Shown one piece after another: positions 1 through 64,000 of a DNA stretch of 64,000 bases. Each line of letters starts with the position of its first letter. Positions within the stretch are counted from its first letter, which is position 1. The stretch lies in NCBI GenBank assembly GCA_000830295.1, contig CP010425.1, positions 1,038,952-1,102,951 of the forward strand, read 5' to 3'. The DNA comes from an archaeon GW2011_AR15. GTDB taxonomy: Archaea; Nanobdellota; Nanobdellia; Woesearchaeales; GW2011-AR15. The notes under the pieces were generated by a model. That model did no database searches. It saw nothing but the letters and a program-made list of their open reading frames with translations, and had not been told where the DNA came from. A program made the translations under genes and the position numbers.

Positions 1-1
1 C

Positions 2-499
2 GTCTATGTCTCAGGCATAAAGGGCATACTTCAGGTATTGCCTGTCAAGAGGGAAGACGAATTCGTGATTGTTACAGCAGGAAGCAACCTGAAGGATGTC
101 ATGAAACTTGAGTATGTGGATAAGACAAGAACAACAACAAACGACATCTTCGAAATACAGGCGCTTTTCGGCATTGAAGCAGCAAGGCAGGCTGTAATCA
201 ATGAAGTCTACAATGTTATAGAAAATCAGGGCCTGAATGTAGATATAAGGCACATCATGCTTATAGCTGACGTGATGTCATTCTCAGGAAAGGTAAGGGG
301 GATAACAAGGTATGGAGTTGTCTCTGACAAATCCTCAGTGCTTGCAAGGGCGTCATTCGAGACACCTATAAAGCATATGGTTGAGGCAGCCCTGACAGGG
401 GAGGTTGACCCCCTGACAAGCGTTGTTGAGAACGTCATGATAAACCAGGCAATCCCCGTAGGAACAGGGTTGCCTGAGCTAATATCAAAAGTGAAGTAA
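2..499 (+). CDS. rpoA2: DNA-directed RNA polymerase subunit A'' (C-terminal part; 5' end lies outside the window)
   Basis: The translation (...FGIEAARQAVINEVYNVIENQGLNVDIRHIMLIADVMSFSGKVRGITRYG...ASFETPIKHMVEAALTGEVDPLTSVVENVMINQ) matches the conserved C-terminus of the archaeal RpoA''/Rpb1 family. The frame is open from the window edge. Confidence 0.88.
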   Translation, partial: VYVSGIKGILQVLPVKREDEFVIVTAGSNLKDVMKLEYVDKTRTTTNDIFEIQALFGIEAARQAVINEVYNVIENQGLNVDIRHIMLIADVMSFSGKVRGITRYGVVSDKSSVLARASFETPIKHMVEAALTGEVDPLTSVVENVMINQAIPVGTGLPELISKVK

Positions 500-500
500 G

Positions 501-797
501 ATGAAATACAAAACAAAAAGCGCAATAATTGGAAGGGCAGGAAAAAGGGATGAAGACGGAAACGGCCCTGTTTTCATTCACCTCTTCAACCAGAACGATC
601 CGCACAAGACCGCTGCAGTCCCTGAAAAGTTTGTTGACGACCACACAAAAATACATAAGATTATCTTCAGGGGACTTGACCTGAGCTTTTTGCTTGCAGG
701 CTCTGATATCCTGATAAATAACCTTGAATATCTTGAGGTCATGGAAGACCCTAAGAGCAGGGGAAATCTTATAATTACAGGAAAGCAGAAGAAATAA
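501..797 (+). CDS. hypothetical protein (98 aa), translationally coupled to rpoA2
   Basis: The ATG lies 1 nt after the rpoA2 stop. I recognise no family. It sits where L30e/NusA normally follow rpoA2 in archaea, but it resembles neither. Confidence 0.45.
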   Translation: MKYKTKSAIIGRAGKRDEDGNGPVFIHLFNQNDPHKTAAVPEKFVDDHTKIHKIIFRGLDLSFLLAGSDILINNLEYLEVMEDPKSRGNLIITGKQKK

Positions 798-1004
798 CTG
801 TATAGCTTGCTGGTTCTGGGAATAGAAATAATGGATGGGAAAGACGTTAAAGAAGAGAATCCATTTAAGTCTGCTGAATCAAATACAGATGATATTGTAT
901 CTGGGTTAGATTTTAAAAATTGATTATATACTCTCTCAAATTTTTATGATTATAGCTCCCGCTATCTCAAATTGACTATGAAATTAAAATAAAGAAAAAA
1001 AAAA

Positions 1005-3932
1005 GATGAAACCGTGCATAGAGTAAGTAATGAGCTTTTAGTGACCGCATGCTGAACGCCTCGTGACCTTGGCGTGTACACACCGGTTCTATTAAACCTG
1101 TCTTTTACAGGAGCTCTATGATATCTCTTTTCGAGGCGGGCTTCAAGCTTAGATGCTTTCAGCTCTTATCCCTTAGCGCGTAGCTGCCCGGCCTGCCTTA
1201 TCAGACAACCGGTTGACCAGAGGCGCCGAACCTTTGTTCCTCTCGTACTAAAAGATCCTTCCTCTCAGATATCAAACAATTCCAGTAGATATTAAACAAA
1301 CTGTCTCACAACGTTCTGAACCCAGCTCACGATCCCTTTTAATGGGTGAACACCCCCACCCTTGGCTGCTTCTGCACAGCCAGGATAGGAAGAGCCGACA
1401 TCGATGTAGCAAGCCCCGCCGTCGATATGAGCTCTTAGGCGGGACAACTCTGTTATCCCCGGAGTAACTTTTTTGTCATTCCTGACCCCCATCAAGGAGG
1501 TTCAAGAGTTCGCTAGACCACACTTTCGTGGTTGGATTTCGTAGATTGGGAAATCCAATCAGGCTGGCTTTTGCACTTGCACTCTACACCGGATTTCTGA
1601 CCCAGTTGAGCCAACCATAGGGCCCTGTTGATATCTTTTCAACAGGGTGCCACCCCAGCCAAACTGTCCACCAATTGCTGTCCTCTTTCAAGTAAGCAGC
1701 GTAAGTTCTGGAGGATGGTATTTCAACGGCGTCTACACGCAATCTAGCGATCACGCTTTAGCAACTCCCATCTATTCTACACACCAAAACTCACGTCACA
1801 ACAACAGGCTACAGTAAAGTTTCGCGGGGTCTTCACTTCCCACTGGAATACTCTGGCCTTTGCACCAGACAGAGTGTTCGGAGGATGCTAATTGGGGACA
1901 GCGGAGATCTCGTTGCACCACTCATGCGGGCCGTCAATTAAACGGCAAGGCATTTCGCTACCTTAAGAGAGTTATAGTTACTCCCGCCGTTTGCCAGATC
2001 TTAGCTCCCTTGAAAGAGAGTTTGAATTACTGGTACTGGGCAGGTGTCACGTTCTATTCACATCTTTTCAGACTTGCAGAACGTTAAGTTTTTGTTAAAC
2101 AGTCGGACCTCCCTTGTCATTGCACCCTGCAATCGCCTTCAAAAGAAGACCACCGCAGGGACCCCTTAAACCGAAGCTACGGGGCTAGGTTGCCGAATTC
2201 CCTCAATTACCTTAATCCTTCACACCTTAGGCTTCTCACCTAGGGGCACCTGTGCTGGTTCTTGGTACGGATATCTAAAGTTTTTCTTTTTTCCCTTTTC
2301 ACGGTCTCCAGGCATGAACCAAATACCCCATACGGGATACCATTCTAACCTTAATCAGGTTCTCATCATTACGATACTCCTCTGATTTTCTGTTATTAGC
2401 AGATAAGATGATATCTGTTGATCTAGCCGGAAGAGTCGGGAATAAAGCTTGCGTTGCCGCACATAAATAGACAATACAGGATTATTAACCTGTTTCCCTT
2501 TCCCATTACTCCTATTAGGAGATTGGTTAGGACCGATTACCCCTTGACTGATTTGCATTGTCAAGGAACCCTTGCCCTTTCGGTGGCACTGATTCTCACA
2601 GTGCTCAGTTCCTACTACCGCCAGGATTCTCTATTCAAGTCAGTCCACAAATCCTTCAGGAAATGCTTCTGCCTGACCAGAATGCCTGCCTACCACTGCC
2701 TTTTCAGGCGTCCACAGTATCGGTGACCGATTTAGCCCCGTCCATTTTCAAGGCCATCAACCTTGACAAGTAAGCTGTTACGCACTTATTATAGGGTGGC
2801 TGCTTCTAAGCCAACCTCCTTGCTGTCTTAGGCTGAAGACACCCTTCACCCTTTAGCACTTAATCGGCACTTAAGGACCTTAACTGTAGTTTGGGTTGTT
2901 CCCCTCTCGGTAATCAAGTTTACCCCAAGATTACCCGTTTCCTGACGTCTACGATGCAATAAAATTCGGAGTTGGACAAAGAACCGAGTCCTTTCGGGCC
3001 CTAAATTCTAAATCCGTTTCTCTACCTTCATTGCAATCTCGGTCAAGGCTTGACTACGGCCAATTTTGGCAGGAACCTGCTATCACCGGGTTCGATTGGC
3101 TTTTCACCCCTAGCCCAAGATCAGAGGAACGCTTGTTCACAGAACCCCTTCAGGCCTCCACCCCTTTTTACGGGGGCTTCACCTTGTCCTGGGTTAGATC
3201 ACCCGGTTTCAGATCGTGCCCATATGACTTAAAGGCATTATTTATACCTTTCGCCTTGCAGGCTGCGCGATTTTGCTTTCGCTGCGGGTCCTTCCTTTTA
3301 AGAATTGCCCTTGCCATATTGACACACTCCCTGGCTCGTTATTCGAAACGAACGATACAACTCCGTAGAGCCGTATCTCACTATCACTGTTAGGTTTCAG
3401 GTACTTTTAACCCCCTGTTATGGGTACTTTTCAACTTTCCCTCGCGGTACTCGTACGCTATCGGACTCATATTGTATTTAAGGTTGGGAGTTGATGCCTC
3501 CCGGATTCTCAGCTAATTTCCAATAGCTGATACTCTGGATACTGCTAAAATCCCCTTTCATTTCCCCTACGGGACTATCACCCTCTGCGGTCCAACTTTC
3601 CAGAAGTATTTGGGTCACAAAAAAGGATAAAAAGCAGTCCGAACACGTCATCTACTTTACATTACTGCAAAGTATCAGTTTGCCTTGTGCTGCTTTCACT
3701 CGCCGTTACTTACAGCATCTCGTTTGATTTCTTTTCCTGCAGGTACTAAGACGCTTCAATTCCCTGCGTCTCGCTATCCTTACGGATCTATAGTGAAGTC
3801 ACATTCAGGAACCCCAGGATCAGAGGCTGCATGCGCCTACCCTGGGCATTTCGTAGCTTGCCACGCCCTTCATCACCACTATGAGCCTAGTCATCCACCT
3901 AACAGCTCGAACACTCTATGCACGGTTTCATC
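1005..3932 (-). other. pre-23S processing helix: perfect 20-bp inverted repeat bracketing the 23S rRNA
   Basis: 1005-1024 (gatgaaaccgtgcatagagt) is the exact reverse complement of 3913-3932 (actctatgcacggtttcatc). This is the typical archaeal rRNA processing-stem arrangement. Confidence 0.8.
1025..3912 (-). rRNA. rrl: 23S ribosomal RNA (ends approximate)
   Basis: The reverse complement carries the sarcin-ricin loop (AGTACGAGAGGAAC, about 1236-1250) and the GCTGAAAGCATCTAAGC region (about 1147-1165). The length of about 2.9 kb between the processing-stem arms is normal, so there is no large intron. Confidence 0.9.
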
Positions 3933-4023
3933 AATAATCATGAAGTCGATGATTATCTAATCCTTTAGATCAGCATGTTGAAACACTGCTCATCCATTTC
4001 ACTAATGATAAAGTGAACTTGAA

Positions 4024-4050
4024 TTTTAGTGAGGGATTCCCTCACACTCC
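4024..4050 (-). repeat. 27-nt palindrome-containing element, copy 1 (rRNA spacer between tRNA-Ala and 23S)
   Basis: ttttagtgagggattccctcacactcc is the exact reverse complement of 51782-51808. The core is the palindrome GTGAGGGA-N-TCCCTCAC. Confidence 0.85.
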
Positions 4051-4119
4051 CTTATAGGAGTGCGTGAGAACCATTGGTTCTCACCAAGTTATTATGTATG
4101 ATTTGTTTATTACAATAAA

Positions 4120-4242
4120 TGGACTCGTCGGGACTTTCATTGTAACCCAGCTGGACTGGGCTAATTTTGAACCCGAGGCCTCCGCCTCTCTTTCTCCAGA
4201 GAGATGCAAGGGCGGCGCTCTAGCCAACTGAGCTACGAGCCC
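4120..4242 (-). tRNA. tRNA-Ala(UGC) in the 16S-23S spacer, with two introns (anticodon loop about 17 nt, T-loop about 32 nt)
   Basis: The reverse complement reads GGGCTCG TA GCTC AGTTGGCTA GAGC G CCGCC CTTGCA[intron]GGCGG AGGCC TCGGG TTCAAA[intron]T CCCGA CGAGTCC A. The acceptor stem closes only if both insertions are removed, and it then gives the G3:U70 alanine identity pair. Confidence 0.75.
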
Positions 4243-4293
4243 ATTGATTTTGATTTGTGACGGCCATGATATCTCTTCATGACCTTTGTGATT

Positions 4294-5986
<1,693 letters not shown>

Positions 5987-6090
5987 ACAAGATTGATGAA
6001 TCTTGTACACATATTCTGTGAACAGAAACTAGCTGATAATTTGTGAATTATTTGGAGGTGATTGCTAGCAATCAATGAAATTTTAGGTCG

Positions 6091-6098
6091 TATATAAA
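6091..6098 (-). promoter_or_regulatory. candidate TATA box of the rRNA operon
   Basis: The minus-strand sequence is TTTATATA, about 105 nt upstream of the 16S processing-stem arm and immediately downstream of the L41e stop codon. Confidence 0.35.
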
Positions 6099-6103
6099 CA
6101 TTA

Positions 6104-6205
6104 TTATTTCTGAGCTCTCTTACGTCTCTCTTTCTTCATCCTCTTGCGCTGCCATTTCCAGCGCATTTGGCGCTTTTTCTTCCATCTCCTAGAGCTTCTT
6201 TTCAT
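6104..6205 (-). CDS. rpl41e: 50S ribosomal protein L41e (33 aa; below the ORF-track length cut-off)
   Basis: Manual translation gives MKRSSRRWKKKRQMRWKWQRKRMKKERRKRAQK. This extremely basic peptide has the KRSSRRWKKK..MRWKW pattern I recall from archaeal L41e. A GAGAGGT Shine-Dalgarno-like element lies 6 nt upstream. Confidence 0.6.
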   Translation of the reverse strand: MKRSSRRWKKKRQMRWKWQRKRMKKERRKRAQK

Positions 6206-6268
6206 TTATATACCTCTCTGAGGAAAAACCTGGTGTTTTTAAAGCTTTTGTATTTAGAAAACAGGAAG

Positions 6269-7606
6269 CTAGAAATAAATCATGGATTTGTCTGCCATCT
6301 TTTTTGTTATAATAATGTCTTTAAAAATTGATTCTGAAGTCTTTACTGCAAATTCCCTTGCAGTTTTTTCCTCTATTTCACTGAAATTAGTATATCCCTG
6401 CCTCTTTTTTACAAAATTTATTATTTCATCTGATTTTGTCTCTTTCCTGTAGAGCATCTCCATGAAATTCTTTATCGGAGCTCTCATCTCAATGGTCGTT
6501 ATCTTTTTAACCAGGCTAAGGAGGGATTTGCAGTATCTGTACACCTTTTCTGATTCAAAACCATAAAATGCTGATTCTTTTTCAAGCAGCTTCAAAGTTG
6601 CCATATCAGGAACATAAAGCTCATTATCCTCAAGTTTGAAAGGCTCATGACTGCCTGCTTCTCCCGGAACAACCCTTACTTTGTTATTCTGGACAAATTT
6701 TGACAGTGAATTCAGCACGCTGGTCATGGCAACGACATTGTTCAGCGTATTCATATCTGAGCCTCTTGATTCGATAGTTGCATGGCTTGTTATTTTTACC
6801 GGCTTCCATGATGAATCCAGGAGCGAAAATTCTTTTTTTGCAAAATCCTGCCTTGTAAGGTTATGGATTTTAAGGAGTGAAGACCACTTTCTTGACAATT
6901 CCAGTGTGCTCTCGGAAACTGCTTTAAAAGTCGGTTTATAGCTATTTAGCATTCCAAACTCAGGGTATCGGGAATATAAGGAGTTCTCATAACCAAACTC
7001 TGAATCCCCCCTGTAGGCTATTACCCTGCCATCTTTCCCTTCAAGCCGGGATTCATAATATGGGCTTGACTGCATAAATGTCGTAATTGCCGGGTCAAGT
7101 GCAACATAAAGGTTGTAAAGATTCAGAATCTTCTGCTGCTGGATCTCTTTCAGGTCAATGTAGAAATATTTTGTAATCAGGTTGAAGGATTTTCTCGGGA
7201 GCGAATAGTGGTAATGGAAGCCAATGCATTTTCTTGCATTTTCAAATTCTTTTTTTCCGAGTATTCTCTCTTTTGCAAAATATCTCCTGTCTTCAGTTAT
7301 TCTTGTTGTGTTCTTCCCGGGATAGCTTCCATAATAGTATATCCCAAGCTCGTTGTTTTCCAGTTCATAGACCAATGACTCAAAATCACGAAAAAAATTA
7401 CCGAATATTTCCCTGGAGGACATATGCGGAAAACTTGCAACTTCAAGCATTGATTGCCCGCATTCTTTTTTTAACTCAATTTCCTTGAGCTGCCTTTTTG
7501 AATCTCTTAATATTGCTGCTGCCTTGTTTGCTATTTTCCCTTCGTGGTTCAGGAGGAAGAACTCAAGCTCCATCCCAAACAACTTTGATATGCTGAACTC
7601 CATCAT
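6269..7606 (-). CDS. carboxylate-amine ligase (glutamate-cysteine ligase family 2, YbdK-like)
   Basis: GMELEFFLLN, SMLEVAS, IGFHYHYSLP, QSSPYYESR and ATIESRGSD follow the GCS2/YbdK motif order. I moved the start to Met13 (7606) because the first codons of the tracked ORF lie inside the tRNA-Glu trailer repeat. Confidence 0.68.
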   Translation of the reverse strand: MMEFSISKLFGMELEFFLLNHEGKIANKAAAILRDSKRQLKEIELKKECGQSMLEVASFPHMSSREIFGNFFRDFESLVYELENNELGIYYYGSYPGKNTTRITEDRRYFAKERILGKKEFENARKCIGFHYHYSLPRKSFNLITKYFYIDLKEIQQQKILNLYNLYVALDPAITTFMQSSPYYESRLEGKDGRVIAYRGDSEFGYENSLYSRYPEFGMLNSYKPTFKAVSESTLELSRKWSSLLKIHNLTRQDFAKKEFSLLDSSWKPVKITSHATIESRGSDMNTLNNVVAMTSVLNSLSKFVQNNKVRVVPGEAGSHEPFKLEDNELYVPDMATLKLLEKESAFYGFESEKVYRYCKSLLSLVKKITTIEMRAPIKNFMEMLYRKETKSDEIINFVKKRQGYTNFSEIEEKTAREFAVKTSESIFKDIIITKKMADKSMIYF

Positions 7607-7621
7607 TCTTAAAAATAAATA

Positions 7622-7688
7622 TGCCTCGGCCGATATCCTCATTGCTCATTCGGAAACCTGCCAGGCAATAAACTGCCTCGGCCGGGAT
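7622..7688 (-). repeat. 67-nt exact repeat, copy 1: tRNA-Glu 3' end plus a conserved 45-nt trailer plus a second copy of the acceptor 3' strand
   Basis: The segment is identical to 39766-39832. TGCCTCGGCCG occurs twice within each copy. Confidence 0.9.
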
Positions 7689-7764
7689 TCGAACCCGGGT
7701 CAAAGCCTTTCTCCAATTGGATTGCGAGAGGGCTTTATGATTGGCCGGACTACACTACCGAGGC
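7674..7764 (-). tRNA. tRNA-Glu(CUC) with an intron of about 16 nt
   Basis: The reverse complement reads GCCTCGG TA GTGTAGTCCGGCCAATCAT A AAGCC CTCTCGC[AATCCAATTGGAGAAA]GGCTT TGAC CCGGG TTCGAAT CCCGG CCGAGGC A. Confidence 0.8.
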
Positions 7765-7773
7765 TTGTTTGAG

Positions 7774-7860
7774 TGGGTCCAGGGGGATTCGAACCCCCGA
7801 CATCTCGCTTTCTTCCAAAGTTAAGAGGCGAGCGCTCTGACCAGGCTGAGCTATGAACCC
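7774..7860 (-). tRNA. tRNA-Lys(CUU) with a short intron of about 12 nt
   Basis: The reverse complement reads GGGTTCA TA GCTC AGCCTGGTCA GAGC G CTCGC CTCTTAA[CTTTGGAAGAAA]GCGAG ATGTC GGGGG TTCGAAT CCCCC TGGACCC A. Confidence 0.78.
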
Positions 7861-7956
7861 GTGAAAAGAGCAAAATTTCAGGGGATTTAAAAATGTTTAG
7901 GAAATCTGGAATCCCAAACAGTAAAGCTTTTAACGAAATTCAAAATCAGATTAGGC

Positions 7957-9282
7957 ATGGACAGAAAAACAACGAAGAAAAACCTTCTGTATTCGATATT
8001 TGACGGCACATTCTATTCGATTATGGTCGGTTTCGGAGAGTCTTTTTTCATGGCTTTTGGTGTTTTTCTCAAGGCAAACATTTTTGAGCAGGGCCTGATA
8101 GGCTCATTGCCCCAGTCACTAGGATACTTTTTTGAGATTTTTTCAGACAGGCTTCTTAGGATAATAAAGTCAAGAAAGCTTATGGTTCTCATAGGTGCAT
8201 TCATCCAGGGAATTATGTATATCCCGGTAATGCTTATATTCCTCTTTGGAGGGAGTAAGATTCCTCTGCTTATCCTCTTTATATCCCTCTATTGGATAGT
8301 TGGGATGATAATATCCCCCCCATGGAACAGCTGGATGAGCGATATTGTGCCTGTAAAAGAAAGGGGGAGATATTTCGGGAGAAGGACAAAGATTGCAGGT
8401 GTTGCTTCTTTTGTGGCATATATTTTTGGTGGATTGCTGCTCCAGTGGTTTGGAGGGCAGTATCAATATCTGGGATATGCTCTGATATTTGGGATTGCCT
8501 TTGTCTCAAGGATGGTTTCCTTTTCTTTCCTGCTAAAACAGGACGAGCCGGAATATAAAATCCCTGCTGAAAGATATAAGTTCAGGCATTTTGTGTCTTC
8601 TCTCTTCAAATCAAATTTCGGGACATTTACCCTCTATATGTTTATACTGAACTTTTCAGTCCAGATTGCTGCCCCTTTCTTTATCCCGTATATGCTGAAT
8701 GATCTCAAAATGGATTATATAACCCTTACAGTTATTACAGCTACATCCATGCTTGTGAAATATATGTCCATGCCTGGCTGGGGAAAAATAATAGACACAT
8801 ACGGAGCAAGAATCGTGCTGAAATTTACAGGGTATCTTATTCCTATAGTACCTATAATGTGGGCTTTCAGCGCAAACTTCTATTATCTTATGTTTGCCCA
8901 GGTCCTGTCAGGATTCATATGGTCAGGCTTTGAGCTTGCTTCTGTAAACTTCATGTTCGATACAACACCATATGACAAGAGGGCAGCTATGATAGCATAC
9001 TATAATGTAGTCTATGGTGTTTCAAATATCAGCGGAGCATTGCTCGGCAGCTGGATTGCCACCCTGCCATTCATATTCTCGGGCTACAAACTGCTTTTTG
9101 TAGTCAGCGGGCTGCTTAGATTTGCTGCACCATTAATCTTTGTGCACAAGATAGAGGAAGAAAGAGAAGTGCCGGCACTTGGTTATGACAAACTGTTGTT
9201 TAAGATAATGACAATAAGACCAACAAGGGGGTTCTTGATTAACATCATTCCTATCCCGAGAAGGCCCCATAAAAAAAAGTAG
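7957..9282 (+). CDS. MFS-type transporter
   Basis: The 441-aa protein has about 12 predicted hydrophobic helices and a basic loop between helices 2 and 3, which is a typical major facilitator layout. Confidence 0.72.
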   Translation: MDRKTTKKNLLYSIFDGTFYSIMVGFGESFFMAFGVFLKANIFEQGLIGSLPQSLGYFFEIFSDRLLRIIKSRKLMVLIGAFIQGIMYIPVMLIFLFGGSKIPLLILFISLYWIVGMIISPPWNSWMSDIVPVKERGRYFGRRTKIAGVASFVAYIFGGLLLQWFGGQYQYLGYALIFGIAFVSRMVSFSFLLKQDEPEYKIPAERYKFRHFVSSLFKSNFGTFTLYMFILNFSVQIAAPFFIPYMLNDLKMDYITLTVITATSMLVKYMSMPGWGKIIDTYGARIVLKFTGYLIPIVPIMWAFSANFYYLMFAQVLSGFIWSGFELASVNFMFDTTPYDKRAAMIAYYNVVYGVSNISGALLGSWIATLPFIFSGYKLLFVVSGLLRFAAPLIFVHKIEEEREVPALGYDKLLFKIMTIRPTRGFLINIIPIPRRPHKKK

Positions 9283-9286
9283 ATTA

Positions 9287-9769
9287 TTAGCTGGCAAGAA
9301 CCCGTTCTTTTTCAGCTTTCTTCACTGGATTATTTCCCATTGCATATACAATTGGTTTTTCTCCAAGAGCAAGAACTGATAAATCAACAATATCATGTGT
9401 CAGGCCGATTTCTCTTAATCTATGTAGTACTCTTAGCTCGCTGAAAGGAATCTCTATGCCTCTTTCCGGAGCTATCTGGAAATATATTGTATCTCTCCTA
9501 ATCCTTTCGTCTGCCTGTTCAATTGTCGTATAGATATCAGACATAAGCTCGCCAAGTTTAGTTCTTTCAGAATATGGCCCTTTGCTCCCGAAATGATCAA
9601 AGCTGAGAAGCGCATGATAATTATCACCAATTCTTTCTACAAGATTAACCCCTGATTTAGGTTCGTCAACAGCAAAAACAGTATTACCATATGGGTGCTT
9701 AGGAACCATCTGAAGGCCAAAGGGACCTATTGTTGTATTAATATAGACTAGATAATCCGAATTGCTCAT
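9287..9769 (-). CDS. hypothetical protein (160 aa)
   Basis: The ORF is clean with globular composition. I recognise no family. Confidence 0.55.
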   Translation of the reverse strand: MSNSDYLVYINTTIGPFGLQMVPKHPYGNTVFAVDEPKSGVNLVERIGDNYHALLSFDHFGSKGPYSERTKLGELMSDIYTTIEQADERIRRDTIYFQIAPERGIEIPFSELRVLHRLREIGLTHDIVDLSVLALGEKPIVYAMGNNPVKKAEKERVLAS

Positions 9770-9824
9770 TTTAATCGAGCTAGATTAAAGTTATATTTAA
9801 AGCTATATCTAGATAGCTTTTTAA

Positions 9825-10160
9825 TTGCCACTCACATCCATAAAATTACTGGATATACTTCAAATATGCCAATCGTGCAGGAGTTGCTGTGTTGGGACAG
9901 ACATAAGGCTGACTGATTCTGATATAGAAAGATGGAAAAGAGAGGAAAGGCTGGATATACTGCTGTCCATTAATCCCCTTATCGGAGGTTCACGGCAGCT
10001 TATAAAGAAGAGGCACAATGATGACTGTATTTTCCTGGCAGACGACGGAAGCTGCCAAATACATGAGACCAAGCCATACATATGCCAGCGCTTTCCCACC
10101 TCTTTAAAGCACGCGCAGGTTTTTAAATGCAAACTCATAGGAAAAGTGCCGTTAAAATGA
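9825..10160 (+). CDS. YkgJ/UPF0153-type cysteine-cluster (CxxCxxCC) protein
   Basis: CQSCRSCCVG is followed by CIFLADDGSCQIHETKPYICQRFP. There is no in-frame ATG upstream of the cluster, so a TTG start is implied. Confidence 0.6.
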   Translation: MPLTSIKLLDILQICQSCRSCCVGTDIRLTDSDIERWKREERLDILLSINPLIGGSRQLIKKRHNDDCIFLADDGSCQIHETKPYICQRFPTSLKHAQVFKCKLIGKVPLK

Positions 10161-10228
10161 TAAATATTTAAACTAGTTCATCTTTTAGTATACTGATTTA
10201 GTAAAATGACCTCATAGAGGTGGTCAAA

Positions 10229-10546
10229 ATGACAAACTACACTTGCTACAAATGCAAAAAAGAATACGGCAGCGATGAAATAAGGTTAAATGCTGACAGA
10301 AAACTGGTATGCGTTTACTGCCTTGGCACAAAAAAACATGCTGAAGTAAAAGAGCCTAAAATTGACAAGATTGAAGAAACAATTGAGTATGTATGCAATA
10401 ACTGCCATTACTTATTCAAGAGAAAGGCGTCTGTTCTGTTCATGCACTGCCCATACTGCGGCCAGGAAGGAAAGATAATAGCAAAAAAGAATATGGACAG
10501 CGACATGATATTAAGTGATAGTATGGATGCAAAATACAGCTACTGA
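10229..10546 (+). CDS. small double zinc-ribbon protein
   Basis: There are four CxxC pairs (CYKC, CVYC, CNNC, CPYC). The ATG at 10229 is preferred over the tracked GTG at 10220. Confidence 0.55.
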   Translation: MTNYTCYKCKKEYGSDEIRLNADRKLVCVYCLGTKKHAEVKEPKIDKIEETIEYVCNNCHYLFKRKASVLFMHCPYCGQEGKIIAKKNMDSDMILSDSMDAKYSY

Positions 10547-11487
10547 AGCAGCTTTTTTACTTCTTTTATTATCCTTTTTTCAGTTAATCCGTATTTTTCA
10601 AGAAGGTCTTTTGCATTCCCTGATTCCCCAAACCTGTCTTCCATCCCTATGATTTTTAATCTTGCTGGATACTCTTGGGAAAGCACTTCTGCAACAGCTC
10701 CTCCAAGCCCCCCGTTTACCTGATGCTCTTCTGCTGTTACAATAGCTTTTGTCTGTTTTGCTGCTTTTATTATTGCCTCTCTGTCTATTGGCTTTATAGT
10801 ATGCATGTTTATTACAGCAGCGGAGATTCCCTCTTTCTCAAGGGATTCAGCAGCAAGAAGTGAATAATAGACCATCAGCCCGCAGGCGATTATTGTTATA
10901 TCTTTTCCTTTCCTGAGATGGACTGCCTTTCCTATCTCAAAAGGCGTTTCTTCTGTTGTGAATACGGGTGTTTTTTCCCTCCCAAGCCTGACATAAGCCG
11001 GGCCTTTCATTTCTGCAACTGCCTCTATTGCCTTTTCTGCCTCAAGGGCATCTGCAGGCACAATGACCTTTATGTTGGGAGTTGCCCTCATCATTGCAAT
11101 ATCTTCCATCATCTGATGCGTGGCTCCATCCGGCCCTACTGTCAGCCCTGCATGCGTAGAGACAAGCTTTACATTTAGGTTGGAATAGCACACAGACTGC
11201 CTTATATGGTCGTAGCATCTTCCGGGAAGGAAGGTTGCAAATGAGCTTGGGAAAGGTATTTTTCCTGCCAGTGCAAGGCCTGCTGCCATGCCAATCATGT
11301 TCTGCTCGGCAATTCCTGCCTCAATATATCTGTCAGGGAATTTTTCTCTGAATTCGTATGCCCTTGTTGAATCCCCTACGCTAGCTGAAAGCGCAACAAT
11401 ATTCTTATTTTTCTCTCCAAGCCTGATCAGGGCCTTTCCGAATCCATCCCTTGTTGCCAGCTTTTTTTCGTTTTTTAGGTTGTACAT
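10540..11487 (-). CDS. tktB: transketolase, C-terminal (pyrimidine-binding) subunit
   Basis: ATRDGFGKALIRLGEKNKNIVALSASVGDSTR...FPDRYIEAGIAEQNMIGMAAGLA matches the family. This is the split archaeal/clostridial type. Confidence 0.9.
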   Translation of the reverse strand: MYNLKNEKKLATRDGFGKALIRLGEKNKNIVALSASVGDSTRAYEFREKFPDRYIEAGIAEQNMIGMAAGLALAGKIPFPSSFATFLPGRCYDHIRQSVCYSNLNVKLVSTHAGLTVGPDGATHQMMEDIAMMRATPNIKVIVPADALEAEKAIEAVAEMKGPAYVRLGREKTPVFTTEETPFEIGKAVHLRKGKDITIIACGLMVYYSLLAAESLEKEGISAAVINMHTIKPIDREAIIKAAKQTKAIVTAEEHQVNGGLGGAVAEVLSQEYPARLKIIGMEDRFGESGNAKDLLEKYGLTEKRIIKEVKKLLQ

Positions 11488-12300
11488 TTACTTCTCCTCT
11501 ATCTCTTTCAGAGCCTGCTCTTTCTGCTTGTCATCGGGAGCAACGCCATGCCATTCGAAATTGTCAAGCACAAATGAAACACCCTGGCCCATGTGTGTAT
11601 GGAATATTATGAAAGAAGGGCCTTTTTTGTTGTTTTTTGCTTTTTCAAAAGTATCAATTATTTGTTTAAAATCATGTCCGTCTGCTTCATAGACCGTCCA
11701 GTTGAATGCCTCTACTTTATCTTTAAGAGGATCAAGCGCCATCATCTCCTCTGTTTTTCCTGCCTGCTGGACCATATTCCTGTCCACAAAAGCTATCAGA
11801 TTGCCAAGTTTATAATGAGCTCCTGCCATAAGAGCCTCCCAGATTGAGCCTTCTTCCATCTCCCCATCACCAAGTCCGACAAACACATGGCTTTTCTTTT
11901 TATCCATCTTATAGCCTATTGCAAGACCTACAGATGCAGGGAATCCCTGACCAAGAGAGCCTGTTGACAACTCTACAAGCGGGATGTCGATATTTGCAGG
12001 GTGACCCTGAAGCCTTGAGTTTACCTGCCTTAATGTCATGAGCTCTTTCTCAGGGATAAAGCCAGCTTCGGCAAGAGCAGCATACCAGACAGGATTTATA
12101 TGGCCGTTGGAAAGAATGAACCTGTCCCTATCTTCCTTATCAGTGTGAATGCTTTTTTCAAATACCCTAAAATAGAGAGCTGCAAAAACATCCGCCATGC
12201 CAAGTGATCCGCCAGTATGGCCGCTTCCTGCCTTGTTCAGCATGAGAATTATTTTTTTTCTGATATCTTTAGCATGCTGCTTTAAGTCATCATACCCCAT
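11488..12300 (-). CDS. tktA: transketolase, N-terminal (TPP-binding) subunit
   Basis: SGHTGGSLGMADVFAALYF, GHPA...STGSLGQG and GDGEMEEGSIWEA match the family. The start was moved to MGYDDLK (12300) to avoid overlapping the upstream gene. Confidence 0.9.
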   Translation of the reverse strand: MGYDDLKQHAKDIRKKIILMLNKAGSGHTGGSLGMADVFAALYFRVFEKSIHTDKEDRDRFILSNGHINPVWYAALAEAGFIPEKELMTLRQVNSRLQGHPANIDIPLVELSTGSLGQGFPASVGLAIGYKMDKKKSHVFVGLGDGEMEEGSIWEALMAGAHYKLGNLIAFVDRNMVQQAGKTEEMMALDPLKDKVEAFNWTVYEADGHDFKQIIDTFEKAKNNKKGPSFIIFHTHMGQGVSFVLDNFEWHGVAPDDKQKEQALKEIEEK

Positions 12301-12325
12301 AATTAAACCCCCAATGGCGGAAAGT

Positions 12326-12733
12326 TTATAAAAGTTTTGATGGATTTTTCTGGTGGCCATAGAGTCCCAGATAAAATTGAAGATTTTCAAATACCTGTCT
12401 TTCAGAATTATCCATCCGTGATAATGAGATTATTGTTATTTTATATCCGAGAGTGCCATATCTGGCGCCGTAATCCCTTTCCTTTATTATTGAATAAACT
12501 TCTGGTGACATAAACACCTGATAAGAAGCATCATGCCTGTGCACACCAAAACCATTCAGGTAAAGCCCCTGTCTTGATTTAACCTCATCAACACCAAATT
12601 CAAGGGGCAGCTGTATCCTGGTATCTGCGTATTTTATTATTGTCCCTTCCAATATATTATTTTCAAGATTGTCTATCTCTCCAGAAGTCAGGAATATATC
12701 AATGTCATTATCTGAACCAAGTCCAGCTATCAT
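12326..12733 (-). CDS. hypothetical protein (135 aa)
   Basis: The ORF lies between ftsZ and the transketolase genes. I recognise no family. Confidence 0.5.
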   Translation of the reverse strand: MIAGLGSDNDIDIFLTSGEIDNLENNILEGTIIKYADTRIQLPLEFGVDEVKSRQGLYLNGFGVHRHDASYQVFMSPEVYSIIKERDYGARYGTLGYKITIISLSRMDNSERQVFENLQFYLGLYGHQKNPSKLL

Positions 12734-12747
12734 ATTAGAAATAAAGA

Positions 12748-13875
12748 TTAGTCGACAAACTCTATCCCAAGCTCGGTTTCCATGTCTTCTTTCTGCTTTG
12801 TGACAAGCTTTTTATCCTTGCCGAAAATCTGGGTGCTTTTCACTCCGGTAATAATGAGTATTGTTCTTATTGTCCCCTGAAGGTCTTCTGAGATTGACGC
12901 TCCCCAGATAACTCTTGCATCCTCATCAAGCTTGCTTGACACTGTTTCAACAACTCTTCTTGCTTCTTCAAGTGTCATATCCGGTCCGCCTGAAACATTT
13001 ATCAATGCGCCTGTTGAGCCAGTTATATCAACATCAAGAAGAGGGTTCTCGATTGCTTTCTCAACTGCTTCTATTGCCCTGTTTTCTGTGTCAGATTCAC
13101 CTACACCTATAAGGGCGACCCCCCCTGAACTCATGATAGCTTTTATATCAGCAAAATCCAGATTGACAAGCCCCGGCCTTGTAACGAGCTCTGCAAGCCC
13201 CTTGACTGCATTTGTAAGAATTTCATCTGCAACTTTGAATGCTGTGTGCAGAGGCAAATCAGGAGCAAGCTCAAGAAGCTTATCGTTTGGAATTACAATT
13301 AACGTGTCAACTACTGCCTCAAGCCTTTCAAGCCCAAACAGGGCGTTTTCATATCTTCTGTGGCCTTCCATTGAGAATGGCATTGTTACAATACCTATCA
13401 CAAGCGCTCCCATCTTTTTCGCGGTTTCCGCAATTATCGGGGCAGATCCTGTTCCTGTTCCGCCTCCAAGCCCGCATGTGATGAAGACCATGTCAGCTCC
13501 CTGAAGTGCTGCCTTTATTTCTGATTCATTCTCTTTTGCAGCATCTTCTCCGATTTTGGGTATGCTTCCTGCTCCCAGTCCCTTTGTCAGATCCCTTCCA
13601 ATCAGGATTTTTTTATCTGCGCTTGTGTATAGAAGGTCCTGCGCATCTGTATTGACTGCAATTGTCTCTGCTCCTGCAACACCCACTTCTGTTATCCTGT
13701 TTATAGTATTATTCCCTGCTCCGCCGGTGCCAACGACTTTTATAGCAGCCTTCTGCCTGGAGAGTATCTCCTCCAGCTCCTTATCAATTGCATGCGGCCT
13801 TGAAATAGAAACTCCTTTTGGTGAACTATGAAAAGCGTCTTTACCTTCGTTAACTTCAACTTGCAAAATAAACAC
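12748..13875 (-). CDS. ftsZ: cell division protein FtsZ
   Basis: [23 protein letters not shown] and the tubulin signature [16 protein letters not shown] are present. A GTG start is implied. Confidence 0.93.
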
Positions 13876-13936
13876 CTCGCCCAGCTAAAACCTAGTTAAA
13901 TCAATAGTAAGCTTATATTTAAAGGTATTGAAAGAA

Positions 13937-14650
13937 TTATTCTGGTTTGCTCTCTTTATTCTCGGAAGATTTTTCCTTTTTTTCAGTCTTTGGCTTTGAT
14001 TCCTTGAAATCTTTCTTAAGCATAACCTCCTTTATATCCGGGATAAGTTCAGTCACTCTTTTCTTTACTGCATCAAGGACTTCCTTTGGGAACTTTTCCT
14101 CGCCGATAAGGAGAGTATTTTCTTTTAGCTCAAGTTCAGCATCTTTTATATTAAGCTCGTTCCTGAAAACTGCCCTTGCTTTCTCAAGGGGCGATTCAAC
14201 TACCCTGGTTAATTTTGCCTCATATCTCAGGGTGCGGCCTGCCAGCGGGTGGTTGAAGTCTACTATAACCCTCCCACCTGAGACTGACCTGACTGTCCCG
14301 AAACTGTTGTCAATATTTACTTCAAGGCCCGGGAAAGGCTGTATCTCCTGCTTCCTGAATATCTTCATAGGCATCAGCTTAAGGAGTTTTGCGTTCTTTT
14401 TTCCGAATGCTTTCTCAGGCTCCAGTGTAACTTTAACAGTGGCGGGAACTTTGCTTTCCATTATCTTTTCTTCCATTCCCTTAAGAATGTGCTCTTCACC
14501 GAGACAAACTACAACCGGCCCGAAGACAGAATTTTCTCTTGCCAGATTATTGTCTTTGGCAGTCTTTTCATCTGTAGTGTCAAAAAGAGTGCCGTCTTCA
14601 AGCCATCCTGTATATTCAATCTCCACAAAATCATGCTTTTTTAATGACAT
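13937..14650 (-). CDS. FKBP-type peptidyl-prolyl cis-trans isomerase (long archaeal/SlyD-like type)
   Basis: DFVEIEYTGWLEDGTLFDTT and VDFNHPLAGRTLRYEAKL match the family. The C-terminal tail is lysine/glutamate-rich. Confidence 0.85.
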   Translation of the reverse strand: MSLKKHDFVEIEYTGWLEDGTLFDTTDEKTAKDNNLARENSVFGPVVVCLGEEHILKGMEEKIMESKVPATVKVTLEPEKAFGKKNAKLLKLMPMKIFRKQEIQPFPGLEVNIDNSFGTVRSVSGGRVIVDFNHPLAGRTLRYEAKLTRVVESPLEKARAVFRNELNIKDAELELKENTLLIGEEKFPKEVLDAVKKRVTELIPDIKEVMLKKDFKESKPKTEKKEKSSENKESKPE

Positions 14651-14754
14651 TGTTTTTTTAGATTAAAGGCATGTTTAAAAAGCTTTCTGAGAATGAACAC
14701 AAGTTTAGAAAATTTGAGATTCTGTCTAATTCAAAATAAGAATATTTATATATT

Positions 14755-14769
14755 GTGTATGCATTACAC
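14755..14769 (+). promoter_or_regulatory. candidate NrtR-type operator 1 (GTGT-N7-ACAC), directly 3' of a TTTATATA box
   Basis: GTGTATGCATTACAC is followed by TAAG and lies 7 nt before the ATG of the Nudix-wHTH gene. It shares the GTGT-N7-ACACTAAG pattern with 16661-16679. Confidence 0.5.
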
Positions 14770-14775
14770 TAAGAG

Positions 14776-15456
14776 ATGGAAAAATTAAGAGGCCAGATGC
14801 AGGTAGCTGTTGACGCAGTTGTATTTACAGTGGAAAATGATGTTCTAAAGATACTTCTTATAGAGAGAAGAAACCAGCCGTTCCAGGGGAGATTTGCCCT
14901 TCCCGGTGGATTTGTGAACCCAGATGAGGAATTTGAGCAGGCTGTAAAAAGAGAGCTTTTTGAGGAAACCGGCGTGAAAGACATATTTGTAAAGCAGATA
15001 GGTGCATATGGCAAAGTCAGCAGGGATCCCAGAGGAAGGATAATTTCAATAGCCTTTCTTGCACTGATAAGCCATGACCAGAACCTAAAAGCCGCAACAG
15101 ACGCAGCGAAAGTTAAATGGGCCCCGTTAAATGATCTGCCTCCGCTTGCATTTGACCACAGGCAGATAATAAGCGACTCTCTTGAAGTCCTAAAGTTCGA
15201 AATACAAACCACAAATATCGCAAGAGAGATACTTCCTGAAGAATTTACATTAAGCAATCTCCAGTCACTGTATGAGAATATCCTCCAAAGAAAGCTTGAC
15301 AAGAGGAATTTCAGGAAAAAAATAAGGGAGCTTGAACTGGTAAAAGAAACCGGAAAGCAATTTATGGAGGGAGCACACAGGCCTGCAATGCTATATGAAT
15401 TTAGGGATAAGGAATATGAAAATTTAAAGGAAAGGATGCATGTTCTGCTAAGCTGA
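14776..15456 (+). CDS. nrtR: NrtR-like protein: Nudix (ADP-ribose pyrophosphatase-like) domain fused to a C-terminal winged-helix domain
   Basis: The Nudix box is intact (GGFVNPDEEFEQAVKRELFEETGV), followed by LAFDHRQII and then a tail of about 90 aa (TLSNLQSLYENILQRKLDKRNFRKKI...GAHRPAMLYEF). This is the layout of Nudix-related transcriptional regulators. Genomic context is NAD salvage. Confidence 0.72.
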   Translation: MEKLRGQMQVAVDAVVFTVENDVLKILLIERRNQPFQGRFALPGGFVNPDEEFEQAVKRELFEETGVKDIFVKQIGAYGKVSRDPRGRIISIAFLALISHDQNLKAATDAAKVKWAPLNDLPPLAFDHRQIISDSLEVLKFEIQTTNIAREILPEEFTLSNLQSLYENILQRKLDKRNFRKKIRELELVKETGKQFMEGAHRPAMLYEFRDKEYENLKERMHVLLS

Positions 15457-15927
15457 TTTGGTTAATGGATGATGGTCGTAATACCTATACATGCTATTAA
15501 CTTCCGGATGCCTTTGTTTTGAACCATCATACACAATATAGGTCCCTATTAGTTTTGCCCCATTCTTGGACAGAGCCTCTTTTATGCCGGTCCTTGTCCT
15601 GCCACTCCAGAGGCTGTCATCAAGGAAGAAATATCCTTCCCCTTCTGCTATATATCCGGCTAAATCCTCTATATCATTTCCTGTCCTGATACCCCCTGTT
15701 ACAACAAGAAGCCTGTTCTTTGTTTTTCTGGTTGTTAAAACATAATCTGAAAAAACTTCCCCAAATCTTCCTGACACAATAATTCCTGCATTTTCAGGGA
15801 CTGCTGAATATAGGCAGTTAAAAATATCAAAATTTCTCCCTATCTCTGCATCAAGGTTTTCATAAAATCTCTTCCCTCCCTTATGTTCCTGGAGCATTCC
15901 AACAATCAATTCTGTGAGTCTGTTCAT
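15448..15927 (-). CDS. phosphoribosyltransferase-domain protein (type I PRT fold, unknown substrate)
   Basis: A PRPP-binding-loop-like motif (YFFLDDSLWSGRTRTGIKEAL) sits near the C-terminal third. The rest of the protein is unrecognised. Confidence 0.55.
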   Translation of the reverse strand: MNRLTELIVGMLQEHKGGKRFYENLDAEIGRNFDIFNCLYSAVPENAGIIVSGRFGEVFSDYVLTTRKTKNRLLVVTGGIRTGNDIEDLAGYIAEGEGYFFLDDSLWSGRTRTGIKEALSKNGAKLIGTYIVYDGSKQRHPEVNSMYRYYDHHPLTKSA

Positions 15928-15930
15928 TTT

Positions 15931-16596
15931 TTAGTTTTGCATAGTTTTTTCAAGAGCAAAATAAAACTGATGCGCGAATAGATCAGGACACATTCTGCTC
16001 AGTTTTTTTGCAAAAGGAGGATTAATATCTTTAACAATCCACGCCCTTCTGTATTCTTCAGCGACTGGTTGGTATCCTGCCGCAGCGAACATCTTTTTCC
16101 ATTCCTTTGTTGTGTGCATGGATACATGACCTTTGTGAAACTCTTCAAAATCATAAAAGTTGCCTGAATGCAGGGCTTTATCAACCCTGGCTGCTATGCT
16201 CCGCGGGTTTGGGACAGTGATAAGAAGCCTTCCATCATCTTTTAACAGGAACTCTATAGTTCTTAAAGCTTCTTCCGGGTGTTTAAGATGCTCCAGGATT
16301 TCGGAAGCAATAACAGTATCATAAACCCCTATATTATCCTCTCTCTTTATTTTTGTGATATCCGCGTGAATGATTCTCTGGAATCCCCCGGGTGTTTCCT
16401 CGCATGCATAAATAGAAATATCCAAACCAACTTTATTCGGGACTGCTGCATCAACAGACACAGGATATTTGCCGCAACCTATCTCAAGCAGACTCTCTCC
16501 CCTGGCATAATTCGCAATAAATCTTTTTCTTGATGGAGAGGGCTTCCAGTCCTCATAATCATTGTAATGCAAATTTGCCGCAATTATACTATTCAT
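15931..16596 (-). CDS. class I SAM-dependent methyltransferase
   Basis: Motif I is LLEIGCGKYP. The post-I/II region is DTVIASEILEHLKHPEEALRTIEFLLKDDGRLLITVPN. Confidence 0.8.
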   Translation of the reverse strand: MNSIIAANLHYNDYEDWKPSPSRKRFIANYARGESLLEIGCGKYPVSVDAAVPNKVGLDISIYACEETPGGFQRIIHADITKIKREDNIGVYDTVIASEILEHLKHPEEALRTIEFLLKDDGRLLITVPNPRSIAARVDKALHSGNFYDFEEFHKGHVSMHTTKEWKKMFAAAGYQPVAEEYRRAWIVKDINPPFAKKLSRMCPDLFAHQFYFALEKTMQN

Positions 16597-16660
16597 CAGT
16601 GGTAGTTTATTGAAATTATATATAAATATATACTAAAATCAAAACATTTATATATAATAA

Positions 16661-16675
16661 GTGTTTACTATACAC
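16661..16675 (+). promoter_or_regulatory. candidate NrtR-type operator 2 (GTGT-N7-ACAC), directly 3' of a TTTATATATA box
   Basis: GTGTTTACTATACAC is followed by TAAG. It lies in the divergent intergenic region upstream of the pncB operon. Confidence 0.5.
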
Positions 16676-16762
16676 TAAGTAAGACAATCAAGCTCAATCC
16701 TGAAAACAGGGTTGGGCTTTTTTTGGATGAAAATAAGTGTAAAAAATACAAGAAGTGAAAAT

Positions 16763-17086
16763 ATGGATGAAAACCTTGGGATGAAGATAGAAAGGCTCAG
16801 CAGGGAACTGGAAAGGGCACAACATGAAAGGTCATTGTGCAACCATGTTTTCGGAGAGCCTAACAGAATTTTAACAGAGTATAAAGTGCCTTACATTGTT
16901 GGGTATATACCTTGCGGTTCTGATCCAATCCCTGATTTAAAATACGAAACAAAAACAAGAATCGGATGGGAAAGGATGTGCCTGAATGATTGCGGATACA
17001 GAGAATACACCGAAGCACTGGAAGTGACACAGGAAAAGAGATACAAACCTGATTTCACAAAACCGATAGTAAGAACGGGAGGCTAA
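16763..17086 (+). CDS. hypothetical Cys-containing protein, first gene of the NAD operon
   Basis: The stop is 1 nt before the pncB ATG. The start was chosen at MDENLG, though upstream alternatives at 16712 and 16727 remain possible. I recognise no family. Confidence 0.5.
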   Translation: MDENLGMKIERLSRELERAQHERSLCNHVFGEPNRILTEYKVPYIVGYIPCGSDPIPDLKYETKTRIGWERMCLNDCGYREYTEALEVTQEKRYKPDFTKPIVRTGG

Positions 17087-17087
17087 A

Positions 17088-18467
17088 ATGACAAACAAAA
17101 CCATGCTTACAGATGAATACCAGCTCACAATGATGGCATCATACCTTGATAATAATATTGATGATAAGGCAACATTTGACATGTTTATCAGAGGGCTTCC
17201 TGAAGACTGGGGATACTTTATTGCAAACGGCATAGAAGATGCAATTGATTATGCAACAAGCATCAAATTTAGTAAAGACGATATTGATTTCCTCAGAAGC
17301 CAGGGAAAATACAGTGAAGATTTCCTTGATTTCCTCAGGGGTTTTAGGTTTAATGGTGAGATATATTCTGTTAAAGAGGGAGAAATTGTCTTTCCAAACC
17401 AGCCGGTATTAAGAGTAACCGGCAGCAGAACAGAAGCCCAGTTTCTTGAAACTGCCATACTTAATATAATTAATTTCCAGACAATGGTTGCATCAAAGGC
17501 AAACAGGGTTGTGAATGCTGCCGGAGAATCAACAGTGCTTGATTTTGGCCTGAGAAGAGCCCAGGGTGAGGACGCGGGGATGGAGGGCGCAAGGGCAGCT
17601 TATATTGGCGGTGCTTCAGGCACCAGCAATGTAAAAGCAGGAAAAGAATATGGGATTCCAACTGGCGGGACTCAGGCCCACAGCTATGTAATGAGCTTTG
17701 ATGATGAGGCGGATGCTTTCAGGGCATATGCAAAGACTTTTCCTGACAGGTCTGTCTTCCTTATTGATACATACAATACTCTTGAAGGTGCAGAAAAAGC
17801 GGCAATTGTAGCCAAGGAAATGGAAAAGCAGGGGCACAGGCTTGTCGGAGTCAGGCTGGATTCAGGAGACCTTGAAATGCTTTCAAAAGGCGTCAGAGAC
17901 ATATTCAACAGCCAAGGTCTTGGATATGTGAAAATATATGCAAGCAATGACCTGAATGAATACAAGATTGAAGACCTGGTGAGGAATGGGGCAAAAATAG
18001 ATGCTTTCGGTGTTGGGACAGAGATGATTACAGCAAAGCCGGTCTCCGCAATATCCGGAGTCTACAAGCTTGTTGAAGATACAGCAGGCCCAAAGATGAA
18101 ATTTTCACCGGGAAAGGAAAGCAACCCAGGAAAGAAACAGATTTATAGGATAAGTGATGAGAAAGGGACCTTCCTGTATGATGTAATGGCTCTTGAATCT
18201 GAAAAAATAGAAGGCAGGTCATTGCTTGAAAAAGTTGTTGAGAACGGATACAGAATAAGCCAGAGAAGAGACCTGAAAGAGATAAGGGAATATGCTCTTG
18301 ATTCAGTAAGCAGGCTTCCTGACAGCCTGAAGCAGGTCAGAGTTGCAGACAAGTATGAGGTAAGAAAATCAGAAGGCCTGACTAGCCTTATAGATGAGCT
18401 TGGGGAAAAATATCTCCAAAGCCTTCCTTTTTACAGCGTAGTTCATCCAATTTCAATAAATCAATAA
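17088..18467 (+). CDS. pncB: nicotinate phosphoribosyltransferase
   Basis: The N-terminus MLTDEYQLTMMASY is characteristic. GLRRAQG, GTSNV and RLDSGDL follow the family order. Confidence 0.9.
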   Translation: MTNKTMLTDEYQLTMMASYLDNNIDDKATFDMFIRGLPEDWGYFIANGIEDAIDYATSIKFSKDDIDFLRSQGKYSEDFLDFLRGFRFNGEIYSVKEGEIVFPNQPVLRVTGSRTEAQFLETAILNIINFQTMVASKANRVVNAAGESTVLDFGLRRAQGEDAGMEGARAAYIGGASGTSNVKAGKEYGIPTGGTQAHSYVMSFDDEADAFRAYAKTFPDRSVFLIDTYNTLEGAEKAAIVAKEMEKQGHRLVGVRLDSGDLEMLSKGVRDIFNSQGLGYVKIYASNDLNEYKIEDLVRNGAKIDAFGVGTEMITAKPVSAISGVYKLVEDTAGPKMKFSPGKESNPGKKQIYRISDEKGTFLYDVMALESEKIEGRSLLEKVVENGYRISQRRDLKEIREYALDSVSRLPDSLKQVRVADKYEVRKSEGLTSLIDELGEKYLQSLPFYSVVHPISINQ

Positions 18468-18497
18468 GTGTAAAAAATACAATAATAGGTGAAGCAA

Positions 18498-19013
18498 ATG
18501 AAAACAACATTGAACAAAGTTGTTAATGATAAAGGATTCAGGAAATATACCACACATAAAGCAGAAGCCGGGGATATAATCACTTCTCCTGAGTTTGCTT
18601 TTGGGGAATACGGTGTTTTCTACGATGATGATAAGCACCTGAGGCTTGACAAGTATAATATCAGTGTAGACGGGCACACAAGAACTCTGGAGGTGCAGTA
18701 TTCAAACCCTGAGATACCGAGAGGGAAACCTGATGAACTGATAACAATAGATATTGCCGCGTATGACCCTTCTCGGGGAACGGCAAAATTCCTCGTTGAA
18801 GAGGCTTATCTTGGCGGCGGTTCAGGCCCTTGCAGCCATGATCCTTATCCTGATGGATGGAATGTAAAGGCAAGAAGGCTTTCAGATGATGCGTCATATG
18901 ATCCAAAAGGCAAACTAATAGATTTCTACCAGAGCGGTTCTTTCACAAACAAGGTCAGGGAAGTTACTGTAGTCGGGAAGATGGAGAAAATAATCGAGTG
19001 GAGAAAAAAATAG
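18498..19013 (+). CDS. hypothetical protein (171 aa) embedded between pncB and pncA
   Basis: The ORF is clean and globular. I recognise no family. The ATG at 18498 is preferred over the tracked GTG at 18489. Confidence 0.58.
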   Translation: MKTTLNKVVNDKGFRKYTTHKAEAGDIITSPEFAFGEYGVFYDDDKHLRLDKYNISVDGHTRTLEVQYSNPEIPRGKPDELITIDIAAYDPSRGTAKFLVEEAYLGGGSGPCSHDPYPDGWNVKARRLSDDASYDPKGKLIDFYQSGSFTNKVREVTVVGKMEKIIEWRKK

Positions 19014-19029
19014 CAAGGAGGTAAACAAG

Positions 19030-19650
19030 ATGAAAACAATAGCATGGAATGTAGATACACAATACGACTTTATGCGTGCTGACGGGAAACTATATGTGCA
19101 GGATGCAGAAAAGATTGAGGGAAACCTTGAGAAACTGACAAACCTTTTCAGAAAAAAAGGGACAGCAATAGTAAATACAGGGGACTGGCATAATGAGCAT
19201 ACTGCTGAAATTTCAGATACACCTGATTTTGTCAATACCTTTCCGGAGCACTGCATGCAGAATACACATGGAGCGGATTATGTCGGCGCAACCAAGCCAG
19301 CAAATGCGCTCTATGTCGACTGGCAGGATGAAAAGGCTGACCTTGATGCAATTGCAGGAGCAAAAGAGATTGTAATATACAAGGACATGTTCGATGTCTT
19401 TGCAGGAAACCCGCACACTGACAAAATTGTTGATGCACTGGGCCCGGACAGGGTAATCGTATATGGTGTTGCAACGAATGTCTGCGTCAATTATGCTGTA
19501 AGAGGGCATCTGGAAAGAGGGCTTGAAGTCTATGTCGTAGAGGATGCAATAAAAGAGCTCCCAAATATACCTTCACCAGTTGATGGCTGGGTAAAGGCAG
19601 GAGCCAGACTGATCAGAACAGAAGATGCAGTTAATTACATCGGAGGTTAA
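19030..19650 (+). CDS. pncA: nicotinamidase/pyrazinamidase (isochorismatase family)
   Basis: VDTQYDF (catalytic Asp), a DWH metal site and VIVYGVATNVCV (catalytic Cys) are present. Confidence 0.85.
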   Translation: MKTIAWNVDTQYDFMRADGKLYVQDAEKIEGNLEKLTNLFRKKGTAIVNTGDWHNEHTAEISDTPDFVNTFPEHCMQNTHGADYVGATKPANALYVDWQDEKADLDAIAGAKEIVIYKDMFDVFAGNPHTDKIVDALGPDRVIVYGVATNVCVNYAVRGHLERGLEVYVVEDAIKELPNIPSPVDGWVKAGARLIRTEDAVNYIGG

Positions 19651-19651
19651 A

Positions 19652-20584
19652 ATGCTCGAACAAAAAATACTGCTGGCACAAATGGATCCTGAAACTGTAA
19701 GCGATGAGATAGGCGACTTTGTCATACAACAGGTAAAGGAGGGGGATTATATAGGATGTGTTATAGGGCTATCAGGAGGCATTGATTCCACAACCACAGC
19801 TACACTGATAAAAAGAGCGTTTGACAGGCATAATCTCAGAAGAAAACGGAACAAGCTTGAGATTGTGGGGTATATCATGCCTTCAGATATCAATAACCCT
19901 GAAGATGCGAGAGACGGCATAAGGGTCGCAGAAAACCTTGGGGTAAGATATGAGGTTCTGGATATAAACGGCGTTGTAGAAGCATACAGGACAACAAATC
20001 CCGAAGCATTTGATGTAGAATACCACAAAGGAAACCTTATGTCTAGGATTAGGGGGAACATCCTTTCCACAAAAGCAGCTACAGAAAGGAAACTTGTTGC
20101 CGGCACTGGAAACTGGGATGAAGATTTCGGCCTGGGATACTATACTTTATTCGGCGACGGGGCTGTACACATGAGCCCAATCGGCAATCTTCCAAAGAGG
20201 CTTGTAAGAGAGATGGCAAAATATCTTGGCATTGATTCCTATTTTGTCAACAGGGAGCCTACTGCAGGGCTTGAGCCCGGCCAGACAGACTTTAAGGATC
20301 TGGGCTACAGCTATGACACGGCTGAATTAATTATAAGAGGCCTGGAGCTTGGCATTGACCCACGGGACTTGGCTGATTATTCCCAGGTAAAAAAACAGAT
20401 TGAACCAGAAATCAGCTATAAGGGAGCCAAATTCACTTCTGCATATGAGATTATAGAAGACATAATGCAGAGACACATTGTTGCAGAGGCTAAGGCAGGT
20501 ATTGTCAGCCCTCCTGCAGCGCCTGTATCCCTATACTACGGCAAAGAGATCTGGAGGACAATAAAAAAGGTAGAGAGGGAATAA
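19652..20584 (+). CDS. nadE: NH3-dependent NAD+ synthetase
   Basis: The PP-loop GLSGGIDSTTTA is present. GGAGG lies 5 nt upstream of the ATG at 19652, inside the end of pncA. Confidence 0.9.
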   Translation: MLEQKILLAQMDPETVSDEIGDFVIQQVKEGDYIGCVIGLSGGIDSTTTATLIKRAFDRHNLRRKRNKLEIVGYIMPSDINNPEDARDGIRVAENLGVRYEVLDINGVVEAYRTTNPEAFDVEYHKGNLMSRIRGNILSTKAATERKLVAGTGNWDEDFGLGYYTLFGDGAVHMSPIGNLPKRLVREMAKYLGIDSYFVNREPTAGLEPGQTDFKDLGYSYDTAELIIRGLELGIDPRDLADYSQVKKQIEPEISYKGAKFTSAYEIIEDIMQRHIVAEAKAGIVSPPAAPVSLYYGKEIWRTIKKVERE

Positions 20585-20585
20585 A

Positions 20586-21035
20586 ATGACAAAACCAACA
20601 CAGCTCTATGTAGCTACAACCCTCATAATAAAGCATGAGGATAAGTACGTGCTTATAGAAAGAAAAAACCCGCCGTACGGCTTTGCCCTTCCCGGAGGCT
20701 TTCTCGAGCCAAACCTGACTGGGGTAAAAAATGGAGAAAAAGAAGCCAAAGAAGAGACGAATCTAGAGATCCTGATTCATAACCCCTATACTCCAATAGT
20801 CTTCTCATCTCCTGATAGAGATCCCAGAAGCAGAGTAGTTGATCTTATTTACATAGCTACAGGAACGGGCAAGCTGGCTGCCGGAGATGATGCAAAGGCA
20901 GTCCATGAATTCTGGCCTGATGAGATAGAGAAAATGTTTGGCAAGAACAAATTTGCCTTTGACCATGAAGACATACTAAAACACTATTTTTCAAGGAGGA
21001 TGTTCTATGACTATTCCGGCAACGATAGAAGGTAG
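20586..21035 (+). CDS. Nudix hydrolase (divergent Nudix box)
   Basis: LPGGFLEPNLTGVKNGEKEAKEETNLEI keeps the EKEAKEET core but not the full GX5EX7REUXEEXGU spacing. Confidence 0.75.
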   Translation: MTKPTQLYVATTLIIKHEDKYVLIERKNPPYGFALPGGFLEPNLTGVKNGEKEAKEETNLEILIHNPYTPIVFSSPDRDPRSRVVDLIYIATGTGKLAAGDDAKAVHEFWPDEIEKMFGKNKFAFDHEDILKHYFSRRMFYDYSGNDRR

Positions 21036-21651
21036 AGTAGGGACAATCGCGAGGTTTAAGCCTCTCCATATGGGGGCCCAGCTTATGCTTGAAACCATAT
21101 GCTCACAGGCAGGTGAAGTCATAATCGGAATCGGAAGCTCAAATAAGTATGATGTAAGAAATCCTTTTACTGCTGAGGAAACAGAGGAGATGATACGCAG
21201 GGCTCTCTCAGGATATGATAACTATTCTGTTGTCCACGTCCCTGATTTTGCCCACCTCGGCCCTGAATATCAGGATGGCCAGGCATGGAGGAAGAATGTT
21301 CTCAGGTTGTTTGGAGAGCTGGATTATTTCATAGTGGAGAACGGCTATGTAAAAAAACTGCTTGAAGAGGATTATAAAATTGCAAGACCTTCCAGCCTTA
21401 TTCCTAAAGAGAGCCAGATAATGGTCAGCGGGACAATGGTCAGGGTTGAAATGGCAAAAAATGGCGACTGGAAAAGTCTTGTTTCAAAAGAAGTAGCGGA
21501 TTATCTGACTGAGCCCGGCAAAGCTGGAAGCTATGAAAATCTTGTTGACAGATTTAGAAAAGAATTCGGGCTTGAAACTCTGGCCAGCATGGCAACTGAG
21601 GGGATCTATGCCAGGGATGCTGAAACAGAATACAGGAGGACACTGGTGTAA
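21007..21651 (+). CDS. nadM: archaeal-type nicotinamide-nucleotide adenylyltransferase homolog (HxGA instead of HxGH)
   Basis: GTIARFKPLHMGAQ, IGSSNKYDVRNPFTAEE and SGTMVRVEMAKNGDWKSLV parallel the NadM motifs GRFQPFHxGH, IGSAQ..NPFT and SGTEVR...DW. It overlaps the upstream gene by 29 nt. Confidence 0.75.
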   Translation: MTIPATIEGRVGTIARFKPLHMGAQLMLETICSQAGEVIIGIGSSNKYDVRNPFTAEETEEMIRRALSGYDNYSVVHVPDFAHLGPEYQDGQAWRKNVLRLFGELDYFIVENGYVKKLLEEDYKIARPSSLIPKESQIMVSGTMVRVEMAKNGDWKSLVSKEVADYLTEPGKAGSYENLVDRFRKEFGLETLASMATEGIYARDAETEYRRTLV

Positions 21652-21652
21652 A

Positions 21653-22432
21653 ATGGCAAAAATAGGGAATTATGAAATCATAAAGGAAATAGCAATTGAC
21701 AGCAAAGGGGAACCTGTTGGCGGAATGGGAAGGATATTCCAGGCAAAGCATATCTATCTGGATGAGCTTGCATGCATAAAGCAGAACAAGGCAAAAGAGT
21801 TCGAGGATGTGCTTTACAACGAGGCAAAAATACTCTGGAGGCTCAACGAACACCATTCAATACCTACTGTAAAGGATTTCTTTCCTGTTGCTGATTCATA
21901 TGTCATGGTAATGGATTACATAGACGGCCCTACCCTTGACTCTCTTATTGAGAAGAATTCAAGAATGCATCCTGAAGATGCATCCTGGATTACCGAACGG
22001 CTTCTTTCAGCACTGCAGTATTCTACTTACAAGGGGATTGTTCATGGCGACATAAAACCTGGGAACCTTTTCATTGAAGCAAAACATCATGATGTAAAAC
22101 TCATAGACTGGGGCCTTGCCTCATACAAGCCCAAAAGTACCAGCAAACAGATGGGATATACCCCGAGATATGTAGCTCCTGAGATAAGGGATGGCAAGTC
22201 GCCTATTCCTGAATCCGATGTCTATGGTACGGGAATGATCATGCTCTATGCATTGGGAGGTGATGTTGACAGCAAGGAGTTCAGGGACGAGACTCCTGAG
22301 CCGATAAAAGAATTCTGCAGCAGGCTAATAAGATATGACCCTATGCAGAGACCAAGCCTGGAAAAGGAGAACTTGGCAAAAGCTTTGTCAGACATAAGAG
22401 AACAGGTCTTTGGAAGAAGACACATGAAATAA
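21653..22432 (+). CDS. Hanks-type serine/threonine protein kinase (catalytic domain only, about 260 aa)
   Basis: The glycine loop is GGMGRIF and the lysine lies in ACIKQ. The catalytic loop is HGDIKPGNLF, with DWG (the DFG equivalent) and YVAPE. The ATG is 1 nt after the nadM stop. Confidence 0.85.
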   Translation: MAKIGNYEIIKEIAIDSKGEPVGGMGRIFQAKHIYLDELACIKQNKAKEFEDVLYNEAKILWRLNEHHSIPTVKDFFPVADSYVMVMDYIDGPTLDSLIEKNSRMHPEDASWITERLLSALQYSTYKGIVHGDIKPGNLFIEAKHHDVKLIDWGLASYKPKSTSKQMGYTPRYVAPEIRDGKSPIPESDVYGTGMIMLYALGGDVDSKEFRDETPEPIKEFCSRLIRYDPMQRPSLEKENLAKALSDIREQVFGRRHMK

Positions 22433-22433
22433 T

Positions 22434-23411
22434 ATGAGGTTGATAAAAATGTATTCGTGGAGCGGAGATACAACAAACTGGAGAGGAGCAGGGGCGTATA
22501 AATTTGACAAAAACCCCTACAAAGCCGATCCGAGAGCAAAAAAGGCGAGGACATATTCCTCAAGCAGCACGCCAAACATGAAGATGGTGGACCCTAAAGA
22601 TAAAGAAATTGAATCCTACAGTGCAAACCCAATACTTGTAGGCGTGGATGTTACTGGCTCAATGGCCAGCTGGCCTGGTGAGATATTTGACAGGCTGCCG
22701 CTTTTTGCAACAACACTTGCGCAGTACAGGGATGACGCGGAGTTTTGCTTTGCTGCAATAGGGGATGCAACCTGCGACAGCTATCCATTGCAGGTAAATA
22801 AGTTTGGGAAAGGGATTGACCTTGAGGATCACATAAAGGCGCTTGGCGCTGAAGGAGGCGGAGGAGGACAGATAAAAGAAAGCTATGAGTTATTCGGCTA
22901 TTACATGCTGAACAATGTCAAAACTCCAAATGCACTTTCGCCATTCCTTTTCATCCTGGGAGACGAAATGTTCTACCCTGCTGTGAATCCTGATCAGGTT
23001 GAGCATTATATCGGTTCAACTTTGCAGTCAGGAATAGATTCTCTTGGGCTATGGGCTGCCTTGTCGCAGAAATACAATATGTTCTTCCTGCAGAAGCCTT
23101 ATGGCCATGGGGGAGAGGCAAGTGTAGATGCTGAAGTGAGGAAAGCCTGGGAAAAGGCCCTGGGAAAAGAAAGAGTGATACAGCTTCCCAGCATGGAAAG
23201 GACTGTTGACATAATGATGGGGATTGTAGCCAAAAGCTGGGGAAAATATGATGACTTTAGCCTAAGCCTTGGGGCCAGGCAGCCAGATGATGAGCAGACC
23301 AAAGTCCATATGTCAATAAGGTATCTTCCGGACGGCACAACTGAACATTCGGTTATGGATGCTAAAGGAAGCACAAAAACCAAGTCACTGCTCGATCTTG
23401 GCAGCAAATAA
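22434..23411 (+). CDS. von Willebrand factor A (vWA)-like protein
   Basis: A MIDAS-like VGVDVTGSM is followed by AIGDATCDS and FILGDEM in the spacing expected for a vWA fold. An alternative ATG lies at 22449. Confidence 0.6.
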   Translation: MRLIKMYSWSGDTTNWRGAGAYKFDKNPYKADPRAKKARTYSSSSTPNMKMVDPKDKEIESYSANPILVGVDVTGSMASWPGEIFDRLPLFATTLAQYRDDAEFCFAAIGDATCDSYPLQVNKFGKGIDLEDHIKALGAEGGGGGQIKESYELFGYYMLNNVKTPNALSPFLFILGDEMFYPAVNPDQVEHYIGSTLQSGIDSLGLWAALSQKYNMFFLQKPYGHGGEASVDAEVRKAWEKALGKERVIQLPSMERTVDIMMGIVAKSWGKYDDFSLSLGARQPDDEQTKVHMSIRYLPDGTTEHSVMDAKGSTKTKSLLDLGSK

Positions 23412-23440
23412 ATTTTTTATTTTTATTTTTGGAGGGAAAA

Positions 23441-24343
23441 ATGAAAACAAAAGCCATTGTAACAATGCCACCATACGCCGGATACTTAAGCGATGTTGTG
23501 AAGCACCCCATTGTCTCAGGCATAAGGCTGAATACTGTAATGCCAACCAAGGAAAAGCTAGAAGACATGCTTAAAAGGCTTAATAATGCCACCGGAGATA
23601 AAGATCTGTGGATTGACCTTAAAGGCAGACAGCTCAGGACAAAGGGATACTGGGTTCCGCCATTCACTGAAATACAGCTGACTCACACAATAAAGGTCGA
23701 TACACCAGCAACTGCTGTTTTCAGTGACGGGAAGGAGTACGCAACAATACTGGAGGTTGACGGGAACCGCCTGATAATGCAGGAAGGCCCAAGAAGGGTT
23801 GTCGGCCCCGGGGAATCCCTTAACATAAGGGGTAAAAACCTCTCAATTGACGGCTATTTTACAGAGACGGATTTTAGGTATATTGAGGCAGGACAAAAGA
23901 CAGGAACCAAAAAATACATGCTTTCTTTTGTAGAGTCAAAAACAGACATAGATTTATTAAAAAAATTATATTCCGAAGCTGAGATTATTGCAAAAATCGA
24001 GTCAAAGAAAGGGCTTGATTATGTAATGAGAAGCTGGAACAATGATGCAAGGCTGATGGCAGCCAGGGGAGACCTGTATCTTGAGCTGGATATGCCTCAT
24101 GACATAATAAAAGCTTCAGAGTCCATAATCCGGAAAGACAAGGATGCAATTGTCGCCTCAAGGATATTTGACTCATTGTCCTATCAGGAGGAAATAAGCA
24201 GCCAGGATATCGGCGATGTTGACAGCCTTATGAGGATGGGATACAGGAATTTCATGTTCGGTGATTACATATGCATGCACAAGGAATCCATAATGAGCGG
24301 CCTGAACCTGCTTTACAGGATGGCGGAGAGCTATGAAAAATGA
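23441..24343 (+). CDS. pyruvate-kinase-like barrel protein lacking the C-terminal regulatory domain
   Basis: Four motifs fall in the order of PK motifs DTKGPEIR, SFV, AKIE and MVARGDLG: IDLKGRQLR, LSFVESKTDI, IIAKIESKKGL and LMAARGDLYLEL. The protein is only about 300 aa. GGAGGG precedes the ATG at 23441. Confidence 0.6.
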   Translation: MKTKAIVTMPPYAGYLSDVVKHPIVSGIRLNTVMPTKEKLEDMLKRLNNATGDKDLWIDLKGRQLRTKGYWVPPFTEIQLTHTIKVDTPATAVFSDGKEYATILEVDGNRLIMQEGPRRVVGPGESLNIRGKNLSIDGYFTETDFRYIEAGQKTGTKKYMLSFVESKTDIDLLKKLYSEAEIIAKIESKKGLDYVMRSWNNDARLMAARGDLYLELDMPHDIIKASESIIRKDKDAIVASRIFDSLSYQEEISSQDIGDVDSLMRMGYRNFMFGDYICMHKESIMSGLNLLYRMAESYEK

Positions 24344-25209
24344 ATAATGTACTCGTAGTGTATAAGAAAAGCACTTTTGAGCTTTATGGCAATTCTCCTG
24401 ACGGGAAAACCCGGGAGTATGTCCGGGATAACCTTGAATATCTTAAAAAAAGCCATGATTCGCAGCAGAAAACTCTTGAGACTGTAGCAGACGAGCTTAA
24501 CCAAAGAAACATAAAAAACCACGTAATATACAGAGCTGATTTAAAAGAATTAAGCGGAGAGCTGAAGAAACTAAACGGATATGATCTTATTGTGAGCGTA
24601 GGAGGGGACGGCACCTTATTGGAGGTGTCCCATTATGTGACAGATATTCCTGTATTGGGAGTTAATTCCGACAGCAGCGGAAGCACGGGATATTTCAGTA
24701 TGGCAAATTCAGGGAATTTTGGCTATTTAATTGATAATTTCAGTAATACAAAAATGACAAGACTGAACAGGCTTGAAATAATGCTAAACAGGGAGATATT
24801 GCCTGAGCTGGTGCTCAATGACATATTAATAGCCCATTCAAATCCTGCCGCAAATACGAGGTTTAAGCTATATATGAACAATCAGGAAGAGATGTTCAGA
24901 AACAGCAGCGGTGTGCTTATATGCACTCCCGCAGGGTCAACTGCATTCATGTATCAGGAAAACGGCAATATCATGCCTATTGATTTTGGGTATATGCAGT
25001 ATCACATAAGAAGCAACAGGAAAGAGCACGATATGTTCAGATTTGCTGGCAAACTGGAGATAGAATCACTGACAAGGGAAGGTGGGATATGGATAGATGG
25101 AGAGCACCTGAGGTACGATTTTGCTCTTGGAGACAAAATTAAGATATATATGGGCCAGCCGCTCCAGCTGGTCGGTGATTTAGAGGAAAAGAGAAAACAC
25201 TTTAAATAA
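24340..25209 (+). CDS. nadK: NAD+ kinase
   Basis: The GGDG motif appears as LIVSVGGDGTLL, and a later region is TPAGSTAF. The start overlaps the upstream stop by 4 nt. Confidence 0.88.
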   Translation: MNNVLVVYKKSTFELYGNSPDGKTREYVRDNLEYLKKSHDSQQKTLETVADELNQRNIKNHVIYRADLKELSGELKKLNGYDLIVSVGGDGTLLEVSHYVTDIPVLGVNSDSSGSTGYFSMANSGNFGYLIDNFSNTKMTRLNRLEIMLNREILPELVLNDILIAHSNPAANTRFKLYMNNQEEMFRNSSGVLICTPAGSTAFMYQENGNIMPIDFGYMQYHIRSNRKEHDMFRFAGKLEIESLTREGGIWIDGEHLRYDFALGDKIKIYMGQPLQLVGDLEEKRKHFK

Positions 25210-25229
25210 AGGCGTTGTTCTCAGTTAAA

Positions 25230-25772
25230 ATGGATTTGAGAAAATTCAGCAGGAAAGAAGTAATCTCTTTCATAATTTTATCTATAATTGCAGTCCTGAT
25301 CCTTGCCACTTTCAGGGGCGCAAGGGCAACCCTATTTGTTCTTGGATTCATCATTTTCAGCGTTATCCTGACATTATACAAGAGGTATTTCTATATCCCC
25401 ATAGAATTTGAGATTATATCTCTGGGAATAGTGCTCTGCTCTGTTGAGTACGGCCTGGCTGCAGGGCTCATAGTTGCATTAGTCGGCGGGATAGCATACA
25501 CTATATACTGCACGAGCTTCAGTCCTTTTACTGTGCCCATGCTGTTCGGCTACAGCCTGATGGCTTTTCTTGCCTCTTTCTTCCCGCAGGCAAACATAAC
25601 CTACCTTGGGATTGCAGTCAATGTAATCCACAACATTTTTGTGTTCTCAATATACCATTTTGCATTTAGATACGACCCATTTAAGAATATCATGTACAGC
25701 GGGACAAACATACTGATAAATATCCTGCTGTTCTCTAATGTTGCACCCTTCTTATCTGCAATAATGGGATAA
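25230..25772 (+). CDS. small polytopic membrane protein (about 5-6 TM), last gene of the NAD operon
   Basis: Hydrophobic helices run throughout. I recognise no family. The ATG at 25230 is preferred over the TTG at 25215. Confidence 0.58.
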   Translation: MDLRKFSRKEVISFIILSIIAVLILATFRGARATLFVLGFIIFSVILTLYKRYFYIPIEFEIISLGIVLCSVEYGLAAGLIVALVGGIAYTIYCTSFSPFTVPMLFGYSLMAFLASFFPQANITYLGIAVNVIHNIFVFSIYHFAFRYDPFKNIMYSGTNILINILLFSNVAPFLSAIMG

Positions 25773-26906
25773 TCAGATGGATTCTATTATCTTTAGGAAT
25801 GCAGCAGCTATTTTCTCCTCTTTTTCTCGCGGGTACTTTGTTTCTGCCAGTGTCTTTCCTTCAAGAGGCTTGTCTGAGCCCACACCGGCAAAGAAATAGT
25901 TTATGCTGCCAAGATTTGGATAATTGCTATGGTATCCATGATCAAGGGAAGCCATAACTGACCATTCCATATCTAGAAAATCCCCCCCTGCTTTGAGACC
26001 ATGCTCCAGGCTGGATTTGCTCTGTTTCAGCACAGAAGTCATGTTTATTGTTGTGCCTGCATGAACCTCTTCCGCAATGCTTTTCCTGAATATCCCAGAG
26101 ACTTTTTTGTTGAACTCAAGCTGGTTGTATATTGGGTATGTCCTGAAATCCCCTTTTACAACCTTCATTTCGTCAAGGGCTGCTATGGGAATGCAGATAT
26201 CACCAACTTTAAGATCGGGATTCAATATCCCGATTTTGCCGAAATGAAATATGTTCAGGTCAACCCCTAAAAAGTATGAGCTTGTCATGGAATAAATCTG
26301 GGAAAGTATGTTCCTGGCCTGATCAGCAAAAATATAGTCAAAACATATGACCAGCTTATTATTTAGCTTCAGGATTTTGTAATTAAGGTATTCATTAGTA
26401 TTCTCCCTTATGGCTTTAATGCCATTGAACTTAAGGGATCTGTGCGGGCCAAGCATAACAACTATCTCCTTGGATTTCACAATATCTTTAGGATTGATGC
26501 CCTTAAATATCTCAAGGACAAGCGAAAATGCAAATTCCTCGAATCTTTTGCCCGCCATTGCAGCATCATCTTTGTAATTGTTTACCTTAAGCGTGAGCTG
26601 CCTTCCAAGGATTTCGCTTAGGCTTTCCACAAGGTCAGTGTCCCTGAACTTTCGCATGACTCCCCTTGTGTTTACAATATGCAGTATCCCTTTTTTGCTG
26701 TCCCAGAAATGGGGTTCTGTTGACTTCTCTGGGAAGTACTTTACCAGTCCTTTAATCTCAGTTTCCAGCTCTGAAGTTTTCCAGGCATTGTGCATAACAA
26801 CTTCGCTGAGCTTCTTCAGCTGGTCATCTCTGACACGAGAGTCAGGATGGAGTTTCCTGTCAAAAGTATATGTCTCCCTCTGCTTCTGGACCATAACCCT
26901 ATCCAT
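25773..26906 (-). CDS. PNP/UDP-family nucleosidase or phosphorylase-like protein with an unknown N-terminal domain of about 150 aa
   Basis: HFGKIGILNPDLKVGDICIP and GGDFLDMEWSVMA resemble the two core motifs of the PNP_UDP_1 fold (as in MTA and AMP nucleosidases). Confidence 0.5.
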   Translation of the reverse strand: MDRVMVQKQRETYTFDRKLHPDSRVRDDQLKKLSEVVMHNAWKTSELETEIKGLVKYFPEKSTEPHFWDSKKGILHIVNTRGVMRKFRDTDLVESLSEILGRQLTLKVNNYKDDAAMAGKRFEEFAFSLVLEIFKGINPKDIVKSKEIVVMLGPHRSLKFNGIKAIRENTNEYLNYKILKLNNKLVICFDYIFADQARNILSQIYSMTSSYFLGVDLNIFHFGKIGILNPDLKVGDICIPIAALDEMKVVKGDFRTYPIYNQLEFNKKVSGIFRKSIAEEVHAGTTINMTSVLKQSKSSLEHGLKAGGDFLDMEWSVMASLDHGYHSNYPNLGSINYFFAGVGSDKPLEGKTLAETKYPREKEEKIAAAFLKIIESI

Positions 26907-26946
26907 GGCAACCTGAAATAAAGTTAAATATTAATATATAACTATT

Positions 26947-27513
26947 ATGCATGAAAAGATGGATTTTGATAATGAAAAAAAACAGGCCCTGAATAAGCTG
27001 GACAAATCAAAAAAAGGGGAAATTGATGTGCAGATTCTTTCTTTGATAAAAAAAGTAAATAAAAATCCTGATTACTACACAACAAGCTCCTGTGCAGGCA
27101 GGGTCATGATCCTGAAGGAATCAGAAAGAAAAGACGGGGTTGAATGGGTCTTCTCAAGTCATGAAGCTGTAAAATACAGTGAAATAGGGAGACATCTGGC
27201 GGATGTTCCTGAAGAAACTTTGTGGTTCAGAATGGAGCCTCCGATATTCCATGTATGCTGCAGGGATATTAATGCTGCTGAAACCCTGATTAAGATAGCC
27301 AATAACTCGGGGTTCAGAAGGTCAGGGATAATCGGCATAAAGAAGAGGATAATTGTTGAGATTCTTTTTCCGGAAAAGATGGATGCGCCTATATCTGAGA
27401 AAGGCAGCATGATCGTTGAAGAAGCTTATCTTAAAAGATTGATTTATTATGCTAATTCCAAACTGAAGAAAACAAGAAAAAAATTAAAAATTTTTGAGGA
27501 ATTATTTCCTTAA
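26947..27513 (+). CDS. taw3: tRNA wyosine-derivative methyltransferase Taw3/TYW3
   Basis: DYYTTSSCAGRVMI matches the TYW3 SSCSGR signature, and the length is family-typical. Confidence 0.78.
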   Translation: MHEKMDFDNEKKQALNKLDKSKKGEIDVQILSLIKKVNKNPDYYTTSSCAGRVMILKESERKDGVEWVFSSHEAVKYSEIGRHLADVPEETLWFRMEPPIFHVCCRDINAAETLIKIANNSGFRRSGIIGIKKRIIVEILFPEKMDAPISEKGSMIVEEAYLKRLIYYANSKLKKTRKKLKIFEELFP

Positions 27514-28863
27514 TATTGCTACTACCAGGATACCGAATACGACCAGTGCCAGTAATAGCAATCCTCCAAGCAGTATCAGATACTGTGGTGATTCAAAGAA
27601 AGATTGCTTTTCTTCACCATATATGACTCCTGTTGAAGGCCCGACCTCATCTACAACAACTACCGTATCGCTGTCCTCCTCTTCTTCCTCATCAGAAGGT
27701 GTTGCTCCGCCATTGCAGCCCTGTACTGTAAGCACAACGCTCTCCAGGTCTGTCTGCTCGTCATTATTGTAGTTTGCTTCTATTGCAATGACATACTCAC
27801 CGGCAGCTGTGCTTGAGGGTATAGATAGGTCAAAGGTTCTTGTTTCAGTATCCCCTTCGTCAATCTCTATATTGTAGACTTCTTCACGGATGCCCAGTTT
27901 TGATGATTCAACAAAGATAGATGCCTTATTCTGGTCATCTGTTCCTGTATTCTCTATTGTAACCCTAAGAGTTGTATGGGTCTCGCCGCATGCAAGGCTT
28001 GCCGGGCTAAGTGATGCTGAGGTTACTGTGATTTCATCATCTTCAAGCTGCACTTCAAGAGTGAATTCAAGGTAATCCCCGTGGAGGGCCCCGTTTTCGT
28101 CCTCTCCTGTTACCCATAGCTCAAAGTCGTAGTCGTCCTCATCAAGGTCACTAGGGATATCAAAGGATAGTGTCTCTGTAGCTGTATCATCTGCCTTAAG
28201 ATCACCAAAATCTACAGTGTCATCATCAAATTCAGAATCTGCAGGCTCAAGTTCTGCCTCGATATCCTGTATTTCACAGTCTCCGTAGTCATCAGGATCA
28301 TCGCAATCCCCATTATTGTCAAACCTGTTCTCTATGTCTATATCAAGGACAATTTCATCATTTCTGCCGACTTCATCATAGCTGTCTCCGTCATCCAGGC
28401 TATTGTCGTCACCATCGATGGTTATCCTTGGATCTCCGAACCTCAGAAGGTTTTCAGCCTGCATTGTGAAATCAGAAATTGTCAGCAATGTGGTTGTTGA
28501 GTTTTTCACAACAATGTTACCTATATCAAAAGCTGTTGCCTGTCCCTGGCTGTCAACTGCATCCAGGTCAAGAGGAACATATCCATTGATTGTCAGCGTT
28601 GCTGACTCGTTTGAGTCCAGTGTTGTATCTGACAATGTGTAATTTACACTATATTTAGAATCTACACCTGAAGAGGTGACGTTGATACCAGAAACTGTCT
28701 CGTTTCCGGTGTTAGTTATTGTAATGCTTGCTGAATCTGTCTCGCCTCTCTCCTGGCTGCTGCTTCCCAGCGCCACTGTTGAGCTTGAGGCTTCAATTGC
28801 AGCAAAAGCGCTTGCTATTGTAATTGCAAACATCAGCAAAAACAATATTATCAGTTTTTTCAT
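27502..28863 (-). CDS. secreted, highly acidic cell-surface protein with a C-terminal membrane anchor
   Basis: The N-terminal signal peptide is MKKLIILFLLMFAITIASAFA. Aspartate/glutamate-rich repeats follow. The C-terminus has EEEEED and then a hydrophobic helix ending in RK. Confidence 0.7.
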   Translation of the reverse strand: MKKLIILFLLMFAITIASAFAAIEASSSTVALGSSSQERGETDSASITITNTGNETVSGINVTSSGVDSKYSVNYTLSDTTLDSNESATLTINGYVPLDLDAVDSQGQATAFDIGNIVVKNSTTTLLTISDFTMQAENLLRFGDPRITIDGDDNSLDDGDSYDEVGRNDEIVLDIDIENRFDNNGDCDDPDDYGDCEIQDIEAELEPADSEFDDDTVDFGDLKADDTATETLSFDIPSDLDEDDYDFELWVTGEDENGALHGDYLEFTLEVQLEDDEITVTSASLSPASLACGETHTTLRVTIENTGTDDQNKASIFVESSKLGIREEVYNIEIDEGDTETRTFDLSIPSSTAAGEYVIAIEANYNNDEQTDLESVVLTVQGCNGGATPSDEEEEEDSDTVVVVDEVGPSTGVIYGEEKQSFFESPQYLILLGGLLLLALVVFGILVVAILRK

Positions 28864-28959
28864 GGTATACCACCTGCTAAAATCATAAATCTATAGTGCC
28901 TGAGAATAACCAGTTATATATAAATCTTATGTAGCGTTACTATTTAAAAGTAAAAAAGA

Positions 28960-29523
28960 TTAAGAAAAATTAAAATGGTCCATCAGGTTGACCTGGGGGA
29001 TAGGGTTCTTAAACTCCTTTTTCTCTTCCTTTGACTGCTCAACTATGAAATCTTCAGGTTCCTCTTTATTAGCCAATAGGTCTTTGAGCGGCCTCTCATC
29101 CCCTATGTCTGTATAGACAGATTTTACTGCTTCTGCTGGCTGTGTTTTTCGCGTCTCTTCGACAGAAAGGACTTCATTAATCTCAATAGTCATAGTGTTG
29201 CGGGACTCCTCTTTAACCTGCACCTGAGGTCTGAGAACAGCCTCTGGCTCCTTAAACTCTGGAGGATTGTCTCTTTTATAACCGCTTACCATGATATGGA
29301 AATTTTTCCTTTCAGGGCTTGTTTTCTGGATAAGCTCCTCGATTTCCTCTTCATATGTCTTCTTTCTGCCCTCACTTTGGGTAGGCCTGTTTGCGTCTTC
29401 AAAATGCCTTGATACTCTCTTTTCAGTGCCCATAATGCTTTCTGCCATCCTTTGTGCCTCTGTAGGGCTGCTGGCAAGACCTGTTTTGGCTAGTGTTTCT
29501 GCAAGTGTATTCATATTAGTCAT
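28960..29523 (-). CDS. hypothetical charged protein (187 aa)
   Basis: The ORF is clean and glutamate/lysine-rich. I recognise no family. Confidence 0.5.
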   Translation of the reverse strand: MTNMNTLAETLAKTGLASSPTEAQRMAESIMGTEKRVSRHFEDANRPTQSEGRKKTYEEEIEELIQKTSPERKNFHIMVSGYKRDNPPEFKEPEAVLRPQVQVKEESRNTMTIEINEVLSVEETRKTQPAEAVKSVYTDIGDERPLKDLLANKEEPEDFIVEQSKEEKKEFKNPIPQVNLMDHFNFS

Positions 29524-29666
29524 GTTTATACCACCTTAAAGCTTGTTTTTATAGTTACAATAAATTAGTATACTGAAATGTATACTAATATATAAACTTT
29601 GTGATTTGTTTTTTGTTTGTTTTATGCGGAAAAGCTTTAATATAAGCTTTTTATTGGGGTGTACTA

Positions 29667-30251
29667 ATGGATCTTGTGGCTTTGGTGGGATTGGCAGGTT
29701 CTGGGAAAACAGAAGCTTCTAATATTTTCCGCGAACATGGCTATGGGTATATCAGATTCGGAGATATAACTATGGACATTCTTAAAGAAAGAGGTTTAGA
29801 GGTAAATGAAAAAAATGAAAGAGCTGTTCGGGAAGGGGTCAGGAGAGAATACGGAATGGCTGCATATGCAGTGCTAAATGAGGGCAAAATAAGAGAAGCT
29901 AGGGAATTGGGTGATGTTGTAATTGATGGGGTGTACAGCTGGGAAGAAGTTCTTCATTTAAAAGATAGATTTCCTGAAATACAGATAGTTGCCGTGGTCT
30001 GCCCGATGGAAACAAAATATGAACGGCTTGAAAAGAGGCCAGAAAGGCCGCTGACAAGAGAAGAGGCCCTGTCAAGAGATCTGGCAGACATTAAAAACCT
30101 AAATAAGGCTCCGCCAATAGTAATGCATGACTATCTGATAAATAACAAAGGATCAAGAAGGTATTTTAGATATCAGGTTGAAAATTTTATTCAGCCAAAA
30201 AATAAACTGGAAAGGATATATAATGAAGTTCTTGAAATCCTGACAGGATGA
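29667..30251 (+). CDS. P-loop nucleotide kinase (UPF0200 / dephospho-CoA-kinase-like family)
   Basis: The Walker A motif is GLAGSGKT. The overall pattern (GD...ERGL...RE.YG...IDG..S.EE...) resembles archaeal UPF0200 proteins. Confidence 0.65.
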   Translation: MDLVALVGLAGSGKTEASNIFREHGYGYIRFGDITMDILKERGLEVNEKNERAVREGVRREYGMAAYAVLNEGKIREARELGDVVIDGVYSWEEVLHLKDRFPEIQIVAVVCPMETKYERLEKRPERPLTREEALSRDLADIKNLNKAPPIVMHDYLINNKGSRRYFRYQVENFIQPKNKLERIYNEVLEILTG

Positions 30252-31598
30252 TTACATCTTAGGCATTCCGCCCATTCTCTTCATCATCTTCTCCATATTC
30301 TTCATGTTGCCGCCCTTGAACATCTTCATCATCTTCTTTGCCTGCTTGTACTGCTTCATAAGGTCGCGGACTTCCTTCGCAGAAGTTCCTGAGCCTTTTG
30401 CTATCCTCTCTATCCTTGTTCCTGAAATGCTGTCAGGATCCTCAAGCTCTTCTTTTGTGCAGGAATCCATTATATAACGCCATTTTTCAAGCTTCTCCTG
30501 CTGGACCTCAAGGGCATCTTTGGGAAGCTTCAGCTGCCCCATCCCGGGTATCAGTTCTGCTATTTTAGAAAGCGGACCCATCTTCTTCATTGCCTGCATC
30601 TGCTCGTAAAGATCAATGAGGTTGAAGTCTCCCTTGAGAAATTTCTTCCCCATATCCTCTGCATCTTCTTTTGTGATGGCTTCTTCTGCTTTCTTCAGCA
30701 GGGCCTCAATATCACCCATCCCAAGCAGCCTTGAAACAAATCCTTTTGGGTTGAATTCTTCAAAATCATCGGGCTTTTCCCCGACTCCGATAAACCTGAC
30801 AGGCGCTTTTGTTACTGCGCACGCGGAAAGTGCCCCGCCTCCTTTTGCAGTTCCCTCAAGCTTTGTGATTATAACTCCGGTTATGTTACATGTTTCGTGG
30901 AATTTTACTGCCTGCTTTTCTGCTGCCTGGCCCAGATCTGCACTTACTACAAGCAGCCTCTCATCAGCCTTTACAGCCTTGCTTATCCTGTTAAGCTCTG
31001 CTATAAGTTCGTCCGATAATGCGTCACGGCCTGCTGTATCAATGATGATAACATCAAAATTCTTGAGCTCTTTCTCGAATTTCCTGTAAATTTTCAGCGG
31101 ATCCTTCTCCTTCGGATCACCAAATACGGGAATGCTAAGCTTTTTCCCAAGCTGCTCAAGCTGGCTGAATGCAGCAGGTCTCCAGACATCCAGCTGGATT
31201 AAAGCTATTTTGCCTGCCCTCTTCTGGAAGAATTTTGCCAGCTTGCCGGCTGTTGTTGTTTTTCCGGAGCCGAAAAGCCCGACAAGCATTATCTTAAACT
31301 GCTTTTTCTTTATCTCTATCTTGTGCCCTTCCCCTCCTAAAAACTTGACAAGCTCCTCATATAAGATGTTGATTATGTGCTCTTTCTTGGTCATGCCTGC
31401 AGGCTCTTTTTCCTCAAGAGCCCTTTTCTTTATGCTGCTGCTCAGGTCAAAAACAAGCTGGACATTCACATCGCTCTGCAGAAGAGCGCGCTGGATATCC
31501 TTAACAAGCTCGTTCACAAGCTTCTCATCTACAAAAACAGAATTCGCTATCTTCTCAAGCGTGCTTTTCAGCGAGCTTCCTAGTTTTTCTAAAACCAT
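30252..31598 (-). CDS. srp54: signal recognition particle protein SRP54
   Basis: The N domain begins MVLEKLGSSLKSTLEKI. G-domain motifs are GLFGSGKTTT, DTAGR and TKLEGTAKGG, followed by a methionine-rich C-terminal M domain. The start was moved to 31598. Confidence 0.93.
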   Translation of the reverse strand: MVLEKLGSSLKSTLEKIANSVFVDEKLVNELVKDIQRALLQSDVNVQLVFDLSSSIKKRALEEKEPAGMTKKEHIINILYEELVKFLGGEGHKIEIKKKQFKIMLVGLFGSGKTTTAGKLAKFFQKRAGKIALIQLDVWRPAAFSQLEQLGKKLSIPVFGDPKEKDPLKIYRKFEKELKNFDVIIIDTAGRDALSDELIAELNRISKAVKADERLLVVSADLGQAAEKQAVKFHETCNITGVIITKLEGTAKGGGALSACAVTKAPVRFIGVGEKPDDFEEFNPKGFVSRLLGMGDIEALLKKAEEAITKEDAEDMGKKFLKGDFNLIDLYEQMQAMKKMGPLSKIAELIPGMGQLKLPKDALEVQQEKLEKWRYIMDSCTKEELEDPDSISGTRIERIAKGSGTSAKEVRDLMKQYKQAKKMMKMFKGGNMKNMEKMMKRMGGMPKM

Positions 31599-31681
31599 TG
31601 TTGATAAAAACCGGGGTTTTCTTATAAAGTTTTGCCATTTTAACGGCAGGATTTTAATATAAGCTAAAATCACCTCAAAAA

Positions 31682-32359
31682 ATGAGATACATAGACTACA
31701 CTATTGACGTTGGCGGCTTAGAAAAAAGAATAGGTGTTCTAGGAGAGAACCATATTTACAATGACAAAGATGTCATGTTTGCCAGTCAAATCATGCCAAG
31801 TTATGATATCCTTTTGAGGGAAGGGAATAATAATGCGGAGTCTTCTTTGCTTTTTAGACTGGTCGCATTTATGTCTCTACCTCTTTATCTGGCATATTCC
31901 TTTGCATCTGACAGGTCCTTTCTTAATCCAAGTGTAAAAGATATTGCAGAAGAACTGGGAAAAGAGATACGCTGGCTGGATTATGATATGGCAAAATCTT
32001 ATCCGATAATAAATCAGGCTATGATATTCCTAGTAAGCACCATGTCGATATTCAGAGCACCTTTCATATATAAGGATATAAAAACGAACGGAGACACCCT
32101 GACACCAGGAACAAAAAATTATGAGAAATATATGTTTGGACAAATGAAAGGATATAATAATTTTTTTGAGAAGCTGGACCTGTTCAAATCAAATGTTTAT
32201 GGAAGAGATTCTTATTATTACGGACAACTATCTTCATTGTTAAAAGAAGATGCTAATAATATCCTTGTTTCTGTTGGAGATGCCCATTATCTCGGTATAA
32301 TCTCAAGGCTAAACAATGAATATGAAATCCTAAAAATAAACCAATTCATGGTCTTCTAG
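31682..32359 (+). CDS. hypothetical protein (weak TraB/GumN-like pattern)
   Basis: GVLGENH near the N-terminus and VSVGDAHYLGI near the C-terminus resemble the paired GTxH / GxxH motifs of that family. The assignment is weak. Confidence 0.45.
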   Translation: MRYIDYTIDVGGLEKRIGVLGENHIYNDKDVMFASQIMPSYDILLREGNNNAESSLLFRLVAFMSLPLYLAYSFASDRSFLNPSVKDIAEELGKEIRWLDYDMAKSYPIINQAMIFLVSTMSIFRAPFIYKDIKTNGDTLTPGTKNYEKYMFGQMKGYNNFFEKLDLFKSNVYGRDSYYYGQLSSLLKEDANNILVSVGDAHYLGIISRLNNEYEILKINQFMVF

Positions 32360-32360
32360 A

Positions 32361-32777
32361 TTACTTTTTCCTGCTTTCAAAAGAATACGCCGGCTTGCTG
32401 ACTTCCTGCAGCCACATAAGACCTATCTTCATCATGTCCTTGTTGAATTTCTCAGAGATCTTGTAGACTTTGTTGTAAAGGTCATAGTCAATAAGACCCA
32501 TGCTCTTCATAGGAGTTAATATCCTGTCATAAAACTGCCTTTTGTTGTATGATATTTTTACCTTTTTTCCCCTGTACGGCTCTTCATCAATTTCCCCTAT
32601 AAGCTCTCCGTCATGCAGCTTTGTTGCAAAGAGAGACATCTCTGTCTTGGTAATCTGGCTGTTATTCTGCTTCATGTAATTCAGGAGAAGTTTGGCAACT
32701 ATTGTCTGCTGTTTTGTGGCAAATATTACTTCAAATATATCCTCTGGCAGGTTAAACCTGTCATACAATATTACCAT
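32361..32777 (-). CDS. hypothetical protein (138 aa)
   Basis: The ORF is clean. I recognise no family. Confidence 0.5.
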   Translation of the reverse strand: MVILYDRFNLPEDIFEVIFATKQQTIVAKLLLNYMKQNNSQITKTEMSLFATKLHDGELIGEIDEEPYRGKKVKISYNKRQFYDRILTPMKSMGLIDYDLYNKVYKISEKFNKDMMKIGLMWLQEVSKPAYSFESRKK

Positions 32778-32903
32778 TAAATATACCCCCTAATATACAA
32801 GGAAGTATACTGAGATTTAAATAATTTTCCTCAATTTGGTAATTGTTGACTTTTATAGTTTCGCAGGATTTATAAACAGAATTTTAATTATACTTATAAT
32901 ATA

Positions 32904-35237
32904 ATGAAAAAAGAGATGGCAATTGATTCTATAAAAAAATATGTCAGGGCTGCCAACTATATCTCTGCTGCCCAGATTTACCTCCGGGATAATTTCCTGC
33001 TTGAAAAGCCGCTGGCATTTGAGCATATAAAGCCAAGGCTGCTGGGGCACTGGGGAACATGCCCGGGAATCAATTTTGTTTATGCTAATCTAAATTACTT
33101 AATAAAAAAGCACAGGCAGAGCATGCTGTTTGTCCTCGGTCCTGGGCATGGCTTTCCTGCATTACAGGCAAACCTGTTTATAGAGGGGACCTTGGCCAAG
33201 TATTATCCAAGAGCAAAACCCAACCTGAAAGGGCTGATATATCTCGGCAAAGAATTCAGCTGGCCCTACGGCTTTCCAAGCCACAGCAACCCCGGAACCC
33301 CCGGGGTAATTCTGGAAGGCGGAGAGCTGGGATATTCCCTGAGCACTTCTTACGGTGCAATTCTCGACAATCCTGACCTTATAGTTGCCTGTCTTGTCGG
33401 TGATGGAGAGGCTGAAACCGGGCCGACTGCAACTGCCTGGCATATCAACAAATTCATAGATCCTGCTGTCAACGGCGCTGTGCTGCCGATACTCCATCTC
33501 AACGGCTACAAGATATCAGGGCCGACAATATTCGGAAGGATGAGCAACAAGGAGCTGGAAAGCCTGTTTTACGGTTATGGATATGATCCTGTGATTGTTG
33601 ATGAAAAAGAAGGGAACATATACGGCAGGATGATTGATGTGCTGGAAAACAGCTACAGGAAAATAAAGGGAATACAGAAGCATGCCAGAGAAAAAAAAGA
33701 GATTGCATCTCCAAGATTCCCAATGATTATTTTAAGGACTCCGAAGGGATGGACAGGCATCAAAAGGCTGAATGGGGAAAAAATAGAGGATAACTGCCTT
33801 TCACACCAGGTTGTCGGGAAGGAAGCAAAGACAAGCGGGCACGAGCTGAAGAGCATTGAAGCATGGCTGAAGTCATACAATTTCACAGAGCTGTTTGGCA
33901 GAGAGGATGGATTTGCCAAAGAGATTACAGGCATAGTCCCCAAACCTGATTTTTGCATGGGACAGAACAGGCATGCTTTTGGAGGAGAAGTATACCAAAA
34001 GCTCAGGCTGCCAAGCCCGGCAAAATTTTCTGAAGACTCTTCACTTCCCGGGATTATAGGGAGCAGCAGCATGAGAAGGGCAGGAGCTTACCTTAATGAT
34101 GTTTTCAGGCTGAATAAGCATAATTTCAGGCTCTTCTCGCCTGATGAAACATATTCAAACAAGCTGGATGAGGTTTTCTGCACAACCTCAAGGTCTTTTG
34201 TCTGGCCTGTGAAAAAATGGGACAAGGACATTTCAAGAAACGGAAGAGTGATAGAGATGCTCAGCGAGCATACATTACAGGGCTTGTGCCAAGGTTACAT
34301 ACTGACAGGAAGGCATGCTGTCTTTGCCTCTTATGAAGCATTTGTAGAGATTGTAAGCAGCATGGCAAGCCAGTATGAGAAATTCCTGAAAGCATCAAAG
34401 GACTTCCCATGGAGAAAGCCAATCGCTTCCTTAAATTACATCCTGACTTCCTCAGGATGGAGGCAGGAGCACAACGGATTTTCCCATCAGAACCCTAAAT
34501 TCATCAGCGGCTTCCTGGAGAAAGCAGGCTGCCTAGGCAGGGTCTATTTTCCTCCTGACGGAAGCAGCACATTGGTAGTATTAAAGCAATGTCTGGAATC
34601 AAGGAACAGGATAAATGTCATTGTTGCAGGAAAAACTGTCGAACCGAGATGGCTTACCCTCACCAAAGCCAAAGAAGAGCTTAAGGCCGGAATGATGGTG
34701 TGGGATTTCTGCAGCGATAGCAATCCCGATATTGTGTTTGGCGGAATAGGGGATTACCTTACAAAAGAGTGCATTGCAGCTATCTCCCTGCTAAAGGAAT
34801 ACGCACCTGAGATAAAAGTCAGGTTTGTAAATGTCATGGAAGTCACTGCATTGGGATTTGGAGGAGGCTCTGCTGACTTTAACAGCTACTTTACAAAGGA
34901 CAAGCCGGTGATATTCAATTACCATGGATACAGGAGCGATATTGAAGCATTATTGCTGGAATATGATAATGTTAAGAGGTTCAGGGTGCATGGCTACACT
35001 GAAAGCGGATCAACCACAACTCCCTTCGATATGCACATAAGAAACAAGACAAGCAGGTACCATCTGGTAATTGAAACATTAAGTATTTTATCAGCGAAAA
35101 AAATTGTAACTTCTGCCAAAGCCGAAAAACTAGCTGTGCTTTTTGAAGAAAAGATAAGGAAACACTCTGATTTCATAAGGGAATTTGGTGATGACCCTGA
35201 TGAGATTAAATACTGGCGATGGAAAGGAAAACACTGA
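32904..35237 (+). CDS. xfp: xylulose-5-phosphate/fructose-6-phosphate phosphoketolase
   Basis: AANYISAAQIYLRDNFLL...IKPRLLGHWGTCPG and GGELGYSL...GDGEAETGP are hallmark XFP motifs. The length is about 780 aa. Confidence 0.92.
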   Translation: MKKEMAIDSIKKYVRAANYISAAQIYLRDNFLLEKPLAFEHIKPRLLGHWGTCPGINFVYANLNYLIKKHRQSMLFVLGPGHGFPALQANLFIEGTLAKYYPRAKPNLKGLIYLGKEFSWPYGFPSHSNPGTPGVILEGGELGYSLSTSYGAILDNPDLIVACLVGDGEAETGPTATAWHINKFIDPAVNGAVLPILHLNGYKISGPTIFGRMSNKELESLFYGYGYDPVIVDEKEGNIYGRMIDVLENSYRKIKGIQKHAREKKEIASPRFPMIILRTPKGWTGIKRLNGEKIEDNCLSHQVVGKEAKTSGHELKSIEAWLKSYNFTELFGREDGFAKEITGIVPKPDFCMGQNRHAFGGEVYQKLRLPSPAKFSEDSSLPGIIGSSSMRRAGAYLNDVFRLNKHNFRLFSPDETYSNKLDEVFCTTSRSFVWPVKKWDKDISRNGRVIEMLSEHTLQGLCQGYILTGRHAVFASYEAFVEIVSSMASQYEKFLKASKDFPWRKPIASLNYILTSSGWRQEHNGFSHQNPKFISGFLEKAGCLGRVYFPPDGSSTLVVLKQCLESRNRINVIVAGKTVEPRWLTLTKAKEELKAGMMVWDFCSDSNPDIVFGGIGDYLTKECIAAISLLKEYAPEIKVRFVNVMEVTALGFGGGSADFNSYFTKDKPVIFNYHGYRSDIEALLLEYDNVKRFRVHGYTESGSTTTPFDMHIRNKTSRYHLVIETLSILSAKKIVTSAKAEKLAVLFEEKIRKHSDFIREFGDDPDEIKYWRWKGKH

Positions 35238-36364
35238 TTGTCAATATAGGAAGCACTTCCAAAAAGTATGCTCTTTATTCTGATAAGGAACTAATAAGAA
35301 TTACCCTAAACATAGACCTGGATTGCGGTTATAAGGCGAATGGCAAGGTCTCAAAATTAAAAGCCGGCAGAAAAGAATACAATGATTCAGCAAAATACGT
35401 TCTTAATCTACTGATGAAAAAAGAGCTGATAGCATCAAAAAAAGAAATTGAGAAAATTGCTGTGCGTGTTGTTTCCCCTGGGAATTTCTTCCAGAAAAAC
35501 AGGCCAATAAATAGAGAATACATCACAAAGCTGGAGGAATCAAGGAGCATGGCTCCGCTCCATATTGAACCTGTGCTTGGAGAGCTGAAGAAAATATTAA
35601 AAGAATTCAGGGGAGCCAGGATAATCGCTGTTTCAGACAGCGCTTTCCATTATACTCTGGGGTCTGCTGCGAAATACTATGCAATCCCAAAAAAATACTC
35701 TGATTTATTCGGCATCTACAGGTATGGATACCATGGGATTTCAGCAAGCTCTGTCATCAGGCATCTGAAATCATCTTCCAAACTGCCGGAGAGGATTATA
35801 ATCTGCCACCTGGGAGGAGGCTGCAGCATAACTGCAGTAAAGAACGGAAAAAGCATAGATACCTCAATGGGCTTCAGCCCCCTGGAAGGCCTCTACATGG
35901 CATCCAGATCCGGGGACATTGACCCGTCTATTGTCTTCTATCTCCTGAAAAAATTTTCTGCTGAAAACCTCTTAAAAATGCTGAATAGTGAATCTGGACT
36001 GCTTGGTGTGTCAGGAAAGAGCTCAAGCGTAAAAGAGCTTATTGATTTAAAGGACAGCAGATCAAAATTAGCTATGGACATGTATGCATACAAGATAAAG
36101 AAGTATATAGGCTCGTATTATGCCGCGCTCAACGGGTTGGATGTGCTTGTATTTACAGGGGCAGTCGGCTCTGGTTCTGTGAAGATGAGAAGGAAAATCT
36201 GCCAGGATTTGGCCGGGCTTGGCATTAGTCTTGATACAGCAAAAAATTCAAGGAATAAAAAAGGCTTTATCCATGCTTCTGGCTCCAAGGCAAAAATATT
36301 CATCATGGAGACAGATGAAATTGAAGAGATGTACAGGATAATAACCCAATATCCAAAAGTTTAA
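35219..36364 (+). CDS. ackA: acetate kinase
   Basis: LIVNIGSTSKKY corresponds to the N-terminal ASKHA phosphate-1 loop. RYGYHGIS, HLGGGCSI and SRSGDIDP are also present. It overlaps the end of xfp by 19 nt. Confidence 0.88.
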   Translation: MERKTLIVNIGSTSKKYALYSDKELIRITLNIDLDCGYKANGKVSKLKAGRKEYNDSAKYVLNLLMKKELIASKKEIEKIAVRVVSPGNFFQKNRPINREYITKLEESRSMAPLHIEPVLGELKKILKEFRGARIIAVSDSAFHYTLGSAAKYYAIPKKYSDLFGIYRYGYHGISASSVIRHLKSSSKLPERIIICHLGGGCSITAVKNGKSIDTSMGFSPLEGLYMASRSGDIDPSIVFYLLKKFSAENLLKMLNSESGLLGVSGKSSSVKELIDLKDSRSKLAMDMYAYKIKKYIGSYYAALNGLDVLVFTGAVGSGSVKMRRKICQDLAGLGISLDTAKNSRNKKGFIHASGSKAKIFIMETDEIEEMYRIITQYPKV

Positions 36365-36383
36365 AAATCCGACATAGTTCACA

Positions 36384-36470
36384 TTCTCAGAGGGAAATCA
36401 GGGTGCGACTCCCTGGCTGTGCCGCAACCGTAAAGCCGGAAAACCAAATTCCTTCGTGCAAGGGTGAGAA
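36384..36470 (+). promoter_or_regulatory. cobalamin-riboswitch-like leader (short form without peripheral extension)
   Basis: AGAGGGAAATCAGGGTGCGACTCCCTGGCTGTGCCGCAACCGTAAAGCCGGAAAACC parallels the btuB core AGGGAATCCAGTGCGAATCTGGAGCTGACGCGCAGCGGTAA and the B12 box AAGCCCGAAGACC. A candidate closing helix TTCTCA (36384-36389) / TGAGAA (36465-36470) overlaps the GGTGA Shine-Dalgarno-like element 6 nt before the ATG. Confidence 0.5.
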
Positions 36471-36472
36471 AA

Positions 36473-36811
36473 ATGGATAAGAGAAAAGCAGTTCTTAGCA
36501 AAAATGTTGAGATAATTGAGGGAAGCTATCATCCCATCAAAGACTGGGTCATGGACCCGAAAGGATATTTTCTGATAAGGGTTAACAGGAAAAAGAGGCT
36601 GCTGGAGCTGGGATACTGCAGAAAAGATAATGTTATTGAGGTCATGATTCTGGGAAAGACACCGCAGGAAGTCTATTTCAATGCCTGCGAGAAAGGCCTG
36701 CTCTCAAGGCTGGATCATGCTGCGTATCTTGGAAAAGAGCTTGAGAAAGCATATCTTGCAATGAAATACAATCTTGACTATGTGCAGGATGAGGAGCTTA
36801 AGATTGGCTAG
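36473..36811 (+). CDS. DUF4346-like protein
   Basis: GYFLIRV...LDHAAYLGKELEKAYLAMKYNLDYVQDE matches my recollection of the DUF4346 signature. That domain is usually fused to pterin-binding or MtrA-like proteins. Confidence 0.6.
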   Translation: MDKRKAVLSKNVEIIEGSYHPIKDWVMDPKGYFLIRVNRKKRLLELGYCRKDNVIEVMILGKTPQEVYFNACEKGLLSRLDHAAYLGKELEKAYLAMKYNLDYVQDEELKIG

Positions 36812-37259
36812 CAGGGAGGTAATATTCTTTCCCGTCAAATTTTGCAAAGGGGAGCTTTCCGTTTAGATAGCCCTCATATTCCTGCTGTGGCATTCGCCTC
36901 ATTAACAGTTTATCAGCTATATCTGTTGAATCTATCAGAAAAACAATATAATGCTCAGGGAAATTAGAGCAGATATAATCCATAATCTTCCCCGACAATT
37001 CTTCTCCCTGAGCAGCAAAATTTCTTATGGCTTCATTTCTTTCTTTCATGCCTAGTTTCTTATCCTTGTAGATAACCATAACCATGAATGTTAGAGTATC
37101 TAAAGAAAATCTTTCATTGTTCAACATCAGTTGGTAATCCTGATGAGTCAGTGAAGAAATATCAATGCGGGAGTTTAATCTCTTTGCTGAATCTAGGTTA
37201 TTCTTTATAACCAGAAACTCTGCTTCTAACCTTTCAATTGCTTTATCAATGTCGGGCAT
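36798..37259 (-). CDS. hypothetical protein (153 aa)
   Basis: The ORF is clean. I recognise no family. Confidence 0.5.
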   Translation of the reverse strand: MPDIDKAIERLEAEFLVIKNNLDSAKRLNSRIDISSLTHQDYQLMLNNERFSLDTLTFMVMVIYKDKKLGMKERNEAIRNFAAQGEELSGKIMDYICSNFPEHYIVFLIDSTDIADKLLMRRMPQQEYEGYLNGKLPFAKFDGKEYYLPASQS

Positions 37260-37430
37260 GTATAAAACTAAGAGGAGAACTTATTTAAAAATATTGCCAA
37301 TAAATCTCCATTTTAAATTAACGATACATATCATTCGGAAATGGGTTTTTCATTCTCGGGAGAGCTGAATACCACGGATTCAGAACCTTCCAGTTTGTTT
37401 TATATTTAAATTATAATGCAAAAGAAAAAA

Positions 37431-39377
37431 TCAGAGCTCAAACTTAAGCTCTTTGTTATTTATATTCTCTTTCAGTTTTTTTACCAGGAGTTCAGGCTTA
37501 ACCCCAAACTTAACCTGACCGTCAAGAGTCCTGAGAGCAACAGTATCATTTTCAACTTCCTTCTCTCCGATTGTAAGCATTATAGGTATTTTCCTGAGCT
37601 GGGCTTCCCTGACTTTCTTTGGTATTGATTCTGCCCTGTTGTCAAGCTCTACCCTGATGCCTGCTTCCTCAAATTCCTTTCTCAGCTTTTCTCCGTGTTT
37701 CTCCATTTTCTGTGAGATTGTCATTATAACAACCTGCACTGGTGAAAGCCAGACAGGGAACTTTCCTGCAAAATGCTCTATAAGGAAACCAATGAACCTC
37801 TCATGTGTCCCAAGCGGAGCCCTGTGGATTATTACAGGAGTGTGCTCTTTGCCGTCTTCTCCTGCATATTTCAGCTTAAATTTCTCTCCCATGAACAGGT
37901 CAATCTGGTTTGTGGAGGCTGTGAATTCCCTTCCAATAACTGACTTTATCTGGAAGTCAATTTTTGGGCCGTAAAAGGCCGCTCCGCCTTTTTCTACCTT
38001 AAATTTGACTCCTGATTTTTTCATGGCCTTCATCATAAGCTCTTCAGCTTCTCTCCACATTTTTTCATGACCATGATATTTATCACTGTTAAGGTCCCTT
38101 AATGCCAGCTCCATAGAATAGTCTGTTATTCCAAGTTTCTTGTAATAGTACTCATGCAGCTTTATCACATCAATGAATTCGTCAACAGCCTGCTCTTTTG
38201 TACAGTAGATGTGGGCATCATTCATATCCATGCCTCTTACCCTCATAAGCCCTGTGATTGCTCCGGACTGCTCATACCTGTGGCATGTACCGTATTCAGC
38301 CAGCCTTAATGGCAAATCCCTGTATGACCTTGTCCTTGCTGCAAAAATCTTGTGGTGGAAAGGGCAGTTCATCGGCTTGATATAGTATTTCTCACCGTCA
38401 ATATCCATAGGGCTGAACATGGATTCCTTATAATGCGGGAGGTGCTCTGATGTGTGGAAAAGCCCTTCTTTTGTTATTATAGGGGTTGTCACGCGCTTGT
38501 ACCCCCATTTCTTTTCAGTTTCTTTTGCCCAGTTCTCAAGCTCTTCCTTGATTATGTTCCCGTTTGGAAGCCATAGCACCAGTCCCGGCCCTATATCCTC
38601 ATCAATCTCAAAAATGTCCAGCTCTTTTCCCAGTTTCCTGTGGTCCCTTTTTTCAGCTTCAGCAAGCATCTCAAGGTGCCTGTTCAACTCTTTCCTGTCC
38701 TGGAAAGCAATTCCATAGATTCTCTGGAGCTGCTTGTTTTTTGAGTCCCCTCTCCAGTATGCGCTTGCCAGGCTCAAAAGCTTGATATGGCCGATCTTGC
38801 CTGTCGAAGAAACATGGGGTCCTCTGCACAGGTCGACAAAATCTTTTCCTGTCCAGTAAACAGTAACTTTTTCCCCTTTTTCTTTTATTTCAGAAAGCCA
38901 TTCTTCCTTGTACTTGTTGCCCTTGAAAAGTTTCTTTGCCTCATCCAGTGAAATCTCTTTCCTTACAATAGGAAGATCCTGATTAACCAGCTTAGCCATC
39001 TCTTCTTCTATCTTCTTGAAATCATCCGGAGTGAATTTTTTTGATGAATCAAAATCAAAATAGAATCCTTCTTCTGTCGCTGGGCCCATCGCCATCTCTA
39101 TTTTACCTGGCCAGAGATTCATCATTGCATGTGTAAGGACGTGCTCTGCTGAATGCCAGAGTGCTTTCTTGCCTTCCTGGTCCTTAAAAGTAAGTATGCT
39201 TATGCCTGCGTCGTTATTCATTGGCCTTCCAAGGTCCCATACTTCACCATTGACCTTAACTGCAAGGGCTGCTTTTGCTAGGCCTGTTCCAATAGATTCT
39301 GCTATTTCCTGTCCTGTAACTCCTTTTCTGTATTCCCTTTTTGATCCGTCTGGAAGCTGAATTTTTATGATTGGCAT
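37431..39377 (-). CDS. thrS: threonyl-tRNA synthetase (TGS domain, editing domain, class II core and anticodon-binding domain)
   Basis: The TGS N-terminus is IKIQLPDGSKREY. The editing-domain HSAEHVL is present, with class II motifs including FRHEQSG-like RYEQSGAITGLMRVRG and GGAAFYGPKID. Confidence 0.93.
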   Translation of the reverse strand: MPIIKIQLPDGSKREYRKGVTGQEIAESIGTGLAKAALAVKVNGEVWDLGRPMNNDAGISILTFKDQEGKKALWHSAEHVLTHAMMNLWPGKIEMAMGPATEEGFYFDFDSSKKFTPDDFKKIEEEMAKLVNQDLPIVRKEISLDEAKKLFKGNKYKEEWLSEIKEKGEKVTVYWTGKDFVDLCRGPHVSSTGKIGHIKLLSLASAYWRGDSKNKQLQRIYGIAFQDRKELNRHLEMLAEAEKRDHRKLGKELDIFEIDEDIGPGLVLWLPNGNIIKEELENWAKETEKKWGYKRVTTPIITKEGLFHTSEHLPHYKESMFSPMDIDGEKYYIKPMNCPFHHKIFAARTRSYRDLPLRLAEYGTCHRYEQSGAITGLMRVRGMDMNDAHIYCTKEQAVDEFIDVIKLHEYYYKKLGITDYSMELALRDLNSDKYHGHEKMWREAEELMMKAMKKSGVKFKVEKGGAAFYGPKIDFQIKSVIGREFTASTNQIDLFMGEKFKLKYAGEDGKEHTPVIIHRAPLGTHERFIGFLIEHFAGKFPVWLSPVQVVIMTISQKMEKHGEKLRKEFEEAGIRVELDNRAESIPKKVREAQLRKIPIMLTIGEKEVENDTVALRTLDGQVKFGVKPELLVKKLKENINNKELKFEL

Positions 39378-39532
39378 GTGAATATCACCTTTTGAGTTTA
39401 TTAAACAAAAAGCAAGTATAAATATTTAACCACTGAGAGAATTAGTACGTTGCCGTTCTTGGCATAAGAATTAAGTGCAGGTAATCTAATAGATTGTTTG
39501 CTATCATGGGCCTAGATAAGCCTGTCTTATAT

Positions 39533-39754
39533 TTAAAATTTATGGCTAAAAAAATTATAGAGCAGAAAAAGCAGGCTCAGCACAATGCTGATAAGTATTG
39601 ATGTTGTAAGGGGAAAGTAAAACCTGAAATTCTCTTTTTCTATCTTTATATCTCCTGGAAGTGAGCCCAATCCAAGCTTGCTGCCGAACTGCCAGAGCAA
39701 TCCTGCAAGAATCAAAGCAATTCCTGCAATTATAAGAATGTTCGGGAGCTCCAT
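39533..39754 (-). CDS. DUF2905-family small membrane protein
   Basis: LGLGSLPGDIKIEKENFRFYFPLTTSILISIVLSLL fits DUF2905. The start was moved to MELPNI because the tracked N-terminus lies in the tRNA-Glu trailer repeat. Confidence 0.6.
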   Translation of the reverse strand: MELPNILIIAGIALILAGLLWQFGSKLGLGSLPGDIKIEKENFRFYFPLTTSILISIVLSLLFLLYNFFSHKF

Positions 39755-39765
39755 TTTGAAAAAAC

Positions 39766-39832
39766 TGCCTCGGCCGATATCCTCATTGCTCATTCGGAAA
39801 CCTGCCAGGCAATAAACTGCCTCGGCCGGGAT
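39766..39832 (-). repeat. 67-nt exact repeat, copy 2 (tRNA-Glu 3' end plus conserved trailer)
   Basis: The segment is identical to 7622-7688. Confidence 0.9.
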
Positions 39833-39933
39833 TTGAACCCGGGTCCCAGCATATCTTCCGTGAAGATGCCAGAGAATGCTGGCATTCTTGCGTCGAAAGT
39901 GCTGGATGATTGGCCGGACTACACCACCGAGGC
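39818..39933 (-). tRNA. tRNA-Glu(UUC) with an intron of about 39 nt
   Basis: The reverse complement reads GCCTCGG TG GTGTAGTCCGGCCAATCAT C CAGCA CTTTCGA[39 nt]TGCTG GGAC CCGGG TTCAAAT CCCGG CCGAGGC A. Confidence 0.8.
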
Positions 39934-40161
39934 TTATGTTTTATGACGTGCTGTTAAGTAAGTCTGATGAATTTTTACATGGTTTATAAAAGTTGCTGAA
40001 ATAAAAATTGTGTATTACTCTATCTTAAAAACCACTAAACCAATAATGTTTTCGAAAGATTTATAAATACTAAACTCCAGAAATATACTATTCGGGGGTG
40101 TAACCAGTAGGTTGCACTATCTAATCCGAGTTATGCAAATCAAAAAAAAGAGGTAACAAAA

Positions 40162-40668
40162 ATGAGAATCACAAAGGAAATATTAACGAAAACAACTGAA
40201 GAGGCCATAGGAGAGGATGCCATTCCACTGGTCTTCAAGCTTAAAGGCAGGGAAAACATCTCAGAATTCAAGCTGGCTGATGAGCTTAAAGTAGATGTCC
40301 ATCTTGTAAGGAATATCCTGTACAGGCTTAATAACTTCCATCTTGCCACATACATGAGGAAAAAGGACAGGCAGAAAGGATGGTATATAAGCTACTGGAC
40401 TCTCAATACAAAGAGATTTACGGAAGTCTATGAGAAGCTTCAGGTCAACAGGCTTGAAAACCTTAAAGAGAAGCTAAAGAAAGAGCAGGAATACAGGGAA
40501 GGTCTGTATATCTGCCCAAATTTATGCACAAGGATGAACTTCGAAAAAGCCATGGAAAACAACTATAAGTGCCCTGAATGCGGCTCCATACTTAATCCGC
40601 AGGATAATTCAAGGACAATCGAGCATCTCAAGAGCATGATTGCAGAGATGGAAGAAGTAAGTGCATAA
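40162..40668 (+). CDS. tfe: transcription factor E (TFE alpha, TFIIE-alpha homolog)
   Basis: An N-terminal winged helix (ISEFKLADELKVDVHLVRNILYRL) is followed by a C-terminal zinc ribbon (CPNLC...CPECG). Confidence 0.85.
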   Translation: MRITKEILTKTTEEAIGEDAIPLVFKLKGRENISEFKLADELKVDVHLVRNILYRLNNFHLATYMRKKDRQKGWYISYWTLNTKRFTEVYEKLQVNRLENLKEKLKKEQEYREGLYICPNLCTRMNFEKAMENNYKCPECGSILNPQDNSRTIEHLKSMIAEMEEVSA

Positions 40669-40871
40669 GCATTCCTTTTTCTTTTTATTACTCTTTAATT
40701 ACATCAAAAAGCAAGCTTTAAATATAAAATGCTATTACCCTTTTTCTATGCAAACAGGTCTTAACCCTATACTTCCGCCCCCTGTAATGTAATCATTGGC
40801 TTCTTACATCTTTAATGTTTTGTTTTGAAATTAGGATTTTTGCAATAAAGATTAAGCCAGAGCTGTACAAA

Positions 40872-41333
40872 ATGAAAACCGCAATAACGCATGAGGAACT
40901 GAAGCTGCTGATTTACCTCAGATTAAACTCAAGGGAAAAGCTCACTAAGCTTTCAAGAATAACACAAATCCCAGTGTCCACAATCCATGAAAAGCTCAGG
41001 CAGTTCAGTGAGGGGATTATAAGAAAGCACACAATAATCCTTAATTCTGAGGTTCTCGGCTATCCTATAAAAACCCATTCTGTCATAAAAGCTGATTCTT
41101 CTTCAAAGCAAAGTCTTGGTGAATTTCTGAAAAAACACGATAGCGTAAACAATCTCTATAAAGTCAATAATGGCTTTGACTATGTATTTGATGCATATTT
41201 TAAGGGCCTGAACGATGCAGAAGGGTTTTTTGATATTCTGGAGGAGAAGCACAAGGTAAAGAAGATAGAGACACATTATATACTTGATGAACTGAAGAGG
41301 GAAGGGTTCCTGAACAGGGAAGAAGTTATATAA
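40872..41333 (+). CDS. Lrp/AsnC-family transcriptional regulator
   Basis: The HTH is LTKLSRITQIPVSTIHEKLRQF, followed by a RAM-like domain of about 80 aa. The start was moved to MKTAITH. Confidence 0.78.
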   Translation: MKTAITHEELKLLIYLRLNSREKLTKLSRITQIPVSTIHEKLRQFSEGIIRKHTIILNSEVLGYPIKTHSVIKADSSSKQSLGEFLKKHDSVNNLYKVNNGFDYVFDAYFKGLNDAEGFFDILEEKHKVKKIETHYILDELKREGFLNREEVI

Positions 41334-41335
41334 AC

Positions 41336-41422
41336 TGCGTCCGCCGGGATTCGAACCCGGACACCCGGCTGTCTTTGCATAGGCTTGGAAGGCCGGAGTC
41401 ATAGCCATTAGACCACAGACGC
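41336..41422 (-). tRNA. tRNA-Gly(UCC) with an intron of about 15 nt
   Basis: The reverse complement reads GCGTCTG TG GTCTAATGGCTATGAC T CCGGC CTTCCAA[GCCTATGCAAAGACA]GCCGG GTGT CCGGG TTCGAAT CCCGG CGGACGC A. Confidence 0.78.
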
Positions 41423-41537
41423 ACAGGAGGTATAGAAAAATAAATCGTTTATTAATCTTATTGAAAATCACAGCCAAATCTGGTGTGAATTTTTATTATC
41501 ATAATGTTTATAAACTGACTGAATTTTCTTAGGCTCA

Positions 41538-41732
41538 ATGGGGCGTATAAAAACCAAAGCAGTGAAAAGAATCACTATGGAACTGGTTGAGAATCATTTC
41601 AGCGAGTTCAGTGAGGATTTCAACAAAAACAAAGGCATTGTAGAGATGCATACAGACATCCCATCAAAGAAGCTCAGAAACATAATCACGGGGTATGTTA
41701 CCAGGCTTGTCAAGTCCAGGGAAACACTCTAG
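41538..41732 (+). CDS. rps17e: 30S ribosomal protein S17e
   Basis: MGRIKTKAVKRITMELVENH...KKLRNIITGYVTRL matches the family. Confidence 0.9.
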   Translation: MGRIKTKAVKRITMELVENHFSEFSEDFNKNKGIVEMHTDIPSKKLRNIITGYVTRLVKSRETL

Positions 41733-41743
41733 GGTGATCAGAA

Positions 41744-42034
41744 ATGACAGAAAAGGATAATAGTATTTTTATCGGCGATAAGCCTTTTATGAACTATGTT
41801 ACAGGTGTAGTGATGCAGTTTACAACCAAGAATGCTGATGAAGTCATAGTCAAGGCACGTGGGAAGTTCATTGCGCGGGCAGTGGATGTTTCAGAGGTTG
41901 CATCCAAGAGATTTCTGAAAGAAAATGTCAAGGTAAAGGACGTAAAGATTGATTCCGAGGAATTTGAGAACAAGGAAGGGAAGCAGGTAAGGGTTTCCAC
42001 AATCGAGATTATCCTTGTAAAAAGCAGCAAATAG
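41744..42034 (+). CDS. albA: DNA/RNA-binding protein Alba
   Basis: IFIGDKPFMNYVTGVVMQF...VIVKARGKFIARAVDVSEV...VSTIEIIL matches the family. Confidence 0.9.
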   Translation: MTEKDNSIFIGDKPFMNYVTGVVMQFTTKNADEVIVKARGKFIARAVDVSEVASKRFLKENVKVKDVKIDSEEFENKEGKQVRVSTIEIILVKSSK

Positions 42035-42093
42035 ATTTTTTCTTGATGATATTAGTATAAACAAATTTATACTAGTTTATTTTTTAATTTCTT

Positions 42094-42167
42094 GGGCCTG
42101 TGGTGTAACCTGGATAGCACGTCTGGCTTCGGACCAGGAAATCGGGGTTCAAATCCTCGCAGGCTCA
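42094..42167 (+). tRNA. tRNA-Arg(UCG), the only intron-less tRNA in the window
   Basis: GGGCCTG TG GTGTAACCTGGATAGCAC G TCTGG CTTCGGA CCAGG AAAT CGGGG TTCAAAT CCTCG CAGGCTC A. Confidence 0.82.
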
Positions 42168-42213
42168 TCATTATTTAACAATATTTTTAAACGATGTTCT
42201 TTTCTCTCATTGT

Positions 42214-43647
42214 ATGGAAAATATCAAGCTCAGGAAGATCAATGATGTAACCTGGGAAATCCCTAAAGAAGGGGATATGAATGTTTCAGGAAGGATTTTC
42301 GTAAGTGAGAAACTTCTTGAGCTGATTAAAGAGGACAAGTCAATCCAGCAGGTAAAGAACGTGGCTGCAATGCCTGGCATCCTTAAGCATTCATTTGCAA
42401 TGCCGGATATGCACATGGGATATGGATTTTCAATAGGTGGAGTTGCTGCCTTTGATTCTGAAACTGGCATAATAACACCTGGAGGGATAGGTTTTGATAT
42501 AAACTGCGGTGTCAGGGTGCTTGCATCAAACCTCGGAAAAGAGGAGGTGCAGAAAAAGATTGATGAGCTTCTTGACCAGCTTTTCAAGAGGGTGCCTTGC
42601 GGTGTCGGCAGGGATTCGGAGATAAAGCTTGATGACAAGGAGCTTGAGCAGGTCATGCTGAAGGGTGCTAAGTGGGCAGTTGAAAAGGGATATGGGAACA
42701 AAGAAGACCTGCTGCACTGCGAATCAAACGGAGCGCTTGACTGGCCGAATCCGGGCAAAGTGAGCCAGAAAGCAAAGGCAAGGGGAAGAAAGCAGCTCGG
42801 GACGCTTGGGGCAGGCAACCATTTCCTGGAGATACAATTTGTAGATGAGATATATCAGCCTGAAGTTGCCAAAAAATTCGGCATAAAGGAAAAGGGGCAA
42901 GTTGTTGTTATGATACACTGCGGAAGCAGGGGATTTGGCCACCAGATATGTACAGATTATCTTAGAAAGATGGAGGATGAATATGCAAGCCTGATTGCAA
43001 AGCTTCCTGAAAAAGACCTTGCTTATGCGCCTTTCAAATCAAAGATCGGGCAGGACTACTTCGGGGCAATGGCATGCGCTGCAAATTTTGCCTGGGCAAA
43101 CAGGCACATAATAGGCCACCAGATAAGGGAATCATTCAAGAGGTTGTTTGAAAAGGCTGAATTAAAGACTGTTTATGATGTCGCGCATAACATAGCCAAG
43201 ATAGAAGAGCATGAAGTGGCTGGAAAAAAGCAGAAAGTTATAGTCCACAGGAAGGGCGCAACAAGATGCTTTCCTGCAAATCACCCTGAAATACCCGAGG
43301 CATACAGGGAAGTCGGCCATCCTGTGCTTATACCGGGCAGCATGGGAACTGCATCTTACATCCTTGTGGGAATGCCAGGAACAATGGATATTGCATTCGG
43401 AAGCACTGCCCATGGTGCAGGGAGGATAATGTCAAGGAAGCAGGCAAACCAGATGTTTACTGGAGAATCTGTAAAAAAAGAGCTTATGGGAAAAAATATC
43501 CATGTCAAAAGCGCTTCCTGGAGAGGTGTTTCAGAAGAGGCCCCCGGAGTCTACAAGGATATTGATGAAGTAATCAAGGTTACAGAAAAAGCAGGCATCA
43601 GCAGGGCTGTGGCAAGATTAAGGCCTATGGGTGTAATCAAAGGATAG
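42214..43647 (+). CDS. rtcB: RNA-splicing ligase RtcB
   Basis: PDMHMGYGFSIGGVAA, GGIGFDINCGVR, GAGNHFLE, HCGSRGFGH and HGAGR are present. The normal length implies no intein. Confidence 0.94.
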   Translation: MENIKLRKINDVTWEIPKEGDMNVSGRIFVSEKLLELIKEDKSIQQVKNVAAMPGILKHSFAMPDMHMGYGFSIGGVAAFDSETGIITPGGIGFDINCGVRVLASNLGKEEVQKKIDELLDQLFKRVPCGVGRDSEIKLDDKELEQVMLKGAKWAVEKGYGNKEDLLHCESNGALDWPNPGKVSQKAKARGRKQLGTLGAGNHFLEIQFVDEIYQPEVAKKFGIKEKGQVVVMIHCGSRGFGHQICTDYLRKMEDEYASLIAKLPEKDLAYAPFKSKIGQDYFGAMACAANFAWANRHIIGHQIRESFKRLFEKAELKTVYDVAHNIAKIEEHEVAGKKQKVIVHRKGATRCFPANHPEIPEAYREVGHPVLIPGSMGTASYILVGMPGTMDIAFGSTAHGAGRIMSRKQANQMFTGESVKKELMGKNIHVKSASWRGVSEEAPGVYKDIDEVIKVTEKAGISRAVARLRPMGVIKG

Positions 43648-43805
43648 GGACATTGTCCTGTCCGTTGTATTAGCAAGCATACCCTTCTATATAATTCATA
43701 CTACCCGGTAACTAAATTATCCGAAAACATTCCGGAATTTTACAAAATAGCCATTTAAAACTGGTTTTTCTACAGTATGCAAAAGGGGTATTGGAGGTAA
43801 TCAAA

Positions 43806-44237
43806 ATGGAAAAGCCAATATATGTAACTGTAGATGTGGGGAGTTATCAGGATAACCTTGTGAAAAGAGTAAGCGAGGACTATAAGAGCAAAACATTCGG
43901 CGAACTGCTTGAACATCTTACTAACAATGGTCCTGATGAATTAAATGAACTCGGGTATAATGCAAATGAAAAAGCAGTTGCTGAGATACTCGGACACAGG
44001 CTGTCAGAGGCAAACAGGAATCCTGGAAATGTCAATATATATGCAATATCAAATACAGAGCCGCCTGAGGAGATACATGTCAGCCTTTCAGATATAGTCT
44101 CTGATTACAACACCAGGATTATAAAGTATGATACAGAGCTCGGAGAAGGAGGAGAGGAGCTAAAATACCAGAGAATGGATTTTCTTGTGGTTGAGAATGC
44201 ATCAGGAGGCCTGAAATGGCAAGCCTACAAAGTATAG
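43806..44237 (+). CDS. hypothetical acidic protein
   Basis: The ORF is clean. I recognise no family. The ATG at 43806 is preferred. Confidence 0.5.
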   Translation: MEKPIYVTVDVGSYQDNLVKRVSEDYKSKTFGELLEHLTNNGPDELNELGYNANEKAVAEILGHRLSEANRNPGNVNIYAISNTEPPEEIHVSLSDIVSDYNTRIIKYDTELGEGGEELKYQRMDFLVVENASGGLKWQAYKV

Positions 44238-44692
44238 CTGCGAGAGGATTGACTGCTGGAATACTGGCACTAACCGCCACAGCATGCTCTCTCACAGACG
44301 CAAAGCTTGAAGTTATAGATAATCTCTACCAGAGCCTTCCTCAGGAAAACCGAAATGAATATGCAGCAGCCATGTTCCTGGATACAGACTACGATACACA
44401 GATTACAACGATAAAAGACATTGTTGACAACGGAGAGCTGCAGAGCAGCGACAATGCATATATAGGCGATAGTGTGCTGATGCATCTTATGCCTGAAGAA
44501 AGGACTGCAGTAATGGAGGCGATTATGGATAAATCAGACTATAACGTGCAGAGAGAACTTACTTTTTACGGAATTGAAAAACTGGATACCGGGGATTTAT
44601 TCCAGGCCGTGGCAAATTCAGGGGTAAACATATTGAGTGAATTTGGGAAGAAAGTGAAAGATGCCTACCAGTCTCTCTTCGGAGGAGACTAG
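44216..44692 (+). CDS. hypothetical secreted protein (possible lipoprotein)
   Basis: The N-terminal hydrophobic segment ends in LTATAC, a loose lipobox-like cysteine. Confidence 0.5.
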   Translation: MASLQSIAARGLTAGILALTATACSLTDAKLEVIDNLYQSLPQENRNEYAAAMFLDTDYDTQITTIKDIVDNGELQSSDNAYIGDSVLMHLMPEERTAVMEAIMDKSDYNVQRELTFYGIEKLDTGDLFQAVANSGVNILSEFGKKVKDAYQSLFGGD

Positions 44693-46014
44693 CTTCTGAT
44701 TATTGAAAGGATCTCTTCTCTCTTCTTTTCCATTAATTTTTTTGTGTCTGCCTCAAGGTTTAGGCGAAGATACGGCTCAGTATTGCTCGGGCGGACATTA
44801 AACCACCAGGAACCATATTCAACTGTAACACCATCAAGCCATGTTACCTCTGCATCTGAAAACCTCTCTGCAATCTCCCTCATCTTTCTTTCTTTGTCTT
44901 CAACTTGGGAATTTATCTCCCCGCTCTGGAAATATTTCCTGAGAGGAGCCACAAGTTCTGAGAGCTTCTTATTTTCTTCAGTCATCATCTCCAGCACTTT
45001 TATGATAACAAAGAAAGGGGCTTCTGCATAATGCTCATCCTCAAGATAAAAATGGCTGCTGAGCTCTCCTGCAAATTTTGCCTTCTCCCTTTTCATCTGC
45101 GCCTTGACAAGAGAATGGCCTACCATGCATCTTCCAGGTACCCCGTTGCTTATCTTGATAATATCCTCCACTGCTCTTGAGCATCTGACGTCATAAAGTA
45201 TTTTTCTTCCGGGCTCTTTTGCTAAAATTGCTTTGGCAACAAGCCCTATAATCATATCAGACTGGACAGTATTCCCTTTCTCATCCACAAATGCGCACCG
45301 GTCTGCATCGCCGTCAAAGGCTATGCCAATGTCTGCCTTATTTTTCAATACTGCTTCCTTAAGGTCATTCAGGTTTTCCTCTTTCAGCGGGTTGGCCTCA
45401 TGGTTTGGAAAATTCCCGTCTAATTCAGGAAACAGGTGTATAAGCTCAAGGCCCAGCTTTTTGAAAAATTTAGAAGCTGTTGGGCCTCCGACTGCATTTG
45501 CAGTGTCAGTTACAACCCTGAATTTTTTTAGTTTTTTCTTTAAGTAAGAAAGTGAGTGGGCTATATAGCTATCCATAACATTTAATTTCTCAACTTTCCC
45601 TTTTTTACCAGGCAGCTTGTCCGGCAGCCTGCTGACCATCTCCCCAATCTCGTAAATCCCTGTTTCCCCTCCTATTGGCACTGCATCTTTTCTAACCATC
45701 TTAATTCCATTATATTCCGGTGGGTTGTGGGAGGCGCTTATCATCAGGCCACCTTCATGGCCGTAATTCCAGACTGAGAAATACATCATAGGGGTAGTCA
45801 CAATGCCGATATCAACAACATTGCAGCCCTGGTCTGTTATTCCTTTCACAAGAGCCTTAAACAGGCTCGGGGAAGAAACCCTCACATCCCTGCCCACAGT
45901 CACTTTTTTCGGCCGGAACTTCAGGACATATGCCCTCCCTATCTTATAGACAATCCCCTCATCAATTGTTTCTTTATAGATGCCCCTGATGTCATAAGCC
46001 TTGAATATGCTCAT
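44689..46014 (-). CDS. phosphoglucomutase / phosphomannomutase / phosphoglucosamine mutase family
   Basis: FKAYDIRG is present, along with the active-site loop SASHNPPEYNGIK and the metal loop FDGDADR. Confidence 0.9.
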   Translation of the reverse strand: MSIFKAYDIRGIYKETIDEGIVYKIGRAYVLKFRPKKVTVGRDVRVSSPSLFKALVKGITDQGCNVVDIGIVTTPMMYFSVWNYGHEGGLMISASHNPPEYNGIKMVRKDAVPIGGETGIYEIGEMVSRLPDKLPGKKGKVEKLNVMDSYIAHSLSYLKKKLKKFRVVTDTANAVGGPTASKFFKKLGLELIHLFPELDGNFPNHEANPLKEENLNDLKEAVLKNKADIGIAFDGDADRCAFVDEKGNTVQSDMIIGLVAKAILAKEPGRKILYDVRCSRAVEDIIKISNGVPGRCMVGHSLVKAQMKREKAKFAGELSSHFYLEDEHYAEAPFFVIIKVLEMMTEENKKLSELVAPLRKYFQSGEINSQVEDKERKMREIAERFSDAEVTWLDGVTVEYGSWWFNVRPSNTEPYLRLNLEADTKKLMEKKREEILSIIRS

Positions 46015-46847
46015 TTTATCCCTTTCCACTCTTTTATTGCCTTTTCATATCTTTCAGGAGTGCCTGTGTCAAACCACTGGCCTGAGAAAATATAGCCAAA
46101 TAGCTTCTTGTCTTTTGCAAGCTTGGGGAATACATCCTCCTCATACATGGAAAACCCCTGGGGAATTGCCTTAAGGGCTTCGGGCTCCCATATTGACAGT
46201 CCTGAATTGATAAGGTTTGAAGGGGCTTTTCCGGGTGCAGGCTTCTCTACGAATTCAAGTATCCTGTTCCCCTCAAGCTTTGCAACGCCATATGCTGACG
46301 GGTCTTTTACTGTTGTCAGGGCAGCTGTAACAAGGGCATTATTGTGCTTGTGAAAATGATACATCTCCTCAATATCAATATCCTTAAGCTCATCGCCATT
46401 GGTCACAATAAATGTCTCGTTAAGCAGAGGGGCAGCCAGCTTTATTGCGCCTGCGCTCCCTAATGGTTCTTTTTCCTCAACATAAGTTATTTTTACCCCA
46501 AATCTTGAGCCGCTTCCGAAATACTCCTTTATCTTATCTGCCTTATACCCGACTGAGAAAACAAGGTCTGTTATATGGTATTTCTTGAAAAGCTCTATAA
46601 GATGCTCGGGAACTGTCTTTCCCTGCAGCGGAAGCAGGGCTTTTGGCATTTCATAGGTTATTGGCCTGAATCTCGTGCCTTTTCCTCCAAGAAGCAGCAG
46701 GGCTTTCTTCGGCCTGTTATTTCCCAAAACCCTGTGCAGGAACACCTCTATTGCATGGCTCCTGTTCTTCAGCTTCTTGCCATCTATTTCTTTATCCAGC
46801 AACTCCAATGTGTCTGTATCCAGTGTTATTGTCAGCCTTTCTTTCAT
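46011..46847 (-). CDS. sugar-phosphate nucleotidyltransferase with an N-terminal ribbon-helix-helix (CopG-like) domain
   Basis: The RHH segment is KERLTITLDTDTLELLDKEI...NRSHAIEVFLHRVL. It is followed by LLLGGKGTRFRPITYEMPKALLPL (the NTP-transferase G-loop). An ATGA start/stop overlap joins it to the mutase gene. Confidence 0.78.
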   Translation of the reverse strand: MKERLTITLDTDTLELLDKEIDGKKLKNRSHAIEVFLHRVLGNNRPKKALLLLGGKGTRFRPITYEMPKALLPLQGKTVPEHLIELFKKYHITDLVFSVGYKADKIKEYFGSGSRFGVKITYVEEKEPLGSAGAIKLAAPLLNETFIVTNGDELKDIDIEEMYHFHKHNNALVTAALTTVKDPSAYGVAKLEGNRILEFVEKPAPGKAPSNLINSGLSIWEPEALKAIPQGFSMYEEDVFPKLAKDKKLFGYIFSGQWFDTGTPERYEKAIKEWKGIK

Positions 46848-46964
46848 ATGGCATGAAAAACCCATCTAGAATATAAATCTTTTGAAAGTATGATGATGTA
46901 TGATAAACTATATAGTAGTTCTCCGCAAGATTATTAAAAGGAGAGTAAATTTTAAGCTGTTGTT

Positions 46965-47441
46965 ATGAAGCATTCCCTCAAAACAGGCATCAGTTTTGGC
47001 TTAACTTCAGGAATAATCACCACTCTTGGGCTGATGGTCGGCCTGAATTCAGGCACTCACTCAAAGCTGGTTGTTATTGGAGGTATATTTACGATTGCCA
47101 TTGCAGATGCACTCTCAGATGCACTGGGCATACATGTTTCTGAAGAATCAGAGAACAAACATACTCCTGCAGAGATATGGGAGTCAACAATTTATACTTT
47201 CCTTGCTAAATTTGTCTTTGCCCTGTCCTTTGTTATTCCTCTCCTGTTTTTCCAGTTATCCACTGCAGTTATTGTCAGCGCAATCTGGGGTCTGTCTTTG
47301 CTGGGGATTTTCAGCATCTACATTGCCAAAGACCAGAAAACAAAAACCTGGAAAGTGGTGGCTGAGCACCTTGCTATTGCCCTGATAGTCATATTAATAA
47401 CCCATTATGTAGGTGAATGGATTGGCGTAATGTTTGGATAG
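46965..47441 (+). CDS. VIT-family membrane protein (membrane domain only)
   Basis: GLTSGIITTLGLMVGL and IADALSDALG match the family. About 5 TM helices are predicted. Confidence 0.68.
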   Translation: MKHSLKTGISFGLTSGIITTLGLMVGLNSGTHSKLVVIGGIFTIAIADALSDALGIHVSEESENKHTPAEIWESTIYTFLAKFVFALSFVIPLLFFQLSTAVIVSAIWGLSLLGIFSIYIAKDQKTKTWKVVAEHLAIALIVILITHYVGEWIGVMFG

Positions 47442-47449
47442 GCAGAGTA

Positions 47450-47959
47450 ATGCATAATTCAGAAATATTTATCAACATGGGGGGCTTCCGGAAATGTATG
47501 AAAGAGCATGGAAAATTCTTTTTTATTGTCCTGTTCATAGTTTCTCTTGACCAGCTTGTTAAGTTTGTGATAAGAGCATCTCTTACTTCTGAAAGCTCAA
47601 TACTCCTGGTCAAAAACTTTTTTTCAATAACCTACCTCCAGAATACAGGCATATCATTCGGCCTGCTGAAAGGGAACAATGCGCTCTTTGCAGCAATCGC
47701 TGCTGCTGCGCTCTTCATATTTTTTCATTTCTACAATAAAGAAAAAAAATACTGGCTCCAGTATGCTCTTATAACCGGCGGTATCATCGGCAACCTGATA
47801 GACCGGCTCTATCTTGGCTATGTTGTCGACTACTTTAATTTCCACTTCTTTCCTGTCTTTAATATTGCAGATTCCTCAATATTCATAGGCATAGCATGGC
47901 TCATAATCCTGTCGTTCAGGGACGCAAAGAAATATAAAGGAAAAAAGAAAAGAAAGTAA
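47450..47959 (+). CDS. lspA: lipoprotein signal peptidase (signal peptidase II) homolog
   Basis: LQNTGISFGLL and TGGIIGNLIDRLYLGYVVDYFNF..FPVFNIADSSIFIG include both catalytic Asp contexts. The start is uncertain (47450, 47477 or 47498). Confidence 0.8.
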   Translation: MHNSEIFINMGGFRKCMKEHGKFFFIVLFIVSLDQLVKFVIRASLTSESSILLVKNFFSITYLQNTGISFGLLKGNNALFAAIAAAALFIFFHFYNKEKKYWLQYALITGGIIGNLIDRLYLGYVVDYFNFHFFPVFNIADSSIFIGIAWLIILSFRDAKKYKGKKKRK

Positions 47960-47960
47960 T

Positions 47961-48752
47961 ATGGCTGACAAGAGAGTTAAAAAAGCGCAGGAAGCCTATG
48001 AAAAAGGCGACATTGAATCAACTAAGAAAGTTCATACAAAAGATGCAATAGAACATGCTGAGAACCACAAGACCGGGAAGCACCTGGGTGATTTTGTGTA
48101 TGGTGCACTTGACGGGATAGTAACCACTTTCGCAGTAGTTTCCGGTGTAGAGGGCGCACAGCTTTCAAGCTCTATTATACTTATCCTGGGTTTTGCCAAC
48201 CTGCTTGGCGACGGCGTTTCAATGGGTGTGGGGAATTACCTAAGCACAAAATCAGAGCTTGATTATATAAAGAAAGAAAGGAAAAGAGAGGAGTGGGAAA
48301 TAGAAAATTACCCTGAAGGAGAAAAAATGGAAATCAGACACATATTCCATAAAAAAGGCTTCAGGGGTAAAGATCTTGACAGAGCCACAGGAATAGTAAC
48401 TTCTGACAAAAAAATCTGGGTGGATACTATGATGACAGAAGAGCTTGGGCTTGTTGAAGAGGAAAAAACCCCTGTAATCAGCGGGCTTGCGACATTTACT
48501 GCTTTTGTCATTGCCGGATTCATACCTCTGCTTGCTTTTGTCTTGAAAATATTAATTCCAAGCCTCACTATAGACCTATTTATGGTTTCCATATTCCTTA
48601 CAGGCCTTGCGCTTTTTGTTGTAGGCGCAATGCGCTCACTGGTTACAAGATTATCCTGGCTGCGCTCGGGACTGGAGATGCTTTTTGTAGGCGGGATTAC
48701 AGCACTTGTTGCTTATGGCGTTGGATTCTTCTTAAGAGGCCTTGGAGTATAA
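47961..48752 (+). CDS. VIT1/CCC1-family iron/manganese transporter
   Basis: GALDGIVTTFAVVSGV and LGDGVSMGVGNYLS are present, and a cytoplasmic glutamate-rich helix bundle lies between TM1-2 and TM3-5. Confidence 0.85.
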   Translation: MADKRVKKAQEAYEKGDIESTKKVHTKDAIEHAENHKTGKHLGDFVYGALDGIVTTFAVVSGVEGAQLSSSIILILGFANLLGDGVSMGVGNYLSTKSELDYIKKERKREEWEIENYPEGEKMEIRHIFHKKGFRGKDLDRATGIVTSDKKIWVDTMMTEELGLVEEEKTPVISGLATFTAFVIAGFIPLLAFVLKILIPSLTIDLFMVSIFLTGLALFVVGAMRSLVTRLSWLRSGLEMLFVGGITALVAYGVGFFLRGLGV

Positions 48753-48927
48753 TTACCAGGTAAATATTGCAACTGCTACAAGTATTACACCTATAGAAAT
48801 GAAGATTATTGGGAGTAGATCCTCTTTTGGGATATTAATTGGTATATTTGCCATATAAAGATTAGAAGTTCTCCAGTTTTTAAATTTTTTGAATATATTT
48901 TTATATATGTTCGGTTTACCATACTTC

Positions 48928-49341
48928 ATGGTGACTATGGATGAAGCTGATTCAATTGATAAATTCATAAAGGATAATGGCTGGCCTGCTTTCTGCAGCA
49001 TGGTTATAGAGACAGGCAGACGGTTTCCTGAAAACTATTATGTAAGGTCCACGCATGGCCGCACAACAGACAGGATTACAATTGGAAGGCCTGCTGATTT
49101 TCCATTGGATGAAAAAGAGCAAAATATATATGCCCTCGCAAAAGAAGGAAAGATAGGAAAGGCTATAGTTGCAGGGCTGGAATTCATTGCTCTGGTGCAG
49201 GAGATGAGCAAAACAAGATACACTCCTGTTCTTGATTTAAGGAGATCCTTTATCAATGATGAAATCAGCTATGTTGTGCCGCCAAACTCCTCAGACCCTT
49301 TTGTCAAGAAATTGTACCAAACTCTCATCTCATTAGAGTAA
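48928..49341 (+). CDS. hypothetical protein
   Basis: The composition is globular. The start was chosen at the first Met beyond the overlap with the opposite-strand ORF. Confidence 0.42.
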   Translation: MVTMDEADSIDKFIKDNGWPAFCSMVIETGRRFPENYYVRSTHGRTTDRITIGRPADFPLDEKEQNIYALAKEGKIGKAIVAGLEFIALVQEMSKTRYTPVLDLRRSFINDEISYVVPPNSSDPFVKKLYQTLISLE

Positions 49342-49409
49342 TGATTGCTTTTTCTTTTTTATTCTATAAGAAACATTTAAAAGCAAAATGAATTTTCACA
49401 GACATAAAA

Positions 49410-49532
49410 CCCTCCTTAGCTCAGCGGCTAGAGCGTTCGGCTGTAGATGCTTATCTGACATGGTGCTAACCAAAGGATGAAAATAAGCCAGCCGTGACCG
49501 AAAGGTCCCCGGTTCGAATCTGGGAGGAGGGA
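49410..49532 (+). tRNA. tRNA-Tyr(GUA) with an intron of about 50 nt
   Basis: CCCTCCT TA GCTC AGCGGCTA GAGC G TTCGG CTGTAGA[about 50 nt]CCGAA AGGTC CCCGG TTCGAAT CTGGG AGGAGGG A. The C1:G72 pair is typical of archaeal tRNA-Tyr. Confidence 0.78.
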
Positions 49533-49570
49533 TTTTTATTTTTAGAAAGAAATTAAAAAAATAATGAAAG

Positions 49571-49990
49571 TTACTTCTTCTTTTTCTTGCCTAGCCTGGC
49601 ATCAAGCGACCAGTCTCCCGGGCCTGTCAGCATTGTTGAGACCGCTGTAGCCAGAAGCATGATGTCGTATGCTGATCCTCCTGCAAAATTAGCTGTAAGC
49701 TTTACCTTGATGATGGCAACAACCATAATCACTGAAACCAGCAGGGCTGCTACTCTTGTCCATAACCCAAGTATCAGGGCGATTCCGCCGAAAAATTCAA
49801 CTATTGCCACCAGCCATGCTGCATAGTTTGCCATAGGTATCCCTATAGTTGCAAAGAATCCCACAACATTATTAATGCCTGTAAGCTTGATGTATCCGTG
49901 CGCAACAAAAACCAGGCCAAGAACCACTCTCAGCACAAGAGGCGCATAGGACTTATTCTTTTCACACCATTTCTCGAATTTCTTTAACAT
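49571..49990 (-). CDS. DoxX-family membrane protein
   Basis: LVLRVVLGLVFVAHGYIKL is present, with four hydrophobic helices and a lysine-rich tail. Confidence 0.78.
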   Translation of the reverse strand: MLKKFEKWCEKNKSYAPLVLRVVLGLVFVAHGYIKLTGINNVVGFFATIGIPMANYAAWLVAIVEFFGGIALILGLWTRVAALLVSVIMVVAIIKVKLTANFAGGSAYDIMLLATAVSTMLTGPGDWSLDARLGKKKKK

Positions 49991-50128
49991 TTTATCACCC
50001 TTGGTATTAATTTATCTTGCACTGTCGAGATGATTTATAAACCTTTTGCTTAAAATGCACAACATTTAAATATATAGTCTGCTATATACCTTAACAGAAA
50101 TAGTTCTTAAAAAAAACGATGACCTAGA

Positions 50129-50266
50129 ATGAATTATTTTGATTCAACACAGTATCTGGAGCCGCGATGCGAAAAGTGCGGCATTGTGCTAGATTATGGT
50201 ACAAATACAGAATTCAATGAAAAGCTTATGTCCCAGGTATGCATGGTATGCGGAAACAAGCTCTAA
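50129..50266 (+). CDS. possible 45-aa zinc-ribbon peptide (below the ORF-track cut-off)
   Basis: Manual translation gives MNYFDSTQYLEPRCEKCGIVLDYGTNTEFNEKLMSQVCMVCGNKL, with two CxxC pairs. It overlaps the 3' end of the convergent gene by 4 nt. Confidence 0.3.
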   Translation: MNYFDSTQYLEPRCEKCGIVLDYGTNTEFNEKLMSQVCMVCGNKL

Positions 50267-51390
50267 ATGTAGTAGCACCCTTCAAGTTTTCTCTCTTTGA
50301 CAACCTCCTTGGCATCTTCATAATTAAGCCCGAGCCTTTCTTCTGGAGTGCTGTAGTCCGCAAGGTTATAGTTGTAGATCTTCAGCTTTCTGACAATATC
50401 CGTTTTGGGGTCAACATCATAGCAGATTACCTTATTCCCTATTTCAAGTATATTAAAAAGGCAGTTGTTGACAGCAGAGTTATTCAGCATGAAGTAGAAC
50501 TCTGACGCATTGTAAAAGTGGGTGGTCATGAGATGATGGTATGACTGCACAAATATTTTGAATTTCAGCTTTCCTTTCATTTCTTCTATGAATTCCCTCA
50601 CAGCCATGCTTGCGGGCCTGAATGCAAAAGGGTCTTTCCTCAGCTTGCCCTGCGTCTGGTTCAGCAGCAGAAGCTTGTTCACATAGCCTAGCTGCCGCCT
50701 TACAGTATTGAGCATATCTCTTGTTATTTTTTCCTGGAATTCTGATGTCGCATCCATTGCCCCTGAGCTTGAATTGAGCCCGGGGATAGCTGCAATAAGC
50801 AGATCTCCTGCAAGCAATGTGCTTCCGCCTATATAGACAAGTTTTTTCTGCTTCGGGTCTTTTATTTTAGAAAGAAACTCCTTGAAGGTCTCCCTGTAAT
50901 CCGACAGCAGGGCAATGCTTCTTATATATGTCTCTGGGACTTCAAGCAAGAAAGCAAGCTCATCAAGCACCCTGTAATGCAGCGGAGACTCATATGTACC
51001 GATGTTAAAGCATGTTTTTGCTATGGCTGAGAATTTCTGCAGTATGCTAAGCAGCTGCTCGTACCGGTGATGGACATACTCTTCTATATGCCTGGAAAGC
51101 TCCAGTTTCAGCTGCTCATCCTGGCTTGCCTGCTCATATGCGACAGAAATTTTTTTTAATTCTGCGTAATTTGGCGCTATATCCTGCAATACTTTTGCCT
51201 TGTCAAGCGAGGCGTCAAAAAGCTTTTTGTTGAAAGAATAGCCATATCCTTCCCTTATCTCATTTTCACCCAATACATCGCCGTTTATGATGATCAGGTC
51301 CAGCTTCCATGAAGATTTAGCCCTGATATAGTTGTATATGAAATCAATGTTTTCTTTTGTGTGGCTGTCAGAAATAATAGCGATTCTCAT
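50263..51390 (-). CDS. metallophosphoesterase-domain protein with a long unknown C-terminal region
   Basis: MRIAIISDSH...LIIINGDV are calcineurin-like motifs I and II. The remainder is unrecognised. Confidence 0.65.
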   Translation of the reverse strand: MRIAIISDSHTKENIDFIYNYIRAKSSWKLDLIIINGDVLGENEIREGYGYSFNKKLFDASLDKAKVLQDIAPNYAELKKISVAYEQASQDEQLKLELSRHIEEYVHHRYEQLLSILQKFSAIAKTCFNIGTYESPLHYRVLDELAFLLEVPETYIRSIALLSDYRETFKEFLSKIKDPKQKKLVYIGGSTLLAGDLLIAAIPGLNSSSGAMDATSEFQEKITRDMLNTVRRQLGYVNKLLLLNQTQGKLRKDPFAFRPASMAVREFIEEMKGKLKFKIFVQSYHHLMTTHFYNASEFYFMLNNSAVNNCLFNILEIGNKVICYDVDPKTDIVRKLKIYNYNLADYSTPEERLGLNYEDAKEVVKERKLEGCYYI

Positions 51391-51478
51391 TCCCCATCAT
51401 AACTAATATAGCTGATTCACTATAAATAACTTTGCACACAGAGCAAGATTTAAATTGGGCAGTTTCTTCCTTTAAAAA

Positions 51479-51778
51479 ATGCCGTTCGTAAAAATAGGAA
51501 AGACCTCTGATGTGCAGAACAGGAAAGGCAGGCTCTTTATTGTAAATGGAAACAGAGTAGCTGTATTCAATGTAAATGGTGAGTTCTTTGCAATAGACAG
51601 CAGATGCCCGCATCACGGCATTGATCTTGCCGGAGGCTACCTGAACGGCAAGATTGTAACTTGCCCGGGGCACGGCTGGGAATTTGACCTGGAAACAGGC
51701 GAAAACGTCATACTTCCGGTAAGTGTGAGAAAATACAATATAAAATCAGAAGGGGACAATCTTCTTCTAGAGATTTAA
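51479..51778 (+). CDS. Rieske [2Fe-2S] domain protein (NirD-like small ferredoxin)
   Basis: CPHHG...CPGHGWEF matches the Rieske cluster-binding pattern. Confidence 0.85.
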   Translation: MPFVKIGKTSDVQNRKGRLFIVNGNRVAVFNVNGEFFAIDSRCPHHGIDLAGGYLNGKIVTCPGHGWEFDLETGENVILPVSVRKYNIKSEGDNLLLEI

Positions 51779-51781
51779 AAT

Positions 51782-51808
51782 GGAGTGTGAGGGAATCCCT
51801 CACTAAAA
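51782..51808 (+). repeat. 27-nt palindrome-containing element, copy 2 (between the Rieske gene and rps8e)
   Basis: ggagtgtgagggaatccctcactaaaa is the exact reverse complement of 4024-4050, so it has the same sense as the minus-strand rRNA transcript. Confidence 0.85.
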
Positions 51809-51872
51809 AATCAATGCAAATTCCTTAACAAATACAATAAACTTTATAAAGACCTTATTTTTCTTTCAGGGT

Positions 51873-52253
51873 ATGGCATTAGACCAGCAGAGAAGCAGGA
51901 GAAAGGAAACCGGAGCCAGGTATAAAAGGCAGCATAAGAAGAAGAAGCACACAATGGGCAGAAGCCCAACCCTTACAAAAATAGCCTCAGATTCTGCAAA
52001 AGTGGGCATAAGGGTAAGGGGCGGCAGTGTGAAGACAAGGCTTCTCAGGACTGATTCTGCCAATGTATACAACCCTAAAACAAAGAAATACACAAAGGCA
52101 AAAATAATCCAGGTTGTCGAGAATCCGGGAAACAGGCACTATGTCAGGGCCAACATCATGACAAAGGGCACAATCATAAAGACTGACAAGGGAAACGCAA
52201 GAGTTACTTCAAGGCCTGGTCAGGATGGCGTAATCAATGCAGTTCTTGTTTGA
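51873..52253 (+). CDS. rps8e: 30S ribosomal protein S8e
   Basis: RKETGARYKRQHKKKKHTMGR...VRVRGG..K.RLLR matches the family. Confidence 0.9.
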   Translation: MALDQQRSRRKETGARYKRQHKKKKHTMGRSPTLTKIASDSAKVGIRVRGGSVKTRLLRTDSANVYNPKTKKYTKAKIIQVVENPGNRHYVRANIMTKGTIIKTDKGNARVTSRPGQDGVINAVLV

Positions 52254-52298
52254 TTATTTTTAAGTTATATTTATAAATAAAATAAAAACACCTAGATT

Positions 52299-53075
52299 AT
52301 GCCCGGCACTAATTTCCCGAATCCAATAATCTATGTTTTAGGTGATGTTTTTTCTGAAGCTGAGTTTCCAAATCTGCCTGAAAGGGAATTCCCCGCTTAT
52401 CTTTTTTACTGGCACGGCGACAAACTCCCTAAAAGGGAGCACATTGAAGAGCACAATCCTGTTGCTGTAATCAGCAGTAAGGATGTCAGCAACCTTGGAT
52501 TCTCCCTTGATACAATTCTTTCTCTCACCAGCTCCCCGGAGGAGGGGATAGAGCTTGCCAAAAGAGCAATGGATAATTATCCTGCAGTACTGGCAAAGTA
52601 CAGGATCTCTTTGCTGTCAGGGTTTGAGAAGAGCGAATTCGTGCCTCATGAGCCTATCTGGAAAAAATTATTGGGCAAAAACAGGATGCTAAGCTTTTTT
52701 GCCGGTGAGGATTCAGAAAAGTACCATCTTGCTGTATTCGGACTGTCTTTATGCTATTCAGGCTACAGCATAGAGGATAAAGAATTGGTGCAGAGGCCGG
52801 AAGAGGGTCGCACGCTGCTGCAGCCATGCGATACATGCAAATCAGCAGCTGACTACCTGCTTACAGGCGTGTTTGATAATTCTGACATATCAAAAGTGTA
52901 TATGCTGGAATGGCTGGGGAAAGCTGGCTTTGGGGTAAAAAGAGATGACTGGAACCTGGCAAGAAGGCAGGTAATTGCAGTTGAGCAGCAAAGACTAAGC
53001 CTCCTCCCTGAATTAGCCAGGGTATACGGGATACAGCATTTCCCTGCATATGATGCTCTGATGCTCAAAGGATAG
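52299..53075 (+). CDS. hypothetical protein (258 aa)
   Basis: The ORF is clean. I recognise no family. Confidence 0.5.
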   Translation: MPGTNFPNPIIYVLGDVFSEAEFPNLPEREFPAYLFYWHGDKLPKREHIEEHNPVAVISSKDVSNLGFSLDTILSLTSSPEEGIELAKRAMDNYPAVLAKYRISLLSGFEKSEFVPHEPIWKKLLGKNRMLSFFAGEDSEKYHLAVFGLSLCYSGYSIEDKELVQRPEEGRTLLQPCDTCKSAADYLLTGVFDNSDISKVYMLEWLGKAGFGVKRDDWNLARRQVIAVEQQRLSLLPELARVYGIQHFPAYDALMLKG

Positions 53076-53107
53076 TCTTTAAATATTCTGTTTTCTTAAA
53101 ACAATCC

Positions 53108-53785
53108 ATGCTCAAACAGATATATGGCAGACTCTTAGCTGAGTATGGTGCTCAGGGATGGTGGCCTGTAACAAAAAAAGAAAAGCCGGAATACTCAGGC
53201 GGGCCAAAAACAGAAAAACAGCAGCTTGAGGTCATATTTGGAGCCATCCTGACGCAGAACACTTCATGGAAAAATGCTGAGAAAGCCATAATTGAGCTAA
53301 ATAGGCGCAGGCTGATTGATATAGACCGAATGCTTGAAATTCACGCTGACAAATTAGCCCTGGCAATAAAATCTTCAGGATATTTTAACCAGAAAGCAAA
53401 GAAGCTGAAAAATGTTGCCGCTCTCCTGAAAAAGCACCCTTTAAAAGAACTGGAAAAATTGGAGATAAAAAAATTGAGATTGCTCTTGCTATCTGTAGAA
53501 GGTATCGGGCCTGAAACTGCTGATTCCATTATACTGTATGCGCTCAGAAAGCCTGTGTTTGTGGTGGACACATATACCAAAAGAATATTCTCCCGGGTTG
53601 GCCTGATTGATAAAAAGAGGGACTACGATGACGTGCAGAGGTTTTTCCACTCTAAACTGAAGAAAGACGAAAAGCTGTTCAATGAGTATCACGCCCTTAT
53701 TGTAGAACATGCAAAGAGATACTGCAGGAAGGAGCCGCTGTGTAAAAATTGCATTGTGAATTCATTCTGCAAAGCAGCAAAATAA
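53108..53785 (+). CDS. endonuclease III-related HhH-GPD DNA glycosylase
   Basis: FGAILTQNTSWKNAEKA is present, with the HhH motif VEGIGPETADSIILYAL, VVDTYTKRI and the C-terminal Fe-S loop CRKEPLCKNCIVNSFC. Confidence 0.85.
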   Translation: MLKQIYGRLLAEYGAQGWWPVTKKEKPEYSGGPKTEKQQLEVIFGAILTQNTSWKNAEKAIIELNRRRLIDIDRMLEIHADKLALAIKSSGYFNQKAKKLKNVAALLKKHPLKELEKLEIKKLRLLLLSVEGIGPETADSIILYALRKPVFVVDTYTKRIFSRVGLIDKKRDYDDVQRFFHSKLKKDEKLFNEYHALIVEHAKRYCRKEPLCKNCIVNSFCKAAK

Positions 53786-53867
53786 CTAAATAACTTCAAC
53801 TCAATTTAAAGCCTACAAAAGGTATATTAAACTCATATGCTTCACCATTGAAAAGAAGGTGAAAACT

Positions 53868-55964
53868 ATGAGAAAAACATACATTATCGGGCTCATTTTA
53901 GTATTAATCTTAGTTGCATCATGCACCAGAACCGGCCTGCAGACAACCGACGAACTGAAAAAGTTTGAGTCAAGGCAGGAAATTATTGATTTCCTTGAGG
54001 CAAACCAGGCCTATAATTATGGCAGCAACAGCTATGCATTCGGAAGGGATCTCGCTGCTCTGGGAGCTGCTGAATCTGACGGTGCAGTAAAAACTGCCGC
54101 TCCAAGTTCCGGGCAGGCCGCATCGGACTATTCAACCACAAACATACAGGTTGAGGGCGTTGATGAAGCTGACTTTATCAAGAATGACGGGAAATACATA
54201 TACATAGTAAGCGGCACCAACCTTATCATTGTTGATGCATACCCTGCTGAAAATGCAGAGATTATATCAAAAACAGATATAGAAGGGTATCCGACTGAGC
54301 TTTTCCTGAATGATGACAAGCTGGTGGTATTCACCCAGGTTGACAGTGAAACATATATCTTCCCTGAATATGACATACTTCCAATGCCTTCCTACAAGCA
54401 GAACACAAAGGCAATTGTCTATGACATAAGCGACAGGGAAAATCCTGAAATAGAAAAAGAATACGAGCTGGAAGGCTATTATGTAAACTCAAGGATGATC
54501 GGCGACAATGTCTATCTTATTGTTCAGGAGAATGTCTATTACTATGACGGGTTTGTTGACCTTCCTGTTGTAAAGGAATCTTCAAGGATAATAGCCGAGC
54601 CTGACATCTATTATTTTGATAATCCTGAAGATAATTACAACTTTAACACAATCATGTCTTTCAATCTTAAATCCGGGGAGACGGATGCAGAGACATTTAT
54701 GATGGGCTATGCAAACACAATCTATGTCTCAAAAGACAATATCTATGTGACTTACCAGAAAAACCTTCCTTTCAGGTATTATGAGGAAAGCAACAGGGAC
54801 AGGTTCTATAATGTGGTTGTTCCATTGCTCCCTGTAAGCGCAAGGACTGAAATAAATACGATAAGGAATATGGACATAAGCGACACTGAGAAGTGGAGCA
54901 GGATTTCCAATGTGCTTGAAGAAATGTACAGCGATATGGATGAGGACGACAAGCAGGAACTTGTTGAAGAAATAGAGGAAGCAGTGAATGAGTATGAAAT
55001 AAAGCAGCAGGAGGAGAGGCAGAAAACCGTTATCCACAAAATCGGGATTGACAATGGAGATATAACCTATGAAAGCAGAGGAGAAGTAAAAGGCTACCTT
55101 CTTGACCAGTTCTCAATGGATGAGCATGAAGGCAATCTGAGAGTTGCAACCACATTCAGCACATGGCTTAGGGATGGCTCTGTTACCTACAATAATGTAT
55201 ATGTGCTTGATGAAGACCTTGAGATAATAGGCTCAGAAGAAGAGATTGCGCCTGATGAAAGTATCTACTCAACAAGATTTATGGGAGACAGGCTTTACAT
55301 GGTCACTTTCAGGCAGATTGACCCGTTCTTCGTGATTGACCTGTCTGATGCAGCAGACCCTGAGGTGCTAGGATATCTGAAAATCCCCGGATTCTCAGAT
55401 TACCTCCATCCTTATGATGAAAATCACATAATAGGCGTAGGAAAGGAAACAGGAGAGAACGAGTACGGCCAGACAACAGTCAAGGGCGTGAAAATAGCTT
55501 TGTTTGATGTATCTGATGTCTCCAGCCCTGAATTGGTTGACATGTATGAGATAGGAGAGCAGGGAACAGATTCAGAGGCGCTGTATGACCACAGGGCATT
55601 CCTGTTTGACAAGGAAAAGGGCCTTCTTGTGCTTCCTATAATGGAAATGAAAGGAAAACAGGAATACGACCCAAGGATGGGCTACTACAGGCAGGACACA
55701 TGGCAGGGAGCCTATGTCTTTGATATAGACGAAAACGGCTTTGAGCTCAGGGGCAAAGTCTCTCACGATGAGGCTCTTGATTATTACTATGACTATCAGA
55801 ACACTGTAAGGAGGTCATTGTTCATGGATGACGTGCTCTACACAGTTTCCATGAAAGCAATCAAGATGAGCGACCTTGAAAGCCTTGAACTGCTGAATGA
55901 GGTTGAGCTTCCGTACACTAAGTATGATTACGGAAGGCCAATGCCATTAGTAGTTGCAGAATAA
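53868..55964 (+). CDS. secreted beta-propeller-domain protein with a lipobox-type signal peptide
   Basis: The signal sequence is MRKTYIIGLILVLILVASC. The motif TNIQVEGVDEADFIKNDGKYIY is typical of the secreted C-terminal beta-propeller family. Confidence 0.78.
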   Translation: MRKTYIIGLILVLILVASCTRTGLQTTDELKKFESRQEIIDFLEANQAYNYGSNSYAFGRDLAALGAAESDGAVKTAAPSSGQAASDYSTTNIQVEGVDEADFIKNDGKYIYIVSGTNLIIVDAYPAENAEIISKTDIEGYPTELFLNDDKLVVFTQVDSETYIFPEYDILPMPSYKQNTKAIVYDISDRENPEIEKEYELEGYYVNSRMIGDNVYLIVQENVYYYDGFVDLPVVKESSRIIAEPDIYYFDNPEDNYNFNTIMSFNLKSGETDAETFMMGYANTIYVSKDNIYVTYQKNLPFRYYEESNRDRFYNVVVPLLPVSARTEINTIRNMDISDTEKWSRISNVLEEMYSDMDEDDKQELVEEIEEAVNEYEIKQQEERQKTVIHKIGIDNGDITYESRGEVKGYLLDQFSMDEHEGNLRVATTFSTWLRDGSVTYNNVYVLDEDLEIIGSEEEIAPDESIYSTRFMGDRLYMVTFRQIDPFFVIDLSDAADPEVLGYLKIPGFSDYLHPYDENHIIGVGKETGENEYGQTTVKGVKIALFDVSDVSSPELVDMYEIGEQGTDSEALYDHRAFLFDKEKGLLVLPIMEMKGKQEYDPRMGYYRQDTWQGAYVFDIDENGFELRGKVSHDEALDYYYDYQNTVRRSLFMDDVLYTVSMKAIKMSDLESLELLNEVELPYTKYDYGRPMPLVVAE

Positions 55965-55969
55965 TTTTT

Positions 55970-56314
55970 TTATTTCTTTTTTGCTTTGCTTAAACTTTCC
56001 AGTTCAGCGGGATTATATTCCTGGTGAATCTTTTCATAGAGCAATTTTACAAATGAATCTTTATAATTGACTTCTTCTTCCCAGTCTTTATAAAACATGC
56101 CTGGCGCATTTACTCGAAGTATGGTGTATCCCCTTCCAAGAAACCCTTTCCCTATTATTGTTGCTGAGAGAACACCTTTTTCGTGGTTTGATCTGATATT
56201 TGATCTGTATTGAGAAAATCTCTCTTCTTTTAGCAGCTCATTCAAAGCTGTTTCAAAATCCTCGGTCTTTACAACATTACCCTTAAGAAGATCAACTAGT
56301 GTTGTGCTACCCAT
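55970..56314 (-). CDS. hypothetical protein (114 aa)
   Basis: The ORF is clean. I recognise no family. Confidence 0.5.
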   Translation of the reverse strand: MGSTTLVDLLKGNVVKTEDFETALNELLKEERFSQYRSNIRSNHEKGVLSATIIGKGFLGRGYTILRVNAPGMFYKDWEEEVNYKDSFVKLLYEKIHQEYNPAELESLSKAKKK

Positions 56315-56347
56315 AAAATCTTACAGTATTATCGTATATTTAAATTT

Positions 56348-56884
56348 TTACTTTTCAACATTCCCTGAAAGAATCTCAGGAGCTTCTCCAATAATATCAA
56401 AAATTTCTTTTTCCAGCTTATAGACAAGCGCAATATCCTCTTTCCTGTTCTCGCTGTCTCTGGCCGGGTATTTTCTGTTTATGTAGTCATATCTTCCTTT
56501 CAGCGAAACTATCTTGTCGTGCAGGACTCTTTTGTCTGCATAATAAATTATTTTTTCCTCCCAGGTCTTCAGGCTTTTTATGAAATCACCCCTGTGCTGC
56601 TTGGCATAAAATCCCAGTTCCGAATACCCTTTTTCTGCCAATATTTCTTCTGTCCTGAAACCATGCTTCACTGATTTATCATTTATACAGAGCCACTTGT
56701 CTAGGTCATGAAGAAGCGAGCCTTTGTCAACAGTTTCAGAATCTATTTCAATGCCTTTTTCTTTAAGTTTTTTGCAGAGAAAGACAGCAACTTTGTTCAC
56801 CGCAATTACATGGTCTATTATATTCTGCGGTGTTCCAAGCTCTTTGTACCATCTCAGGCACTGTTCTCTTGTGGGAAATCTCAT
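56348..56884 (-). CDS. HD-domain phosphohydrolase
   Basis: H..AV...A is followed by LLHDLDK, the HD motif. Confidence 0.75.
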   Translation of the reverse strand: MRFPTREQCLRWYKELGTPQNIIDHVIAVNKVAVFLCKKLKEKGIEIDSETVDKGSLLHDLDKWLCINDKSVKHGFRTEEILAEKGYSELGFYAKQHRGDFIKSLKTWEEKIIYYADKRVLHDKIVSLKGRYDYINRKYPARDSENRKEDIALVYKLEKEIFDIIGEAPEILSGNVEK

Positions 56885-57453
56885 CTCAAATGCCCTGTGT
56901 TGTTTATCATGTGGATTCTATGTTTTTTATCTTCCGTTATCTCAAATATGCTGATACTTGCATTTCCCAGCTCAGGCATCTCTTCAAGCCTTTTACCCTG
57001 TACCAGGGCAAGCATCTGCCTGCCTGCCCCTCCATGGCTTACAAATACAACAGTGGACTTTGGATATTTTTTATAGGTTTCATCTATGAATCCCCTTAGT
57101 CTTTTCTTTGTCTGCTCTTCAGATTCGACCCCTTCCGGCCTCTTATTTTTCCAATCAATTGGGCCGATTTCTGATTTCTTCTTCCCAGTAAGTATTCCCA
57201 TGCTGAATTCCCTTAATGATTCAGTAAGAATAAGAGGTACATCTCTATGATAGTGTCTTATTTCTTTTGCAGTGTCTGCTGCTCTCGCAAGATCGCTCGA
57301 AAATATTGCATCAATTTTTTCATTTTTCAGCCTAAGGGCTGCTTTTCTCGCCTGATCTATGCCCTGCTCTGTCAGCTTTCCATGAATATGCCCCTGGAAA
57401 ATGCCCGCAGAATTCTCCTCTGTTTCGCCATGTCTTACCAGAATGACTTTCAT
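56881..57453 (-). CDS. histidine phosphatase family protein (phosphoglycerate mutase-like)
   Basis: LVRHGETEEN matches the RHG motif, and a downstream VSHGG is present. Confidence 0.85.
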   Translation of the reverse strand: MKVILVRHGETEENSAGIFQGHIHGKLTEQGIDQARKAALRLKNEKIDAIFSSDLARAADTAKEIRHYHRDVPLILTESLREFSMGILTGKKKSEIGPIDWKNKRPEGVESEEQTKKRLRGFIDETYKKYPKSTVVFVSHGGAGRQMLALVQGKRLEEMPELGNASISIFEITEDKKHRIHMINNTGHLR

Positions 57454-57477
57454 AGTTAATCAGTTTCAAGTATAATG

Positions 57478-58116
57478 CTATATATCTAATTTTTTCTCAT
57501 TTATAAATTCTTCAAAAACAGAAAGCCTGCTTGTATAATCTGCCTCGGAAAGGTCAAAATTCAGCCTGTATGTTGAGTCAATATCATGCAGGATATCATG
57601 CCAGTCTGTTCTCAGGTCAGCATCCATATCAAGGTACAGAAAATAAAACACGTATATTACCTTACTCCTGGCTATAACTCTTCCATTCGCTTTGTCAATT
57701 ACAAGGCTCCCGTATGCGCCCTTTGAGGGCATTATGTAATCAGGCCTTTTTTCAGCAGCGCTTCCAAGAGTGCCGTTCTGTGCTGCATTATAAAACGCTT
57801 CTATAACCGGAACAAGAGCTGCAAGGCCATCATAACCCTCCTCGAGCAGGCTTTGCTCCAGAGGAAAGGTAGAGCCTTCGTGCAGTGTAAGAATATTAGC
57901 TCCGCAGCTCAGCCTGTTTTTTATGTCCGGCTTGGAAACGCTCTCTTTTTCTAGGAAATCTTCAAGGTCCGTAAAGAATTTAGTCTGGCCAAGAAAAAAT
58001 TCATCAAGATACAGAGCAAAAACTCCTTTTGAGTCTATAGCTGCAATCTTCCAGTTTTCCTGGTCATGAAGGGCATAGCCTGTTGGGAACCTTGGTGTAT
58101 ACCCTTTGTTATCCAT
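57478..58116 (-). CDS. hypothetical protein, 212 aa, paralog A of a tandem pair
   Basis: It shares NRLS...G..F.L...LL..G.DG.AAL.P.I...Y, PDY, FYL and F.EF blocks with 58153-58791. Confidence 0.55.
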   Translation of the reverse strand: MDNKGYTPRFPTGYALHDQENWKIAAIDSKGVFALYLDEFFLGQTKFFTDLEDFLEKESVSKPDIKNRLSCGANILTLHEGSTFPLEQSLLEEGYDGLAALVPVIEAFYNAAQNGTLGSAAEKRPDYIMPSKGAYGSLVIDKANGRVIARSKVIYVFYFLYLDMDADLRTDWHDILHDIDSTYRLNFDLSEADYTSRLSVFEEFINEKKLDI

Positions 58117-58152
58117 CAGAAAACTAAGAGAAGAAATTATATTTAAAGTATT

Positions 58153-58791
58153 CTATAGCTGAAATGCATCCGGCCTGCTATCGAAGAACTCTTGAAATGC
58201 AGCTAATGAGGGCCCAATAGGTTCCTCTTTCACGCTAAAGCTAGGAGTATATATCATGTCAACAGTTGCTTTGAGTGTCTCAATATCCTCTCCCTCGTCT
58301 CCCAGGTAAAAGAGATGGATATCATATTCAAGATCTTCCTCAATAATAGCCTTATTGCTCTCTCTGTCCAGACGTATTCTGCCTCTTGCACCCATTCCGC
58401 CAATCACGTAATCAGGAAGCTGGAAGGTTGAGTTCTGAAGTTCATTCTCGCACTTATCCTCTAGCTCCATGTAGAGCACCTTTATTATTGGATCAAGCGC
58501 TGCGGTGCCGTCAAGCCCCTGTGCAAGAAGATATTCATCTAATGAAAACTCTGCTCCTTTGTACAAAACAATTGTCCATGTATCGTATGAAAGCCTATTC
58601 ACAATTGAAAGGTCAATGCCTTTCTCCCTGTTGATGAGGTCGTTAGCAGTAACGTGCTCCCTTGGCACATTCCCGAATGCCGCATCTATTCCCTGGAGCT
58701 TAAATACCCCGCCAGAGGCTATAACGCCTATAGGCCCATACCCGCTGTCCATAACAGTATGGATCATCTCACTGAATTTAGGCTTGTACAT
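58153..58791 (-). CDS. hypothetical protein, 212 aa, paralog B of a tandem pair
   Basis: See 57478-58116. The two proteins have the same length and collinear conserved blocks. Confidence 0.55.
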   Translation of the reverse strand: MYKPKFSEMIHTVMDSGYGPIGVIASGGVFKLQGIDAAFGNVPREHVTANDLINREKGIDLSIVNRLSYDTWTIVLYKGAEFSLDEYLLAQGLDGTAALDPIIKVLYMELEDKCENELQNSTFQLPDYVIGGMGARGRIRLDRESNKAIIEEDLEYDIHLFYLGDEGEDIETLKATVDMIYTPSFSVKEEPIGPSLAAFQEFFDSRPDAFQL

Positions 58792-58868
58792 TTCCCCTGG
58801 GGGAGGAATAAATTATATTTAAATATTGCTTAATTAGTAATAAGAATCAATCAGGAATGTTAACAGAA

Positions 58869-59180
58869 TTATACGTCAATCATCTCAATCTCAATATTAA
58901 GGCCGTCCGGGATAGGCACTCTCATAACAAGCCTCAGCGCCCTCTCATCGATGCCAAGATCAATCAATCTCTTGTGTATCCTCATCTCATAGCGCTCCCA
59001 TGTTTCTGTTCCCTCTCCGTCCGGGCTTTTCCTTGTCGTAACCCTTAGTTTTTTTGTCGGAAGAGGTATGGGGCCACGTATCACTACCCCTGTCTTGTCT
59101 GCAATCTCTTTTATACTAGCACAAACCTGGTTCACCTTATTGATGTCCATGCTTGCCAGTTTTATCCTTGCTTTCTGCAT
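58869..59180 (-). CDS. rps10: 30S ribosomal protein S10
   Basis: ARIKLAS...[10 protein letters not shown]...[27 protein letters not shown] matches the family. Confidence 0.93.
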
Positions 59181-59240
59181 CTTTTTTCTCCTGCATGATA
59201 AGTTTTAAATTATCATGAAAATAAAAAATAAAACATAAAT

Positions 59241-60536
59241 TTACTTCTTGTTCATGTCCTTTGCGACAAGGTCTATGCACATGCCTGCTGCGACTGTTGT
59301 TCCGCTGTCCCTGATTGCGAACCTTGACAGCTGCGGTATGTCCTTCTGCCTCTCTATTACCAGAGGTGTTGTAGGCCTTATCTTTACTATGGCTGCGTCC
59401 CCGTTCTTTATGAAGTCAGGCTTTTCCTTAAGTGTTGCGCCTGTTCTTGGGTCCAGCTGCCTTACAATCTCAACTATCTGGCATGCAACCTGTGCTGTGT
59501 GGATGTGGAATACCGGAGTGTATCCTGCTGTGATAACAGTAGGGTGGTTAAGGACTACCATCTGTGCTGTAAACTCTGTAGCAACAGTAGGCCAGCTGTT
59601 AGGATGACCTATAACGTCTCCCCTTGCCAGGTCCTTCTTTCCCATTCCGCCGACTGAAAATCCGACGTTGTCCCCTGGTTCTGCCTTGTCAAGCTGCTCA
59701 TGGTGCATTTCTATTGTCTTGCATTCTCCAAGAACTCCTTTTCCTTCTCTTCCCGGAACTGCAACAATCTTGTCCTTTGCTTTCATAACTCCTGTCTCTA
59801 CCCTTCCTACCGGTACAACTCCTATACCTGTGATGTTATAGACATCCTGGATAGGTAGCCTCAGCGGCAGGTTGACTGGTTTTTCCGGTACTTTGAAATT
59901 GTCAAGTCCCTCAACAAGTGTCGGACCTGCGTTCCATTTCAGGTTTTCTGACTTTTTGACAACATTGTCTCCCTTCAGGCCTGAAATCGGAATAAACTGC
60001 ACTTCCTCTATCTTGTAGCCGACTGTCTTAAGCAGGCCTTCAACCTGTGACTTAACAGAATTGAATTTTGCCTGGTCATAGTTGACCATATCCATCTTGT
60101 TCACTGCTACTGCAAGCTGGTTGACACCGAGTGTCTTTGCAAGGAAAACGTGCTCCTTTGTCTGTGCCATGACTCCGTCAGTAACTGCAACTACAAGCAC
60201 ACCGCAGTCTGCCTGTGATGCTCCTGTAATCATGTTCTTGACGAAATCCCTGTGGCCTGGTGCGTCGATTATTGTGAAATCATATTTTGCTGTTGAGAAT
60301 TTCTTGTGGGCAAGGTCGATTGTAATACCCCTTTCCCTCTCTTCCTTAAGGTTGTCCATGACATAAGCGAACTCAAATCCGCCTTTTCCCTGGGCATCTG
60401 CAAGCTCCTTAAGCTTTCTCAGCTGCTGCTCTGAAATATTTCCTGAGTCGAATAGCAGCCTTCCTACTGTAGTTGATTTGCCGTGGTCAATATGACCAAT
60501 AACAACGAGATTCAAATGTTCTTTTTGTTTTGCCAT
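59241..60536 (-). CDS. tuf: translation elongation factor 1-alpha
   Basis: [22 protein letters not shown] and NKMD are present, with a full-length match pattern. Confidence 0.96.
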
Positions 60537-60604
60537 TTTCTATCCTCCGAATTCAATCATTAGGTCTATTTTTAGGAAATTATAACACTTTATAAGCATT
60601 TCTC

Positions 60605-62791
60605 TTATTCTGCTGTAGTTTCCTCCTCGACAATTCCCTTTCTTGACCTTATCTGGTTTATTATTTTCTGCTGAAGCTCGTTTGGCAGCTTTTCGAATCC
60701 CTGGTCAACAACTGAAAAACTTGCCCTTCCCTCTGTTGAGCTTCTTATGTCGTTGCTTAATCCAAACATCTCTGCAACTGGAAGCTTACCTTTTATTGTT
60801 GTGAATTCTCCTCTGCTGTCCATCTCAAGCATCTGCCCTCTCTTTGATGAAAGCAGCTTTGAGACTTCTCCCATGAATCTTGTTGGGGTATCAAACTGGA
60901 GCACCTGCACTGGTTCATAAAGCACAGCCCCGCCGCCCCTTATAGCTGCCCTTATACCTTCCCTTACTGCAGGGTATACCTGTGCTGGCCCCCTGTGGAT
61001 TGAATCCTCGTGCAGGCTCATGTCAGCCAGAGTTACAAGCAGACCTATGCATGGCTCTCTTGCCAGCGGCCCTGCTCTCATGACATCCTCAAACATATCG
61101 TTTATGAGCTCAATAACCTCTCCCATATGGACCTGACCACGTGTGTCTTCTATGAGGATATTCCCTTTATAGATATTCTTGACCTTTCTTGCCTCTTTTG
61201 CATCAAATCCGAGTGATGAAAGCTTTTCCCATAGCTGCGGCACTTTCTTCTTGATTCTCCCTTCAGCAAGCTCTCCTGATTTTATTGCATCCCTTAGTTT
61301 TGGGTCAAGAGGAGCAACTTTGAAATAAAACTTGTTGTGCTTGTTCGGAGATTTTCCTTCATATTCCTGGGAAGGCTTTGTTACTGTCTCCCTGTATACG
61401 ACAACAGGCGGGCTTGTCTTGACATCAAGGTGCTTCTCAGTCTTAATCCTGTTTTCTATGATTTCAAGATGCAGCTCTCCCATTCCTGACATCAGGTGCT
61501 CTCCTGTCTCCTCATTAATCTGGATTGTAATGGATGGGTCTTCCTTTCCAACCTTCTTCAGCACTTCAATTAGTTTTGGAAGGTCGCTAGGCTTTGTGGC
61601 CTCAACAGCCTTTGTAACAACAGGCTCAAATAAATGCTTGATCTGCTCAAAAGGCTCAGCGTCTGTGTCTTCTGCGACTGTCTCCCCTGCAAATCCTTTC
61701 TTGAACCCTGCAATGCCTATGATGTTTCCTGCGGGAACATTGTCCACTACTTCTCTTTTTGCTCCGTTGAATATGTAGACCTGCTGTATTCTTGCAACTT
61801 CCTTTGCTGCAATAAGATGAACTGTCATCCCTTTTTTCACTGTTCCTGAAAAAAGCCTGCCTGTGCATATCTCTCCTGCAAGAGGATCAACGACAATCTT
61901 TGTTATCACAAACCCTATTTTACCATTTGGATTGCAGCTCAGAAGGGATTTCCCGAAATCTGTCTCAACATCTCCCTGCCATATCTTCGGGATCCTGTAT
62001 TTTTGTGCATCTATGGGATTTGGGAGGTGCTTTACTACTGCGTTTAGTATGACCAGATGGATCGGGGCTTTTTTCCTTAAAGCCTTGATGTCTTCTTCCT
62101 CTCCCTTGCTGTATGCGTCTATTATGTCATTGAAATTGACATTGTTCTTCTGCATATAGGGTATGGAAAGCGCCCAGTTATGGAAAGCAGAGCCGAAGCA
62201 GACGCTCCCGTCCTGCACATTGACATCCCATTTTCCCCTGAATTCGTCAGGGCAGATGCTGTTGACAAACCTGTTTACCCCTGTGATAATTTTTGCGAAT
62301 CTTTCCTGCATCTGTGCAGGTGTCAGCTGAAGCTCTTTTATCAGCCTGTCAACTTTATTTATGAAAAGGATTGGCTTTACTCTTTCCCTAAGGGCCTGCC
62401 TCAGCACAGTCTCTGTCTGGGGCATCATGCCTTCTACAGCGCAGACAAGCACGATTGTTCCGTCTGCTGCTCTCATTGCCCTTGTGACGTCCCCTCCAAA
62501 ATCAACGTGGCCTGGCGTATCCAGAAGATTGATCAGGTGCTCCTCGTTGTTGAGAGTGTGAACCATAGAAACTGCTGATGTGTCGATTGTGATGCCTCTC
62601 TGCTGCTCATCTTCGTGAAAATCAAGCACCTGCATCTTTCCTGCAAGGTCCTCTGAAATCATGCCTGCGCCTGCCAGGAGGTTATCTGAAAATGTTGTCT
62701 TCCCGTGGTCTATGTGAGCGCAAATAGCTATGTTCCTTATATAAGTAGGTTTATTCATAATTGCTGTTACCCTGTCAACCATCTTTGCCAT
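60605..62791 (-). CDS. fusA: translation elongation factor 2
   Basis: AHIDHGKTT, DTPGHVDF and NKVDR are present, along with the diphthamide-loop region HEDSIHRGPAQ. Confidence 0.96.
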   Translation of the reverse strand: MAKMVDRVTAIMNKPTYIRNIAICAHIDHGKTTFSDNLLAGAGMISEDLAGKMQVLDFHEDEQQRGITIDTSAVSMVHTLNNEEHLINLLDTPGHVDFGGDVTRAMRAADGTIVLVCAVEGMMPQTETVLRQALRERVKPILFINKVDRLIKELQLTPAQMQERFAKIITGVNRFVNSICPDEFRGKWDVNVQDGSVCFGSAFHNWALSIPYMQKNNVNFNDIIDAYSKGEEEDIKALRKKAPIHLVILNAVVKHLPNPIDAQKYRIPKIWQGDVETDFGKSLLSCNPNGKIGFVITKIVVDPLAGEICTGRLFSGTVKKGMTVHLIAAKEVARIQQVYIFNGAKREVVDNVPAGNIIGIAGFKKGFAGETVAEDTDAEPFEQIKHLFEPVVTKAVEATKPSDLPKLIEVLKKVGKEDPSITIQINEETGEHLMSGMGELHLEIIENRIKTEKHLDVKTSPPVVVYRETVTKPSQEYEGKSPNKHNKFYFKVAPLDPKLRDAIKSGELAEGRIKKKVPQLWEKLSSLGFDAKEARKVKNIYKGNILIEDTRGQVHMGEVIELINDMFEDVMRAGPLAREPCIGLLVTLADMSLHEDSIHRGPAQVYPAVREGIRAAIRGGGAVLYEPVQVLQFDTPTRFMGEVSKLLSSKRGQMLEMDSRGEFTTIKGKLPVAEMFGLSNDIRSSTEGRASFSVVDQGFEKLPNELQQKIINQIRSRKGIVEEETTAE

Positions 62792-62815
62792 TTTATTTAG
62801 TCACCTGTTTGAAAG

Positions 62816-63304
62816 TTAAAAAACATGCTTCTCATGCACTGTCTTGTATGTATGAATCTCTTTGTCCGTAAACCACAAAGCAACTTCTTTTTTTGCATTT
62901 TCTGATGTATCTGAAGCATGAATGATGTTCTTCACTGCTGTGCCCTTATTGTCGGCATATGCATATGAATGATGCGCAAAATCCCCCCTTATTGTCCCTG
63001 GGAGAGCCTGCCTTGGCTCTGTGCTGCCTGTCATCTTCCTCACTACCTCAACTGCGTGTATACCTTCAACCGCTATAGCAACAACAGGCCCTGAGATTAT
63101 GAACTCCTCAAGACTCCTGTAGAAAGCCTTCGCAACATGCTCTGAATAGTGCTTTTTTGAGAAAGCCTTGTCAACCCACACCATTTTCATGCCGACTATC
63201 TTAAGCCCGACATTCTCAAATCTGGTTATGATATTGCCCACGATGCCCCGTTCAACTGCATCAGGTTTCAAAAGCACTAATGTCCTCTCTATAAGGTCTG
63301 GCAT
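62816..63304 (-). CDS. ndk: nucleoside diphosphate kinase
   Basis: ERTLVLLKPDAV and NIIHASD (active-site His) are present. Confidence 0.9.
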   Translation of the reverse strand: MPDLIERTLVLLKPDAVERGIVGNIITRFENVGLKIVGMKMVWVDKAFSKKHYSEHVAKAFYRSLEEFIISGPVVAIAVEGIHAVEVVRKMTGSTEPRQALPGTIRGDFAHHSYAYADNKGTAVKNIIHASDTSENAKKEVALWFTDKEIHTYKTVHEKHVF

Positions 63305-63316
63305 TTTTATCATCTC

Positions 63317-63508
63317 CTATTGTTTCTTGTTTTTCCGGTGTTCTTCTGTCCACCTTGTCAACCTTGGCTTCCTGCTAAGCTTTATCATGTTCTTCTCGCA
63401 TTTTCCTGAACAAAAATAAAGTATCTTTGCATCAGACTTGATGTACATCTTACCTGTTCCCGGAGTGAATTCCTTCCCGCAAAAAGTGCATTTCATTTTC
63501 TTAAACAC
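63317..63508 (-). CDS. rpl24e: 50S ribosomal protein L24e
   Basis: [34 protein letters not shown] is a zinc ribbon typical of L24e. Confidence 0.88.
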
Positions 63509-63547
63509 CTCCTGTGTTTGAGAATTGAAAATCTTTGATTTTCATTT

Positions 63548-63850
63548 CTATCCACTCCCTCTTCCTGTCTTGTTAAGCGGACGGGCCTCAATTTCTGTCT
63601 CTCTCAGCATAAGGATATCTCCTGTCTGCACTGGCCCTACGACATTCCTTCTTATTATCTTGTTGGCGTCCCTTCCTTCAAGAATCTTGCACCTAACCTG
63701 GGTAACTCCGCCTCTTGTGCCTGTCCTTCCAATTACTTCCTCGACTGTAGCAGGAACAGCAACTGTAAAGGTAACCTTGCCTCTTATTTCCTTTTCCTGC
63801 TCTGCTCCCTGTTTCTGCTCAGCCTGCTGAGTCTTTTCTTCTCTTGCCAT
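63548..63850 (-). CDS. rps28e: 30S ribosomal protein S28e with a charged N-terminal extension of about 35 aa
   Basis: The core is [51 protein letters not shown]. There is no in-frame ATG, GTG or TTG between the annotated start and the core. Confidence 0.82.
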
Positions 63851-63855
63851 GAAAA

Positions 63856-64000
63856 TCAGCCTTTCTTGTTGAATTCCTTAATCAGCGCTGATGCTTCCCC
63901 TGGTTCGGAAACTGCAATAGCGCTTGTCCCCACTTGTAATCCTGCTGCTGCTCCAAGCTCTTCTTTGCTTGGCACTTCAACGCATGGTATCCCTTTCTCC
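63856..64000 (-). CDS. rpl7ae: 50S ribosomal protein L7Ae (C-terminal 47 aa; the rest lies outside the window)
   Basis: Manual translation of the minus strand gives [47 protein letters not shown] followed by a stop. Confidence 0.8.

Follow-up and report, generated by a model that had tools for sequence, protein, structure and literature searches.

How bacteria control NAD metabolism at the level of transcription has been mapped well, with NadR, NiaR, NrtR and NadQ as the regulators. Our search of the literature returned nothing comparable for the control of NAD transcription in archaea, and NrtR is treated there as a bacterial regulator. Archaeal repressors that occlude promoters (MDR1, LrpA, Phr and those of the TrmB type) have operators that lie just downstream of the BRE/TATA elements or overlap them and cover the transcription start, and they are expected to block TBP/TFB binding or the recruitment of RNA polymerase; we know of none among them with a Nudix sensor domain or a role in NAD metabolism. 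The published operator consensus of the NrtR family is a 21-bp palindrome with the core GT-N7-AC (PMC2330246). In AraR of Bacteroides thetaiotaomicron (BtAraR), Lys179, Arg180, Asn181 and Lys184 define the GTGT motif (PMC4666351), and NrtR of Mycobacterium smegmatis is an auto-repressor of de novo NAD synthesis that is reportedly modulated by acetylation (PMC6800001).

Here we describe a locus in a 64-kb stretch of DNA, the whole of which is called the window below, that encodes an NrtR-type protein and an NAD operon (Table 1). We consider it probable (about 0.8) that an NrtR-family regulator works in this Woesearchaeota-type (DPANN) archaeon and controls nrtR and the NAD operon as proposed below.

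Table 1. Features of the nrtR and NAD operon region, numbered from the first position of the window.
Feature	Position	Strand	Remarks
TATA box, nrtR promoter (TTTATATA)	14745..14752	+	ends 23 nt before the ATG
Operator O-nrtR (GTGTATGCATTACAC)	14755..14769	.	about -21 to -7 relative to the predicted start; TAAG, the right arm of the palindrome, extends to 14773
nrtR	14776..15456	+	226 aa; Nudix domain and NrtR-type winged helix, intact Nudix box
TATA box, divergent methyltransferase / PRTase-like gene pair (TTTATATA)	16619..16626	-	22 nt between its end and the ATG at 16596
TATA box, NAD salvage operon (TTTATATA)	16647..16654	+	preceded by a BRE-like A-rich stretch
Operator O1 (GTGTTTACTATACAC)	16661..16675	.	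TAAG to 16679; predicted start about 16677-16679
Leader hairpin and T7	16690..16724	+	13 pairs; T7 at 16718-16724; terminator-like
O2 element (ATAA-GTGTAAAAAATACAA-GAA)	16733..16754	+	core starts 12 nt past the T-run and stops 11 nt short of the ATG at 16763
orf107, first cistron	16763..17086	+	107 aa; no family match (Pfam, NCBIfam)
pncB, nicotinate phosphoribosyltransferase	17088..18467	+	NCBIfam NF006696, 539 bits against a cutoff of 503
O3 element (ATAA-GTGTAAAAAATACAA-TAA)	18464..18485	+	pncB stops at the TAA directly 5' of GTGT
orf171	18498..19013	+	171 aa; no family match (Pfam, NCBIfam); conserved in relatives
pncA (isochorismatase-type nicotinamidase), nadE, stand-alone Nudix, NadM-type NMN adenylyltransferase homologue	19030..21651	+	Pfam, NCBIfam

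The NrtR protein and its host

Complete archaeal genes for 16S rRNA (4383-5849) and 23S rRNA (1015-3922) lie in the same window as nrtR, and the host is a tiny, Woesearchaeota-like DPANN archaeon from groundwater. The preliminary description of this DNA had credited the nrtR reading frame with an intact Nudix box and the C-terminal extension of NrtR, and both are borne out: the box can be read from the translation (G45-x5-E51-x7-R59-E60-L61-x-E63-E64-x-G66-V67), and the C-terminal domain matches Pfam NrtR_WHD (PF21906) with 86.4 bits against a cutoff of 27, next to a NUDIX match of 78.5 bits against 21.1. The best NCBIfam match is NF050029, an ADPR-responsive repressor (E = 7.9e-44, residues 10-218), and NadM Nudix domains are matched as well. 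With 150 bits the protein stays below the equivalog cutoff of 400 bits of NF050029, and judged by its sequence it is a divergent member of the family, not an equivalog of that seed group. Sequence matches in the PDB that cover both domains are AraR (4.8e-46) and the NrtR of Shewanella (soNrtR; 3.5e-35).

A winged helix at the C-terminus had been anticipated, and the AF2 model (pLDDT 90.5) contains helices at 148-151, 159-170 and 176-185 followed by strands at 189-196 and 204-209 that form a beta-hairpin wing. Foldseek aligns the model over its full length with BtAraR (TM 0.81) and with DNA-bound Shewanella NrtR (3GZ6; TM 0.77-0.79), and its Nudix-domain fold also matches 3GZ8. The four residues that define the GTGT motif in BtAraR align with K176, R177, N178 and K181, and the stretch D175-R180 is invariant across 45 homologues; in that alignment all positions of the Nudix box are invariant or nearly so, with G45, E51, R59, L61 and E64 invariant and E60 and E63 kept in at least 90%. 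With a Nudix-fold N-terminus that is homologous to ADP-ribose pyrophosphatases, a winged HTH at the C-terminus and the GTGT-reading residues, the protein has the traits of its family, and we conclude from family, fold and DNA-reading residues, as supported by sequence and model, that it is a genuine NrtR-family transcription factor.

In the tree, the window protein falls inside a clade of 12 relatives with 100/100 support (labelled archaeal by source names and synteny), and the remaining Woesearchaeota sequences are found near this clade. Therefore, nrtR is established in the lineage and not a contamination. Among the relatives, L081-L089 and L175-L177 are metagenomic, and we labelled them archaeal by source names in some cases and by synteny, not by rRNA. 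The runs that contain the locus are all DNA runs from groundwater or soil, and it was found in no RNA run (share 0.00).

Linkage of nrtR to NAD metabolism genes on the chromosome, another trait of the family, is found here too: the promoter of the pncB operon is about 1.2 kb from nrtR in the window and directly adjacent to it in relatives. The operon runs orf107, pncB, orf171, pncA, nadE, Nudix, nadM and onward. Its pncA-nadE-Nudix-nadM synteny is kept in L083, L084, L087, L089, L176 and L131, and tblastn finds orf171 with 85% identity in L081 and L131.

Operators at two promoters

Two 15-nt sites of the form GTGT-N7-ACAC followed by TAAG, each just 3' of a TATA-type box, were the core of the preliminary description. 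Both are present (O-nrtR and O1), and both follow a perfect TTTATATA box, with gaps of 2 nt and 6 nt, respectively; O-nrtR ends 6 nt before the nrtR ATG. These are the only perfect copies in the 64-kb window, where 0.18 would be expected and where two are reached in 1 of 100 shuffles. Each lies close to its promoter, between the TATA box and the predicted transcription start, and the motif was not found at other, NAD-unrelated promoters of the window. Near-matches at 5273 (in the 16S rRNA gene), 14425 (in an FKBP-type gene), 25641, 28635 (in ORF 27502-28863), 48145 and 53557 were dismissed as chance, being one base off the core and without the combination of TATA box and gene start.

Among the perfect TATA boxes of the window that lie at most 120 nt upstream of a gene start, 10 of 16 end 21-26 nt before the ATG, and leaderless starts are therefore the norm here. 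The predicted start at O1 follows from the same spacing of 21-26 nt between TATA box and start. The divergent methyltransferase / PRTase-like gene pair is leaderless as well and has no operator between box and ATG.

The trailing TAAG, given in the preliminary description as following the 15-nt sites, is nothing additional but the right arm of the 21-bp palindrome of the family, TTAGTGT-N7-ACACTAA. Perfect sites in the bacterial nrtR loci that we fetched (81, many of them just upstream of nrtR) yield cTTAGTGT-N7-ACACTAAg, and 35 archaeal promoter sites yield identical arms. The operator sequence is thus that of the bacterial consensus, DNA specificity appears to have been kept unchanged in the archaeal host, and the palindrome stands upstream of nrtR and of NAD genes as it does elsewhere in the family.

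About 20 archaeal loci repeat the order of TATA box, gap of 0-7 nt and operator, placed ahead of nrtR and ahead of pncB, nadA, QRPTase-like, NAPRTase-like and nadM-containing operons, which agrees with the expectation that the motif would be found upstream of NAD genes in relatives. Orthologous sites precede nrtR in L081, L083-L089, L175-L177, L001, L044, L048 and L065, and the 15-mer of O1 is identical at the orthologous place in L081. Relatives also share the (C)GAAA-N-TTTAWATA arrangement of the operon TATA box, and the promoter-proximal operators of L083, L084, L087 and L177 have a right arm ACAA. Nor is the motif common in AT-rich DNA: about 300 kb of archaeal DNA (the window and about 235 kb of related archaeal loci) contain 23 perfect sites, and 21 of these, as counted from the site lists, are at nrtR or NAD promoters or leaders. 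The interpretation that an NrtR-type regulator acts on archaeal promoters is therefore supported by fold, conserved residues and operator placement.

The leader of the NAD operon

A new element of this locus is the unusual leader of the NAD operon, with its covarying hairpin, T7 and sense-oriented operator-like element. It is about 85 nt long, and its hairpin, which folds with -19.8 kcal/mol (z = -5.45), is together with T7 the strongest terminator-like site in 19 kb. Hairpin and T-run are also found in L081, L085, L086, L175 and L001 (z -2.7 to -5.4), and five stem pairs show compensatory changes across five loci. A stable hairpin with oligo-T, as expected of an attenuator, thus lies between promoter and first cistron; RNA folding of the leader gave no evident alternative antiterminator fold.

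Several other explanations of the leader were discarded. The hairpin is not the terminator of an upstream gene, as it is kept where the gene upstream is divergent or different (window, L085, L086). There is no support for a leader peptide with its stop at the TAA before O2, as L081 lacks the in-frame ATG at 16727. A search of Rfam at a permissive threshold over 14650-18560 returned only a chance match to GcvB (E = 2.9), which rules out a known riboswitch, including the NAD+ riboswitch classes.

Downstream of the hairpin stands the 19-nt core ATAAGTGTAAAAAATACAA (16733-16751), which is common to O2 and O3; the distance from the T-run to the GTGTAAAAAATACAA core of O2 is conserved (10-12 nt). 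This fourth copy was missed in the preliminary description. The degenerate third site reported there, GTGTAAAAAATACAA at 18468-18482, is real but belongs to a distinct, sense-oriented class that is also present in the operon leader. Elements with GTGTAAAAAATACAA recur between cistrons, and orthologous copies of O3 are found in L081 (at 3197) and L131. Internal promoters can be set aside for O2 and O3, which have no TATA-like box at a spacing of 21-26 nt. A metagenome scan with the O2 20-mer AAGTGTAAAAAATACAAKAA returned 80 loci, only three of which (L131, L159 and L098) have NAD genes, the others having unrelated flanks; this A-rich 20-mer is too common by chance for such a scan, which gained us one relative.

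The leader module may be a second layer of control. It is possible, if not the reading that we favour, that O2 and O3 together with the hairpin and T7 act at the RNA level, as a translation, processing or stability signal or as the target of an RNA-binding factor, and that O-nrtR and O1 are the only operators. All 16 listed O2-type elements are sense-oriented with spacers that are A-rich and never T-rich, and two further cases on the reverse strand (L131, and L088 at 6242) likewise read GTGT...ACAA in the sense direction, where a degenerate palindromic DNA site would be expected in both orientations. Moreover, these elements lie 11-21 nt before start codons beside GGTGA/GGAGG ribosome-binding sites, often abut the preceding stop codon and have TAA as left flank instead of the palindromic TTA, and the hairpin covaries as RNA structure does. 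On the other hand, O2 and O3 retain the GTGT and ACA(A/C) arms at the exact N7 spacing, and the ACAA arm is one that promoter-proximal operators use too. The O2-type elements are also confined to NAD operons (both of the two in the window, and no others in the archaeal loci outside such operons), in the unrelated locus L098 the O2 20-mer is next to a perfect site that lies a short way upstream of an nrtR homologue, and the Rfam search offers no match for the leader/O2 region, all of which speaks against a role in RNA.

A more doubtful proposal is two-step control by a single repressor, in which promoter occlusion at O1 would be combined with a roadblock at O2 into a repressor-positioned attenuator. 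Bound to O2, NrtR would halt the archaeal RNA polymerase at a point where the active site of the enzyme is over the T-run, and through this roadblock a leaky oligo-T signal could come to terminate efficiently. Both blocks would be lifted together by ADP-ribose, and the sense-oriented O2-type copies between cistrons (O3 and others in relatives) might tune distal genes likewise or at the mRNA level. If true, this would be a mechanism not described for archaea.

Proposed regulation and alternatives

For the control of nrtR and the NAD operon by NrtR, in which repression, transcription start positions, effector and catalytic activity are predicted, we propose the following sequence of events. A dimer of NrtR would bind the 21-bp palindrome TTA-GTGT-N7-ACAC-TAA through K176, R177, N178 and K181 of the recognition helix. 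At O-nrtR, where the promoter is predicted to be leaderless and the ATG of nrtR to be the transcription start as well, the protein would abut or overlap the position of TBP/TFB and the region of RNA polymerase (by analogy with the AraR footprint of about 25 bp), and occupancy would result in negative autoregulation. At O1, which runs up to the predicted start, occupancy would block the recruitment of the polymerase or the opening of the promoter. During NAD consumption, the Nudix domain would take up ADP-ribose or a close NAD-derived nucleotide, the winged helices would thereby swing apart, the DNA would be released, and NAD salvage and synthesis would be turned on. Relief of DNA binding by ADP-ribose is what the family as a whole would suggest for this protein. 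Since the clade conserves an intact Nudix box, NrtR may also hydrolyse its own effector.

It seems improbable that NrtR binds these operators and senses a ligand other than ADP-ribose (NAD, NaAD, a sugar or a host-derived metabolite), or activates instead of repressing. Effectors have indeed diversified in the family, with L-arabinose for BtAraR (PMC4666351). NaAD and related dinucleotides also affected the binding of soNrtR in vitro, and since the closest solved homologue by sequence, AraR, is sugar-responsive, the effector is not readable from homology alone; yet all targets are NAD genes. An operator that follows the TATA box and covers the start would be expected of a repressor and not of an activator, and those of archaeal MDR1, LrpA and Phr are placed likewise. 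Finally, we consider it very improbable that the protein is mainly an ADP-ribose or nucleotide-sugar pyrophosphatase, with a minor or non-regulatory winged helix and with palindromes bound by another factor: an intact and conserved Nudix box is consistent with a protein that acts chiefly as an enzyme, and across the family catalytic activity goes along with an intact signature (NuhA versus Slr1690; PMC2330246), but the DNA-contact residues are invariant, the operator is what the aligned residues read in AraR, nearly every relative has a site at the promoter of nrtR itself, a separate stand-alone Nudix enzyme is already encoded in the operon, and catalysis and regulation are not mutually exclusive (PMC2330246).

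Implications

Control by NrtR would make this locus a testable NAD circuit in archaea, with a sensor-repressor, four defined DNA elements and a 12-gene target operon, in a group whose members are believed to rely on partners for many metabolites. It could illustrate how a regulator of bacterial type retains the same DNA specificity when its operator is repositioned to suit TATA/TFB-dependent leaderless promoters, and with the module of hairpin, T-run and O2 it may offer one of the few cases of archaeal control through a leader. The 21-bp palindrome could serve for the annotation of NAD regulons of DPANN genomes, and it can flag unknown genes that lie behind it as candidates for the NAD pathway: orf107, orf171, a DAO/Mqo-like FAD enzyme and a gene with a Cx3Cx2C motif (radical-SAM-like).

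Comparison with known systems

Bacterial NrtR (Shewanella oneidensis SO1979, PDB 3GZ5/3GZ6/3GZ8; Synechocystis Slr1690; Rodionov et al. 2008, PMC2330246) has the same architecture of Nudix domain and winged helix, a 21-bp palindrome with the core GT-N7-AC, targets in NAD salvage and synthesis, and linkage of nrtR to these targets. The archaeal promoters, however, depend on TBP/TFB and are mostly leaderless, and their operator lies between TATA box and start, whereas the bacterial one lies over the -35/-10 elements; sites are single here and 22-23-bp tandem pairs in many bacterial loci, and the Nudix box is intact here and perturbed in both characterised bacterial NrtR proteins. The leader hairpin, T-run and O2 are an addition relative to the bacterial systems. 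NrtR of M. smegmatis resembles our proposal in combining auto-repression with the control of NAD biosynthetic genes, although it is bacterial and has another target set. The best match in sequence and structure is AraR of B. thetaiotaomicron (BT0354; PDB 5BS6, 5DD4, 5DDG, 5DEQ; PMC4666351), whose recognition helix DKRNFRK, which reads GTGT half-sites, is identical in the window protein; AraR senses L-arabinose and controls sugar utilisation, whereas every target here is a gene of the NAD pathway. With the promoter-occluding repressors of archaea (MDR1, LrpA, Phr and the TrmB type), on the other hand, the system shares operator placement, while the protein families are different from NrtR.

The NrtR protein and its host

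On all the sequence, fold and operator criteria open to testing, the product of nrtR (ORF 14776-15456, 226 aa) belongs to the NrtR family. Pfam identifies both NUDIX (78.5 bits) and NrtR_WHD (PF21906, 86.4 bits, where the cutoff is 27). Among NCBIfam models the ADPR-responsive repressor fits best (7.9e-44), though the 150 bits scored lie far under the 400-bit equivalog cutoff. The protein has the full Nudix signature GX5EX7REUXEEXGU (G45...V67), with key residues invariant or nearly so among 45 homologues. The best matches in a PDB sequence search, Bacteroides AraR (4.8e-46) and Shewanella NrtR (3.5e-35), each span both domains. A C-terminal winged helix had been expected in the preliminary description, and the AlphaFold model, built from the 45-sequence alignment (mean pLDDT 90.5), predicts three helices and a beta-hairpin unit there, with full-length Foldseek matches to AraR (TM 0.81) and the NrtR-DNA complex 3GZ6 (TM 0.77-0.79). 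In the AraR-DNA structure, Lys179, Arg180, Asn181 and Lys184 of helix alpha6 "define the GTGT DNA sequence motif" (PMC4666351). Their aligned counterparts are K176, R177, N178 and K181, and D175-R180 is invariant across the 45 homologues. Model fold and aligned contacts together place a winged helix at the C-terminus and, as judged from the alignment, the residues that read GTGT in the protein.

The gene is resident in the archaeal lineage, and is neither a binning artefact nor a lone recent transfer, because the window also holds complete archaeal 23S and 16S rRNA genes, the closest homologues with a source name (50-77% identity) are annotated as Woesearchaeota or Nanoarchaeota, and a maximum-likelihood tree puts the protein, with 100/100 support, in a clade made up of 12 sequences from fetched relatives, called archaeal on source names and synteny. 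The remaining Woesearchaeota NrtR sequences fall into two or three groups nearby, joined by an unresolved backbone; archaeal NrtR could still have a single origin. The locus also occurs in groundwater and soil metagenome runs.

Operators at archaeal promoters

Perfect GTGT-N7-ACAC occurs in the 64-kb window only at the two operators, O-nrtR and O1 (Table); shuffled windows held a mean of 0.18 matches and reached two in 1 of 100 shuffles. The coordinates of the two 15-nt sites agree exactly with the preliminary description, and its trailing TAAG and preceding TATA boxes are confirmed. Allowing two mismatches over a 19-nt pattern recovered the degenerate site after pncB that it had reported (O3), together with a twin that it lacked (O2). 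No GTGT/ACAC arms were seen at window promoters unrelated to NAD.

Features of the window and of relatives' loci (L-numbers; positions within each locus)
Feature	Position or locus	Strand	Details
TATA box of nrtR	14745-14752		perfect TTTATATA; 2-nt gap to operator
O-nrtR, operator of nrtR	14755-14769		GTGTATGCATTACAC, then TAAG
TATA box of divergent methyltransferase / PRTase-like pair	16619-16626	minus	
TATA box of NAD operon	16647-16654		perfect TTTATATA; 6-nt gap to operator
O1, operator of NAD operon	16661-16675		GTGTTTACTATACAC, then TAAG
Leader hairpin	16690-16724		13 pairs and T7; strongest terminator-like site in 19 kb
O2 and O3, operator-like	16737; 18468		both ATAAGTGTAAAAAATACAA
Small first ORFs	window 16763-17086; L084:3206-3526; L175:4205-4507; L176:9056-9364; L085:4585-4848; L001:935-1246		
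Example TATA boxes	53108, 58116, 58791, 9769, 37259, 56314, 10138, 25230		
AdoCbl-II aptamer (Rfam)	36375-36451	+	40 bits; gathering score 36.5
Acetate kinase gene	35219-36364		
PterinBD-DUF4346 ORF	36473-36811		112 aa
Rfam tRNAs	7674-7860, 49410-49532		87-123 nt
Operator-preceded NAD genes			pncB operons
Operator-preceded nadA	L023, L044, L177		
Operator-preceded QRPTase-like or NAPRTase-like genes	L085, L001, L089		
Operator-preceded operon ending in nadM-nrtR	L034		
Operator before FAD oxidoreductase	L014:1547-3834; L023:3572-5919		
CPMKCTFC protein	L034:4360-5424		354 aa
Tandem TATA-operator units	L085:4449-4499		36 bp apart
O2 20-mer beside perfect site	L098:983-1046		GTGTCAAAATTACAC

Most NrtR groups use a 21-bp palindrome with the core GT-N7-AC (Rodionov et al. 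2008, PMC2330246). Of 71 fetched bacterial nrtR loci, roughly 32 carry GTGT-N7-ACAC no more than ~120 bp ahead of nrtR, often as pairs 22-23 bp apart, and 81 perfect bacterial sites extend to the consensus cTTA-GTGT-N7-ACAC-TAAg. Since the bacterial sites and 35 archaeal promoter-proximal sites extend into the same arms, TAAG is the right arm of the palindrome rather than a separate feature. Judged by these consensus sequences, the archaeal operator is the bacterial one.

Across about 20 fetched archaeal loci, the order nrtR, pncB, small ORF, pncA, nadE, Nudix, nadM, kinase is conserved, and a TATA box followed after 0-7 nt by an operator recurs before nrtR and before NAD genes. The end of the nrtR operator lies 1-8 nt upstream of the ATG in most of them and 26 nt in L088. 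The motif is uncommon elsewhere: among 23 perfect sites counted across some 300 kb of archaeal sequence, 21 fall at nrtR/NAD promoters or leaders, the other two inside unrelated genes.

Of 16 perfect TTTAWATA boxes upstream of window genes, 10 end 21-26 nt before the ATG. Most of the organism's promoters thus appear to yield leaderless mRNAs, with a start placeable ~23 nt after the box. The 23 nt from box to ATG of nrtR fit this spacing and put its operator at about -21 to -7; O1 would lie at about -16 to -2 relative to a predicted start at 16677-16679. Archaeal repressors with such operator placements block TBP/TFB binding or polymerase recruitment, and both predicted NrtR sites share the placement. 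Given that AraR covers 25 bp of DNA (PMC4666351), an NrtR dimer on the nrtR operator would reach both the TATA/TFB region and the DNA that melts. No operator lies between the TATA box and the ATG of the divergent methyltransferase / PRTase-like pair, and its promoter gave no sign of NrtR control.

Among more distant Woesearchaeota, two loci have an operator in front of a gene for a DAO/Mqo-like FAD oxidoreductase of about 470-490 aa. This enzyme is a candidate for the aspartate oxidase step of de novo NAD synthesis, as a non-orthologous replacement. The following gene is a putative NAD kinase from sequence motifs, with no Pfam match; in L023 a nadA under a separate operator stands alongside. 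The predicted operator-controlled operon ending in nadM-nrtR opens with a protein carrying a radical-SAM-like CPMKCTFC (Cx3Cx2C) motif and no Pfam match.

The leader of the NAD operon

Unlike most window genes, the NAD operon has a predicted leader of ~85 nt. The folding energy of its hairpin is -19.8 kcal/mol (z = -5.45); terminator-like sites as a whole are not enriched in the 19 kb (14 found, 18.3 expected). An equivalent hairpin and T-run occur in L081, L085, L086, L175 and L001 (z from -2.7 to -5.4), with a conserved stem base and compensatory changes in five upper pairs. O2 lies 12, 12, 12, 11 and 10 nt after the T-run in five loci, O1 to O2 measures 74-79 bp, and this spacing is kept although the first downstream gene varies. 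In other relatives, a second group (L084, L087, L176), O1 and O2 are 51-53 bp apart and a strong hairpin is lacking. In L085 two full TATA-operator units precede one hairpin, as if the promoter cassette had been duplicated.

One or two small ORFs (77-113 aa, no family) open the NAD operons of many relatives. Queried by tblastn with orf107, the window's own, they gave no detectable similarity; the first cistron looks positionally conserved and sequence-divergent.

The 16 O2-type elements (consensus A-TAA-GTGT-AAAAA-N-y-ACAA-TAA) are placed at non-overlapping NAD-operon junctions, 11-21 nt upstream of start codons. We favour reading them as putative secondary NrtR sites, because they retain operator arms and spacing and because in L098 the exact O2 20-mer stands beside a perfect site a short way ahead of an nrtR homologue (44% identity). 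L098 comes from an unrelated metagenomic contig with 46% GC; the flanks of L161 are similar. The strict sense orientation and A-rich spacer of the O2-type elements would also suit a role at the RNA level; an Rfam search of the leader/O2 region returned nothing. Scanning metagenomes with the O2 20-mer gave mostly chance matches.

Elsewhere in the window, Rfam finds an AdoCbl-II (cobalamin) riboswitch aptamer between the acetate kinase gene and the PterinBD-DUF4346 ORF, about 20 nt before the latter's start; riboswitches are rare in archaea. The long Rfam tRNAs, not reported by ARAGORN, are probably intron-containing archaeal tRNAs.

Comparison with bacterial NrtR systems

The literature searched treats NrtR as bacterial, and none of it pairs NrtR with DPANN archaea. 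The predicted archaeal NrtR regulon is testable, and naturally extends the rule that archaea use bacterial-type regulators. It differs from bacterial NrtR systems in its archaeal, largely leaderless promoter context, in its single operators, where the bacterial ones are often tandem, and in the conserved intact Nudix box of its regulator, while the leader module of hairpin, T-run and O2 is an archaeal addition.

What the first reader, a model, noticed from the sequence alone, without database searches (positions are those of the whole stretch)
21653..24343. Protein kinase, vWA protein and truncated pyruvate-kinase-like gene embedded in an NAD salvage operon
Three consecutive, tightly coupled genes sit between the NMNAT homolog and NAD kinase. 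Intergenic gaps are 1 nt and 1 nt, then a GGAGGG-led ATG, then a 4-nt overlap into nadK.
- Gene 1 is a bare Hanks-type kinase domain (HGDIKPGN, DWG, APE).
- Gene 2 is a vWA-like protein with a DxTxS MIDAS-like motif (VGVDVTGSM).
- Gene 3 is a pyruvate-kinase-like A+B barrel of about 300 aa. It keeps the DLKG, SFV, AKIE and ARGDL motifs but lacks the C domain.

None of these belongs to any textbook NAD pathway. As I recall, kinase plus vWA pairs were described as signalling modules (TerY-P triads) in comparative work on tellurite-resistance systems. There they co-occur with phosphoribosyltransferases and TIM-barrel enzymes thought to make a nucleoside-like metabolite. A PRTase-like gene, a methyltransferase and a nucleosidase-like gene flank this operon.

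Two hypotheses follow. The module could post-translationally control NAD salvage. Alternatively, the whole locus could make or sense a pyridine-nucleotide-derived metabolite. I am not aware of a described system with this composition.
Basis: partly seen in the sequence, partly recalled or inferred. Interest (0 to 1): 0.72.

Follow-up and report, generated by a model that had tools for sequence, protein, structure and literature searches.

The report
Kinase, vWA adaptor and mini pyruvate kinase
Three genes of unknown role (a protein kinase, a metal-binding adaptor-like protein and a stripped-down pyruvate-kinase-like enzyme) form a conserved, co-regulated part of the NAD-making operon of tiny DPANN archaea, and versions of the same cassette recur in several bacterial phyla and in large phages, which points to an undescribed accessory module of NAD/adenine-nucleotide metabolism.

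Summary
Window 21653-24343 encodes an active-looking Hanks kinase, a divergent vWA protein with no Pfam or PDB sequence match, and a 300-aa pyruvate-kinase-like protein (A+B domains, no C domain). All three are tightly packed between an NMNAT-like gene and nadK.

It is not a chance insertion.
- In DPANN loci where the flank could be judged, PKL follows the vWA gene in 41/41. NMNAT and a specifically related kinase precede it in 38/41 each.
- Bacteria of at least four phyla carry a self-contained NMNAT-vWA-PKL-NadE operon without the kinase.
- Four viral contigs carry a compact DnaJ-kinase-vWA-PKL cassette. Other phages pair the vWA gene with a kinase and a PurA-like gene.
- A palindromic operator (GTGT-N7-ACACTAAG) sits upstream of nrtR and of the operon, and recurs at operon starts in 14 further distinct DPANN operons (18 loci).
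- The vWA C-terminus co-varies with the kinase.

Best reading (confidence 0.4): an NrtR-controlled accessory module. The vWA protein is an adaptor for NMNAT and the mini-PK, the mini-PK is a PEP-dependent phosphotransferase, and the kinase switches the vWA tail.

It is not a TerY-P triad and not NARP1-3. I found no description of it.

The parts
14755..14773 (+). Candidate NrtR operator (GTGTATGCATTACACTAAG) just after a TATA-like box, upstream of nrtR
   Evidence: The pattern GTGT-N7-ACACTAAG occurs exactly twice in the window, against 0.07 expected.
14776..15456 (+). NrtR-type regulator (Nudix domain plus NrtR winged helix)
   Evidence: Pfam NrtR_WHD 1.4e-24 and NUDIX 6e-22. An NrtR gene is present in 27/36 DPANN loci judged on both sides.
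16661..16679 (+). Second copy of the operator (GTGTTTACTATACACTAAG), after TTTATATATA, upstream of the NAD operon
   Evidence: The same motif lies just upstream of the first operon gene in most of the DPANN loci that carry it (18 loci, 15 distinct operons), and directly upstream of the NMNAT-STK-vWA-PKL block in L026.
16763..17086 (+). Small Cys-containing ORF (107 aa), likely the first gene of the operon
   Evidence: ORF list. A homologue lies in the same position in L012.
17088..18467 (+). Nicotinate phosphoribosyltransferase (PncB)
   Evidence: NCBIfam NF006696, 539 bits, above its cut-off.
18489..19013 (+). 174-aa protein of unknown function (phrog_7702). Specific to this window, not part of the conserved operon.
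19030..19650 (+). Nicotinamidase-like isochorismatase (PncA)
   Evidence: Pfam Isochorismatase 2.7e-18.
19625..20584 (+). NAD synthetase (NadE)
   Evidence: Pfam NAD_synthase 3.8e-52.
20586..21035 (+). Nudix hydrolase (ADP-ribose pyrophosphatase-like)
21007..21651 (+). NMNAT-like nucleotidyltransferase. It is the most constant neighbour of the vWA gene. Its HxGH motif reads HMGA.
   Evidence: NF002243 gives 82.8 bits, below the cut-off of 127. It lies upstream of the vWA gene in 38/41 DPANN and 25/25 bacterial loci. Motif survey.
21653..22432 (+). Hanks-type Ser/Thr protein kinase, bare catalytic domain
   Evidence: Pkinase 1.1e-35. All catalytic motifs are conserved in 47 orthologues. A specific orthologue (>100 bits) is adjacent in 38/41 DPANN loci and in viral triads.
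22449..23411 (+). Divergent vWA/MIDAS protein with a disordered Ser/Thr/Lys-rich C-terminal tail (...GSTKTKSLLDLGSK). The ORF could also start at 22434.
23441..24343 (+). Mini pyruvate-kinase-like enzyme (PKL): A barrel plus a short B domain, no C domain
24340..25209 (+). NAD kinase (NadK), overlapping PKL by 4 nt

Best explanation
The three genes are a conserved accessory module of NAD synthesis. They are transcribed with the Preiss-Handler genes under an NrtR-type (ADP-ribose-sensing) repressor.

Core: the core is the vWA protein together with the NMNAT-like adenylyltransferase and the mini pyruvate kinase (PKL).

PKL (inferred): a catalytically competent, non-allosteric, PEP-dependent phosphotransferase. 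It most likely regenerates NTP from NDP for the NTP-consuming enzymes it travels with. These are NMNAT, NadE and NadK here, and PurA-like enzymes in phages.

vWA protein (inferred): a Mg2+-dependent binding partner or adaptor. It couples or gates NMNAT and PKL and takes over the regulatory role of the missing PK C domain.

Kinase (inferred): a dedicated kinase, present in DPANN and in large phages, phosphorylates the Ser/Thr-rich C-terminal tail of the vWA protein and so switches the assembly.

Shown: gene identities, conservation, linkage, shared operator, retained catalytic residues, and the co-variation of tail and kinase.

Inferred: physical interaction, the PKL substrate, and the kinase target.
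For: 1. Linkage. In DPANN loci PKL follows the vWA gene in 41/41, NMNAT precedes it in 38/41, and a specific kinase precedes it in 38/41. In bacterial loci (Planctomycetota, Chloroflexota, Acidobacteriota, Myxococcota, Clostridia) NMNAT precedes it in 25/25 and PKL follows in 19/28. Genes often overlap by a few bases. The bacterial flanks are unrelated housekeeping genes, so the four-gene operon is self-contained.

2. Co-regulation. The operator GTGT-N7-ACACTAAG occurs twice in the window (0.07 expected). It lies upstream of nrtR and of the operon, and at operon starts in 18 DPANN loci (15 distinct operons). In L026 it lies directly upstream of NMNAT-STK-vWA-PKL.

3. PKL is an enzyme under strong constraint. 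It shows 60-67% identity among DPANN. In 77 PKLs from DPANN, bacteria and phages it keeps R32, N34, D66, K68, R73, K220, E222 and D246 (PykF numbering), with T278 changed to S.

4. In phages the same vWA family sits with NTP-using purine enzymes. Examples are STK-vWA-PurA-like in Mycobacterium cluster C phages and STK-vWA-PKL-PurA-like in L116.

5. The vWA tail follows the kinase. All 44 vWA proteins that have the specific kinase carry a disordered S/T/K-rich tail ending in a motif like K[ST]KSL, including two where one gene separates the kinase from the vWA gene. The 30 without the kinase have a Zn-ribbon (19) or a short end (11).

6. Eukaryotic relatives fuse this vWA domain to a U-box E3 ligase or to a Nudix domain. 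That fits a target-binding module that works with a covalent modifier.

7. The kinase keeps all catalytic motifs.
Against: - No direct evidence of protein-protein contact. No multimer model could be run, and no NMNAT-vWA or vWA-PKL fusion was seen among the best 150 representatives.
- NMNAT and NadE release PPi and AMP, not ADP. An ADP-to-ATP kinase is therefore not an obvious stoichiometric partner.
- PKL has family-specific changes on the nucleotide side of the active site. These are the B-domain Lys156 to invariant Glu, H37 to M, Q279 to R and S312 to G. They could mean a different acceptor.
- Some Myxococcota keep NMNAT-vWA but replace PKL with an FAD monooxygenase.
- The tail-kinase correlation is confounded by phylogeny: DPANN plus phages against bacteria.
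- The census uses a simple ORF caller and phmmer with the window's proteins as queries.
Confidence: 0.4

Rival explanations
1. PKL, with the vWA protein as an obligate subunit, catalyses a new PEP-dependent reaction on a pyridine or ADP-ribose-derived substrate. Examples would be phosphorylation of nicotinate/nicotinamide riboside, ribose phosphate, ADP-ribose or NAD. The module would then be a missing or alternative enzymatic step of NAD salvage, not a regulator or energiser.
For: - The PEP/Mg2+ phosphotransfer core is retained, but the residues on the acceptor side are remodelled and invariant across three kinds of host: K156E, H37M, Q279R, S312G/G313D.
- PKL scores far below the pyruvate-kinase equivalog cut-off (63.9 against 306 bits).
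- DPANN operons also recruit ADP-ribosylglycohydrolase (15/48), nucleoside hydrolase (6/48) and a PNP-like gene.
- The vWA domain has an invariant EGGGGG(Q/H) loop next to the MIDAS site that could bind phosphates.
- One eukaryotic relative is fused to a Nudix domain.
Against: - The bacterial four-gene operon contains no PRTase, nucleosidase or Nudix gene.
- Viral triads stand alone, without any NAD gene.
- Most nucleotide-contact residues of pyruvate kinase (R32, N34, R73, the TxxP motif) are kept, so NDP remains the simplest acceptor.
- vWA domains are not known as catalytic subunits (established knowledge).
Confidence: 0.25
2. The kinase-vWA-PKL cassette is a mobile virus-host conflict module. 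It would be a counter-defence or defence device acting on adenine-nucleotide or NAD pools, or on host proteins through the vWA adaptor and kinase. DPANN and some bacteria would have captured it into NAD operons.
For: - Compact DnaJ-STK-vWA-PKL cassettes occur in four viral contigs of 94-485 kb. Their kinases are specifically related to the DPANN kinase: three score 157-215 bits and L116 scores 61, against 30-60 bits for generic kinases.
- STK-vWA-PurA-like occurs in about 200 Mycobacterium phage records.
- Distribution across bacterial phyla is patchy and the flanks are unrelated.
- The operon is controlled by an ADPR sensor, and NAD depletion is a known immune strategy (bioRxiv 10.1101/2024.02.11.579819; PMC9503650).
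- TerY-P-like kinase/vWA modules can act as antiphage systems (PMC11090510).
Against: - In cellular genomes the module is strictly tied to biosynthetic NAD genes and not to defence islands.
- PADLOC gives only generic kinase hits and nothing for the vWA protein or PKL.
- No effector (nuclease, NADase, pore) is associated with it.
- Sequence conservation is high (50-67% identity), not the rapid evolution typical of conflict systems.
Confidence: 0.2
3. It is a TerY-P-type metal-sensing phosphorylation switch that makes or senses a nucleoside-like metabolite with the flanking PRTase-like gene and methyltransferase.
For: - The kinase plus vWA pairing resembles TerY-P (PMC11090510).
- A weak TelA-like hit (23.5 bits, below its cut-off) lies near the triad in viral contig L116.
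- The bacterial vWA proteins carry a Zn-ribbon, as TerY-P kinases do.
Against: - No PP2C phosphatase is associated with any triad. The single hit among 7,849 ORFs is not adjacent.
- The vWA protein matches no vWA/TerY model.
- The PRTase-like gene and the methyltransferase of the window have no counterpart in any related locus.
- No Ter genes are present in the window.
Confidence: 0.08
4. It is a chance insertion, or PKL is simply the organism's ordinary (short) pyruvate kinase that happens to lie in this operon.
For: Source databases name PKL 'pyruvate kinase'. Most catalytic residues survive.
Against: - The arrangement recurs in more than 70 independent loci from archaea, bacteria and viruses.
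- The bacterial phyla that carry it normally have a canonical pyruvate kinase as well (general knowledge, not checked here), so PKL is unlikely to be their housekeeping enzyme.
- PKL lacks the C domain and fails the equivalog cut-off.
Confidence: 0.02

Closest known systems
TerY-P triad (TerY-like vWA + PP2C phosphatase + Ser/Thr kinase; Anantharaman et al. 2012, as summarised in PMC11090510)
   Same: A Hanks kinase is encoded next to a MIDAS-type vWA protein as a presumed phosphorylation-dependent switch. A Zn-ribbon is attached to one component: the kinase in TerY-P, and the vWA protein in the bacterial versions here.
   Different: - There is no PP2C partner.
- The vWA protein belongs to a separate family that no vWA profile detects.
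- The kinase is optional.
- The constant partners are NMNAT-like and PK-like enzymes.
- The context is NAD biosynthesis, not Ter or restriction genes.
NrtR-regulated NAD salvage operons (pncA, pncB, nadE, nadM-Nudix; from my own knowledge, Rodionov et al. 2008)
   Same: There is a Nudix-wHTH regulator, a palindromic operator upstream of both the regulator gene and the operon, and the Preiss-Handler genes plus NMNAT and Nudix.
   Different: To my knowledge no described NrtR regulon contains a protein kinase, a vWA protein or a PK-like enzyme, and the literature searches found none.
Canonical pyruvate kinase (for example E. coli PykF, PDB 1PKY/4YNG)
   Same: The A-domain TIM barrel and the B-domain cap are present. 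R32, N34, D66, K68, R73, K220, E222 and D246 are retained. Foldseek gives E about 1e-20.
   Different: - There is no C (allosteric/tetramerisation) domain, and the B domain is short.
- K156 is changed to Glu, H37 to M, S36 to V, Q279 to R, and S312/G313/E314 are rearranged.
- It scores 63.9 bits against a cut-off of 306 for the equivalog model.
- It is always encoded next to a vWA gene.
ARG-centred ADP-ribose systems with a Nudix-HTH regulator and a vWA 'peptide-binding chaperone' (Iyer et al. 2022, PMC9503650, section 3.8)
   Same: There is an ADPR-sensing Nudix regulator. ADP-ribosylglycohydrolase is present in 15/48 related DPANN operons. A vWA protein is interpreted as a Mg2+-dependent peptide binder.
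   Different: Those systems centre on ARG plus phosphatases and nucleases and look like defence systems. Here the core is biosynthetic (NMNAT, NadE), with a PK-like enzyme, and ARG is optional and absent from this window.
Phage NAD reconstitution pathways NARP1, NARP2 and NARP3 (bioRxiv 10.1101/2024.02.11.579819; PMC13464706)
   Same: They are phage-borne gene sets that bear on NAD and adenine-nucleotide supply.
   Different: NARP1 is Adps (PRPS-like) plus Namat. NARP2 is NadV plus NMNAT. NARP3 is PnuC plus NadR. None contains a vWA, PK-like or Hanks-kinase component.
MoxR AAA+ / vWA pairs (NorQ-NorD, CbbQ-CbbO, RavA-ViaA)
   Same: A vWA/MIDAS protein acts as an adaptor between a partner protein and a target enzyme. 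NorD is among the structural matches.
   Different: No AAA+ gene is associated in cellular loci. AAA genes appear near only two viral triads.

Membership tests
TerY-P triad | PP2C-type protein phosphatase encoded with the kinase and the vWA gene | tested here: not met
   phmmer with two PP2C sequences was run against 7,849 ORFs of the window and all loci. It gave one hit (L082), about 5 kb from a bacterial cluster and not adjacent. It gave none in any DPANN or viral triad. The Pfam lists show no PP2C.
TerY-P triad | TerY-like vWA domain recognisable by vWA profiles | tested here: not met
   There is no Pfam or NCBIfam hit at E<=0.01. The fold is vWA only by structure comparison.
TerY-P triad | Ser/Thr kinase partner, typically with a C-terminal Zn-ribbon or OB fold | tested here: inconclusive
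   A kinase is present and looks active. It is a bare domain here and is fused to a DnaJ domain in phages. The Zn-ribbon is on the bacterial vWA protein instead.
Pyruvate kinase (EC 2.7.1.40) | A-domain TIM barrel with PEP/Mg2+ catalytic residues (R, K, E, D, T) | tested here: met
   R29, K185, E187 and D211 are invariant, and T is replaced by S240, in 77 sequences. Pfam PK gives 42.9 bits, above the cut-off of 30. Foldseek E is about 1e-20.
Pyruvate kinase (EC 2.7.1.40) | C-terminal allosteric/tetramerisation domain and full-length equivalog score | tested here: not met
   The protein is 300 aa. The TM-score normalised to the target is only about 0.5. TIGR01064 gives 63.9 bits against a cut-off of 306.4.
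Pyruvate kinase (EC 2.7.1.40) | Monovalent-cation site and B-domain Lys that contacts the nucleotide | tested here: not met
   S36 is V, T67 is L, and K156 is an invariant Glu. N34 and D66 are kept.
Pyruvate kinase (EC 2.7.1.40) | PEP + ADP -> pyruvate + ATP activity | not testable with these tools
   This needs an enzyme assay.
vWA / MIDAS domain proteins | Rossmann-like vWA fold | tested here: met
   The AF2 model has pLDDT 85. Foldseek matches integrin beta-I, SpaC, CMG2 and NorD vWA domains at E 1e-6 to 1e-4.
vWA / MIDAS domain proteins | Complete MIDAS (DxSxS ... T ... D) | tested here: inconclusive
   DxTxS (D72, T74, S76) and the beta4 GDE (D177) are invariant. The usual Thr position is occupied by an invariant EGGGGG(Q/H) loop. 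No model coordinates were available to check the geometry.
Hanks-type (eukaryotic-like) Ser/Thr protein kinases | Gly-loop, VAIK Lys, alphaC Glu, HRD-type catalytic loop, DFG and APE | tested here: met
   Pkinase 1.1e-35. The motifs GGMG, ACIK, NEA, HGDIKPGN, DWG and APE are conserved in 47 orthologues.
NrtR regulon | NrtR gene nearby and a shared palindromic operator upstream of the regulator and of its target operon | tested here: met
   NrtR_WHD plus NUDIX. The operator occurs twice in the window against 0.07 expected, and recurs at operon starts in 18 DPANN loci. Binding and the ADPR response were not tested.
Phage NAD reconstitution pathways (NARP1-3) | Adps+Namat, NadV+NMNAT, or PnuC+NadR gene pairs | tested here: not met
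   None of these families occurs in the module.
Known anti-phage defence systems (PADLOC) | Matches of the components to defence-system models | tested here: not met
   Only generic kinase models (mad6, PD-T4-6) match the kinase. Nothing matches the vWA protein or PKL.

The most novel reading that the evidence does not exclude
The vWA protein and the mini-PK, together with the NMNAT-like enzyme, form a previously unknown enzyme complex that carries out or gates a PEP-driven step of NAD/adenine-nucleotide synthesis. The vWA MIDAS site plus its Gly-rich loop would sense a nucleotide or ADP-ribose ligand. The same recognition domain would be re-used with different covalent modifiers: a Hanks kinase in DPANN and phages, and a U-box E3 ligase in protists. 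This would be a new regulatory principle for NAD homeostasis, shared by archaea, bacteria, eukaryotes and viruses.
Probability: 0.3. Interest if true: 0.85.

Novelty: new variant of a known kind. Interest (0 to 1): 0.74.

Why it matters
NAD biosynthesis is considered a closed book enzymatically. Yet here two or three extra genes of unknown function are conserved inside NAD operons.

- The vWA family is found in 305 places among one genome each of about 185,000 species. It forms 1,697 protein clusters at 50% identity, reaches protists, and is carried by large phages.
- If PKL supplies NTP from PEP, or performs a new phosphorylation, it changes how NAD synthesis is powered in energy-poor symbionts and anaerobes.
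- If the kinase and vWA pair gates NMNAT, it would be, to my knowledge, the first described post-translational switch on prokaryotic NAD synthesis.
- The phage versions suggest another way for viruses to manipulate adenine-nucleotide and NAD pools, alongside NARP1-3.
- The vWA family has no Pfam model and no solved structure. It gives a concrete, testable target, for example Mycobacterium phage gp251-253, which is genetically tractable.

Tried and rejected
- TerY-P membership was rejected. There is no PP2C, no TerY-type profile hit and no Ter genes.
- NARP1/2/3 and other published NAD counter-defence pathways have different components.
- A known defence system was rejected. PADLOC gives only generic kinase hits.
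- An ordinary pyruvate kinase or a chance insertion was rejected by the census and the equivalog score.
- The flanking PRTase-like gene, the methyltransferase, the 174-aa gene and the 185-aa membrane gene are not part of the system. They are not conserved in related loci. Only the PNP-like 377-aa gene recurs, in 7 loci.
- The sigma-70 promoter and intrinsic terminator scan found no enrichment (25 against 18.8±4.6 promoters; 5 against 8.0±2.4 terminators). It is not valid for archaea in any case.
- Ten literature searches found no description of the NMNAT-vWA-PKL association.
- PDB entry 8iw2 is a 321-aa 'pyruvate kinase' that scores like any other PK against the PKL profile. It is therefore probably not a PKL family member, and no paper was found.
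- Fusion ('Rosetta stone') evidence for vWA-PKL or NMNAT-vWA contact was sought among the best 150 representatives and not found. U-box and Nudix fusions turned up instead.
- Bacterial flanks were scanned for further NAD genes. Only unrelated housekeeping genes were found.

Full report
**What is in the window.** The + strand between about 16.7 and 25.2 kb carries one tightly packed gene string:
- a small ORF
- NAPRT (17088-18467)
- a 174-aa unknown
- a nicotinamidase-like isochorismatase
- NadE
- a Nudix hydrolase
- an NMNAT-like nucleotidyltransferase (21007-21651)
- a Hanks kinase (21653-22432)
- a 320-325-aa protein with no family hit (22434/22449-23411)
- a 300-aa pyruvate-kinase-like protein, PKL (23441-24343)
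- NadK (24340-25209)

An NrtR-type regulator (Nudix plus NrtR winged helix) lies upstream at 14776-15456. Every homologue of gene 2 starts at MYSW, and a GAGG precedes that ATG. The real start is therefore probably 22449, which gives a 16-nt spacer. Best homologues are named Woesearchaeota or Nanoarchaeota, and the gene occurs on a 1.16-Mb contig. The organism is therefore a DPANN archaeon.

**The three proteins.**
- *Kinase.* It is a bare catalytic domain (Pkinase 1.1e-35). The Gly-loop, VAIK Lys, alphaC Glu, HGDIKPGN, DWG and APE are all conserved across 47 orthologues.
- *Gene 2.* It has no Pfam, NCBIfam, PADLOC or PDB sequence match. It matches only phrog_2971, of unknown function. Its AF2 model (pLDDT 85) is a vWA fold, with integrin beta-I, SpaC, CMG2 and NorD as matches.
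  - Invariant features are DVTGSM (a DxTxS MIDAS motif), AIGD, a Gly-rich EGGGGG(Q/H) loop where the MIDAS Thr usually sits, and GDE. A conserved N-terminus MYSWG..D..W is also present.
- *PKL.* It models at pLDDT 95 and matches pyruvate kinases over the A and B domains only. It fails the pyruvate-kinase equivalog cut-off (63.9 against 306 bits).
  - I aligned it to E. coli PykF. The register of the DxKG..R motif was set by hand.
  - PKL keeps R32, N34, D66, K68, R73, K220, E222 and D246, and has Ser for T278.
  - It has invariant family-specific changes: S36V, H37M, T67L, K156E, Q279R, and S312G with G313D.
  - The same pattern holds in 46 DPANN, 27 bacterial and 4 viral PKLs.
  - So PKL is a constrained, probably active, PEP/Mg2+ phosphotransferase. 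It is not an ordinary pyruvate kinase.

**Neighbourhood census in cellular genomes.** Homologues of gene 2 number 756 in the 90% clustered database. They form 1,697 clusters at 50% identity. They occur in 305 places among one genome for each of about 185,000 species. I called ORFs in 85 fetched loci and searched them with the window's proteins.
- *DPANN loci.* Counting only loci whose flank was long enough to judge, PKL follows the vWA gene in 41/41. The NMNAT-like gene precedes it in 38/41, and a specifically related kinase (>100 bits) precedes it in 38/41. NadE, NAPRT, PncA, NadK, Nudix and NrtR are usually in the same locus.
- *Independent annotation.* The Pfam-annotated contigs show the same order.
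- *Optional DPANN genes.* These are ADP-ribosylglycohydrolase (15/48), a 290-aa unknown family (14/48), NadA (8/48), nucleoside hydrolase (6/48), a radical-SAM protein (6/48) and NadB.
- *Bacterial MAGs.* These come from Planctomycetota, Chloroflexota, Acidobacteriota, Myxococcota and Clostridia, at 42-48% identity. The pattern is a self-contained NMNAT-vWA-PKL-NadE operon with no dedicated kinase. NMNAT is upstream in 25/25 and PKL downstream in 19/28. The flanks are unrelated housekeeping genes.
- *Myxococcota variant.* It has a receptor-type kinase, then NMNAT, then vWA, followed by an FAD monooxygenase in place of PKL.

The constant pair is thus NMNAT-like plus vWA. PKL is nearly constant, and the kinase is a lineage-specific addition.

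**Viruses.**
- Four viral contigs carry a compact kinase-vWA-PKL cassette with no NAD genes nearby: L086; L112, which is the same as L115 and is the 485-kb LR745208; L116; and L117. In L086 a 443-aa and a 197-aa gene are interleaved.
- In L086 and L112 the kinase is fused to an N-terminal DnaJ domain; L116 and L117 were not checked. Three of the kinases score 157-215 bits against the window's kinase and L116 scores 61, against 30-60 bits for generic kinases.
- In L116 the cassette is followed by an adenylosuccinate-synthetase-like gene.
- More distant vWA relatives (25-30% identity) sit next to a PurA/PurZ-like gene in many IMG/VR contigs. They do so in about 200 Mycobacterium cluster C phage records, for example Colt: gp251 Ser/Thr kinase, gp252 'hypothetical', gp253 PurA-like. 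They also do so in Rhizobium jumbo phages.

The common denominator of the partners (NMNAT, NadE, NadK, PurA-like, PK-like) is Mg-NTP chemistry on the route to adenine nucleotides and NAD.

**Regulation.** The palindrome GTGT-N7-ACACTAAG occurs exactly twice in the 64-kb window, against 0.07 expected. Each copy lies just downstream of a TATA-like box. One is in front of nrtR (14755-14773) and one is in front of the operon (16661-16679). The exact motif recurs in 18 DPANN loci (15 distinct operons), in most of them immediately upstream of the first operon gene. In L026, where the operon is split, it lies directly upstream of NMNAT-STK-vWA-PKL. This puts the triad in the presumed NrtR (ADP-ribose-responsive) regulon. 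Binding and effector response are inferred from what is known of NrtR. The bacterial-type promoter and terminator scan is uninformative. The T-rich 29-nt spacer before PKL could modulate read-through. In other genomes the vWA-PKL spacer ranges from an overlap to about 1.3 kb, the longer ones holding inserted genes.

**A clue to the kinase's target.** The C-terminal end of the vWA protein co-varies with the kinase.
- All 44 distinct vWA proteins with the specific kinase have a long, low-confidence (disordered) Ser/Thr/Lys-rich tail. This count includes DPANN and viral versions, and two where one gene separates the kinase from the vWA gene. The tail ends in a short motif such as TKSLLD, KSKKL or SKRLD. 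Here it reads ...GSTKTKSLLDLGSK.
- The 30 without the kinase have a CxxC...CxxC zinc ribbon (19) or a short end (11).
- The DPANN-specific 290-aa protein that is often inserted next to the vWA gene ends in the same KSxKL motif.
- This is correlative and phylogenetically confounded. It still makes the tail the obvious candidate substrate or docking site.

**Relatives in eukaryotes.** Among the 150 best representatives, seven have a C-terminal U-box E3-ligase domain (six at Pfam E≤8e-12, one weak at 0.005). One, from a marine protist transcriptome, has a C-terminal Nudix domain. One U-box form lies on a gene-dense eukaryotic contig, next to a mitochondrial carrier, a La protein and ribosomal protein L35Ae. 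A recognition domain that is joined either to an E3 ligase or to a neighbouring kinase fits an adaptor that presents a bound client to a modifier. The Nudix fusion is a second, independent link to ADP-ribose/NAD chemistry.

**Interpretation.** I favour, at confidence 0.4, an NrtR-controlled accessory module.
- The vWA protein binds the NMNAT-like enzyme and PKL. It may stand in for the missing regulatory C domain of PKL.
- PKL transfers phosphate from PEP, most simply to an NDP.
- The kinase, where present, switches the vWA tail.

Weak points:
- There is no interaction evidence.
- NMNAT and NadE release AMP and PPi, not ADP.
- The acceptor side of the PKL active site is remodelled. That keeps alive the alternative that PKL performs a new reaction on a pyridine or ADP-ribose-derived substrate (0.25).
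- A mobile conflict-module origin or function is plausible given the viral cassettes (0.2). Against it stand the strict biosynthetic context, the high sequence conservation and the absence of effectors.
- The TerY-P reading fails its membership test: no PP2C, no TerY-type vWA, no Ter genes. I give it 0.08.
- A chance insertion or an ordinary pyruvate kinase is excluded by the census (0.02).

**Novelty.** None of ten full-text searches found this association. The closest published ideas are the TerY-P triads (PMC11090510) and vWA 'peptide-binding chaperones' in ADP-ribose systems (PMC9503650). Source databases call PKL 'pyruvate kinase' and the vWA protein 'hypothetical'. I file it as a new variant of known kinds (kinase/vWA switches and NrtR-regulated NAD operons). 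Its core, NMNAT-like plus vWA plus mini-PK, has no described counterpart.

**Caveats.**
- The census uses a naive ORF caller and single-sequence phmmer queries.
- Taxon labels are those of the MAG records. Some 'Methanosarcinales' and 'Euryarchaeota' labels on DPANN-type operons are probably binning artefacts, and I grouped loci by operon type and similarity.
- Structure models are monomers, and I had no access to their coordinates.

Noticed in passing
window 14755-14773 and 16661-16679: A conserved palindromic operator GTGT-N7-ACACTAAG lies just after TATA-like boxes upstream of nrtR and of the NAD operon. It occurs twice in the window (0.07 expected). It recurs at operon starts in 18 DPANN loci. 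It looks like the DPANN NrtR binding site.
   Followed up: partly
window 21007-21651 (residues about 23-32, ARFKPLHMGA): The NMNAT-like protein has HMGA in place of the HxGH signature. Most DPANN orthologues have HxG[G/A/S], while the bacterial ones keep HxGH. The protein scores below the NCBIfam NMNAT cut-offs. Its activity, or its dependence on partners, is an open question.
   Followed up: partly
window 18489-19013: A 174-aa gene sits between NAPRT and the nicotinamidase. It has no Pfam hit but matches phage family phrog_7702 (4.8e-11). It is absent from all related loci, so it is a window-specific insertion.
   Followed up: partly
window 16763-17086: A small 107-aa ORF with several Cys residues lies directly upstream of NAPRT and downstream of the operator. 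A homologue is in the same position in L012, and a 101-aa gene occupies that slot in L001.
   Followed up: partly
window 25773-26906 (- strand): A 377-aa protein gives a weak PNP_UDP_1 (nucleoside phosphorylase superfamily) hit. It lies convergent to the operon end and is conserved in the same position in 7 other DPANN loci (L004, L007, L012, L015, L019, L020, L055). It may belong to the NAD/nucleoside theme.
   Followed up: partly
L039:11068-11958 and 13 other DPANN loci (for example L040, L043, L044, L049, L050, L052, L055; L025:9127-10002): A 290-aa protein family with no Pfam or PDB match is inserted next to the vWA gene, usually between vWA and PKL. It has conserved GGRLVTTDWA and NYAQCHPKWWLEGSS motifs. 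Its C-terminal KSxKL tail resembles that of the vWA protein. It could be a second kinase substrate. It is not present in the window.
   Followed up: partly
P0265, P0307, P0341, P0356, P0277, P0328 (vWA plus U-box); P0344 (vWA plus Nudix); L113:8001-9233: Eukaryotic (protist) relatives of this vWA family are fused to a CHIP-like U-box E3 ligase domain or to a Nudix domain. One lies on a gene-dense eukaryotic contig.
   Followed up: partly
L110 (Mycobacterium phage Colt gp251-253); L111 (Rhizobium phage RHph_TM30 gp018-019); L091, L101, L105, L108: In many phages a distant member of the vWA family is encoded immediately upstream of a PurA/PurZ-like adenylosuccinate synthetase gene. It is often preceded by a Ser/Thr kinase or a DnaJ-domain protein. 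The phage vWA proteins have their own conserved C-terminal motifs (...GVVRF or ...PRxxxPRL).
   Followed up: partly
L067:6937-14966, L076, L081: A Myxococcota variant has a kinase fused to a periplasmic-binding-protein domain, then NMNAT, then vWA with a Zn-ribbon. These are followed by an FAD-dependent aromatic-ring hydroxylase-like gene and a 734-aa unknown in place of PKL.
   Followed up: partly
L079:8370-9350: In a Polyangiaceae MAG a full-length DnaJ gene ends 10 nt before the NMNAT-vWA-PKL-NadE operon. This is notable because the viral kinases of the cassette carry DnaJ domains. It could be coincidence.
   Followed up: no
L116:2730-3728 and 4618-5928: A weak TelA-like hit (23.5 bits, below its cut-off) and an AAA ATPase lie upstream of the viral STK-vWA-PKL-PurA-like cassette. 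This is the only hint of a Ter-type connection.
   Followed up: no
window 41335-41423: The tRNA-Gly(TCC) call is 89 nt long, longer than a standard tRNA. That may indicate an intron, as is common in archaea.
   Followed up: no
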